Program-made: the position numbers and the translations under genes
The notes under the pieces: model-generated
What the model saw: the letters and a program-made list of their open reading frames with translations, nothing else
Told to the model about the DNA's origin: nothing
Database searches by the model: none
NCBI GenBank assembly: GCA_023213395.1
Contig: CM041465.1
Coordinates: 137,213,741-137,277,740, forward strand
Direction: 5' to 3'
Length of the DNA: 64,000 bases
DNA from: Cycas panzhihuaensis
Lineage: Eukaryota; Plantae; Cycadophyta
Part shown: positions 1-64,000 of the stretch, piece after piece
How positions within the stretch are numbered: the first letter of the stretch is position 1
Layout of the letters: the number at the start of each line of letters is the position of its first letter

Positions 1-269
1 TCTTGCCTCTGCAGGTAGTTTAGCGTTAGTGTTTTCGGTTGGGCAACCCCAGCGTGCCGCGCTTAAGCTTTTCTTCTTTTCCTTTTCATTTTCTAACAAG
101 CGCTTGCCGGGCGGAAAAGATTTGCATGCGGCGTTCTCGCGTAAACGCTTGCGGGTTTTCTTGTTGTTAGAAAGACCAGTAAATCTCGTTCCCTTAAAAG
201 TCGAAGTCCGAACCCCAGGGATTCAACAATGGAAGGTTGCCTGGGTCCGATTGGGCCTCACCGGGTCAC

Positions 270-3200
270 CATGACTTGAGGAACTCGAGGTTCCCTTCAA
301 GCCAAGGAATCAGCCCATGAGGGGTGATGATTCCATCTACTACCGGATGACAATTTCCACCTGATGACTTTCGGCCTTGGCTCATGCGGCGGAAGATTCG
401 CGACCCCTCACCGAGACTCGCCACCCCTTGGGTGAGCCTTCGAGGCGCCCGAGAAGGATCCCCTACTTTCGAAGCCCTTTGACTTACTCGTATGGCTATG
501 AGGATACCCCTCCCGTAAGGCTTGGTCCAGGCGCTTAGCGAGTACTGACTGACGGCTCGCTTGGCCGGCCGGCCAAGATGGTTTGCCGCTGAAATGTTAG
601 CATAGCGTAGCATCTTCTGCGTCCATGCTGCAAGTCATCTGCATACACAACGATCGGCGCTTACGCGCACACTCGTCTATCTTGGTGTCTACCGGCTCCC
701 GGGGTGAAGTGTTGTCCACTTCGATCTCGATCGTGGTCGTCTTGGGACTTTCGTTAGGTAGGCGTGTCTTTTTCCCCAACTCGGGGTTAGCATGCCATGT
801 CGAGAGCCAAACTTACATCGCGCATACCGCTTGAGCGTGGCACATCGTTCTAATGGGCCTCGAGGTCCTCTTGGTCACCGCCGTAGATTGGGTATGTGGG
901 ACCCGGCTCCTACATGCATTCCTAGCTCGGTGGTGGTCCTTCCCTTCACGTTGCCCCGAGGTTACACATCTCAACCTTGGGGCGGGGTGAGGAAACCATC
1001 TCCCAATACATAGGGGTGGACCCGGTTACACCCATATGGGGTTACGCCACCTACGGGTGGCCGTATAGGCAAACATTAGATCCACTTACCCCTCCGTTTA
1101 GTCAAATCTGGCACAACCTGACTCCGTTCTTTGCGACCATCGCAAGGAGCTTGCCTCCTTTCCGAAACATTTACCCATGAGACCCCTTTCCCAGCGAGGT
1201 GTTTCCTCTCGGAGGATGGGCCCAACACCCCGCCATCCATTCCTTTCGCTGGGTTGTCGTCCAGATTACAGCCCAGTGGGACCGTCCCTTCGTGGACTAT
1301 AAGTACGAAACACCATTGTCGTTGAAGTAGCTAAGGACCAACTTCACAGCCTCACCCTCACGATGTTCCCCAAATTAAGGCGTGAACTTCGTCGCGAGAC
1401 CAGACAAGGCATGTGCGCTAATATAGCGGTTTTCCATGGCGTGCACTTCGATTATTGAGCTTACGACCATATCTTGATGAGCTCTTCCGCGGTCCTGCGA
1501 GCGATGCCTTCAAGTGGTTTCACCATAGCCTTCGCCCATTCGATCTCCTCATTCAGCCGATTGGTGGACGAGTTAAATCAACTATTTTGGCGTGCTTAGT
1601 CCATTCAGCGGAATGAAGGCGCTCACATGTCGGCAAACTAAGCCGGTCACGATGGGGAGATGAGCCGGTGACTGACTTTGTGCGGCAGCTTTCATGATCT
1701 TCTTCTAACTCTCACTAAGGCCCGTTGCTGAAGAGTTGAAGCGAGATCTTTCGTCAATCCCGGCGCACTTCACCACGAAGTGCATGTGGAAATCCTCAAG
1801 ATGGGGAGACAACCACGTGTGACTCTGCTGATTGGGTGTTTGGCGTTGGAGGCTATGTGAGATCGGTGGACTCGAGAAACCTCCTAAGCCCTACGCCAGC
1901 GTCGCGAGGTGCCTCCCAGCCGAAGAGACCAAACCTTCGCCGACCCGTGAGGTCCACCTCTCACACGGCGAGAGGACCTGGATCCTTACCGCTTAGCTAT
2001 TAGCTCGTTCGAGAGGCTGAGCGATGAAAAGAGTTAAAACTCCAACCTCCTTAAATCGCCAACCTCTCATAAACACATCCGGTGAGACTTCCGTGCGTGC
2101 CCCACAAAGGGTAACACGATCTTCTCAAGCAAGGGGCAATGATCACTCCCCTTGAGAAGAGGTGGTGCTTTCCATCCACCAGGGAGGTGTTTTCATGACG
2201 ATTTGCGTTACGGGCGCGACATCACGTGATGCCCGTATGCTTGGAATTCGTCCCTAGGCGGGCATCGAGGGGCCTAACCTCGATCAACTTCCATTCATAG
2301 AAACTTGGTTCCCCAAACACGAGGCGTCCGTAGTGATGTTGACGAAGGCGATGCGAGTAGAATCGGGACGGATCTCCCGTCCCAGCCCGCTGCTGCATTG
2401 GTATTGGGGAAGAGCGTCCCAGAGGTCACCTTCCCTTGCCCGCGATCCCCTGGCAGCCGCGCTCCATCACCTTCACGGTCCGTATGAGGAAAGAAGGTGA
2501 TCAAATGCTCGAGACCACTCCTCTTTGCTTGGCTTTTAACTTGGGTCTCAAGCGCGAAGGAGGCCCGTGAGTGCCTCGGCAATCCATCCTGTATGACCCG
2601 ATCCCCTCACGGAGGTTGTTCCTCCGGAGATTCTGCACTTCCCGAGAGCATTCTACGTCGCCAGTCGATTCGACTTTTAGGAGAGCCCTTACCTAACCCA
2701 CGGGGAGGGGAGTAAGCCCTTCTCCGTGGTTGAGGAAAAACTTCTTCTTGCATGGGCTGTAGGGATGTCCATCATGGGCGTCTTGAGAAGTTGCCACGGC
2801 AGCAGCTCCTCTTAGAAGCTCTTGGATTGAGTCATGGCGTCTGTTCATGCCTTGGGTACAACCCAATGACGGCGAGCTTGATTATGTCCTTAGCCGATCC
2901 CAGGGATCTTCCTGCGTCTAGCGGAAGGGAACGCCAATGGAACTTCCCTTTCACTATCACGATAGATACTCCCGATTGCACATTGCGAAGAACTATAAGT
3001 GGACAACGGTTCTTCAGGTCAGGCGCCATGCCCTTCTGCGGCGTTATGCAGGGAAGCTTAGCATTTCGCCTTGGAACTTGGTTCCATGGTATTGTGTCAG
3101 ACGAGATTATGGCTGATGCAGGAAGACTCCAGCGGGATACGTCTCGATACCCCTTACTCTCGAGGACAAGACGGCCGTGCGTGCACAGAGCATAAAGTCG

Positions 3201-6200
3201 TCCTTGATGTTGATATGGTCTGACAACTTGCTTACGGGTGCGACCATGGCTGACCCGGATGGGGCCGTTAATGTTCTACGGTTGAGGCGGCTTAAAATTT
3301 GTCCATGTGGACGAATGAAGAAGTTGTCTCCATGACGATAAGCTTCCGCCAAAATGATAGAAGCCTTGCCGACAAGACTGTGACCATACGAAGGGGAAAC
3401 AAGCGCCCTTCCGCAAATTTATAATACCGGCTTGCTCCGCCGGAACTTCCAGATCCCTCTTCTGAGAAGAAGGTCTGCGCCTTCTTCTCCAGCGATCAAC
3501 CAGCGTTTGCCCCCTATTAGCGTCGGCGGTATGGGTATCTCGCGTAGTGTTTGTGACGACTGACGAGTCCAATATAGTATGAGGATGAGGGGCGTCACCT
3601 CACCCGGTTCGTTCCTCGCGCTGGTGTGGGGCATCCTCCTAGATCCCTAGAGTTTCCTCCTGTGACTCCTTTTGTTGTGGAGCTGAACTGGCCACTTTCA
3701 CATGTCACATGACATTGTGCATATTGGGCATCTCGTTCCGAAGCTCTTCCACGGAAGTCACCTTCGGGCAGTGCCAGCGATGTTGAAGTTTCCCTCTTGC
3801 CTTTTTGAGGGACCTCCTTGACTCCTCTCCCAGAGTCTACACGAGGATGATGGGGCGGTTGTCGAGCCATGGGTCTATCGCTCCCATGCTATCCTGCGCC
3901 TGAAATGCACATTAGAAGTCGGGTCATCCATGGGGTGGACGGCTACTTGACGATGAGGCTGGCTGGGTTCTATCCAGGTTCCACACCTGGTTTTGCCTCC
4001 TGGTCACCACTGAGCTTGGCCACGGAAGGTCTTAGCGATTGGGTCCCCCATTGGCAGAAGCCTCGATCCCTCTTAGCTTCCTCCCTTAGGTTGATCTCGC
4101 CCCCCTCCATTCCCGAGGAGGGAATGCCATGTGCATGTGGGGGCAACCCGGGACATGAGTCCTTGCCTGGACAAGGCCATCCAAGGTAGGAGGCAGTGCA
4201 CCCAGAAGCCCAAGTGAAGGGTACACCCTCTGACCGAGAGAATTCCCCATGGATGTTTTGCATGGGATTGCACTCGGATATGAAGGGCATTGACCCCTCC
4301 ATCGTCAGCATAACCTTCGGCCTTTCACGGCGCTTTCGCCCAGGGTGCGTCGGGAAGCGGCGTCCCCCTTCACCCAAAGCTTTCATTCTTGGTGCCGAGA
4401 TTAAGATGGAAGTTGAGAAGCTTCGGAAATGGGGCTCATTTCCTCCATCTGATTACCCCAAGTGGGTATCGAATATTCAATTCACTTCAAGCAGGGACCA
4501 TTAGCATGTAATGTGTGAAACTTTAGCGACATAAACGCTTATCCTAAGGACAAATTTTCCTCTCACCTTCATCGATCCAAATAATCGATGCGGTAGGGTT
4601 CGAGATATATGTCCTTGATGAACTGACCAGCTATAGACTACAACTTGATTCAAATCTCTCTCCAGAAGGCGTCGCCAAGGCGGCCTTCACCCACAGGTGA
4701 GATTGCCTTTGCCTACAAGGCAATGCCGCGCGCTGGTCTTAAAAATCGCGGTGCAGCAGCCGAGAGCCATGCATTTTATCTTTCATGACCTCATCAACAA
4801 CCGCACGATGGAGGTCTTTATGAATGACATGATGGGCCTTTCTGGATTCTAGAGCCCATCACCTTTCGGAAACTTGCTGCGCCATCTTAGCTTAAGATCA
4901 CACTGAGATGAGTACCATGTTAGTTTAAACTAAGCTAAAATGCGTGTTTCATAGTTACCGAGGGCTTGAACCAAACTCCTCGGTTTTCCTCGTGTCTCGT
5001 GAGGAATCCGGATCGATCGGGGAAAAGTCAAAGCGTCCCAACCTTGATATCGCAGCCTTTAGGACCAATAGCGGTCTGCATTAAGTTTCGTTTACTAGCG
5101 GGCTTGGTTTCTTGAGTAGCTTCTTGGCGGAGACTTTGCCATAAATGCCAAGCCTCTGACTGAACCTATTCAAGAAAGGAGCCTCTTTTGTCTAGTCGGG
5201 ACAAGACCCAAAAGGCTTTCGTGGGGCTCGAGGCTCTTGTTTACAGCCCTACGGACATTGGTGCCTCCTCGCTTTGATAGGCCCTTCATCCTATACACCT
5301 CGACATGCAAAGCCAGATCCACACCCGGGCACAATGCTCGCCACGGGAGGGCGATTTGGGGCAGGAGGGGCCGTTCTATTTCATCATCGGTAGCACTCTT
5401 TTGTTGCCATTGCCGAGATTAAACTATCCTCCACGGCCGAAAGGAATGCCTCTCCTTGGTCAGCTGCGACCCCGAAATTTAACGACATTACTTGCTCGAT
5501 AATCTGACCAAGGTGATCGTTCGATCAGATCCCTTGCGTTACTAGACGGATTCCGGTTGGCGAGGGTAGGAGATGGGTCGTTGGGCGAATCTGCTTAGAA
5601 ATTCGACTTGCACAGTCATCGATAGGAAGTCGAAGAGAATGATAATAAGCGAACCGAGTTGGCCGATGGTGCCATTCCCAGCGGCCGGCCATTCCAGTTG
5701 ATGACTCCTTCCGGGGCGAGTTTCATCACTGGCCAGTCGAGGATGTTTCTCCTCACCCTCCATGAGGCGGTGGTGGTGATGCAACGACATTACCAATGGC
5801 CGATACGACCCGGCCAAGAATATCGCCTGAAGCCGGTAAATAAGGTTAGGTGGCGTATCCGGCGCTCTTGCTAGGCAATGACCTCCTCATGGATGAGGCG
5901 GTGTTGTCTGAGAGATCTTCGATGGGATCACTGCTTATTTCGTCACTCGACGGCCGGACCGACATCCTCCACGAATGCCACCACGGCATTTGTGGGAGAC
6001 CATTGGAGGCGAATCACATGGCCCAAAGGATCCTTTCAAGTATGGGCTACTCTTTGGCGAGTCCTTGTTCGAGGATGCTTACATGCTTGTGCCCTTAGAT
6101 GTCGGCGTTGTCGAGAACTGCATGACGTCTCCCATGTACCCTCAGGGCGTTGCACCCTACTCTCGATGTCTCGGTGGCCCTTCTCCCATGGGGTTTAGAC

Positions 6201-7120
6201 CTCATTGGGGAAACTATATCACCACCATCTTAGCACAACATAAATATATACTAAGCACTTGCAGATACTTTACTAAATGGTAATGCAATCCCCCACATCC
6301 ACTAACCACAGCAAGGCAGTAGCCACCTTGCGGTCTACAGGCACATTATCTACCCGTTTCGATTCGGACATCCTAATTCACGGATAATGGAACTCCCTTA
6401 CGTAATAAGGAAATGGATGAATTGTATGAGAAATTCAAAATCTGTACTTTAAAGGCGTCATCCCCTTATTACCCCAAGCCCAGCGGACAAATTGAGATCT
6501 CTTTTCAACAAAACTGCTCGCCGGCATCTTGAAGAAAAGCAGATTTGCCCAGTCCTCGAAAGGGCGGCATATCTAACTCCTTAGCTCTATGGGCTGCAGG
6601 TACCTTTATCCCGGACGACTTCTGGGGATGATTTGCATTCTGGGTTAGTTTACGGAGTGATACTCCCATTGGAAGTGGAATCCCCTTCTCTTGGGTTTCC
6701 CTTGAGGGCCTGCATACAGCGAGAGTCTATTATGCAGGGCTCGCCTCCACGGGACCTCGAAGTACTGGATGAGAAAGCGCTTAGCGGCTTATCAAACAAA
6801 CCTCATGGCGGCGCATTGGCTTGGTTGCGAAAGGACACCCACGACAAAGACGCCTTAGTGCAGGTCCTTTTGTGTCCAGGGGGACCACGATTCCTCAAAT
6901 TGGAGTATCTTTGCGATCGCTTGGCCAAGTTCGAGACCCAAATGGGTGAGGCCCCTTCGTCATTCTCGAAATCTGCGATGTGGCCTTATCTGGATCGCCA
7001 CTTTGGGCGGACTTGGAGATTTGAGAAAGCGGTCAACGGGAAATTCCTTAGAAGTTTATCACGTGATCTTTACGGCGATCCCTTCACCTCGCTCCGAAAT
7101 GAGCCTAAACTACCATTTTA
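270..7120 (+). pseudogene. Degenerate gag-pol of E1 (gag ~270-2700, protease ~2950-3330, RT ~4270-5100, RNase H ~5230-5620, integrase ~5950-7070)
   Basis: Motif remnants across frames: gag DAFKWF (~1500); RT DMKGIDPSIVS...IKMEVEKLRK...DYPKWVSNI; RH LVPPRFDRPFILYT; INT DILHECHHGICG..ANHMAQRIL, LPLEVESPSL, FEKAVNGKFLR. Many frameshifts. Confidence 0.85.
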
Positions 7121-7646
7121 AATTGTTTCCATTCTTCCCAACCACGGGTAGAATGGCGATTTAAAATAGTTTCTTCAGTTTGCTCTTCCGGTTCCTCCGT
7201 GGACCAGCGTTCCCCATATGCTCTTGGGAACCTTTGTCCTATCCCTATTTTGGGCATCCCCCCAGGAAACTAGGGCCATATGTAGATGGGTCGTTACTCT
7301 CCTCTACGCACTTGTTGTTTTCCTTCGCATATTAGCTATGTTCCCACAGTGGGCGTGCATGTCGCCCTATTAATTCTAACCTCACACCTCTCGATCACCC
7401 TCACTCTCACGGTGGATGTGTGCCAATATCCAGTTAGACATATGGCCATACATGGAAGGCCCACGTGCACTGTGATGTTATAAAAATGCATATTTACATA
7501 TTTTTCATCTACGACATATAAACATTTTACGACTTATCTGAAACTCATTCATTTACAAAAGTAAATCATACATGCTATCTCTATCATATGATCCTTTTCA
7601 TTTCATGCTGAAATGGAAGGATTCCGATTATATATATATATATATA

Positions 7647-9704
7647 TCAAAATGTCATAGTACATCGGTGTACATGTGGGAAGGCTGGGATCCTTGTAGG
7701 GGGAGTACAATCACGTGAGCCTACATATTTGGCCCACAGGAGCCCGGCGCTTTCTGTCAAAATCATATATGTATCTCTAGTCTCACTGCTGCTTTGTTCC
7801 GGACCACAGGGTCCCATCTCACAGTGCAATGTGAGTCCCTCTGCAGGGACACACATCCTACTTGAGGAGCTCCTCTGCAGAGCCTCGCATGATTGCCTGC
7901 CTCGCTCTCCCTCGTCTAGAGGCCGGGTCTGAGGATTCGTGGCTCTATATGCATGTCTAGTTCGGCTCTGCTCGACCTCGAGACCATCTGCGCCTTCACC
8001 GGTGGTAGTAAGCGGTTCTGGATCACGATCCCTCTGCGCCTCGGGTCCCTCCTGGATGGCTCTAAACCTCTCCTCCAAATTTGCCTTAAGGCAGGCTCCT
8101 CTGGGACTACTAGGCGAGTCTGCTCCCATCTCCTCAGGTCCACTCTGTGTCTCACAGGCTTCCGGATCCCAGTCCACTTGTGACGACTCATCTAAGCGCT
8201 TGCCACTGGTCCGTATCGAGCTCTCGGCTGCCCGGTTGCCCAGAATGCCATGTACTCCTGGGTCTCTGCAGCCCAGATGTTTCTCGCTCTCACGGTGAGA
8301 GTGACGCTGCATGTAGGCTCCCGCCGATCTAGGCGCATCCTCTGCCTGGATGGGCGGTTGCCCCTCTACGTAGACCTCAGGGAACAACTCCCTCACCATG
8401 GCCTCGACCAGTCTCTGGAGCTCTGCTGCTCCTGTCAATGCAACATGCCGTAATAGGTGTGTACCCTCGATGCATGTAATAAATGAAATCAAAGTCTATC
8501 CGGATGTTGAGCGACTAAGGAAGCGGTTGGGTCTCCTGCAGTGGTAGCCTGTTAGGATCCTCTGCTCAGGCGACATCCTCATCTCACTTTCAGCAGTGCA
8601 TTTCTTGAGTTACCTCATTAAGTACAGGCGTCCTCTGCCTCTGCCCCGTCTCTGGCAGGGACTAGCTCGACCCGCGCCTCTCCGGATCTCCTCACCTTCA
8701 TGGCACGTCCTCACAGTGGCGGCTGCCTTTCGTCTCGGGGAGCTCACGATATATGTGATAGAACTGCCTCTCCTGCGGTCGTGATGGGCGGCCCATCTCC
8801 AAGTCATCGCCATCATCGCCCCCATCGTCATCGTCGTCGTCATATCGGCCGTCGATGGGTGGGTGCTCATTCCTCTGCTCTGTCATCGCTCTCCCTCCTT
8901 TCCACTGTGTGGCTCTGTATGTGGTCGGTCGGGAGTGAGGAGGTCCCGAGTGGTCGTCGTGATCGATGGACATGGGCTGGTCCTCTGTCCCTCAGTGCAG
9001 TGCCACACCATGGACCATTGGGGCCCACCTCAGCTATGGGGAATGGCCCCCTCCTTGGCACAGAGCTCACTTCCATAGAAGTGATAAAAAAAAAAACCCG
9101 ACCTGCTGCGACAGCGTCTTGTGGGAAAATCCTCCTCGGCCGGGTCTCGATGGTATCTGGTTGGGCGGCGAGGTTCGCATAGAGTTGCCCAGTCCATCCT
9201 CTCGTCGGCCTCACCTTTGGCGTCTGCGTCCTGCGTCCACCATCCTCTTGGGATCTCCACAGCAGATTGTTTAGGAGATCAAACAGAATGCATAGTAGAA
9301 TAAGTTTCCTCACAGGAATCACGACATAGTCTTCTGCAGAGGGCTCCCTCGGCTGCCACTGTCTGCCCCAAGTGAGGCACAGCGCCTCTGCATGCGACTG
9401 CCTCGGTCTTGGCGGCGTCCTCGATCTCAGGGTCTCCTGTCATTGGCACCCTAGAATCAAGTGCGATATCTTCTGGGGTGATGGTGATGTCTCTATCTGA
9501 GGCAAGTGAAACACGTGCACTCCCTCACATCCGTGCGACCTTTGACACTATGTCCATAGGAGGCAGATTGATCAATGCGAACTAAGGGGTCTTGAGGGCC
9601 TTGTGCAGTAGCATCTCTTGAGTGTCTGTCCTCCTCTGTCGCCATCTCCGGGTAGCTTTCGGGATGGGCATCTTGGCGTTCTGGTTATCTACCATGATAG
9701 CTGC
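7647..9704 (-). pseudogene. Antisense PMD-domain gene of E1 (frameshifted copy)
   Basis: Fragments IPVRKLILLCILFDLL, ERMDWATL, ANLAAQPDTIE and AELQRLVEAMVRELFPEVYVEGQPPIQA match the E3 copy at 61003-62800. Confidence 0.8.
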
Positions 9705-10343
9705 CTGATCAACAAAGTCAGGTCCCACAGCGGTCGTCTAGGCTCTAGCGGTGTGTCGGTTGTCATTTACGGTTCTTGAGTGCATTTGGCCCTTTTTACC
9801 TTTTACGATTTTTACGTGCGTCTGACTCCAAATTTAAAGTGATCAGCTAAAATTGGAAGCGAGCCTGGCGATCATTCTTCTGCGGCGATCCATGGCCAAG
9901 ATCATGATCTTGATCTTGGCCGCGATCTGCGCCCGGCAAGCAACCCCCCCCAAAAATGGGGTTTTTGGCCTAGAAAATCAAAATTTTTCTGGTGGACCCC
10001 GTGGGGCCCATCGGGACGGTACCCCTAATGCGGGTCGCCTCTTGTCGGGTCCAATTCAGTCTCCGAGAGGCCCTCTAATTACCCATAAGGGGCATAAAAA
10101 GCATTAAAGACTAATTAAAAAGCAATCAACTTTAAACTTTGAAATGACGAGGGTTACGTTAGATCCACTCTTGGATGCGGCGTTATTGCCATCATCCCAT
10201 GATCGTGTAGGCATCTCCTCGCTCAAATTCGACGGTCAGATCGTCTCCTGCGTGCCTCCAAAGTCGGGTAGCGCTCCGCGTCGTAAGGAAAAGGCTCTGG
10301 TTTCGCCGAGTGGTGAAAATGAATCAGGTTTTCATTGTTTTCC

Positions 10344-10350
10344 TTATATA
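10344..10350 (-). promoter_or_regulatory. TATA box candidate for the antisense PMD gene (E1)
   Basis: Minus strand CTATATAAGGAAAACAATGAAAACCTGATTCATTTTCAC. The same context occurs at 19258 (E2) and 60337 (E3). Confidence 0.55.
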
Positions 10351-10765
10351 GCAGGGGCCTGACGGGCACTTCTTGGTTACAGCTCCGTGATAGTCGTTGG
10401 GGCCAGTCTACGTTGCCCGGATAGCCTTTGTCTTGGCCCTATAAGCTCATTGTGCCCCATGGGCGCCCTTTACGCACTCCCTCGGGGAGCATTCATAAGC
10501 GCCTCATTATCGCACTTTGGCATGGCCCTTTTGCACCGTTTGTGCCTTTGCTGCTCGTGCATGCAGAGTTTATACTCGTTTGGCTCGTTTGCGCCCTGGA
10601 CGTTTTCGCGACCCTTGCCACCATACAGGGTCTCAAAATGCTCCCGGTGGGGGGCTGGGGGCATGTTTTCTTAAGCGACCTTTGGCACTCGGTGTCTTTT
10701 CTCCACCCACTCGATCGGTGGTAGGATTACTTGCTCGTTTTGGGTAACCTCATTGCTAGGCCCTC

Positions 10766-11430
10766 CTACCCTTCTCGGCCCCTTCGCGCTTGCCATTCAA
10801 GTTTTTGTGTTGCTTTCACTGCTATTTGTGTTTGTTTACCAGAGCTTAGTATCCAGCCATGTCTCTCCTTGTTTTCATAGATGGTGGAAATCGCAACCGG
10901 GCCTTGGCCATTGCGTGGATTCTTCGTAGTCCTCAGGACCACGATTTCCCAAGGCCACCAATAACGGCCAAGTACACGGCCATTATGAGGCCCACAGGTG
11001 CTCTCCGCTTCCATCGCGGGCCCATTGCGTTGTTTTGCGATTCTCAGGTCGTGGTGTCCCATCTCACCCAGGTTTACCAGGTGCGATGCCCCCACTGAGA
11101 ACCCTCGCGTCTGTGTCTCTTCTAGCTTGTTTCTGCGGTGGATATTGACATATCCTAGGCACCTCAGTGGCGGCGGCGGCCTCATGCCTCATCCTTGAGC
11201 GTCGCCTCCCTCTTCTTGATGACCGCCCCTGAGGCTTGCCTGGCCATCCCATGCCCAAGTCTTCGGTTGCTATTAGTTAGATGTGCTTGGTCCATTTGCT
11301 GGGTGCCCTCCTACTTCACGTTGCACTTGACGGGGCACCCACCTTTTTACTCCGGTTTGACTCGATGTTTAGGCGGCGTGGCGGCCCCTCGTTGTTCGTC
11401 TCGTCTCTCACATCCACGCATTCGCCATGA
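10766..11430 (-). pseudogene. Second antisense orphan ORF of E1 (unknown function)
   Basis: IKKREATLKDEA...LRCLGY...RGFSV...HDLRIA is shared with E2 at ~18160-18850 and preceded by TATATATAAA (11472-11488). Confidence 0.45.
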
Positions 11431-11569
11431 CACTTGCCTACACCCTTGGATCACGTCTTGCTCTTGATTGCTTTTTATATATATATATGCATGTGCTACT
11501 TATGTTTCTTGATTGTCGGTGTCGCCATCATATTGCAACCACGGTAGTGAGGCTCTGCTGCTAAGGCGA

Positions 11570-14072
11570 TGTTCTCAACTATTAGGAATAGACTCAAGGG
11601 CATCGGCCTTGCAGTTTGTTCAGGTATATTCTCTTACCCTTCTTGCCTTGGCTTGATTAAGGTTAGTTAGAATAGATTGCTTGACATACGCCTGCCTGCA
11701 TGCATTGCTTGTTTGCTTATTCATAATGCATGTGCCTAACAGCACGCCTTGACTATGACGACTCACAGCGGGGGCATTCCTCAGTGAATGCGATACCCCG
11801 TATGGCATACAGCCACCCATGATGTCTCCACAGTTTCCCGGGATTATTTTCGCCAGCTTGTTTGTTCTTGTTACAACGTGTCGCGTATGTTGCAGTCCTT
11901 CCTAAGTCCGGTTTAACCCTTAGTTAGGGCTCTTTGCATTGTTTTGGGGTACTTGCCCTTGCTGCAGGCCTTCCAGCGATATAATTCATGTTTAGCCTTT
12001 GATCTTACCTCAAAACTGATTTTTCTATTATTTTTCTCTTTTTAAATTCGGGTTGATCTGGCGGTAAACTAGGACCGCAGATTCTGTGATCTGTGAGAGT
12101 TCTTGCAGACAACTGCTCGAAATTTAAAAGAGAACCACGTAACGATTCCGCTTTTTCATGGGCCCTTACGTGGCTCCGTCTGATGGGCCTCAACGTCCCC
12201 AACGTTCACTTACATGGACAAGAGATAAAACCTTTTTCCTTTCATTTGCATCATTCTTTAGCTCATTTTCCAAGACTTCCAGAAAAACTCTCCACGAAAG
12301 ACAAAAGAAAGACACGAAATCAAAGAAGTTCGAGCCGCGACAAGCGGGAGGAGAACCAGGCGCCACGGTGGATCTTGGAGGGCCATTGCTGCCCCTTGCT
12401 ACTCTCTACAACTAGCTTTCTTCCTCTTGCGGTACCACAGATCTAAGGGACTTCTTCAACAAAGAAGCTGCCCCAAAGACTCTCTTCACAGCTCCAAACT
12501 CACTAGGAGCCTCCTCCATCCACATTGCAGCAGGGAACACTCTTGATCAGTCCTCATTTGACCTCCATTGCTGTTGTCCCTAGTGGTAGGAGGCATGCAT
12601 GACCTCTCTACACAAGGTACCCCTTAGCTTTACTTGTTTTTTGTATTTTCTTGCATTTCTTCTTCCTTTTACTTGTATTTCCTTTGCTTTTTGCTTGCAA
12701 ATCCTTGGACATACTTGCACTTTTCTTGTTTTATTGGCAAGCATTCCACCTCTTCTTTCCCTTTGCTTTTACCCTTGAATGAAAGTAGCTACCATTGGCC
12801 ATAGTAGTGCTACCTTGACCGAAATCCATCTTTTTTGCTTTTCTTTAGAGTCCTCATTTTCTCCAAGCCTTCTCCCGTTCTTTCCTCAGTCGGCCAGTGA
12901 GGGAGGCGTACACGAGTTCGAGGGAGATGGCGGGGTTACATCCCCATTGTAGTCCTTCTCCCCAAGGGTTAGTCCCTTGTCCTCTTCCCCTTACCATACC
13001 ACATCCCAAGGCAGGTCGGAGGGTTTAGGAGATTGTGTCAGGCGTGCATGGGTTTGAGACCATGCATCGCCATTGTTACCATCAGGCTTTCCTTTCCACG
13101 AGCCTCTGTGGGGTCCTCCCGTGGGTGAGTTAGCCATCCCGCGGCTATACTCAATTCTACTTTGTGTGGTTGCGGCATTTGGTAGTGTAAGAGTATCTTG
13201 TGTGCTCTCGTTTCATTTTTGCTACATTTTAACATATAGCTTAGTTTGTTTAGCTAAGTTGATTTCAGTTTGCAGTACATATACATATATCTCCTTGTAT
13301 ATTTTGTAGCCTCTCCCTCGAGAGGAAGGTGCTCTTTGTGTTCTCTTGCAGGATCGTGTTGGTGGAGGTAGCGCGTGGAGCAAACCCATTGCCGGTTAGC
13401 TCCCGTACGGTATTTGCTCTCTTTTAGTTTTAAGCTTCCTTTTCATCATTTCATTTCATTTGGTTTCGCATGTTCACGGGGAGGTAAGTGAACCCCCTTA
13501 CCACCGTCAACCGACGTCGCGTGCGTGGAGAAAGGAGAAGGAGGGAGCGGAAACCTCGCGAGATCAGTGCTCGCAGCCTCAAAACCTTGAGATCCAGGTA
13601 TTCCTCGTGTTTCCTTTGCGTTTCCTCTTATATTATCCTTGCTTTCTTGCATCTGCCTGATAGGTAAAAAGATAAGAAACATAAAGAAAAAGGGGTAAAT
13701 AAACGTTTCTTACATTTGCTTTTCTGCACTAGTTTATCGCTTTACATAGCATAGTGTAGACACCCTCTTTTGTGCCAAACCCGACCTATCCTTTCGTTTT
13801 GTTTGCTTGTGTGTTGGATCAATTGTCCCCCCTTGCCTTCGTTGCCTTCTCATTGCCTTGAGAAGCATAGCGAGACACCTCCTCTCCTTCCCGGCCATCC
13901 GAAGGGTAGGAAGGCCTCGCTTTTGCACGGCTACCTGGAAGCAACCAGGCACCTTGCGGGTCCGTGCAGCTCGGTGCCGGGCGTCTGCGGTATGATCCTC
14001 GCTATCTAGCCTAGTTAGCGTAGTGTCTTTTATGCCCTTTTTGCTAGACGTAGGGGCACCGTGAGGCGTTTA
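11570..14072 (+). repeat. 3' LTR of E1 (~2.5 kb)
   Basis: Starts TGTTCTC after ...AGGCGA, as in E2. Ends ...GGCGTTTA (E2 ends ...GCGTTTCA). Colinear similarity to the reverse complement of the E2 LTRs. Confidence 0.8.
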
Positions 14073-14079
14073 GATCCCC

Positions 14080-15485
14080 TTTAAAAGGCTTTGTATGGCT
14101 TAAAGTAGCTTATTAAAGCACAGTATTTTTAAAATTGATGATTGCTTTCATAAGAATGGATTTGAAAATTCGTTAGTTGATTCAAACTTGTATATAAAGG
14201 TTCATGATGAAAGATTTGTGATCTCCATGCTCTTGTATGCTGGTGATTTAGTCATAACAAACAATGATACCTCAATTGTAAAAGACTTAAAATAAGATTT
14301 GAATAACACTTTTAAAATGATTGATCTTCGACTACTCCATTATTTCCTCAAATTAAAAGTTTGGTAAAGACACGGTAGGATATCCATTTGCATACTAAAT
14401 ACACATGGAAAATTTTGGAAAATTCGGAATGGAGGACTACAAGCCTTCGTTGATCCCAATGGAAGCATGGACAAAGTTATTAGCTTAAGATGAAGGGAAG
14501 CGTGTATATGGTAATTTATACAGACAAAAGTTAAAAGTTACATTTATTTGATTACAACTAAACTAATATTATTTATGCAATAGGCATGGGATCCAGTTCA
14601 TGATAGAACTAAAGCAAAGCCATTAGAAAATTGGAAGGAGGATTTTGAGATACTTGTAGGAAACATATAGTATGGACTTGAGTTTACCCACAACAATAAT
14701 TTTGTCTTGGAGGGTCTTTTTATTTAGATTAGGTTGGATGCATTGGATAGAAGGTTCATTTTTAGATACTATTTTAGTTTTAGATTAGTTACTGTAACTT
14801 AGAGGAACAAAAACAACCCAATGATGTCATTTCTTTTACTAAAGCCTGAGATAACACTGTAGTTGTAGCATGCAAAGCCATCTAGTTAAAATTGTTTCTT
14901 GGTGATTTAGGTTTTTATTAGAAAGGCATTACAAAGTTGGACCATTATAATTCAAGTACATTGAAGATAGCCAAGAATCTAGTGTTTTATGCATGAAACA
15001 TATTGAGGTGCGTTATCATTTTATTAGAGAGAAGACTCAAAATGGGGAGATTGAGTTGATGTACAACCCTATTAATGAAAAGTTGGCACACATCTTCACC
15101 AAATTATTGGCACAAGACAAACTTGAGAAGTTTAGAGATGGTATTAATATTAAAGCTAATGAAATAAACATTAAGGGGAGTGCTAGAATTAATGTTCGTT
15201 TGGGTCATAATTTAATGTTGTAAGTCCTAGTGGTTAAGCGAGTTCTTGATGGGTTAGTTTGAACCATGTGCTATTGAGAGTTACCAAAGTCTTTAGTGGG
15301 CGCATGACACGAGTTAGGATAATTACCACTCTAATGGATAGTTATTTGGCCAACACTTGTATTTATATCTATATCATACTTTGTATCACACAATTCAATA
15401 TTAATAGAAAATATTTGAAGATAGACTAATTTTACTACAAAGTGTTTGTTTGTTGTTCTATTATTAACTCATTTTTTTTCTTACA
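14080..15485 (+). mobile_element. Ty1/Copia remnant: RT-RNase H, PPT and 3' LTR (15181-15485)
   Basis: KALYGLK at ~14085, DSNLYIKV, FKMIDL..LHYFL, KHIEVRYHFIREK...HIFTKLL. PPT TAAGGGGAG is followed by TGCTAG..., and the LTR ends TTACA. Confidence 0.85.
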
Positions 15486-15536
15486 TAGATAATACTTGGT
15501 GGAGTGAGAGTAGACAAACTCAATATTCTAGGTTGT

Positions 15537-18029
15537 TGAAACGCTCTCCACGGGTAATGATCCAACGCCAGCGGGAAGGACACAAAACCACAGGGGCTAA
15601 TAGGCTAAAGAACGAGGATCATACCGCGGACGTCCGTGGCGCCGGAGCCTTGAGTGCAGGGACCGCAAGGTGCTGGTTGCTTCGTAGCCGCAAGGCGAGA
15701 CCCTCCTACCCTTCGGATGGCCGGAAGGGGAAAAAGGAAACTACTTAGCCGCTACTTCTCAAGGCAATGAGAAAGCGTGAAGGGTAACTCAACCAAACGC
15801 GTCGCAGGTAAGATATATGGAAGAGGGGGTAAGGAGGGATGGGTGAAAGGATGTGAAATAGGATAATAGGGGGGGTATAGGAAAGAAAGGTAGAAGTAAA
15901 GGAAATGGAGAGTAAAAAGGAAGTAGAAAATAAATAGTTATTTCTTCCCCTTTTTCGTATCTTCTTTAACTACTAAACCAAGTCTGAACAAACGTAACAC
16001 CACCAAAAAGAGTATGGAAGGTGAGTGAGAATACGGATCCGTGGGATTGGCCGAGGACGCAGTGTCCGTCACGGTTGCGCTTCCTCCGTCGTCCTCCTCA
16101 GCGTATCGGCGTCGGTTGCAAGCGGTGATGGGGATCACTTACCTCCCAAAGCAAATAAACACTAACTAAACCGAAGCGATAGAAAATAAAGCTCAGCGAC
16201 ATAAACAAAAGGGAGAACGTTACAAACAAGCGCCGACCCAATGGTCGACCCTATGCGCCTTTGTTCAACGCCTGCAAGCAAATAAAGTAATACCTTCCTC
16301 TCGAAAGAGGGCTACGAGATACAAAAGATATATGTATATATGTTGCAAGTAAAGCAAACTAAGCTAAAAGGACATAGTTAAGCAATTATCATGCAATAAA
16401 AGAAACAACGTCATATGATGGGCATGCCAAGGTCATACACCACAAAGCACCGAATGGGGTTGAGTATAACCTCGGGATGGCTAACTCACCCACGAGAGGT
16501 CTCCACGTAATGTAAGGGAAGCGATGCTAGCATGCAACAAGAAGGATCATGGAGCAACGGGTAGCATAAGCCAAAGTAAGCACTCAACGGATTCTCCAAA
16601 GCCTCTAGCCCTATTTCTTAAGCAAAAGGGAGATAAAGGGGAGAGGAAAAGGGACCAACCCTTGGGGAGTAGGACGGCAATGGGGATTCGGAACCCCGCC
16701 TATCTCCCTCAAACCCTCGTGTAACCCTTTATGCCTATTTGCCCAAGAAATGGCGAAAGAGAAGGATGGGAGAAGAAGGATGAGTGGAAGAAAAATGGGA
16801 AACTAAGCCTATCCTTGGGTAACACTCTAATAGGCCACAAATACTATGGTTCCTTGCATCAAATGGCTAAGGGGAAGCCAAGAGAATACATATACAAAAG
16901 GAAGCAAAGAGTTGCAAGTAAAATAATACAAAAAAGCAAGCAAAACACCAAAGAAATGACACCAAATACCTTAATGGTGAAGAAGGGTGCATGTAGGCAC
17001 TTGGCAACTTGGAGCCGGTCCAAGAGATGCCTATGAAGGAATGTAGCATGTCCCTTGCAAGAGAGTGAGATGGTGGAGCCTCATGCAAGAAAATGAGATG
17101 GAAATGGTTTCTGCAATGGTTTTCTTGGTAAAATCCTCTTGGAAGCTTTCAATGTGTGTGAAGAGGAGGAATGCTTGTATTGAGTCCGTGAGGCGAATGG
17201 CCCTGTCTCCAGCAATAGCAGCTTGGTGCCTCCGTCACCGTAGAAAGATGTCTCTTATCACCGCTTTTTGTTCTTTGTCTCTTTGTGAAGAAAATGCTCT
17301 AGGAAAGTTGAAAAGTGAGGTGAATAATGAAGCAAATGAACAAAAATGGTTTTATGTCTTGAGTGAAGCGAGTGAACGTTGGGGCCCCGGGCGCCTCAAT
17401 CCGGATTAGAGCCCTTGGCAGTTCATGAAAAATCGCGAACCGCCGCGTGTTTTTTTTTAAATTTTAACACTCGTCACGATAAACTTAAGCGATGCTAAGT
17501 TATCGCAGAGCCTTGCACCGCTTGCTTGGGAACTCCATGCAGCAATTTACCGCATGATGAATCGAAACCCAAAATGTAAAATTAAAGTAAGAAATCGGGT
17601 TTTAAGGTAAAATCACAAGTTAAACTCAAAATACATTAGTCAAGAGCGCTTTTAGGTCATGGGCATGTGCTCAAAGCGGTGCAAAAAGACCTAACTAAGG
17701 GTTAAACCAAAGCTTAGAAAGGGTTTGCAACATAGCGACGCTGTAACACGCCTAAACAGCCGACAAAAGCATCCCGAAAGACCATGGAGACGCTGTGGGT
17801 GGTTGTACGCTATACGGTGTCGATTGACGATGAATGCCCCTACCGTGAGTCGTCATAGGCTAAAGGTGCCGTTAGTACATGCATAATGAACAAACAATCA
17901 AACAGTATATGGACGCACATGTCAATCAAACCATTCCCACCATCGCAACGATCATAAGTAAGCAAAGTAAAGGCATATACCGCACAAACACGTGGTCGAT
18001 GTGTCGCAAGTCCATTCCCGAATGGAACA
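15537..18029 (-). repeat. 3' LTR of E2 (2493 bp)
   Basis: TGAAACGCTCTCCACGGG...GGAACA; near-identical to 26250-28741. Confidence 0.92.
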
Positions 18030-18112
18030 TCGCCTCGGCAAGCAGAGCCTCACCGCCGAGAGCGTAATGTGATGGCGACGTCATCAACCAAGAAACATGA
18101 GTAGCACATGCA

Positions 18113-18860
18113 TATATATATAAACAATAAAGAGCAAAGACGTGGTCCAAGGGTGCGGGCAAGTGTCGTGGGCGAACGCTGGACAAGGGCGACAGAGACG
18201 AGGACAACGTGGCCGCCGCCGCTCAAACATCGAGCGGAACTCGGCAGCAAGAAGGACGGATGCCCTGCTACCAAGGTGCAATATGAAGTAGCAGTGGCAT
18301 CAGTGACAGGCAAGCGCATCTAACTAACCCGCAACTAGAGACACGCACGGGCCGGCTGTGCAAGCCTCAACCGGCCATCAAGAAGAGGGAGGCGACGCTC
18401 AAGGATGAGGCGGACGAGGTCGTCACCTCGGCATTGAGGTGCCTCGGATATCTTGAATATCCACCGATGAGAAACGAGCCGTGAGGACTCCGGCGGATGC
18501 GAGGGTTCTCAGTGAGGGCACCGCACTGTAAACTGGGTGAGGTGAGACACCACAACCTGAGAGTTGCAGAACAACACAATAGACCCTTGATGGAAACGAA
18601 GAGCACTCCAGTAAGGGGCTTCAATAACTACCGTGTACTCGGCTCATATTGGTAGCCTCGGAAGAAAGATTCCGAACGCATGTAATCATGCCCGAGGGAC
18701 CACGAAGAATCCACGCATGCGGAAGGCCGGGTTGCCGCGACTTCCACCACTCGGTGAAAATGAGGAGAGACATGGTGAATGTCGAACTCGGGCAACAAAT
18801 AGCAATGTAAGCAACACGAAGACTCGAATAGCGAACACGGCGGGCCGTGAGGGTAGGAGG
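18113..18860 (+). pseudogene. Second antisense orphan ORF of E2, with upstream TATA box
   Basis: TATATATATAAA at 18113-18124, then AIKKREATLKDEADEVVTSALRCLGYL..., homologous to E1 10766-11430. Confidence 0.45.
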
Positions 18861-19257
18861 ACCTAGCAATGAGGCTACCCGAGAGCGAGCCATCGGGGCC
18901 TTGGGCGAGAGAAGGCGGACGGGACCTGAGTCCCGAAAGTTGCTTCGGAAAGCAAAACGTGCCCCCAGACGGGGGAACACTTCCTTCGGGAGCTCCAGGG
19001 TGAAAAGGACCAAAACGAGCTCGGAGCGAAACGAGCCAAACAGTATAAACTTCGGGCATGCTCGGGAGCAACACAAGAAATCTGCAAAAGGGCCTCCCCA
19101 AAAATGCGACCATAAAGCGCCATAAATGCTTTCGTAAGAGGAAGCAAGAAGGGCGCCCATGGAGCGCAATGGGCGGCACGAAGGCAAAGGCGATCGCGGA
19201 CGAGACGGTCCCGACGATCGCCACGAGCCAAAACGGAAGAAAAGCCGTGGCCCCCGC

Positions 19258-19264
19258 TATATAA
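19258..19264 (+). promoter_or_regulatory. TATA box candidate for the antisense PMD gene (E2)
   Basis: CTATATAAGGAAAATCAATGAAAACCGGATTCATTTTCAC; context conserved in all three elements. Confidence 0.55.
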
Positions 19265-19862
19265 GGAAAATCAATGAAAACCGGATTCATTTTCACCGGC
19301 TCTTGTACGAAACCCGAGCCTTTCCCTCACGACGGAGCCGCCTCGACTAAACACACCGAGGACGATCCGACCGTTAGATCGGAGCAAGGAGACGATCTAC
19401 CGTGGGAAACGAGATGACGATCACGACGGATCCAATGAGTGGATCCCACGATACCTCGAATTTGCAATTTGAATTTCATCGCTTCATTGAATTTAACAGC
19501 TTTCCCACGCCCTTATGGGCGATCGAGGCCTCCGGTCCGAATCGACCCGAAGAGGCGGACACAGGCATTAGGCGGCCCCGTGGGCCACATGGGTCCACCG
19601 CAGTAAATTTTTGATTTTCGGGCAAAATTCCATTTTTAGAAGGTCGCCGTGATCTGCAGAAAAGATCGCGCTGACCGCGATCTTTGCCGCATATCTCGAT
19701 AGGACGATCGCCGCGGGGCCCGCTCTGAACTTAGCTGTACCGCTAAGTTCGTGAGCAGACGCAACGTAAAGTTGGAAAAACACAAAAGGGCCAAACGCCC
19801 CAAGATCGAAAAGACATAGGGATAGACTGCTAGGAGACTGACTCTCGACTGACTATGACTGA

Positions 19863-21720
19863 TTGCAGGCAGTTATCGCGGTGGACAACCGCGAGAACAT
19901 CGGCGTACCCATTCTGAGTAGCTTAGAGCTGTCGACGGAGGAGGACAAGGCGGTTGTGAAGAGATGCGGCCTATACAAGGCCTTGAAGAACCCTCAGTAC
20001 GCGTCCGATCAGAGACTCCTGGTGGACATTGTGTCGCCTTTGGGATAGGAGGAGGCATGTGTTTCACCCGCCTCGATAGGGACGTCACCATTACTCCGCA
20101 GGATGTCGCGATCACAGGGGTGCTGACCGGGAGACCCGTGAGATTGAGGGCGCCGCTAAGAATGAGGCGACACACAGGCGCCCAGTTCCTCACGGGGAGA
20201 CGGATGGCAATGAGAGGGGCTCCTCTCCGGACCAGACCTTATGTTTGGGGATTCCTCGGGCGAGGAAGCTCATTTTATTATGCATTCGCTCCTGATCTCC
20301 CGAAAGTAACTCTGTGGAGATCCCGGAGGCTGGGTGGACGCAGCACGCCGGTGCGAGGCCGGTGAGAGGATGGATTGGGCTACTCTAGTTGCGGCGAACC
20401 TCGTCGCCCAACCGGATGCGATCGAGCTCGTGGAGAGGAGGCTGTCATACAAAGACATTGCTCCAGTCCGGTTCTTTGACCATTTCGCAGCAGCGGCACC
20501 GCTAGGGGACCGTTCCCCATATCGAGGTGGGCCCCGATGGTCCACAGTGGCGACGCAGTTGAGAGGGACAGGACCGGCCTCATGTCCGCCGGTTTGCCGA
20601 CGCGACATCGCTCGACCTCCTCACCGACAGACTCACGAGCGCATCCATGGCGTGAGGTGGGCGGCGATGACCCGCCAGAGGGGAGCACCCATCGATGAGC
20701 GCCGATGGCGATGGCGACGATGGGGCGACGGGCCGGCCCATCACGACCACTGTGGATCGCAATGGATCACTGGAGTCGCCACAGGAGGGGCAGGCCCGTC
20801 AGGAGCTGCAGAGGCGAGCAGGCGCAGGGACTGGGGACTGAGCTCGGATCGTGAGGAGATCCGGAGAGCGAGAGTCGAGCCCGGCCCCTACCGAGGACGA
20901 GGCGAGGCGCAGGACGTGCTCGAGGATGAGGCAAGCCGCTGGCCACCGGGAGCTGGAGAGGAAGATGCCGCTCGAGCAGAGGGCCCGGCAGCCGCAGCAG
21001 GTGAGACCTAACCGTTCCCTTAGTCGTTTGACATCTAGATAGAATTTTGATTTGATTTGATTTATATCGAGGATACACACTGACGCATGGCATGTTGCCT
21101 CGGGCGGTGCGAGGGAGATCGTGAGGTCGATGGAGGCGGTGGCGAGGGAGATATTCCCTCGTGTCTATGCGAGGGGCAACCGCCCATCCAGTGTGTGATG
21201 AGCCTGGGCAATGGGGCCCACAGAGAGGCATCGCCCGTTGGTGAGGGCGAGGATATATGGGTGCGGAGTCCCAAGAGCACGCTACATCCTGAGGACGACA
21301 GCAGCAGGAGAGAGACGACGCGAGGCGCGAGAGGGATGAGGCGCGGCGCGAGAGAGACGAGCTGCGAGGGCGGGTCCAGGCTCTAGAGGCACAGGGTGGC
21401 ACAAAGTGAGGCAATGAGAGCAGACCCAGTGATAATCATCACAGGCGTCTTAGGACGGAGGAGGCACTCGGGAGAGCGGGATCGTATCCGGGCCGTCTGA
21501 TCGGTGGCCCAGATAGCCTCGAGGTCGAGCAGAGCCGACACATACCTGCAGCGCGGCCACGACTCCGGCCACGGACGAGGCAAGCGAGGCGGGCGGCTCG
21601 GAGGACCAGGAGGAGCCTCGCAGGACGTGGTCCCGGTGAGAGGGATCACGCAGCTGTGAGGCAGGACCCCGGGATCGGGCAGCAGCAGTAGGCTAGGAGA
21701 TCCGCACACATGTATTTTGC
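19863..21720 (+). pseudogene. Antisense PMD-domain gene of E2 (frameshifted copy)
   Basis: QYASDQRLLVDIVS, DVTITPQDV, RRCEAGERMDWATLVAANLVAQPDAIE, EGQPPIQ. Acceptor TTGCAG at ~19868 and donor CAG|GTGAGA at 21001. Confidence 0.8.
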
Positions 21721-22306
21721 CGGGAAAGCGGGCCTGTGGGGTCATATGTAGGCTCACATGATTGTACTCCCCCTGCAAGGACCCCGGCTTCCCACACACA
21801 CGATGTACTATGACATTTTGATATATATATATACATACGGGGCAATTGGAACCCCATTTTGACATGAAATGGTGTACCATGTATGGTAGAGGTAGCATGT
21901 ATGATTTATTTTGTAAATGAGTATTTTTGTATGCTGTAAATGTACATATGTTGTAGATATTTGTTTGTTTTAGAAATGCAAATGTGTAGATATGCAGATT
22001 TTTTTTGTTGTAGATATCTTATTGAAAGTATGCAGGTGTTTCCTTCCATGTATGGCCATATGTCTAACAGGAGCACACACATCCACCGTGAGTAGAGGCG
22101 ATCGAGAGGTGTGAGGTTAGAGGATGGGGCGACATACATGTCCACGAGGGAGCATAGCGGAATGTGCAAAGGAAACAACAAGCATGGAAAGGGGGAGTAA
22201 CGATCCACGTCGTCCTAATTTGGGAATGCCCAAAATAGAAGACAAAGGTTCCCAAGAGCTCATGGGAACGGGTTCCGCAGAGGAACCGGAAGCGAAATCG
22301 AAGAAA

Positions 22307-22466
22307 AATCCACCTTAAATTGCCATTCAACGTAGTTAGGAGGAATGGGGACAACCTAAGATGGTAGTTTAGGCTCGCCGAGCAAGAATCCATCTCAAAT
22401 TGCCATTCCACCCGTGGTTGGGAGGAATGGGAACAATCTAAAATGGTAGTTTAGGCCGTTGCGAGC
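22307..22466. repeat. ~80-bp tandem repeat x2 in the E2 internal region
   Basis: AATCCA.CT.AAATTGCCATTC...GGAGGAATGGG.ACAA.CTAA.ATGGTAGTTTAGGC occurs twice. Single copies occur in E1 (~7100-7170) and E3 (~63440-63510). Confidence 0.8.
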
Positions 22467-22513
22467 GCGAGGAGAGGAAGAGGTGTGCCCAGACCCCATA
22501 AAGGTAGGGGTAG

Positions 22514-25500
22514 TCACACGCAGGTAGGAGATAGGTGACGAAGAGTAGGTCCAAGATCGCTAGGTCTACCAAGAAACTTGCTATGGTCGGAACGGATGAG
22601 TGCACAGACTTGGCACACGGATCGCTGCGGGCAAGGTTGCATCCGAGTAGGAGTGGCTCTAGTCCGAGGTAAGGATCTAGAACGTGAAGAAGAAGTGCCT
22701 CTACGAGTGGCTCGCCGGCGTGGGCGCCTACGTGAAACCGCTCGGGGGGGTCGAGAAGGTAAAATAAATGGCTGGTTTAGGACCAGTGGCTCAGGAGCCA
22801 CTGTAGAATGAGGAAGAGCGGGAATATCGTAGAGATATTCCCCTAAGTGCTCGCGAAACCAGGGTGACACGTCGAGGAGAGGGCCCATAACCCTCGCTAT
22901 CTGAATCAGAATCACTCATGGCGGCTAAGTAACCGTAACCACCTACGCCAATAGGGGCAAACCTAACTAGGTTTGGCTCATGACGTGGCATATTCGACCG
23001 ATGAAGGTCTCCTGAAACAAAGGTCCCACTAAGGGGTAACCTCCTCGTGATCGCTATCTTCATCATCGAAAATCACCGGGCAGGATGAGAGGTGTGAGAC
23101 GATTGGCTCACGGGCGACAACTTTAACTTGTCCTTCATGGACAAATTTAAGTTGCCCATCGGTGGGAGTGCATGCTCCCATCCGGGTCGAGCCATGGTCG
23201 GCCCAACAAGAGGTTGTACTCCACATCGACATCGAGTACAAAGAACCCGATGTAAGCTTTTCCCTCCTAAGGTGAGGGATGGGAGATCGCCCCGGAGGGA
23301 CTTCTCGCCCCATCATACCCTTGGCATTTCCAAGGATGACTAAGAGCTACTATGCCTAGCTCCTTGAGCATACGCACAGACATAGCATTGATCGAAGAGC
23401 TATTATCTACAATGGTCCTCTTTACGATACAATCGAGTGTCAATGGTAATGACGTAATGCACGTAAGAGCTTCTCCGCTTCTTTGGGAGATGGGAGATCT
23501 CTAGGATCAAATGAGATGACAGGTGGTCCATGGGAGGTAGCACCTATCGCATGGATGGAAGCATCTTGTTGGCCAAGAGCTTCAAGAAGAAGAGCACGTT
23601 GCTCGTGGCTTCTCAAGACGTCCATCAAGGACATTCCCGCAATGACCAGATAGAGCTCGTCAACGATAGAAAAGGGCTTACCCTTCCCCGTGGGTTGGGT
23701 AAGCGCCCTTCTAAAGTCGAATCTACCAGGTCAGACGGGAATAGTCTTGGGAAGCGCTGGAATCTCCGGAGGAATAGCTTCCGGAGGAGGATCAAGGTAA
23801 GATGTGGATGAAGAGGCACCGGCTGCCTCTTTAGCAGCTTGGGACCGGGTTAAGGCATATAACGGAGTGGTCTCAAGCAATTGGACAACCTTCTTTCCCT
23901 TATAGCGGGACCGCGAAGGTGATGGAGCACGGCGGTGGGAGCGCCAAGGAAGGTGACCTTCGCACACCCTTCCCTCTACCATGCGAAGGGCGAGGATCGG
24001 GAGATCTATCCCGATTCTGACTGTATCTTTGTTGAACATCATGACCACGTTCCCCATGTTTGGGGAACGGGTCTCTATAACAGTCGATCGAGGTTAGGCC
24101 TCGATGTCCGCTGGGGACAGTCGCGAGGCGGGGGCGTCGCGGGTGCCGTGCCCAACGCGCGTCATCATGGAAACACTCCCCGTGGATGGAACACCACCTC
24201 TTCTCAAGGGAGGATCGATCCTCCTTGCTTGAGAAGACGGGTGTTGCCCCTTTGGGGGCATCGCACGAGAAGTCTGTGAGCAATGTCTATGGGAGGTAGG
24301 CGGCGAAGGAGGTTGGAGTTTTAACTCCTCATCGTGCGCCGAATGAGCGAATGGCGGAGGTAAGCGATCTAGGGTCCTCTCACGGATGAGAGGTGGACCT
24401 AGCGGCTGAAGGTGTGGTCTCCTTCATTGGAGGAGGCGCCATGACGTTGCGAGGGCTTGGGAGGTTTCTTGAGACCTGCTTAGATCTCAATAGCCTCCAA
24501 AGCTAAACACCTCGAGATGGCAGAGTCACACGTGGTTGCCCCCATCTTGAGGACTTCCACATGCACTTCGGGGCGAAGTGCATTGACAAAGAGATCCCTC
24601 TTCAACTCCTCAGGCAATGTGGCCTTGGTGGAATGAAGAAGATCGTGAAAACGTCGCACAAAGTCACGATTCATCTCATCGTGACCTTGTTTGAGCGACA
24701 GAAGCGCCTTCATTCCGCTTTCGAATGGACGACTACGTCAAAGTAGTTGACGAACTCGCCCACTAGCCGGAATGAGGAAATCGAATGGGCAGGAAGGCGA
24801 TAGAACCACTTGAGGGCGTCGCCCTGCAAGGATCGCGGGAAGAGCTTCATCAAGATGTGGTCGTAGGCCCAATAGTCAATGCACGCCATGGAAAAGTCAC
24901 ATGACGTGTTTCGGTTGGGTCTTGCGACGAAGTCCCGCCAAATTTGGGGACTTCAAGAGGATGAGGCGAGTTAGTCCTTAGCGCCTCTCGGACAAGGCGT
25001 CGACCTATAGTCCACGAAAGGACGTGTCCTTGCACGGCTAAAGGATCGACAACCTCGAAAGGCACGGACGGGGTGTCGGTCCCATCCTCCTTGAGAAAAC
25101 ACCCCTTGTGGGAAGGGGGTGCAGGCAGATGTTGGAAAGGAGGCGCTCCTCAGGCCGGGCGCAGCAGCCAGGAGTCGCTACTGGACGTCGGAAACAGGGG
25201 TGAGGGGCCGGTTTGCCCATATGGGCCACCGTAGGTGGCGCGACCCCATATGGGTGCAACGGGTCCACTCCATGAGCAGGAGGTGGTTTCCTTGCCCGCC
25301 CCAAGGTTGTGACGTGTAGCACGGGGCACGAAAGAGAAGGACCACCAACCGTTGGACATACGTGGGAGTGGGTCCTACATGGTGGCGCTGGCAGGTGGCC
25401 TCGAGGCCTACTAGGAACGCAGCGGCGCCACGTTCGCGGTGGCACGCGTGCGTTTGGTTTGAGCAAGGCATACTAACCCGAGTTGAGGAAAGATGCCATG

Positions 25501-25960
25501 CGGAGTCCCGGGAAGTGGGACCACGACTAGAAGCAAACGCAACACCGCCTTAGAGCCGGGTAGACACGGCATAGGGCGGTGTACGCCAGGGCGACGTATC
25601 AATCGTCAGAGATGGCGTGGGCATGGATGAGGAAGACGCCACGCGTTGCGTAGCATCTCCAGTTAACCATCTAGGAGGCGGTTGGCGAATCGCCGAAAGT
25701 ACTGTAAGCGCCTCGACCGCGTCGGAGGGGTATCCTCATAGCCATACGAGGTCGAAGGGACTTGAAGGTGGGGACCTCAGGCGCCTCGTAAGGCTCGCCC
25801 GGAGGTGGCGGGTCTCACGAGTAGCCGGATCTTCCACCGCATGAGTGGAAGGCTCAAAATCTTCGGGGTGGAAATGGTCATCGTAGGTAATAGATGGAAT
25901 CCTCGCCCTCACGGTGGATTCCGGAGCAGACGAAGGGAACTCATGAGTTCAAGTCATAAC
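22514..25960 (-). pseudogene. gag-protease of E2 (frameshifted)
   Basis: MKALLSLKQGHDEMNRDFVRRFHDLL...LFVNALRPEV (Retrotrans_gag); WCSIHGECFHDDAR (Tat-type Zn knuckle); protease IVKRTIVDNSSSIN and YNLLLGRPW. Confidence 0.85.
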
Positions 25961-26229
25961 ATGGTAGGCCCAATCGGACGGGTAACCTTCCATCGAAACG
26001 GGCTCGACGATGGAATGAACGCGACGATTGGTCTTCAACAACGGCAAACCCGCAAGGCCAAGCGAGAACGCCGTGATGCAACGCCCGCGGCGTTGTTAGA
26101 AAAGCGAAAAGGAAAAGGAAGGAAAGCCGCAAACCCGCTGGGGTTGCCCAACTCAAAACACAAAATGCGAGCCTACCTAAAGGCAAGAGCACCAACACGA
26201 AGGGAAGCGGATCTAGCTCCCTTTACCGG

Positions 26230-26249
26230 CGCCCCAAGATGGTCGCCGG
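26230..26249 (-). promoter_or_regulatory. Primer-binding site of E2 (degenerate, TGGCGAC-type)
   Basis: Minus strand ...CGTTTCA|CCGGCGACCATCTTGGGG, immediately after the 5' LTR. Confidence 0.55.
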
Positions 26250-28741
26250 TGAAACGCTCTCCACGGGCAATGATCCAACGCCTAGTGAAGGACACAAAAC
26301 CACTGTGGCTAATAGGCTAAAGAACGAGGATCATACCTCGGACGCCCGTCTTGTGGGAGGCGTGCACGGGCGCAAGGTGCTGGTTGCTCTGTGTAGCCGC
26401 TGAAGGCGAGACCTCCTACCCTTCGGATGGCCGGAAGGGGAAAAGGAAACGCACGCCGCTACTTCTCAAGGCAATGAGAAAGCGAAGGGGTAACCAACCA
26501 AACGTGTCGCAGTAAGATATATGCAAGAGCGGCTAAGGAGGGATCCCAAAGGATCTCAAATACTATAATACGCTGGTATAGCAAAGAAAGGTACAAGTAA
26601 AGCAAATGCAGAGTAAAAAGCAAGTACAAAATAAATAGTTATTTCTTCCCTTTTTCTTATGTTCTTTAACTACTAAAGCAAGTGTAAAGAAACGTAAGAG
26701 CACGAAAAAGAGTATGGAAGGTGAGCGAGAATACACCGGATCCGTGGTTGAGACGCAGTGTCCGATCACCTGTTGCGCTTCCTCCCGTCGTCCTCCTCAG
26801 ATGCGTCGGTTGCAGCGGTGATGGGGATCACTTACCTCCCAAAGCAAATAAACACTAACTAAATCGAAACGATGAAAATAAAGCTCAAAGCGACATAAAC
26901 AAAAGCGAGAACCTACCAAACAAGCGTCGGCCAAGATGGGTCGACCTATGCGCCTTTGTTCGAACGCCTCCCGCAAGCAAATAAGCGTAATACCTTCCTC
27001 TCGAAAGAGGGGCTACGAGATACAAAAGATATATGTATATATGTTGCAAGTAAAGCAAACTAAGCTAAAAGGACATAGTTAAGCACTATCATACAATAAA
27101 AGAAACAACGTCATATGACAGGCATGCCAAGGTCATACACCACAAACGCACTCGAATGGGGTTGAGTATAGCCTCTGGATGGCTAACTCACCCACGAGAG
27201 GTCTCCATGTAATGTAAGGGAAACGATGCTAGCATGCAACAAGAAGGATCATGGAGCAACGGTAGCATAAGCCAAAGTAAGCACTCAACCGATTCTCCAA
27301 AGCCTCTCTAGCCCTATTTCTTAAGCAAAAGGAGATAAAGGGGAGAGGAAAAAGGGACGGAACCCTTGGGGAGTAGGGCGGCAATGGGGACGGAACCCGC
27401 CTATCTTCCTCAAACCCTCGTGTAACCCTTTATGCCGGTTTGCCCAAGAAATGGCGAAAGAGAAGGATGGGAGAAGAAGGATGAGTGGAAGAAAAATGGG
27501 AAACTAAGCCTATCCTTGGGTAACACTCTAATAGGCCACAAATACTATGGTTCCTTGCATCAAATGGCTAAGGGAAGCCAAGAGAATACATATACAAAAG
27601 GAAGCAAAGAGTTGCAAGTAAAATAATACAAAAAGCAAGCAAAACACCAAAGAAATGACACCAAATACCTCTAATGGTGAAGAAGGAGTGCATGTAGGCA
27701 CTTGGCAACTTGGAGCAGCGGTCCAAGAGATGCCTATGAAGGAATGTAGCATGTCCCTTGCAAGAGAGTGAGATGGTGGAGCCTCATGCAAGAAAATGAG
27801 ATGGAAATGGTTTCTTGCAATGGTTTTCTTGGTAAAATCCTCTTGGAAGCTTTCAATGTGTGTGAAGAGGAGGAATGCTTGTATTGGAGTCTGAGGGGCA
27901 AGAATGGCCCCGTATCTCCAAAGAATAGCAGCCCTTGGTGCCTCCGTCCCCACAAACAGAAAGATGTCTCTTATCCGCTTTTGTTCTTTGTCTCTTTGTG
28001 AAGAAAATGCTCAGGAAAGTTGAAAAGTGAGGTGAATAATGAAGCAAATGAATAAAAAATGGTTTTATGTCTTGAGTGAAGCCAGTGAACGTTGGGGCCC
28101 CGCGCCCAACTGTTAGAGCCACGCAGCCCGCCAAAAATCGCGGCACCGCCGCGTTTCTTTTTTTAATTTTAAGCGATCAAGGCGATAAACTTAGCGCATC
28201 GCTAAGTTTATCGCAGATGCACCGGCACCGCCGAACTCCGCAGCATCGCTTAATTTACCGCAGACGGAACCGAAACCCAAAAATGTAAAATTAAAGTAAG
28301 AAATCGGGTTTTAAGGTAAAATCACAAGTTAAACTCAAAATACATTAGTCAAGAGCGCTTTAGGTCATGGGCATGTGCTCAAGCGGCAAAAGACCTAACT
28401 AAGGGTTAAACCAGCTTAGAAAGGGTTTGCAACATAAGCAAGACGCGGTAACACGCCTAAACAGTGACAAAAGCATCCCGAAGACCATGGAGACGCTGTG
28501 GTGGTTGTACGCCATACGGTGTCGATTCACGATGAATGCCTCATTGTGAGTCGTCATAGGCTAAAAGGTGCCGTTAGGCACATGCATAATGAACAAACAA
28601 TCAAACAGGTGCATATGGACAGGCACATGTCAATCAAACCATTCCCACCATCGCAACGATCATAAGTAAGCAAAGTAAAGGCATATACCGCACAAACCTC
28701 GTGTCGATGTGTCATGAAGTCCATTCCGATAGCCGGAAACA
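26250..28741 (-). repeat. 5' LTR of E2 (2492 bp)
   Basis: Direct repeat of 15537-18029; adjacent to the PBS; followed by TSD GTTGT. Confidence 0.92.
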
Positions 28742-29926
28742 GTTGTAGCTTATCTTCAGGGTAAATTTTGATGTAAAAAATTAAATACTATAATCTAAAG
28801 CATAGTATCCTAACACTAGTTTGACAAAATGAAAAAATACTGTTGCCAATTTAAAAATCAAATTAGTAATTAGATTAAACTTACGGCTAAAAGGAGGTTA
28901 TTGATAAATTACAACTAATTGCTAGGAAGGGTTTAATAAACTAGGTTTAGGTTAATGAGACATGGAAGTTTGGCTGAATGCTTGAATGTTATGTAATGTT
29001 TGAATGCTCATATGTTATGAAAAAGGGAAGAAAGAATAAAATTTTAAGTCAAAGAATATTTCTAATAAAAAAATTTCTCTAAGATATTTTAAAATATAAA
29101 TTTTATAATATTTATACGAAAATATTTTTCATTATTATATTTTAGACTAGGTCGGGTGTTGGGCCGCATCACTTAGTACTACATTTTGATGTAAAAAATG
29201 TTCCAAATTGGACTCCTAAGGGATTTATAGGGGTGAATGGGAGGAAAGGGTGACAAATTCCAACAAACCAGAAACTAATTCTCTCTTCAAGACTCAACAT
29301 CTTCAAAAAAAAAAAAAAAAAAAGAAGATTTAATATTTGATTTATAACTTCACAAGAAATATAAATATAAGCATACTATGGAAAATCAAGTTGATCTACG
29401 TTAGTGATTGGTGTGCATTTTTGCATATCAATTTGGCGAGGCTCCTTTGAGTGTTAGCATGTTTTTGTTTTCGTGCGAAGATGAATGGGCATGATAGGGA
29501 TCAACCCCTGTGCAGTACCATGTACTTCTGAATTGAATTTACCATTAACTATGCCTATATTGTATTTCTTGTGTTCGTTGCATGAGAACGAATACAAGGT
29601 AGAATGGGATGAAGCAAGGTCTGAGGTGAGTGCAAGAAGAGGGAAATGCGCTCTAGAGTGCAAACGTGATCTTGCTGCTGGGAATCTCACACCTACAAGC
29701 TGTAAGAGTGGAAAGAAATGCAAACGGAGGCCACCTGCGCTTGGGTTTCTGAATACTGACGATTGCAACGGATGCAGGGAAAGCAATTAGGTCAAAATCT
29801 GAGTAGAGGCCAAGGATTTTAAGGATGAGGGACCTAGAGGAGTGTTGAGTTTGTAAGGAAAAAAAGGATAAAAAGGACTGGAAGAAAATTAGATGATTTA
29901 TCTCCAGAACTGATCTGGAAAGAATT

Positions 29927-29939
29927 GGCTCTGATACCA
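29927..29939 (-). promoter_or_regulatory. tRNA-iMet PBS of a truncated minus-strand LTR element
   Basis: TGGTATCAGAGCC on minus, 2 nt from a ...TACA LTR end (plus-strand TGTAGGGG at 29942). Confidence 0.75.
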
Positions 29940-30199
29940 ATTGTAGGGGTCCTGCCACTCCAGCATACAACGGGGACCATGTTCTAGAAAAATTGGCTCC
30001 AAATGGAGATGCCTGAGGGCAGAATAATACAGCAACAAATATTTGATGCCCATTCCCTAAGGCTGTAACCCTTATAAGTAGACACTCGCTAACACCCACA
30101 TGGTGTGGTTGGCTTCCTAGCCATCTTGGGCCACTAAGGGTTAGTAAAATCAGTGAGGTCAGTGATCAGGGGTCAATGGAATCGACATGAGGTTAGGGA

Positions 30200-31800
30200 G
30201 TTGAGTTAGGACATGTGCCCAAGATGGATTTTCAAACCAACACGGAGATGAAATTATGTTCATACCTTTCAAGGTTGTGCCATTGAATTTGCAACCTTCC
30301 AAATTCGTGGGAACAACTTGAGAACTATTCATTAAAAAGTTTGTAATCCTCTTATTCGATGATGTGGTATTATCGAAGATTGCTTTTCAAAGCAAGGTGT
30401 GTTGTCCATCCGCATCAATTTGGCTAAGAAAGAATAAACTATTTGGGGCTTTGCACTTGCAATAGTAGTTCAGTTGATGAGACGGAACATTAGAGCAATC
30501 AAAAGTTGATCTAACCCAAGAACCTCTTGCAACATGGAGCCCTTTCTGGTTAGCTTCATCCTGCAGATGATTTGTTTGAGACTTTCACACAAAGAAGCCT
30601 CATTCTAACAAGAATTTTTGAGAGTTACTTCCATTAGATCGAGTTCTTGGAAGTGTCATTGGGGTTATCATTGAAACCAAAAAGTCATTTGCTTCAAGAA
30701 CAAAAATGATGATGGAGTGGTTAAGAGCTATAGATGTTCGCCATATGTTGTGTTTTAGTGATAACATCTACAAGTAACATTACTTCCCAAACCGATCGCC
30801 TTGAAGTATCATCGACCCAATTGGTGCTTGCTTAATGGGACATAGAAAGATGGGAAAATACCATAACAAGGACGAGAATGCACCATTAGGACATACAAAG
30901 GCATAGTCGAAGGTGTATGTGTTATCCGGAATTTTGTTGTTAAGTGATTGCTACCATTAGATTTCTAGTTTAGCGATTCAGGACATACTTTGTTTTTGTC
31001 TTTGAACAACATAGTGCTTAGAGATAAATAGAGGCCGCATGGGAAGAATGCATTCTTGCACAACACTCCTTTTCATAGATCAATAGGGATTTATCAGTAG
31101 AAGGGCGAATTTTCATCACGCCTAATTGTGAATTTGGAATGGGATTGCCATTCACACCCTATCAAGGTCACAAAGGATTTGGGAAAACATGTTTGAACAT
31201 AAGAATCCATTTTATCATGCCGCTTTTGTATGAGGATAAAAACAGAAGTTAAGAAATTTGTCAAACGAACATTCCCTATCCCGAGCCAACAAGTTATTGA
31301 ATGTTTACATTTGTGGATTTTACTTTAGATTAGATTAAATGAGTCCTATAGGTGGCCCGACAAACTCCAGCTAGTGGTTAGATGAGAAATATGCAATTGC
31401 TGATTGAATCACTAAGCGCACAAACTTCCTGGCCAAGTGGACCATACAAACCCTCTCTTGTGACAATCCTTTTTTACTTATGGGAACATAAATGTCTTAA
31501 GGGTTCCACCTATCACCCTCAGATTCATGTCCAAACATGTATACGATAGAAGACTTGGAAGAGTGTGTTCAACACTTGCTTGTAAAATGACTAGTTTTAT
31601 AGTGTTCTTACATAAATTTGTAAGAATATCTCTAGTTGCATCGATGTTGAGGCCTTGTTTGGATTTGGGGCTTATATGAACATTTCTTGGCGTAAGTGTA
31701 ATACGATTTACTCACAAGAGAATGCACCGATGACATGGTGAAAGAGTCGAACGCAGAGCATTGGTGCCAAGACTTGGGAGACCTCTCTGACCTTCACTTT
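30200..31800 (+). pseudogene. Highly degenerate Ty3/Gypsy pol remnant (RT to integrase)
   Basis: KMDFQT..IPF..FATF (KTAF/MPFGL-like), KFVILLFDDVVLS (FDD motif) at ~30340, STYHPQIHVQT (YHPQTDGQ-like) at ~31505. Confidence 0.6.
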
Positions 31801-34449
31801 GATGACCAATTAGCTCATATTGTGATGATCTAATGTGCAAATAAAATAACTATGATGTGGTTAGGTGGCTATTGCACCCAACATGATTATAGAAGAGGCT
31901 TTAAGTTGCAGTTGCAAACTCTTGCAATTTATCTTATTTTTTGGATTTTTTCAAGATCGGTTGTCCCTCCGTCAAATATGACCCTTATTTGGGTTGATTC
32001 GCTAGCTTAGCCTCGGAGTAGACTCGGATGTGGATTCTTCTGCTCCACCGCTCGTATAAATATTGTTGTGTATGAGATTTGTGGTATAAATATTAATGCT
32101 TTAATAATGACATTGATTAAGAAAAAAAAAAAGCTATGGAAATTAGATGTCCTAACTGCGATGTTGTTGTGTGCAAAGACCACATATATCCTCTTTATCT
32201 GCTTTCAAATTGTAAAAGTTAGATTAAACTCAACGGTTGTAAGATGGCTTGGATTGAACAAGGCAACTGTGAAGACTTGAAGTTGTAGCATATATATCCT
32301 TTTATCTACTTCACCGTAAAAGTTAGATTAAACAAAGGCAAGAACAAGGTCGTTTGGATTCAAACCAAGGCAATCTGTTAATACTTAATTGTGCAAAAGA
32401 TCGTTCGAGAGTAATGTGGCCATTCATTTTGTAGTTAGCATGTATGCCGGAAGTGTAGCAAGAGTCTTGCTTATTCGGTATTGATTTGAAAATTTGGCAT
32501 AGCAAAGAGTGAAGTCTTCCGCATTGAAATAAATAAATAAGACTTAGAAAAGAGATGTTCCACCTTCGCCTGTAGAGGCAAAATTGTGTTGTTGATACTT
32601 GTTGGTGATGTTGTATATTTATACATGGACTTTCTATTAGCATTCAAAGCGTTTTAAGGTGCATTTGTATGTTGTGAAGTATTGGGATTTCCTATTGCGG
32701 ATGTTCACACCGAGCAATTGTGTTTTCGGGCATTCTTCGAAAATGAAACCCAAAAGATTTTGAGTGCAAATGATTATTTTCATGAGGAAATGTTTTGCTA
32801 AAGTGGGGATTGAAATATACTATTTGACATTTCCATGGAAGATTTGGCCCAAAACTTATTTTATGAGGCAAGTAGGGTATACAGGTGTGTAGTGTTAATT
32901 CACAAGTGGCACAAGTTACATGATACTTCAAAATCATCACACAATATTTTGTGAGGGGACCTTTTAAATACCGTGTTTTAATTCAAAATCGATCTGCTTA
33001 CATAGAAAATTTAAAATATGACAAAGTTATAAAGAAAATTAGGAAATATATAGACCTACAAAATAAAATAACAATTCTCTACATAGAAATAGAAATATAA
33101 ATGGAAGTATATTCATGTTCTCAAATGACCGAAACAAATAATGGTATCGGAGAAAAGATGTCCCGCATACAATACATGGATAGGAGTGTGAACTTCTCCA
33201 ATCTAAACCCATCTAAGACCATCTAGTGATGCACATATGAGCAATAACAATAACAATATATTGGCTAAATAAAGTAATACACGAATTCACAATAGGGAGT
33301 GTGTAGAGCATCTCGAAAGGTAAGCTTGTCTAAGGCCCGATGATGTATGTATGAGCAATAACAATAACAATGTCTTGGCCAAATAAAGCAATAGATTACT
33401 TTGAATGCCGTAATCTCTACATGAGAGATCCTAGAGTTTGATAAGGTTGATACAACAGGTGTCTCTCATCCTCTATCATGATATGGAAACCCTAATGATC
33501 TCGTCTTCTCCATCGACTCCTCTGAAGTTCTGTATCACCCATTGTATAAAGTCATTGAGTGAGCTGTCGATGAATTACTATTACAGTACCTTGAGGGGTG
33601 ATTCCCTTTGATGCCAAGATGTGTTTTTCCCAACATGGAAGGCCAAAGTCTACAAAGGTTTTAATTAAGGACTAGTAGAAGTTTGCAAAATGTGCGAGAG
33701 GAGACCTAGCAGAGTTGCCTTGATATGAACCTTTGGACTCTTTACACCTTGGTCTGGTAGTCGTTGTCCCTTTATGTGGTGGCCTGCTATAAATTGCAAG
33801 TGTGTGAGGTGGATTAGAGATTTGAGTATGTGAACAACATTTGATATGCTGTTGATTGTCTTGAGAGACTGAAGGGCATTTTGTCCTCATGCAATAGTCA
33901 TTGAGCCAAAAAATGATGTAATAATTAATCGCATACTAGAGGGTTGCAGTTTATTCAAGAGTCATTTTCTCTGAAAAGCGCTTTTGGAGAAAAAGAGCAA
34001 CACACCTATGCCTTGTGTAAGAAGTCGAAGTTGGTGAGGATCCTATGGAGACTCTAAGCAGTAGTAAAATTTGTCCCTAATCTCATAGTGTCTTGGGCAT
34101 CGAAAAATAAAATGATCTTCGGTCATTGGTTCCGACAAATAAAGCATGTGAATCCTCTCATTTCAAAGAATAAAATGCCGGGCTTCTACCTAAATTGGTG
34201 AGAGCACACTTGGACTACCCATGGGAACTACTAAACCATTCTACATATAGAGGCATATATACCATGGTGGATCAATTGTGACATATGTAAATTTGAGAAA
34301 ATGCTCATGGTAGAAAGTTTAGGACTACGCTACTCTGTGGGAGCAATCCATGGAACCCGGAGATATGCGCGGTAAAGTTCTGTTCGTATGGCCACATTAC
34401 TCTCTTTCTCGATAATGAGATTAGGGTTATCTAAGGTGAACTATGGGTG

Positions 34450-34980
34450 GAAGTTCATCACGTAAAAGCCCAATCATCCGCAATACAACTGGATCTTAAA
34501 TATACCGTACTTGGAGTTTGTTTGAGATAGATATTGTGAGGAATCTTGGGCCAAAATGGGTATCTATCCTTTCGAACACTAGACTCGCCATCCTCCTATC
34601 CTTCGTGTAAATGCAAAACAATCCCAAGTATGGCCACCGATTGAAGGGATGTGCTCCAAACTCGCATGTGTATCAGAGGTTTGCTAAACATAGCATTTGC
34701 ACTCCCTCAATCCTTGTCCATGCTAGGGAGGACATACTTGGTTCTTACATCTCGCTTCATGTAAAACCATAGGCCCAAATAGAGAATCAAAGGATTTGTT
34801 TTGTACATATATCTTGGAAATATATTTGAAAACATTGCTTCTCTAGAAATGAAAGTGAGTCATATCCTTTATGAAATTGAGGCCAAGTCATAGATGTATG
34901 AAAAAGTATGCGGATATTCTTAATTATGTAAAAGACGAAACTATCTCCAACCGCTTGAAAGGTGAGCAACAATCTAGATA
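34450..34980 (-). pseudogene. Possible LINE/L1 RT remnant
   Basis: FHKGYDSLSFL resembles DFxKAYDSV.W.FL, and MKRDVR resembles RGVRQG. Very eroded. Confidence 0.3.
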
Positions 34981-37900
34981 AAACATCCTTGGAGGCAGAA
35001 AACCATCATCTTATTCATTTCTAATTCTTCTTGTTCTCAGAAAAAGATGGCAAAGCATTTGTTACAACCTCTAAGAGAAACTATATTATATGCAAATAAC
35101 AAAAGGCAATCAAAACATTATACAACATGCATCCATCATATATATACAAGAGTAGCTTGTCAAATGTACTCTTCAAGAACCCTATTTGACTCAAATAGTT
35201 TGGGGATCTTTCTACAAAACCATGTGGGTGAGGACTTGCCTTATAATTCTCGATATAAAGTTACTACACCAAGCATGATTGCTTATGAGAATTCCAAACA
35301 ATGTGGATGTAGGAAATGTGGTGGAATTACATCAAGTCTTTCAAGAGTTTAATAAGACAATGGTAAGCCTTACGACGGTGATGTTTAACTTCCTCAATGA
35401 TAGCTACAAGAGAAAATATTATGGGGTCATATTTTTGTATGTATAGGATTTAATTGCCTTTTTGATGTTTTTTAAGAGTCAACCTCGGGAACCACATATT
35501 CACATTTTTATTAGTTTCAAGTCAATTTTGGCCTTTAATTAAATTATTCATAATATAGCTTCTTTGTAATGTCGTATAGCCTTGGTCATAGTAGTGCCCA
35601 TGTGACCAAGTGCTGGGATCCTAGGGTCATTTTGGCCAAACTAATTGGTTTCAAATGATGCATAAGTAATTTGTTTGTATGGATTTGGGGGAATTGTAAA
35701 CACACTATCTCTGTGCATTCACACCTCAAACGTGCACCTACACATTCAACCTTCTTACCTTAGTTGAAATTCACGTCTAGCTTGCAATACTTGCACTGGT
35801 TAGTTCCTAAAACCCGACTTTATGCAACCTATTATGGGGATAAATTTTCTCTAAGAATATATTGCATATTTCAACATAATTAAATAATAAATATTCCAAT
35901 TCATTTAACAAATGTTTTAGTACCTTCCTATGAATAATTAAATGCATGCTTCAATTCACATTTAATGCTACCATTTGACACCATTGGTAACACACATTTT
36001 TGTATGTTTCTTAATGTCTTTTGAATAAATAGTGCAATATATTTTCATGGGTGTTATCAAATGTTTAATGCACAACTCTGCATATTACATAAATGAGCAT
36101 GAGAATGTTAAAAGTAACATTTCAAAATGCACACCATTCTAATGGAGAGATTGTGTACAAACACCTTTAATCCATTATTACTGTGTCAAGTATTATATAG
36201 GTTAATGCAATCAATTTTTTTTTTCACAATTGAATCTTCAAGTGTTTGGTCATTATCATTTCTAAAAGCATGGTAAATGTGATTAAATTTCAAGGAAACA
36301 TCAACATTAATAAATAAGAATTAAATAGGGGTTGGAAGTGAAGATTAGAAGAATGATGGCTTCACTTAGTTCATGATAAATGGGTAAGTTGCTCTCTCTT
36401 TCTTGCTTTCATTTTCAAACCTAGAAAGGACAGAATAATCACATTAAACACTTATAAACGTCATGGATGTCCAATAAATTTTTTAATTGATGATCCCCTT
36501 TATTATAAACAAAATTTATTCTGAATATATATTAGACACATAAGGCCATGGAATATGTCCTAAATCTAAACACCATAACAAAGATAATTTGAGCAATATT
36601 TTTTATAAAACCTTTTTCAAAATGTTGGTTGTGTTAGCAAAATGTCATTTGGCTTGATATACAAGAACTTGAGGGCTAAAAAGGCTGTTGTTGCTTTTGT
36701 GTCAACCGACATGGTCCAACATTTGGTGATCTTGGAAAAAACATGCTTGATAATTGGCATGAAAGTTACCTGTCTCACGAATCAAATTCCCTATAGTGCA
36801 AAATAAAAAAGGAAGAAAATCTTTTTGTAATTATAAAGAGAATATATTAATTAGGATATTAATTAATTTAATGTAATTATTAATGAAAAGATGCAATCTA
36901 TTGGGAAAGTTGCACTTTTGACTTTTGATAATGTATATTTAATGAATTGAATGAAGAAGAGAATTCCAAGGAAGATAAGGAATCGAAGACGTAATTCCTA
37001 AATGGTTGGGTTGGGGCACAAGGCACGATTGGGGACTAGACCTAGAGCTTGCTACAAGAGCCAAACGATGTAGCAAAGACTCAAGCGACATACGAGATTT
37101 GGGCTGATACTAGAAATGTTAATGAGGAACCCGATGATGCAACAAGTGCCCTTGAGGAGCTTAGTTTGGCATTGAGGGTGTTCGTGAGGAGCTTGGTCTA
37201 AAGCAGGAGACAAGCAATCCTCTGAAGACCTCCATCTCTTTTGGTTGGATTTTTTACTGAAAGAACAAGATATATACTCTATTTTTATTTGATGAAAATA
37301 TAAATATTATTTCAAAAGAAATGACTATTTTATTTTTGATAGTTGTGTGAATTTCAATAAATTCGTGTATCTTTATTTCTTGAAAATAAGTTGAAAGAAT
37401 GGAAGCTATGTAGAATTACTTAATTTTGGTTTTAGGGAACAAGGAACATTACATTTGCTCCAAATATTATTGGCCAACACACTAAATTTAGATTGATACA
37501 AGTGTTTATAAGGAACCTAATTGATGTGGTGAATGCTCATGAGGAGTCCAGTTTGGTGTCGAGGGTGTCTACAAGGAGAGCTAGTCTAAGCACGAAACAA
37601 CTATCTCGTTGCATTTGGGAAAAAAACTTCAACCCCTCTGATCATCACGTCTAATCATTGCATTTCATGAGACAATCTCTTATTTTGACACTATCAAATA
37701 CACAATGCATATTTCCATTCAATAGAAGCATGGAGAAGGTTATTCCCTTATCCAAGATGCACTTTCCAAACCCAATTTTTACAATGAACCCTAGTTCTAG
37801 AGCCACCATGTCAATCAATGCGCTTGAAACACTAGCAAGGGAGATCGTTTGTGTGCTTATTTGTTGAGCTTTTGGAAGATTGAAGTGACCTCCATATTAC

Positions 37901-38499
37901 CCCCTTTGAATACACTATTACCTTGTCACCACTTGTTACACACACACACATACACGAGCGCATAATCACAATTCACAAAGCATAGATTAAAAAAAAAAAA
38001 AAAACCTAGGAATTCAAAAGGAATTGACATAGAGAATATGCATAAAACAAATGTAATTTGGGATACAGATGGAAGTAGGGCAGGCGAGGTTGGGGCCCCT
38101 ATAGAAAAATGATTAGAAACCCAATTCGAGTTGGCTTATCTTGGATTATAGCTTTCTTGGGAATAGATCCTCAACTAGGTGGCTGAGTATTCATTGATGT
38201 AACCATTGATGGGTGGGGGTAGTGAAGTAGAGGAAGAGGTGGAGGAGCCATCTTTCTATTAATAAACCTAGCCATTGACAAGACCAAAGGTGGTGAGGAC
38301 AAGGAAGGGGTTTGCCTTGAGATGCAAATGTCAACAAGTTGTAGGATTCACCTCTCATTTTCCTTCATTTAGCATGGGGCCTCTGTCTCAACCATTGCTG
38401 GAAGAAATTGAACGAAAAGCCCACTCAACCTTACTATTGCTGAATACTATGATGAAATGGTAGGGTATTGATAGGAGAAAATCTTGCTATCAATTCTTG

Positions 38500-39070
38500 C
38501 ATTATAATGAACAATGGAGATAAATTGTGGTGCTTGTAATGCTTAACCCTTGAAAAACATAGTTAAAACTGAATTATCTTTAGGACTGAATGAACTAGTA
38601 ATCCCCCTCTCATTGGACTACATGTATCCATGAAACTTTCATTACTATTGAATTTATATACCATTCTTGTAACTCAACACTCTTATCCTTACTTTGGTAA
38701 GAGATGTTATTTTAAAAGGGGGGAAATATCTTTGAAGATTCTCTCATGATAATTCTTTTTAAATAGACATTTAAATCCCTATGAGTTAATTCATGAATAA
38801 ATTGATCATAGTGAGTATCAATAACTTAATGGCATTATAATTTTATGAAATTTAAGGATTTGTAATCCAAGCGTAGATTTCTTCTTGCACCATTTTGTTT
38901 TTTACAAGTAAAATCTCTATAAAGTGGGGTTGACTTGTCAATATGAGATGCCATAAGAGAAGGGAATTTAATTTGCCAAAATCTCCTAGAAATTGCATTT
39001 AGCATCATTTGTTTAGAGACAACAAGAAGTAGTTTCAAACCTCCCAAAAATCTTGACACTAACATAATCT
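38500..39070 (-). pseudogene. Possible Gypsy gag remnant
   Basis: LVSRFLGGLK and YDQFIHELTHR gag-like fragments with many stops. Confidence 0.3.
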
Positions 39071-39550
39071 GTGAAGGCCCGATTAAGATTACAAGCTCTA
39101 AACATACACTAATATTACTAAGTCATCTTTGTTGCCAATGCTACATGTGCATTCAAATTTTGTTTAAATTGTGCATTAATGGCATATTAATTTCAAAATA
39201 ACCATGCACATCACTTCCATTTCATAATTTGAATTGGAGTGCACCCTTACTAGCTAGCTAAAACAATGGCATACCAAGCTATCGTTGCTATAAACACCAT
39301 GAACATTGGTCAATATATTGTCAACTCCTTATAGCACCACCTCTATTCAAAAAACCACAAACCACAATCAATCACAGGAAATGATGTTGCCTCCAATTTG
39401 AACAAACATTCCATAGACCATATGTTCTATTATATTTTGATCCGATTGATTGAATGTCGAATACCATAAAAACCATTACACGCCTATTGGAATTAACCAC
39501 GCAGGCAAAACCTACTTGTCCATCAAAGCATCAACATCTGCCAATCACCA

Positions 39551-39636
39551 TGCCATGCAAATTAGCCAAACATCACATGCATGAACATGAGACTGCCATG
39601 CAAATTAGCCAAACATCACATGCATGAACATGAGAC
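39551..39636. repeat. Perfect 43-bp tandem duplication
   Basis: TGCCATGCAAATTAGCCAAACATCACATGCATGAACATGAGAC x2. Confidence 0.95.
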
Positions 39637-39919
39637 ATTGACCACTTTGGTTTGCATGTAAAATGACACTGTCGATGAAAAAAAGAGGTTGAATTATTCA
39701 TGTTGATTAATATCATCAATGCCACTATAGTAAGTGCCCATTAAGCACTAACATCTTCCATTTACCATGAAATGTCGATAAGAAAAAATGCCCACCAATC
39801 ACTATGAAACACTAACAAAGAAAAGGTTGAATTGTGTACGTTGATCAACATCAATGTTGTCTTATTAAAAGTGTAGATCTTTGACCATGCTAAACATAAT
39901 TCCACCAACACAATAATAT

Positions 39920-40192
39920 GTAATCGCCACATAAATTTTAAATGAATTTACCAGCCATCAAGCACAATCACAACATCTAAGAATGTCAAATCCACATAAA
40001 TCACTCTAATACAATGCCATAAAACAAATATGTAATGGGTTGGTAACACCATCATTGCCAATTGCCACACAAAGCGAAATGAATTTGTCAACAATCAAGC
40101 ACAATCAAAATGTTGAATATTAGCAAATTTACAGAAATCACTCTAATACAATGCCACAAAACAAATAGTAATGGGTTGGTAGCACTATCATT
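39920..40192. repeat. Diverged ~135-bp tandem duplication
   Basis: AATGAATTT...ATCAAGCACAATCA...AAATCACTCTAATACAATGCCA.AAAACAAATA.GTAATGGGTTGGTA.CAC.ATCATT occurs twice. Confidence 0.8.
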
Positions 40193-41539
40193 CCCTATCT
40201 AGACCCAGAACACCTCTTATAGACCCTTTGAAGGCAAGAACAAACCAGATTAGAAAACCCAACGATAAATTCAACCATATCGCTAGCTTATACATAATAC
40301 TAATGATGAACATTGCACCTAGTGTAATATTTCTAATGATTGTGCAAACCTTCATCAACCAAAGTGGTTGGATATATTCAAAGTCGAATTGCCTAAACCT
40401 ACACTCGAACGATAAGCAATTACTTCCACACCAAAATCTCCATGCATCACATAAGGATTTAGTTACAGCCACCAAGGATCAGTTAAGTTTGTGCTTCTTT
40501 TTTTAAAGTTGTTTCTTTCCTTTAAATAAGCTCTGCATTTATGTAAATGACCTAAAAATCCTTCACATCTTCATCTTTCACTTGACTTTATATGCTTGGG
40601 TGGTTTGTGTTATAAAATACACAAAAAACACAACCAAAATGATATTGAAAAACAAACTTTAACTAGCACCAGAATAACAATCTTCAAAGAGGTTATACAT
40701 CTTAAGGATTAAAACCAAAGATAACCCCAAAGCTTCAACATATGCAAAAATAGGGTAATAACTTAGAATCCTAGCTTTGAAATAGTTTTTACAACCCATA
40801 GATCATTTTCTTTTGCTTTATTTATTATTTATTATTATTGGCCATATCATCAAACATTAATTACTTTCGTGAAGCAACTATTCTTTTTTGCATTAAAATC
40901 CTTCATGGGTCTATTTTGAATCTTATAGGCTTAAAAGACAACCACTCGAAACGAATTTTTCTTTATATGCATCAAAATCCTTGTGGGTTTACCATGGCAG
41001 TTTTTCAGCTTTGGCATATAGTTGTTGCAACTACCAAAAAGAAAAAGAAAAATAATAATATTTTTTTTGCAATCTTCATTTGGTATCTGCAACTATTAGT
41101 TTAAAAAACTTAGAAAACTTGAATTTATGGCCAACACTAAGATTTGCATGCAATATTATTTTGGGGTCCTATGGTTGTGAAAAAGAGGCCATAAGGCAAT
41201 TTTAAGGCATCAAATATTATTTAAACACCATGATATTTTTCTTCTTCTTTTTTTTGAAAAATAAAAAATGCAAATCTTGATATGTATTTTGCTTTCTAAA
41301 ACTATCTGTAATATTTCAAAATAATTTGCCTAATAAAACCTTTCTTTTTCTTTTTAAAAAATACAACTATTAAATGCATTTTGCAAGATCTTCCAATGGT
41401 CACTTTTGAGGGAAAAAAATAAGGTTATATGAAGATATCAATGTCTCAAAAAAAAAGCTCACAAAATTTAAAGAAATTAGGCTCTAAATTCCAAAGGATC
41501 AAAACTTTGGCTTTGATACCAAATATTGAGTGTGGCATT

Positions 41540-42060
41540 GCTCTAATACCATAATGTTAGGTATTAAATTTAATTTTGATACTAAAATATTATGGACGAT
41601 TAAGTGGAAGTAATGCATGGACGATAGACTTAACCATAATTGAGCATGGGACATGCAATGAGTACAAAATATCATAATTAAATGCACAAGTATAATGAAA
41701 TATACATACAAAGGATAGACACAATATGTGGAAGAATAGTTATTCCTTAATTATTAAAATATGGTGTACATATTTATAAAACAACTCATTTCAAATTAAG
41801 AATCTAAAGTTAATTATTGTATGCTTGGTACACATTTCAACAACCTTTATAGGTGTTCATAATAAAATATTCATAAATTATGTGTAAGAGAGTGAGAGGG
41901 ATTTGGTATATCATTTGATATAATTAGATATTATATCCAATACCTATTTATAAGCCAAGAAGAATATCCTATGAGTTATTCCCTTGGGGATTGCTTGAAG
42001 AATGAATTGGTGTTTGTAGCACCACCATAATCGAGCTTACAAATGTTCTCCAAGAGGAAT
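41540..42060 (-). mobile_element. LTR fragment with iMet-type PBS (minus-strand element)
   Basis: TGGTATTAGAGC on minus (41540-41551) next to an LTR end (plus TGTTAGG at 41555); minus-strand TATAAATA at ~41945-41952. Confidence 0.5.
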
Positions 42061-44054
42061 AGACCCATATCTGTACTAACTTTAAGGGTAAATAGTGAGA
42101 TGAACTTTTCTCCTTTCTTATTCTCTTATGTTTAACATCTATCACTAGTAATAACAACCATTCTAAATAATAGGATTCAAATTACTGGCACATTTAAGTA
42201 AGAAAAGTACGTGGCATGGTCAACTACAAATTGTTGTAGTGATTGAAATACTAGGTTGATTATGACTACAAGAATACAAGCGCTATAACTACTTCAAGAC
42301 ATACTAATTAATAGATATGGATAATAGACCTAACCTTGCATCAATAATAGAAAAGAACCGGGTCTTAGACAAAAGCTTAGAAAAAATGATAAGTGATAGA
42401 ATTGAAGCTTAAGTTAGAAAACAAGGGAAGGGAATACTTGACGGATAATGATATGTTAAATGAAGAGCAATATCAAGACAAGCATGGATTTGTGAAATCA
42501 AGTATAGGAGGATCCACATCAAATAGTAATAAAAGTGAAAGCACAACACTAATAAGGAAGGGTGAAAATGGGGCAAGGTGTAAAAATAAAGGGAGAATGT
42601 CAAGGAGGGAACATAAACCACAAGGTAAAAAGAACATAAGTAAATGAAGAAACAAGGGATATAGAAAGCATACAAAGAAAGGTGAGTCAAATAGAAGCTT
42701 TGAAAGCTCGGGGACTATCTCTAGCTCAAAGGACACTTATAGTTCTAATAGTCTCGATGAGTCTAATATGTAATCTTTATGGAGTCTAGAAAGACGACAT
42801 CACTTGTTATGAACTAATACCCACCTTTTAGGTGAACCAACATGTTTATTGGGTAATGGAAACCTTTAAGGTCATATTTAAGATGCGTAAGATCAAAGGA
42901 AGATCATTATGGAGTCTTATTTTGGAGCATTAGCTATTTGGAGGCCGGTGTAGGTAGTAATCGATTCTAGGAGGAGCCCTTACCTTGAAGAGGACTAGTA
43001 TTCATTTTATTTAACTCATTTTTAAATTACTTATTTATAATTAGCATATTTCTATTAATTGGTGTTATTCATTAGTCGATGTATATTACTAAATCTAGTC
43101 GACCAGTAATATGATCATAAAAAGAAAAGAAGAGAATAAAAGGAAATAAACAATTATAGAAGAAAATTAAAACTTCCAGACCATGAAGGAGAAAGAGGCA
43201 TGGGAGAAGAGGTCAAAAATTGGATACATAACCTAGAAAGATACTTTGAGTTAAAAAGACTAGGTAGATATACCAAGACCTCAATAACCATCTATCAATT
43301 AATAAGACTTGCATTCACTTAGTGATATGACAAACTCCGTAGTTACAAAACGAAAACAAAGTTTATCCCTTAGAATAAGTTAAAAAAGAAATTTTGTAAT
43401 AAATTTACCTCTGAAAACTTCTTATAAGATAGTCAATGTTTTTTGCAATTTAAAGTATAGAAGCCTTAACATAAGTGAGCATAAAAAAAAATTTGAAATC
43501 CATAATAGATTTATACATATTATCTAAGGAAAGGATCGACTTATAAGATTTATTAATGGATTGAATTGAGAATGTTGCACTTATGTATGGGTTCATAAGC
43601 CTAATTTAATGGACAAAGCTACAATATTTGCAGAGAGATATGGAGAGCAAAGGAGGGGACAAAAAGGGAGGGAATGGTTACATGAAAGGGAAGGCACTTG
43701 CATGGGCAGTACACTTAAACACAAAAGAAAAAGATATAAAGTAAGTAGAAGGGATGATCATAAAGACTAGGCTAGCAACTAAGATTACCAAAGCACTGAG
43801 ACTGCTACTACAAGCCATAATAGCTCTCAAGAGGAATAATCTTACTGAGGTTTATACAAGAAATCTCTTAGGTAGTTAAGTAACTAAAATTAGGTCCAAA
43901 ATTAATGAAACAAATTTAAAACTATAAATTATTGGGAATGCAAAGAAGCCACAACCATAAATGCACATACATGTTATAGTTGAATTGGGTAAAATATATA
44001 TGTAATTATCTTTGGTGTAAGTAAACAACAAAATAAATGAACAATATTTTGTTG

Positions 44055-47831
<3,777 letters not shown>

Positions 47832-50800
47832 TGTTGCTTTTGAAGAGTTAAGGAGTACTTATGACTTTATTTCTTCAAAATTAGTAAGAAAATTAAACTT
47901 AGTACCTATGAAAAAAGAACCTACTTGGGTTGAATCAGTTGACGATGATACACTTAGGTAAGCTAACTTTAAGGGAAAATGGTGAGATGAACTTTTCTCC
48001 CTTTCTATTCCCTTATGTCTAACATCTATCATTAGTAATAACAACCATTCTAAATAATAGGATTCAAAGGAAAGAACGTGGCATGGTCAACTGCAAATTG
48101 TTGTAGTGATTGAAATACTAGCTTGATTATGACTATAATAATATAACTATTATAACTACTTCAAGACATACTAATTAGTAAATATGGATAATAGACTGAC
48201 CTTACATCAATTATAGAAAAGAACTGGTCTTAGAAAAAGCTTAGAAAAGATGATAAGTAGTAGAATTAAAACTTAAGTTAGAAAATAAGGGAAGGAATAC
48301 TTGATGAATAATGATATGTTAAATGAAGAGCAATATCAAGACAAGCATGGATTTGTGAAGTCAAGTATAGGAGGATCCACATCAAATAATAAGAAAAGTG
48401 AAAGCACAACAATAATAAGGAAGAATAAAAATGGGGCAAGGGCAAAACAAAGGGGGAACGTTAAGGAGGGAACATAAACCACAAAGTAAAAAGAATGTAA
48501 GTAGATGGAGAAACAAGGCATAGAGAAAGCATACAAAGAAAGGTGAATCAAATAGAAGCTTTGAAAGCTTAGGGACTGCCTCTAGCTTGAAGGACACTTA
48601 CAGTTCTAATAGCCTCAATGAGTCTAATATGTAATCTTAATCGAGTCTAGAAAGACGACATCACTTGTTATGAACTAATAGTTGCACATTTTTAGGTGAA
48701 CTAACATGTTTATTGGGTAATGGCAACCTTTTACATCATATTTAAGATGTAGAAGATCAAAGTAGGTTATTGTGGTGTCTTATTTTGGAGCATTTGTTAT
48801 TTGTTGGCTAGCATAGGCAGTAGTGATTCTAAGAGGAGCCCTTGCCTTGAAGAGGATTAGCATTCATCTTATTTAACTCATTTTCTATATTATTTTTTTA
48901 TAATTAGCATATTTTTATTAATTGGTGTTATTTATTAGTCGATATATGTTATTAAACCCATTGGATTCATAATATTACCATAAAAACAAAAGAAGAGAAG
49001 AAAAGGAAATAAACCAGTATAGTAGAAATTGAAACTTCTAAAATATGAAGGAAAAAGAGGCATGGGAGAAGAGATAAAAAATTGGATACATAAGCTAAGA
49101 AGATACTTTAAGACTAGGTAGTTATATCAAGACCTCAATAACCACATATTAATTAATAAGACTTCCACTCACTTAGTGGCATGACAAACTCCATAGTTAC
49201 AAAACAAAACCAAAGTTTATCCCTTAGAATAAATTAAAAAAGATTTTTTGTAATAAATTTATCTTTGAAAATTTCTTATAAGATAGTCTAAATGTTTTTT
49301 GCAATTTAAAGCGTAGAAGCCTTAACATAAGTGAGCATAAAGAAAAATTTGAAATCCTTAATAGATTTATACATATTATCTAAGGAAAGGATTAAACATA
49401 AGATTCATTAATGGATTGAATTGAGAATGTTGCACTTATGTATGGGTTGATAAGCCTAATTTAATGGACGAAGTTACCACATTTATAGAGAGATATGAAG
49501 AGCAAAGGAGTGGAGAAAAAAGGAGGAGGGAATGGTTGCATGAAAGGGAAGGTGCTTGCATGGGCAGTACACTTAAGACACAAAAGAAAGAGATATAAAG
49601 TAAGTAGAAGGGACAGTCACAAAGACTGGGATAGCAACTAGGATTATTGAAGCATTGAGACTTCTACTAGAGGCCATAATAGCTCTTAAGAGGAATAGTC
49701 TGGTTGAGATTTATATGGGAAACCTCCTAGGTAGCTAAGTAATTAAAATCAAGTCCAAAATTAATGAAACAAATTTAAAACTATAAATTATTGGGAATGC
49801 AAAGAAGCACACTCGAGATAGAATTATTTCTAATTTAGGACATAAAGTCATCCCAAAAGTGCTATAGCTTCGATTGTAACAAAATTTTAATACCCTCACA
49901 ACAATAGATGCACATACATGTTATAGTTCAATTAAGGAAAATATATATGTAATTATCTTTCATGAAAGTAAATGACAAAATAAATGAATAATATTTCATT
50001 GCTTTTGAAGAGTTAAGGAGTACTTATAACTTTATTTCTTCAAAATTAGTAAGAAAATTAAACTTAGTACCTATGAAAAAAGAACCTACTTGGGTTGAAT
50101 CAGTTGACGATGAAACACTTAGGTAAACTAATGTTATTTTAGAAAATTTAATGTTTGAGATAAATAAATACCAAATATCTAGAGATTTTCAATTGGTAGA
50201 TTTGGGAAAGTATGAAGCCATAATAGGTATGGTTTGCTTAGAATCCATTAGTGCGTATATAGGTTGCCATAATAAGCAAGTCATTATGACCAAACATCCT
50301 AACAGAGTTTCTGTTATTTAAGTGAGGAGAGATCCACACAGTTATAGGCACTTCTATAACATAAGTTAAAAGGTGTGCTTGAAAGGGATGTAAACTTTTC
50401 TTTGATTTAATATAAGTAGTCTTTCTTTCTCTTTAGAGAGAAGAAAACAATTATGTTCTTTCCTTTTCTTTCTAGAATGTTAATAATTAATTAAATTATT
50501 TTATTTTTATTTTTGTTTAAGAATTACTAATTAAACTATTATGGGGTTCTTATTATTTTAGGGGTATGATTGGGCACTAGTGACAACTTTTCTACCTATC
50601 GATGTTAATAGTGTTAATAGATCATGCCACCTCAACTAAAGAAATTGCCAATCAGACATGGCATATCTCGAAAAGCAAGTTAGCTATCATTAGTTTAACC
50701 TCTCTTTTACATCCCCAAACCCTGTCCCAACCTCCAACACAAACACACATACTAGATAATGTATTAAGATAATTAAAACATAATATACATATATTTACTA

Positions 50801-51182
50801 GATGATACTTGCACATACAACACACATTTATATTATAAATGTGTATTTATTACAATGAATACAAACTATTAGATACATATATTCTAATAATTAGCATAAG
50901 TTTCTACACGTGTGATGGTATGAATATGATTTGAAAAAAATAGTGCATTAGAAAATGATTTGCTTAACAACAACAAACATATAGATAATCTCCATGGCCT
51001 TACTAGAAGCTTGAAGTGGAGAAAAACCTTGAACCATCAAATAACATGATGGCAACTTAGCATAAATTACATGGGTTATCTCGTTTTGAGAAAAAAATAA
51101 AAAAACAATGTAGTTGCTTAAGAGAGAGAGACAATAATACACTTAATAATATTCAACAAATTGCAAATGTGCTTATCAAAGG

Positions 51183-51288
51183 ACAAGTCTGCAAAACACC
51201 TTATCGATTTGAAAATTCTTTCCAATCACCTTTTTAACAAGTATGCAAAATACCTTATAGATTTGAAAATTCTATCCAATAACCTTTT
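51183..51288. repeat. 54-bp tandem duplication just downstream of the RLP stop codon
   Basis: ACAAGT.TGCAAAA.ACCTTAT.GATTTGAAAATTCT.TCCAAT.ACCTTTT x2. Confidence 0.85.
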
Positions 51289-51313
51289 CATATATTAGCC
51301 CTATTCTTTCAAA

Positions 51314-54300
51314 TTATGTGAGTCCCCTCCCATGGTTTGTCAAGTTTCGAACACCCAACCAGTTGACCAAATCAATGACCAATCCATCCATAACCTTAAA
51401 ATATCTCCTCCTCCATCCCATGTTTGCAAGCAGCACTATATACACTCCCCAAAACCCTGCGGCAAAGCCGGCCACAAGACTTATATACCAATACCATGTA
51501 TTCTCAGTGTTTTCTTCGTCATCCTCGTCGGCTTCTGGAGAATTTGGAGCCATACCTGATGATGCTTGAATTCCACATTTTTTTCTGACCGGAAACCCAC
51601 ATAGATTATTGTTCCCAGTATAGGAAGAAGCATTGAATGTTGAAAACTGACCTCCACTTGGTATTCTTCCAGAAAGTTCGTTGCTTGAGACGAGGAAGCA
51701 AGACAAAAAGTTCAGTTGTAACATTTGGGATGGAATTGTTCCGCATAATTTGTTATGAGAAAGATCCAGTGATTCCAACTGCTCCATCTTACCAATAGAT
51801 ATTGGAATTTGTCCAGCGAGATGATTTCTAGACAAGTTGAGAGCATGCAGACCTCTCAAGCTTCCAATTTGAGAAGGGATTTGACCAGTTAGTTGATTTT
51901 CTGAGAGATCAATGCACGTCATTAGCAACAAAATAGAATTTTCATATGACAGCACTTGTTGCTTGTTAATCACAAGTATCTTTTCTTTGTAGCAGTAGCC
52001 ACTGTTTGTGTCTTCCCACGTATGGCTCTGATTTTGTCCGTCTGTCATGCCATGCAATTTTCCAAGAGTTGAAGGGATAGTGCCCGATAGACGGTTATGA
52101 GAGAGGTCTACTATTTGTAGGTGCTGAAGAGAACATATTTTGGACGGAATATTACCTTCAAACTGATTCCAGCTTAGCACAAGAACCCGCAGCTCAGAAA
52201 GTAGTGCCAACCAAGTAGGTATGGTTTTAGACAGCTGGTTATGCCCAACATCTAAAATCTGCAACTTCTTGCAGTTTCTAAGGGACGAAGGCAAAGTTCC
52301 TTTAAGTCCGTTGTTGTCGAGATGCAGCGTATGGAGATTACTTAACTTTCCAACATTTGAGGGGATTCGCCCTTCCAAGCTATTGTTTGCCAAGCTTAAT
52401 ATTGTCAAAGATGAGCAATTGAATATGCTCCTCGGTATTTCCCCTGACAAACTGTTGCTTGAAAGATCCAAAACTTTCAAACTTTGCAGATCGCCGATTG
52501 AAACGGGAATGCCACCCGCCAAACTGTTCGATGAAAGCGACAAAAAGTCTATGGAAGGAAGGATTTTGCCAATTTCGGGGGGAATATGACCACTGAAATG
52601 GTTTTGGGACAGATCAAGAAATTCCAATTCATTGCATGGCGGAGAATTAAGGATGGGAAGAGAGCCGTTTAGCTGATTATCATGCAAGTCCACCATGAAG
52701 TAGTTACTCAAGTTGAAGTTCGGAGGAAGAGGGCCTTCCAAGGTATTATGTGAGAGGTTAAATGATTGGAGAGAAGGAAGTTCTGCCAGCCAGGTCGGTA
52801 TGTTTCCCGAGAGGTGGTTGTTGGGGAGGACGATAGTGTAAATATTATATTGAGCTGAGAGGAACACTGGAATGCCACCCTCAACATTACAAGATCCCAA
52901 CCCCAACCCTCCAAACTGAGCGAGTGGCACCCATGCCGGATTTATGTAGACGGTGAAGCGATTGTCAGACAGGAATAGAGAGGAAAGACTCGGGAAGAAT
53001 GGTCGATCAAAGGCGGAGAGGGAGATGTTACCGTCCAGGCTGTTGGAAGACACGTCTAGGTCCTCAAGACTGGTAAGGTTTTGGAAGAGGGAGAGAGACA
53101 GGTTTCCTTCCAGCTGGTTATTAGAGAGGTAAAGGTATTGAAGGTGAGAGAGAAGGGCGAGGGAAGTGGGAATGCTGCCACTCAGTCTGTTCTCGGAGAG
53201 GTCGAGCTCAGTAAGGGACGAGAGCAGACCAAGTGACGTTGGAATCTCTCCGCTCAGTCTGTTCTCGGAGAGGTCGAGGTCAATAAGGGACGACAGCAGA
53301 CCAAGTGACGTTGGAATCTCTCCGCTCATCGAGTTACCGTCGAGATACAGAACTTTCAGAGCAGAGAGATTTGCAATGGAGGGAGGAATAAAGCCTTCTA
53401 TTTGGCCGAATGAGAGATCGAGGTATGTGAGGGAAGAAATGTTGGAAATGGAAGACGGTATATTTCCCCACAGTTGGACACCATCTACTTTAAGGAGGGT
53501 GAGGCGCGGCCATCCACTGCCCAATATTTCACTCACATTTCCACCCATCATGTAGTCGTTGCTTGTGAGAGAGAGCTCTTTCAAACGAGGAAGGCGTGAG
53601 AGACAGAGGGGGAATTGACCACCACCAGAGAGAGCAAGGGATACTAAGGAGGTAAGATTCCCCACTCAGGTATCGCCCAAGATATCTGGTCATTGTAACT
53701 CAGGTCGAGGGAAGAGAGGGAGGTCAAGTTGCGCAAACCAATGGGAATGGGTCCTGACAGCTGGCAGCCTGACAAGTGAAGGCTGTGCAGGTTGTGGAGA
53801 TAAGATATGGAGTCTCCCCAATTCTCGCTTCTCATCTGACTCAGGTCGACCAAATCAAGTGCCAGATAATTTAATGCCGACAAATTCCTCATCCACGCTG
53901 AACTCGAGCTCCACATCTTTCGAGAAGAGAGATCCAAAAAGTGCAAGCGGGTGAGACTCCCAAGCTGTGGAGGGAAGCCCGCAGACGCCAAGTTGAGGTA
54001 AGTTAAATTGTGGAGTGAGGCAATTCCGATGGGTATAGCCCCCTCAAACCGATTCCCACTTAAATCCAGATGCTCCAATCCTTTCAATCCAAACAAGCCT
54101 GCAAGCACAGCAGAGTTCCCAACCAACCAATTATTGAAACTCTCAAATCCAAATGCTAATAAAAGAGTGCATACAACAGCCTTCAATACGGGTACCTGCA
54201 GGCATAGTCCCACCGAAATAATTGAAACTCAAATCCAAGTATTTCAATTGTGTCAGTGAAAATACAGCTGGACTGACTGCTCCATTATTCGCCATCGGAT

Positions 54301-54574
54301 AACGAGAAGGATAACGGTAAGTATAAGGGTAAGGCAAAGAATTGTGGAGGTCAAGTCTGATTATGTGTGACGTATGACTATCACACCGGACGCCTTTCCA
54401 TTGGCAGCAGTCGTCTCCCTTCCACGAAGACAATTTGGGTGTGGGGTGCGCAGCCTTCACTTTAAGCAGAGCCAACCTCTCCTCGCTTAAACATGAAGCC
54501 GCTGCCATAGGAGACAATATTGTTCCACACCATACCACTGCAAACAGCAGCAATATTGTTGACCTGAATTCCAT
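51314..54574 (-). CDS. Leucine-rich-repeat receptor-like protein (LRR-RLP, Cf/EIX/RLP type). Exon 1 54574-54196, intron 54195-54099, exon 2 54098-51314 with one frameshift at ~53665 (null allele or assembly error)
   Basis: Signal peptide MEFRSTILLLFAVVW; LRRNT C.EERLALL...LSSWKGDDCCQWKGVRC; about 30 LxxLDLSxNxLxGxIP repeats; island domain; GNNNLCGFP cap; acidic EADEDDEE; TM with GxxxG (VAGFAAGFWGV); short tail, no kinase. GT-AG splicing joins ...GGTMPA-G-LFGLKGL in frame. Confidence 0.92.
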
Positions 54575-55699
54575 CGACTTATTTTGTTGTTTCTCTCGCA
54601 CTTCCACCTGTGGAAGAGTTATCAAATATTCTTAAAATTGAATCAACATAAGTCAAATTAATTATTCAAAATAATTAAAATATTTATATATCAATTTATA
54701 ATTAAAATAAACAAATAAAACAACAAATTAGATACACAAAAGCAACTAGTTTTTCATCATTAAACGCATTCATCAATAATTGTTCCGGCTGATTCTATGT
54801 CTTCCAAACTCTCATATAGAACAATAATTCCATTATGTACTAGAAACAAGAAGAGAAATTTGTAGAACAAAGACACCATTCATACATCTATTTTTCTATT
54901 CTATATTTATTATAAAAGAACACAAGATATTAGTAAAATTTAGGTTGGGAATTAAAATTAAAAGATGAGAGCAAACTATCACATTTATGATACATGGTAG
55001 CTTAATTGTTTTCTTCTTATTCAAGAACAGATGAGAAAATAAGACATAATATTGCTTTTAAACAATCTTCATTGAAAATAATGAAAACACTTCATGTAAA
55101 GGGAAAAAATTTAGAAAAAAAAAACTAAAACAAAATTAGTACATTCATCTACAGACATACTCACCAATAGCTATAGCTATTGATCTTTGGTTCCCAAAGC
55201 TTTCAGCGCAAAGATAATACAAGATCAATTGTATCATAGAATGGAACCCCAAAAGGGGCTTTTATAGGCTAAAGATGACAATAACGTCATGTTTGTTTTC
55301 CTACTCTTAGGTCCAGAAAAATAAGAAATTAGCAAAACACGCATATGACTTAGACTATAACTGAAAAATAAAACAATAAGATAGAAAACTCTTGCATTTC
55401 AAATACAACATCGCTAAATTATTTTTAGTGATAAGATATTGCGTTTCAAACACGCCATGGTTCAATTTTTCCTCTTTTGGTCAAGAACATGTAAGAAAAT
55501 ATGGTAGGTAAAACGAAGATTCTAGTGCAACATTCAAATCTAAGAGGTGACTTCATATGGTCAAGATATTGAAGAAAATGTGCAACTAGATACTCAAACT
55601 AATAAAAGAGGAATTTATATTTCTCTAAAGCAAATTTTGCTCAATATTATGTTATTCATGGTGATGAAGGCTATAAATTTGTTTCTATAACATAATATT

Positions 55700-56830
55700 T
55701 TTTTATATTAATATATTAAATATAAATATTGTAATGTGCAATAATGTTGATTGATAATTTCTTTATTTTGCTTGTACTCACACATCCAATTACTCTACCT
55801 TGAATAATAAAAAGTAAGAGAATTCAATAGTGGCAAAGAAAAACAAAAGAAAACTACCCATTAAAATAAAGAACAAACACATCATATAATGAATGAGAAG
55901 TAACAACTTACATAAGATAATGATAATGTATCATATATTCCACCACTCTTGGTCAATACAAGTGTGATTTATAGGGTTGTGAATAAAAGTTAAAGTATGA
56001 TATAGCAAACTATTACATTTCCAATATGACATACCTTAATTATTTCCTCACTAGTCAAGGATAAATGAGAAAATAAGACATATAGTACAATTTGAGAGTA
56101 ATGTTTACAACGATGACAAGAAGAAAAATCATAGCATCTAGACAAGCATAAAGCTTCTAGACAAGAAGAAAAATCAAAGCATCTAGACAAGCATAAAGCT
56201 TCTAGACAAGAAGAAAAATCAAAGCATCTAGAAGCATTAGTAATCTAGACAAGCATAAAGCTTCTAGACAAGAAGAAAAATCAAAGCATATAGAAGCATT
56301 AGTAATCTAGACAATTATATAATTTTCTTCCTACAATACCAATAAATGTGTATATATACTTATGGGATGGAAAGAATCATATCAACATAATCTTGAAATT
56401 GGAAATATATTTATGTAGGTTTTATAAAGCAAATGCATGTGATTTTTCTCCATCTAAATTGGTAAAACGGAAGTTTATTCTAGTTTACATTTATTTTAAT
56501 AAAATTTCACTAGATATTATGTTGTTCATGACAATTAAACTGAAAGTTATGAATTTGGAAATATAATATAATATATTTTTTTATTAGTATGTTGAAAAAA
56601 GAAATTATGATGTATAATAATGTGTTATGGCAATTCCATTCTTTTGTTTGTATTCACACATCAATAATAATATCATTATAACTTTGTTTTTAATAATAAA
56701 AAGGAAAGATAATGCTTTAGTGGCAAAGAAAAAAGAAAAGCAAAACTATTCATTGAAATAAAGAGCAATTGTATCATGTAATGGAATAATGAAATTAGTT
56801 TATACGCCAAAGATAATAATAATGCTAAAA
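55700..56830. repeat. Diverged ~250-bp direct repeats (~55700-55930 and ~56570-56825)
   Basis: Shared TTGTA.TCACACATC.A, TAGTGGCAAAGAAAAA.AAAAG.AAA.CTA..CATT.AAATAAAGA.CAA and AAGATAAT.ATAATG. Confidence 0.6.
56115..56314. repeat. Modular minisatellite with order A-B-A-B-A-C-B-A-C
   Basis: A=GACAAGAAGAAAAATCAAAGCATCTA, B=GACAAGCATAAAGCTTCTA, C=GAAGCATTAGTAATCTA. Confidence 0.9.
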
Positions 56831-57015
56831 ATAAGTTAGCAAATTACCCTTTTAAGGAAAATCCACAAATAAATACTCCATTATTATTTCAAATAAATGT
56901 CTAATTATGTTATTACACCATGATGTGCATTTTAAATATGGCAATCACCAATATTTTAACCACTAAATTATGCATGATACAAGTAAATATTAGATATTTA
57001 ACAATATCTTTTAAC

Positions 57016-59700
57016 ATCCCCCCTTAATATTGACTTTAAGAGGGGTATAAAAAAGGCATCATTATTTCAACCCCTACTTGATGATTTTAGTTATTTCAAG
57101 GATTTGTTAAAGCTTGCTAAACTTGCCATTGGCAAGTGGTTTGGTGAAGACATCTACAATCTGCTATTCCAAAGGATAAATTTCCAACTAAATAGTTCCA
57201 TTACTAATCAGGTCATATATAAAAAATATGTATAGTTCAATATACTTAATCTTTGAGTAATGTGCATGATTACTGATAACATAAATAACTCTTTAATTAT
57301 CAATATGTAATATGATAAACATTTTCAAGGAAAAACCAATTTCATCAAGTAAAGGTTTGATCCACAAAGTTTCTTTGATTAACTTAACTAATGTATGATA
57401 TTTAGCCTCAATAATAGAAAGAGTAAGATATTACTCGTTGTTGACTTTCTTCCACAACCAAGATGAAAAATATAACTCGTTGTTGACTTTCTTCCACCAA
57501 TCACATGTTTAATTAAAATCTGAATAGCCAATCAACTCAAAATCACCATCAAATTATTCATATTAAAGATCATGATGGATAATACCTTAAAGATATTGTA
57601 GAATTTTCTTAACATCATTACAATAAGATTCATAAGGGTCCCACATAAATTGAGAATAAACACCAATTGCGTATGAGATGTTAACTCGAGTATGTCTAAT
57701 ATATCAAATTATTAAGTAATTACTTATGTAAAATAACCTTAATTAGGGGAGAATCATAAATAATGTTGAGTGTTACTCCACTTAAAAATGAGTAAGGGTA
57801 GGCTTGCAAGCATCCATTTTAAATTTCTTAAGTAAATCTATAATGTAGTTAGGTTGTGAAATTGAAAGACTACTATTTATTTGAAGCACTTGAAATTTAA
57901 GAAAATAACAAAGTAAGCCAAAATCAATCATCTCAAAATTATTCTTCATGTCATTCTTGATATATAAATAGAAGTAGTATTATAACTAATGATGACCATA
58001 TCATCTACATAAATAACTAGAAGTGTAATCTTATTACCTTGACATCAAAAATAGAGATTGGAATCACTCACACATCTAGAAAATCCATGATTAATAAGAT
58101 AATGATACTTATTATTATTTTTTTTAATATTTAACCTTAAATGCTTGTTTCAAACAATACAAAGACTTCTTGGATTTACAAACTAGATCATAACTAAATT
58201 CATAATTAGGAGGTTAGACCATGCAACTTTGCTCTTTGAGATCATAATTTAAGAAAGATTTGTTGACATCTGTTTGATGAAATTACAATATAAATTTAAT
58301 ATCCAAAGAAATAAAAAACTTGATAATATTTATTTTAGTAATCATAGGAAAAGTCTCAATATAATTAACTTTATCAATTTCTAAGAAACCTCTAGTTACC
58401 AATCTACCTTTATATTTCTTAATATCATAATCAAAATAAATTTTGTTTAATAGACCCATTTGCAACTAGGTTCTTATAAAGGGGAAAAACATTGCCTCTT
58501 ATATAATTTTTTTATCAAAGCATCGTACTACTCAGCCATAGTAGCATTCTAAAAGGGATTGTCTTTAACTTCATCAAAAGATTTAGAGTCTTCAAGTTCT
58601 ATTTCCTTGTCCATAAGAGCATAATTAGCTTGAAGCATTTAAGTAAAAGTCCTTTTAGGAGTGAAAGAATTATACATATCAAAATTAATTATGGTAAGTG
58701 TTTTTTGAAACCATTTAGGTTGTCTTTGAGTATTTGAAGTTTCAACATCTAAATTTACATTATGAGAATCAGCTAAATCATATTAATGACCACCACAAAT
58801 GTGAGAGATAGAAGGAGAAGAAATATGACCACTTGAGATAGAAATACTTGAGCCAAAAGTAATGCCATGAGATGGAATATGAGTAATGTTATTTATAAGA
58901 TGAAGCAAAGAAGCACTAACATACTCATGAGAAGGATAAATATATAAACCATTCTCATCAACCTTAGCATAATGCTTAATAAATACTTTATTAGAAGTAG
59001 GATCAAAGTGTTTATACATTTTATACTCTTTACTACAACTTATAAAGATATATCTTGTACTTTTTAAATCTAATATTTTCCTTCATTTATTAGAAATATA
59101 AGGTTGTAGAACACTACAAAAGATCTAGAGATATGGCACTATAGGTTTCCTACTCAACTATTTTTCTTCAAGAGTAATGTTAAAAACAATACTAACATGT
59201 AGATGATTTAATAGATAATTAGTACAAATGATGATTTCAACCCATAATTTTAGTTCTAAGCCCTTAAAATATAGTATGTAATATGCCGTTTTAACAAGAG
59301 TTATGTTTTTCTTCCATACTACACCATTTTATTGAGGGTATATATAATAGAATATCGAAAATGAATGTCATTCTTCTTTCCAAGGCTTCAACATATTGAT
59401 TTTATAACCAAATTGATTCTAGAAAAGGGGTTTGAATTTAAGAAATCTATCAAACAAATCACTTTTTTGTTTAAGAATATAAATCCAATATTTATATGAA
59501 AAATCATCAATGAATGTAAGTAGATATTTTCTTCTTAATATTGAAGTTACTTGAAATGGTCCACAAATATTAAAGTGTATCAACTCAAGAGAATATTAGG
59601 CTTTAAAAATAACCTCAGGAAATAAAGAATCTATGTGACGTTTCTTATAATACATTCCTCAAAGGCATAATATATTATGGAGAGATTATGAAATAACTAT
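57016..59700 (-). mobile_element. Degenerate Ty1/Copia pol (INT-RT-RNase H) with PPT
   Basis: INT IHFNICGPF...LTFIDDFS; RT KYKGRLVTRGF...NYIETFP; RH QIVDVFTKPL; PPT AAGGGGGA followed by TGTTAA at 57016. Confidence 0.85.
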
Positions 59701-61008
59701 ATTATGCTTTTACAAAATATTTAATTACCCATAGTTGATATTACCAAATAAAAAATGTTATAACTTATTAAAAGAATCAAAATAAGCAATGTATGAAGAA
59801 AAAGCAAATCTCATACCATATTCTTAAACATCATACCTTCTACTAGTCCATTCATATCATATAGGTTATATAAACCATTGTTATGATCATTAGTACCTGA
59901 AGTAATAACAACCCTATAATGATCTCCGTAATTCCTTTTTTGCAAAACCTTTTTTTGGTAAATTCAACCTTATAAATTTTTTGACAAAGTTGGTAAACAA
60001 AGGTTGCTTGGGAAAGCAAAGAGTACCCCCGAACGAGGGGAGCATTCCCTCTGGAGGCCCCAGGGGCAGAAAAGAGCTGCAAAAATGGGTCCAGGATGGC
60101 AAAACGAGTATAAACTCAGGCACGCATAAGAGTGGCACGCAAAACGCGACAAAAGGGCCCTGCGAAAAATGCATAGGAAGGGTGCCATAAATGCATCCGC
60201 AAGAAGAAGCGAGTCGAAGGCTATGGGAGCATAACAGGAGACAAGGCCAGGAGGCAAAGGTGATCTAGGGATAGAGATGATCCAGAGGGCTGTCATGAAG
60301 GCGGAAATGGAGACAGTGCCCATTGGGGTCCCCGCCTACATAAGGAAATTCGATGGAAAATGAATTCATTTTCACGGGCTTTCAAGAGAATCCACAGCCA
60401 TTCCCTTACGCAGCAGAGCGCTACCTAACTTTGGAGGCACACAGAGGGAGATCAGACCATTGGATCATAGCGAGAGAACAGCAGTTGGGACCGTCGAGAC
60501 GAGATAACGAGTGCTACGTTAAATCCAGTGAGTGGATCCCACAAAACCCAGCCCATCTTGTGGTTTCAATTTTATTGCTTTTTGTTGTTTTTACGTAGGT
60601 TTTTGGGCCCCTTATGGGCGAGAAAAGGCCTCCCGGAGTTCGAATTAGACCCAGAAAGAGGCAGGATTGGGGCATTAGGCAGCCCTGGTCTCAGTGGACC
60701 CCGCAGGGCCCACCTAAAAGATTTTTTTGTATTTTTTTGGGCAGGAAACCCCCCCATTTTGGGTTGGTGTTGTTCGCACTGCAACAAAGATCGCGGTGTT
60801 GTGATCTTTGCCGCGGGGCCCCGATCACCGCAAGACCCGTGCTAAACTTCATGGTACCGCGAAGTTTGGTGCGGTCTGGTAATCGAGCTGAAAAAGGAAG
60901 ATAGGGGCCTAGGAGGCCCCAAATCTCGATCAGGTGGAGCTGATGGGTGGTTGAAGGGACAAAGAGCTAATGTAGGCTAAGATATTACTAGTTTCATGGT
61001 GTTTGCAG

Positions 61009-62930
61009 GTCATGATCATGGTGGAAACCCGCGAGAACATAGGCATGGCCATGTTGAGCTTCATCAAGATGATGAGCAGGGAGGACAAGGGAGTCCTATG
61101 GAGATGCGGGTTGTTGAAGGTGGTGAGGACACCTCAGTACATGTTGGACCAGAGGCTGCTGATAGACATCGTGTCACACTGGGATCGGAGGAGGCACGTT
61201 TTCCACCTACCCCAGGTGGGAGACGTAACAGTGACACCTGAGGACATTAGACGGATACTAGGAGTACCAGCGACTACGAGGCTGACAGCATTAGGAGCGC
61301 TGCCTAGTAATGAGGTAGTACACAGGGAGGCAGCGACATTCTTTCTGAGGATCGAGACGGATGGGAGGCGAGGGGTTCCTCTCCAGGCTATGGTCATGTC
61401 AGGGATTCCTCAAGTGAGGAAATTGATTACTTTATGCATTCTGTTTCAGATTTCCCATAAACAAAACTATAGGGACATCCCAAGAGGGTGGATGGATGTA
61501 ATACGCCGATGCAATGCCGGCGAGAGGATGGACTAGTCCACTCTGATAGCGGTGAACCTCGTCGCACAACTAGACACCATCAGAGTAGCAGGCCATGGAG
61601 GACTGTCATATAACACATTATTACAGTGTTGGTTTTTTTATCACTTTGGGGCAGTGGCACCAGTAGGGGGACCACACCCTATTGCAGAGTGGGCCCCGAT
61701 GGTCCACAGATGGCAGACTAGACTGAGAGGGACAGAGGACCAGGCTCATGTCCGACGCTCAGTGGAGGCCATATTACTAGACCTCCTCACCATGATGGAC
61801 TATATAGCAGATCCATACAGGGCAGTGAGGTGGGACAACGATGATGAGGCAGGAGGAGCAGGGGTGCCCCCAGGAGACGATGAGGGCAGAGATGGAGGTG
61901 ATGGGGCTGGCCCATCATGACCTGCAGGAGAGGTAGGTCTGTTAGCGACATCAGGTAGAGGAGCAGGGCCATCTGGGACTGCCAAAGACAGCAGGCAGCC
62001 CATCGTGGGGCTGACGCGAGCAAGGGGCTAGTGACACTGGCCCGCAGGCTACGAATCGTGAGAAAATATGGAGAGGTGATAGCAGAGCCAGTTGCAGAGA
62101 GGAGAGAGGCCATAGCGGAGGAGGTACCAGAGGAGGAGGTACTAGGCGGTGGCAGTGCTAGAGGGGAGGCACGCTTGAGTCAAGAGCTCACCGCACTGTG
62201 TGAGACATAGCTTTTTCCTATCGTCGTTTGATTGCCAAATAGATAGTTTGATTTTAGTTTGATATCCATATAGACATGGACTGACATGTGGTATACTGGG
62301 TTGCAGGTATGGTAGACATGCAGAGGTTAGTGGAGGCGGTAGTCCGAGAGGTATTCCCTCGAGCCTACGCGGAGGGACAGCCTCCCATACAGGCAGGGGA
62401 TGAGCCTAGAGTGGCAAGCGGTCACATGCCAGCTTTTGCCCCATTGATACGGGTGAAAGATATATGGGTGGCAGAGTCTCAAGAGCACGAGGCACGTGCG
62501 AGGCAGCAACAGGCTGAGATGGACACCATCCGAGCTTAGAGGGACACCCTACAGGCGCAAGTGTAGACACTGGAGGCTCAGGGAGGAGTCAAAGGGGATA
62601 TGGGGAGCCATATCCCGGTGATAGTGGTAGAGGAGAGACTCCGGGGGATGGAGAGGAGGCCCCACATCATAGAGATGAAGCGGGATCGTGTCCAGGTGCG
62701 ATACGATCGATTGGTCGAGGACATGGCGTCGAGGTCGGCACGGAGCAAGACACAGACCCATATAGTAGTGATGACCCCGAGGAGGCCATGAGACGAAGGG
62801 AGCGAGGTAGGGAGCTCACGGAGACCCAGGAGGAGTCTGAGAGAGATGTAGTCCCCAGGAGGGAGAGATCACACCGACCAAGAGATGATGCCCTAGGAGC
62901 AGGGCTACGGTAGAGTAGTATGCATGTACT
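61009..62930 (+). pseudogene. Antisense Plant Mobile Domain (PMD, PF10536-like) gene of E3, best-preserved copy; intron at 62200-62306
   Basis: DQRLLIDIVSHWDRRRHVFHLPQVGDVTVTPEDIRRILGVP matches the PMD signature D..L..LVERW..ETHTFHLP.GE.TITLEDV..ILGLP; also LLQCWFFYHF. The 177-aa and 122-aa ORFs are in one frame, broken by TGG>TAG (61534) and a likely CGA>TGA (61918). The last exon is coiled-coil-like. Confidence 0.85.
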
Positions 62931-63538
62931 TAATTTTTGACAAGGGAAAGAACGTGCCTCCAAGGGGACCATATATAGAGTCATATGATTGTACCCCCCT
63001 TGTAAGGACACCGGCTTCCCATATGTATGATACGACACATGATTTTGATGTATATATAGACGGGGTGGTTAGTACCCCATTTTGATATGTGATGATGTGT
63101 ATATTTTGTTTAATAGTTGATATGTATGGTTTGTATTTTGTTATGATTATTTGTTCAAGTTACACATATTTCTTTTCATGCAAGGCCGTATACCTAACAG
63201 GAGCACACACGACCACTAGTAGAGGTGATAGGCATATGTGGGGTTAGGAAATAGAGCGACACGGATATCCACATGGGAGCATAGCGGGATATACAAAGGA
63301 AATACTAAGTGAGAGGGGGGAGTAACGATACTCCAGAGCATCATCCTAACTGGGGGATGCCTAAATAGGAGGACAAGGCCCCAAGGAAGAATGGGAACAA
63401 GGGTTCCACGGGAGGAACCAGAAGAAAACAAAAGAGACCATCCCAAACCACCCTTCTACCTGTGGCTGGGAGGAAAGGGAACAAACTTAAGATGGTAGTT
63501 TAGGCTCATTTCAGAGCGTGGACGAGGTGACGGCAAGG

Positions 63539-64000
63539 TCATGAGTAAAACATCTTAAGGAATTTCCCATTAACGGCTTTCTCAAATTCAAGACCCTCCA
63601 GGGTGGCGATCCTGTAGGCGCTGTTACCAAGGCTTTCGATAATGACAAAGGGGCCAACCCATCTGGGCCTAAATTTGGCCAAGTAGTTGTGAAGATATTC
63701 CAGTTTGAGGACATGGTCCCGGGGAAATAAAGGACAGGAACGAAGATGTTTATCGTAGGTCCTTTGTGAGCGAGCTTTGGATGCTAGGTTAGCTTGGTAG
63801 GCAGCTAAGCGTCTCTCACCCAAAGCTTCGAGGTCCAGGAGGCGAGCCTGGTGGATCAACTCCTCATCGATGAGACCCCGAAGAGAAACTCACAGGGAGG
63901 GAATCTCAACTAGGTGGCGCACGGAGCCCGCTAAGTGCTCAAGTAAGGCTTCATCGTCTTCGAAGTAATCCACCCCATGGATGACCTTACTTCGAATAGA
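63539..64000 (-). pseudogene. Integrase C-terminus (GPF motif) fused in frame to the pre-RT spacer
   Basis: SIRSKVIHGVDYFEDDEALLEHLAGSVRHL|VEIPSL*VSLRGL...KFRPRWVGPFVI...AVNGKFLKMFYS. Confidence 0.85.

Follow-up and report, generated by a model that had tools for sequence, protein, structure and literature searches.

An antisense PMD gene under purifying selection in TatIII-like retrotransposons of Cycas panzhihuaensis

Introduction

The 64-kb stretch of Cycas panzhihuaensis DNA analysed here (contig CM041465.1; hereafter the window) harbours three copies, E1, E2 and E3, of one retrotransposon family. All three carry a PMD gene on the strand opposite to gag-pol, and two of them lack the core of pol. 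This raises the question what such a gene contributes to the elements and why copies without pol have kept it. An earlier interpretation of the letters alone (the sequence-only reading) had seen here the best candidate for an undescribed system, in which a self-contained PMD cassette would encode a VANC-like chromatin effector (anti-silencing or decoy) that could turn pol-less copies into trans-acting partners of autonomous ones. The explanation favoured here, with a probability of roughly 0.55, is that the antisense PMD gene is an accessory gene of the whole family, likely coding for a DNA-binding anti-silencer, and that pol-less copies likely carry it because their deletions spare the rest of the element. 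The positions of the features are listed in Table 1.

Table 1 Features of E1, E2 and E3 in the window
Feature	Position	Strand	Remarks
E1 RT, RH and integrase region	4271..7060	+	heavily frameshifted as assembled
E1 antisense PMD cassette	7500..10350	-	tblastn, alignment, dN/dS
E1 archaeal-type RNase H ORF, own ATG	10859..11110 (tested part only)	+	ESM Atlas, profile, dN/dS
E1 3′ LTR	11570..14070 (right end approximate)	+	aligns to E2 LTRs; begins after same PPT-like stretch
E2 whole pol-less element, 13,205 bp	15537..28741	-	LTRs 15537-18029 and 26250-28741, TG..CA ends, 5-bp GTTGT duplication
E2 archaeal-type RNase H ORF	18480..18773 (tested part only)	-	ATG at 18773; frameshifted as assembled
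E2 antisense PMD cassette	19258..22050	+	PMD from ~19869; assembled with frameshifts
E2 junction zone, ~310 bp	22475..22785	-	~3.4 kb of E1-equivalent DNA (RT, RH, all integrase) absent; the ~310 bp unassigned
E2 gag pieces and protease	23165..24952	-	weak gag Pfam matches; protease tblastn E 3e-7
E3 TATA-like block of antisense gene, TACATAAGG	60337..60345	+	aligned with 19258 and 10350
E3 predicted intron 1, leader	60528..61008	+	acceptor CAG conserved in 3/3 copies; donor not
E3 PMD coding region	61009..61845	+	PF10536; single in-frame stop at 61534
E3 acidic, Gly/Arg-rich linker	61846..62199	+	stops and frame change
E3 predicted intron 2	62200..62306	+	107 nt, GT..AG
E3 last exon with QRLVEA motif, coiled-coil-like in part	62307..62908	+	five stops
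E3 3′ region	62909..63200	+	T-rich tract; (TA)4 at 63051
E3 integrase C-terminal part (SH3-like)	63542..63911	-	PF24626 weak; 75% to P0034
E3 deletion junction	63912..63947	-	~2.7 kb RT, RH, integrase core absent vs E1

Architecture and classification of the elements

The elements are ordered gag-PR-RT-RH-INT; next comes the PMD cassette, read in the opposite direction, and then an RNase H ORF in gag-pol orientation, after which the 3′ LTR follows. Searches with aRH-bearing polyproteins (tblastn) revealed a Tat-type order of PR, RT and INT in E1, with RT at 4271-5041 (E 1e-4) and integrase at 5901-6932 (E 3e-18); RH was recognised by eye in the translation only. In the frameshifted E1 pieces Pfam missed RT, RH and the integrase core, of which tblastn caught RT and integrase. 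A Pfam match of the AlkB type at about 4259-4391 (E 1e-4, below the cut-off) overlaps a stretch aligning to the Tat pre-RT segment and was dismissed as chance. Among the top relatives of the family integrase (P0034), most contain PF13456.

TatIII elements are described, in the available part of one source, as having an additional archaeal-type RNase H (aRH) after the integrase, a 5-bp TSD, a size of 12.7-17.3 kb and a reverse extra ORF at the 3′ side (PMC6317226). Their aRH lies in a separate ORF (PMC10508981), as is also stated in an excerpt of PMC13468544, and for Tat lineage III of gymnosperms an antisense 3′ PMD ORF has been published (PMC4408406, available part). In the window an additional RNase H is found after the integrase, outside pol, in E1 and E2, and an antisense 3′ extra ORF with PMD was recognised by tblastn, in E3 also by Pfam. 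TSD and size could be read from E2 only; its length with the missing 3.4 kb or so added also lies within the TatIII range. A candidate PBS-like stretch follows the E2 5′ LTR, where TatIII elements are expected to have a PBS for tRNA-Arg or tRNA-His. Gymnosperm hosts and a degraded native RH also belong to the TatIII description; the native RH of E1 is heavily frameshifted. Since both the free-standing archaeal-type RNase H and the antisense 3′ PMD ORF have been published for TatIII, the sequence points to E1, E2 and E3 being TatIII-type (Tat structure #3) Ty3/gypsy retrotransposons.

The archaeal-type RNase H ORF had been overlooked in the earlier note on this DNA. The E1 copy obtained an ESM Atlas RNase_H/RVT_3 score of 0.92, and a custom profile gave E 0.003, against a best E of 5.3 in the reversed-window control; searches with Pfam or against PDB sequences alone did not detect it. 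In E1 and E2 the ORF lies 485-509 bp upstream of the TATA-like block of the cassette and faces away from it, behind a pyrimidine-rich leader. E3 homology stops before this position, ending at about 59998. No LTR-like sequence was found past 29000 in the 64-kb window, so the E3 LTRs lie outside it or have been lost.

The antisense PMD gene

The E3 PMD region (61012-61917, with the in-domain stop read as X) matches PF10536 with 43.2 bits against a cut-off of 34.9 (E 3.8e-11), confirming the domain that had been proposed from the letters. The E1 and E2 regions gave no Pfam match and are tied to the domain through tblastn, in which E3 PMD finds its homologues in E2 (E 1e-25) and E1 (E 1e-6). A HMMER scan returned 28 relatives of E3 PMD; relatives P0006, P0030 and P0013 score 86-114 with PF10536, and P0020, also among the 28, was rejected as a repeat-like chance match. 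Named plant PMD proteins show 23-36 % identity, the best named relative being from a conifer (23 %). A word-indexed search with E3 PMD gave no match, and in a scan of JGI metagenomes with P0002 none of the 328 pattern matches was confirmed.

The layout common to the three copies was upheld for the PMD, the TATA-like block, the (TA)n and the motif of the last exon; the coiled coil was recognised by visual inspection alone, the splicing being a prediction. TATA-like blocks with conserved flanks are found at 10350(-), 19258(+) and 60337(+), with TACATAAGG in E3 and TATATAAGG in E1 and E2. The donor of predicted intron 1 is not conserved in E2, nor is the ATG at 61012. The three copies align over the GT..AG stretch of predicted intron 2, which in E3 is in phase with the QRLVEA motif. 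The QRLVEA..EGQPPIQA motif is shared by E3 and E1 (E 2e-13) and is split over frames in E2. The last exon has no ESM Atlas match, and Pfam gives only a weak unrelated one. (TA)n tracts lie at 7646 (E1), 21822 (E2) and 63051 (E3), in 3′ regions with 33-44 % T. Among 24 sequencing runs no RNA run carrying the family was listed, an outcome that does not bear on expression. Run X24, which is RNA by guess only, provided 238 contigs on E3, whose depth peaks in the 3′ half of PMD but cannot rank the parts; among the X24 joints listed (15 of 108), none coincides with a predicted intron. The term 'self-contained' fits this layout only in part, as the RNase H ORF facing away adjoins the cassette in E1 and E2.

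Selection on the cassette

Pairwise dN/dS of PMD is 0.26 (0.15-0.40) for E3 against E2 and 0.34 (0.19-0.55) for E3 against E1, values that come from three error-laden copies and span the entire time since their divergence. Four of the other five frames of the PMD region lie at 0.73-1.42; the fifth, on the opposite strand and sharing third positions with the PMD frame, gives 0.49 and 0.64. The last exon shows 0.19-0.22 in pairwise comparison, and the linker 0.66, with an interval of 0.22-1.62 from 28 codons only. For comparison, dN/dS is 0.28 for the integrase tail (E3 vs E1), 0.25 for RNase H (E1 vs E2), and 0.26 and 0.25 for the protease and a gag piece (E2 vs E1). Non-coding controls gave 0.60-1.03 in all nine frames, and differences were not clearly concentrated at third positions. 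Purifying selection thus acts with similar strength on gag, protease, integrase tail and RNase H as on PMD and last exon, the latter two (0.19-0.34) being comparable to the integrase.

Differences per codon position in the PMD frame amount to 45/46/81 and 37/35/57, and a pile-up at third positions is also present in the last exon; in predicted intron 1 the differences show no such excess. The region might instead be kept in cis, for promoter or splice signals of RNase H or for a regulatory antisense RNA, with the PMD frame secondary. An RNase H outside pol, with its own ATG and a pyrimidine-rich leader at so short a distance from the TATA-like block, would suit such a role, and roles of antisense RNA have been discussed (PMC7264820). 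However, the third-position excess in the PMD frame and the last exon calls for selection on the protein, which makes retention in cis highly improbable. The alignments support the view that the element-encoded PMD protein is under selection.

Copies without a pol core

As had been noticed earlier, E2 and E3 both lack the RT-RH-INT core, through different deletions, and keep the cassette, with the qualification that the E3 cassette is broken and that E3 retains the C-terminus of the integrase (75 % identity to P0034 residues 254-336). E2 shows no match to RT or integrase. In E3 the alignment leaps from E1 3959 to E1 6674, a junction that is based on a 50-bp, 78 % match at the edge of the window and on one listed public contig that spans it. 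This contig (X24 record 16) has 77 differing letters over 507; the E3-type pol-less form has therefore probably multiplied. The cassette of E3 is interrupted by nine stops (61534, 61918, 62029, 62032 and five in exon 3) and by a frame change in the linker.

The two LTRs of E2 differ by 42 transitions, 59 transversions and 111 indel events, against 137, 53 and 26 in an unrelated duplication of the window. Many of the E2 indels look like assembly error, and LTR dating of E2 was discarded since the differences resemble read error. The heavy DNA divergence ascribed to the three cassettes is accordingly in part an artefact.

It was hypothesized that pol-less copies are selected for their PMD, which would act against silencing in trans while autonomous copies give Pol. 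The cassette is indeed kept in both pol-less copies despite their different deletions, E2 has inserted as a complete element flanked by a target duplication, and the diverged contig across the E3 junction suggests a form that was multiplied. However, gag, protease and RNase H are likewise retained in E2, under the same selection, and an integrase tail in E3; PMD is not singled out, and its retention in pol-less copies is therefore not special. The pol-bearing E1 also has the cassette, so there is no division of labour. The nine stops in the E3 cassette also speak against the partnership, and pairwise dN/dS cannot assign selection to pol-less branches. A helper role is unsupported, as the integrase tail retained by E3 cannot work alone and two copies give no retention rate, and the proposed partnership is very doubtful. 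In the favoured explanation, deletions would strip RT, RH and integrase and spare the rest, hence the PMD kept in pol-less copies. Such copies may be parasites that draw on the Pol of intact relatives; if an intact PMD protein is made from them, it would be a by-product common to the whole family.

Relation to known systems

The family resembles TatIII in the aRH after the integrase in a separate ORF, the antisense 3′ PMD extra ORF, the 5-bp TSD and the size, as far as the available parts of the sources describe these. In contrast to what these TatIII texts contain, the PMD cassette of the window sits between the integrase and the RNase H and is oriented head to head to the latter; PMC4408406, in its available part, gives PMD alone for lineage III, whereas a coiled-coil-like last exon follows a predicted intron here; and the pol core is missing in two of the three copies. 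In Ogre elements (Tat lineages IV and V), too, a coiled coil comes after the PMD, and in lineage V the ORF is antisense and at the 3′ side, according to excerpts of the sources; PMD was reported in 57 % of Ogre elements (PMC6317226, available part). However, the additional RNase H of Ogre is located between RH and integrase inside Pol, and E1 has no such match there. Gene23 of Grande from maize and other antisense 3′ ORFs are likewise situated between pol and the 3′ LTR, are conserved like pol and have their own promoter; the product of the Grande antisense gene is nuclear (PMC7264820). No PMD is named in that paper, and transcription has been shown for Grande whereas the cassette is known here from sequence.

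The claim of an undescribed system could not be maintained, as the antisense 3′ PMD ORF appears in the available part of PMC4408406 and the anti-silencing idea for transposon PMDs in that of PMC5418596. In titles and the starts of abstracts, neither pol-less TatIII copies nor the head-to-head order of PMD and RNase H was encountered, nor was a spliced coiled-coil-like exon found in print; the figures of PMC4408406 and PMC10508981, the supplement of PMC4408406, the supplements of the preprint (bioRxiv 2024.09.27.615353) and Steinbauerova 2011 may show the order. The whole text of PMC10508981 mentions neither PMD nor antisense. As existence and position of the PMD gene were already known, the gain lies in detail and in a test case rather than in a new system. 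The function of retrotransposon-borne PMDs and the expression of the free-standing RNase H are described as open questions (PMC4408406, available part; PMC10508981).

Possible function of the PMD protein

The host proteins MAIN, MAIL1 and MAIL2 (PMD-C) belong to the same domain family as the element PMD, according to excerpts, and are encoded by host genes. Host PMD-C proteins were reported to occupy DNA motifs, to oppose Polycomb/H3K27me3 and to resemble DUF1985 of VANC (bioRxiv 2024.09.27.615353, available part); these published functional data concern host PMD-C and not PMD-A, the clade of retrotransposon PMDs (PMC5418596). VANC, from VANDAL DNA transposons, would share the proposed mode of action, with the difference that binding and demethylation were demonstrated for VANC, whereas the element PMD is known from sequence and a model. 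In a low-confidence model of the PMD protein (mean pLDDT 54), VANC21-DNA (9lnk_A) ranked first of 48,161 chains, with Z 4.7, rmsd 5.4 and 166 residues aligned, against at most 86 in the other 49 of the best 50 rows; this Z does not reach the usual noise level of the tool (7-8), and rank 2, at Z 4.2, is tied with it. A first model (pLDDT 47) had no Foldseek match, sequence searches found no solved PMD relative, and simple k-mer counting in the element DNA revealed no outstanding repeated short motif. The VANC analogy of the sequence-only reading, judged from the weak fold match and from host PMD-C, is plausible for the element protein.

The PMD protein may be useful in another way than as a DNA-binding anti-silencer: as a decoy of MAIN/MAIL, in nuclear import, in targeting of integration or in coiled-coil particle assembly. 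Selection on the protein is silent as to its function, retrovirus-like accessory roles have been proposed for antisense ORFs (PMC7264820), and the identity to named plant PMD proteins is low. The only long fold match, though weak, is however a DNA-bound anti-silencer, and the function of host PMD-C points to motif-guided chromatin action. Such other roles are considered rather unlikely.

In the favoured explanation the cassette would be transcribed from a promoter of its own, located at the TATA-like block, and the transcript would be spliced twice to encode PMD, linker and coiled coil. The protein would enter the nucleus, bind short motifs in DNA of the family through a VANC-like fold and, once bound, oppose repressive chromatin, keeping family promoters unsilenced. 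The 0.5 kb that separate PMD from RNase H may drive or feed both genes. A VANC-like anti-silencer of this kind could help to explain the build-up of elements in very large plant genomes.

A bolder proposal is a two-gene accessory module of TatIII elements on a short divergent promoter, consisting of a free-standing RNase H and a spliced PMD-coiled-coil anti-silencer that is a true structural relative of VANC. In pol-less subfamilies selection would maintain this module together with gag; they would supply autonomous copies with anti-silencing, capsid and RNase H and receive RT and integrase from them. This proposal as a whole is very unlikely; if true, it would be the first VANC-like system of a retrotransposon and would account for the production of an RNase H that lies outside pol.

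The family offers an anatomy that can be tested: the position of the promoter, two predicted introns and an RNase H start 0.5 kb away on the other strand. Its pol-bearing and pol-less relatives are abundant enough to allow counts of retention and selection, the family matching 63,865, 69,931 and 70,746 contigs in three DNA runs.

Structure and classification of the elements

Three related elements were recognized by self-comparison of the window. Because an RNase H ORF was found beyond the predicted promoter of the PMD cassette, the gene antisense to gag-pol, the element order is read as gag-PR-RT-RH-INT, the PMD cassette backwards, RNase H forwards and the LTR. The family is abundant: 63,865, 69,931 and 70,746 contigs match E3 in three DNA runs, each labelled as a different species and each covered to about half. 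The E3 piece stops abruptly against AT-rich DNA, ahead of the expected RNase H ORF and 3' LTR.

Elements and free-standing RNase H ORFs, in window coordinates
Feature	Position	Strand	Remarks
E1	before base 1 to about 14070	+	from self-comparison
E2	15537-28741	-	complete; 2.5-kb LTRs, TG..CA ends, 5-bp target duplication
E2 LTR pair	15537-18029 and 26250-28741		LTR pair of the complete element E2
E3	window end down to about 59998	-	element piece, no adjoining LTR
E1 archaeal-type RNase H ORF	10859-11110	+	ATG 10859, 509 bp from TATA block
E2 archaeal-type RNase H ORF	18480-18773	-	ATG 18773, 485 bp from TATA block

The PMD is the commonest extra domain of plant Gypsy elements (PMC9289625, excerpts). 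An antisense 3' ORF with a PMD has been described for gymnosperm Tat lineage III, and a PMD plus coiled coil for Tat lineages IV and V (PMC4408406, excerpts). TatIII is defined by an RNase H after the integrase; its members have 5-bp TSDs and measure 12.7-17.3 kb, and of 39 elements 18% have a 3' ORF in reverse orientation (PMC6317226, excerpts). A separate-ORF RNase H occurs in conifers, Ginkgo and Cycas, in a paper whose text places it 'upstream of pol' and asks how RNase H can work from a separate ORF (PMC10508981); the structure is called post-integrase in PMC13468544 (excerpts). The window elements share with TatIII the RNase H after the integrase and its separate ORF (both in E1 and E2), the antisense 3' PMD ORF and, in E2, the 5-bp target duplication, and by the structural features tested they are TatIII-type elements with an antisense PMD gene. 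Since that ORF is already described in PMC4408406, the sequence-only reading's candidate for an 'undescribed system' is not supported. New details, compared with lineage III as described, are the position of the cassette between the integrase and a free-standing RNase H and a predicted spliced coiled-coil exon; a further one is the existence of pol-less derivatives retaining both accessory genes. Among the papers listed by the literature search, judged by title and opening of the abstract, none treats pol-less TatIII elements or a head-to-head PMD/RNase H order.

The antisense PMD gene

The sequence-only reading had placed the same cassette in all three elements, and in this it was mostly right. 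A TATA-like block with conserved flanks is present at the proposed position in every copy (10350 in E1, 19258 in E2, 60337 in E3). The E3 segment 61012-61917 (one stop as X) scored 43.2 bits against PF10536 (cut-off 34.9 bits); the frameshifted cassettes of E1 and E2 gave no Pfam hit, and were matched by the E3 PMD in tblastn (E 1e-6 and 1e-25, respectively). An acceptor CAG precedes the PMD in 3/3 copies, and a 107-nt GT..AG stretch, in phase with the exon in E3, precedes the QRLVEA exon; the splicing is predicted, and the coiled coil of this last exon is a judgement by eye. Neither the first-intron donor nor ATG 61012 is conserved in E2, which makes the placement of the protein start tentative. 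In the assembled sequence the cassette of E3 itself is dead: stops interrupt the PMD (one), the linker frame (three) and the last exon (five).

Copies compared in pairs over codons free of gaps gave dN/dS values that show the antisense PMD to be a protein-coding gene under selection, carried by pol-bearing and pol-less copies alike; neutral evolution, named beforehand as a refutation, was not found. For the PMD, dN/dS was 0.26 between E3 and E2 (0.15-0.40, 188 codons) and 0.34 between E3 and E1 (0.19-0.55, 138 codons); for the last exon it was 0.19 and 0.22 (40 and 58 codons). The integrase tail gave 0.28 and the linker 0.66, with a wide interval (0.22-1.62) from 28 codons only. Three non-coding controls in nine frames gave 0.60-1.03, with differences about even across codon positions. 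Four of the five other PMD frames gave 0.73-1.42; the fifth, on the opposite strand with third positions in common, gave 0.49 and 0.64.

A HMMER scan returned 28 relatives, the closest being open fragments of 62-75% identity (all three looked up are Logan contigs), two of which stay open across the E3 PMD stop. In the best named relative, P0013 (Cryptomeria japonica LOC131063168; E 4e-8, 23%), the PMD is followed by an acidic segment and then by a tail that is charged and coiled-coil-like. This layout closely resembles that of the window cassette, and P0013 may be a copy derived from an element or a domesticated one.

The two LTRs of E2 are separated by 42 transitions, 59 transversions and 111 indel events, against 137, 53 and 26 for the two copies of an unrelated, transition-rich duplicated segment (42076/47963). 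Most are clustered 1-2 base indels and transversions, and only 25 events are isolated (9 substitutions). We infer uncorrected long-read error. The frameshifts of E1 and E2 are then no sign of decay, and the reading frames of these copies cannot be taken for intact ones either; E2 could be young, and the frameshifts of both may not be real.

The free-standing RNase H

The sequence-only reading had missed an RNase H that is arranged head to head with the cassette. When RNase H segments of 42 Tat-type polyproteins served as queries, the best hit fell in E1 at 10871-11086 (E 0.002), on its gag-pol strand and past the predicted promoter of the cassette; a profile search gave E 0.003 versus 5.3 for the best reversed-window hit. 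The RNase H went undetected when Pfam and PDB were searched by sequence only; in the ESM Atlas it fell among RNase_H/RVT_3 clusters with a score of 0.92, and 10/10 best family hits agree. E1 and E2 have the start ATG in common, with conserved context and a pyrimidine-rich leader, and dN/dS between them is 0.25 (0.11-0.51, 58 codons).

Loss of pol and the proposed function

E1 has an RT at 4271-5041 (E 1e-4) and an integrase at 5901-6932 (E 3e-18). A weak AlkB-type Pfam hit in its pre-RT segment, 4259-4391 (+), was judged a chance mimic. E2 and E3 lack these regions in different ways and keep the cassette, as had been noticed. E2 gave no match to integrase or RT sequences; its alignment with E1 runs to about E1 3331, weakly to 3697, and picks up again at 7084; about 310 bp of E2 in between are unassigned. 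In E3, the equivalents of E1 positions 3959 and 6674 are joined; the 2,714 bases between them are missing, and the integrase C-terminus is kept. Upstream of this junction the match is just 50 bp long, with 78% identity, and lies at the window edge. One listed public contig with another species label (X24 record 16) crosses this junction with 77 other letters and 4 gaps in 507 bases; the pol-less form is therefore common to a diverged copy and has probably multiplied.

Just after the integrase a conserved motif is doubled in E2 (22304-22456), and contigs of two runs jump back about 170 bases at the matching place in E3 (63339-63517); tandem duplication there therefore recurs in the family.

The antisense PMD gene would run from its own promoter, as Grande gene23 does (PMC7264820), and its PMD-coiled-coil product may enter the nucleus, bind family DNA and oppose silencing. 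Host PMD-C proteins occupy DNA motifs and counter H3K27me3, and their fold resembles DUF1985 of VANC (bioRxiv 2024.09.27.615353, excerpts). The VANC comparison drawn earlier is reasonable but not new, anti-silencing by transposon PMDs having been speculated for MULEs (PMC5418596, excerpts). For a poor structure model of the E3 PMD (pLDDT 54), the top fold match among 48,161 chains was DNA-bound VANC21 (Z 4.7, rmsd 5.4, 166 residues aligned; at most 86 in the other 49 listed matches). This suggests a VANC-like fold weakly, because the Z lies within the tool's noise range, rank 2 ties with it, and a previous model had no fold match.

On the simplest reading, a single internal deletion took out RT-RH-INT and spared both flanks, and pol-less copies would borrow Pol in trans. 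As helpers supplying PMD to the family, they should retain PMD above gag and RNase H, with selection inside pol-less branches, which is beyond the reach of two copies and pairwise rates. PMD is not the sole retention in pol-less E2, which keeps the RNase H ORF, protease and a gag piece with a similar signature (dN/dS 0.26 and 0.25 for the latter two). That pol-less TatIII supply autonomous copies with capsid and with the products of a two-gene module on one divergent promoter, a VANC-related PMD anti-silencer plus RNase H, and receive RT and integrase from them, is given a chance of roughly one in eight.

Other features of the window

A leucine-rich-repeat receptor-like gene (LRRNT_2 and many LRRs) extends over 51314-54631 (-) across three overlapping frames; the three ORFs scanned gave no kinase hit. 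A 1.9-kb AT-rich direct repeat (42076-43949 and 47963-49808; 87% identical, K2P 0.11, transition-rich) is possibly an older, unrelated element. Between its two copies lie a shorter repeat of 248 bp (44055/47582) and, near 46370-46800, more than 400 bp of (TA)n.
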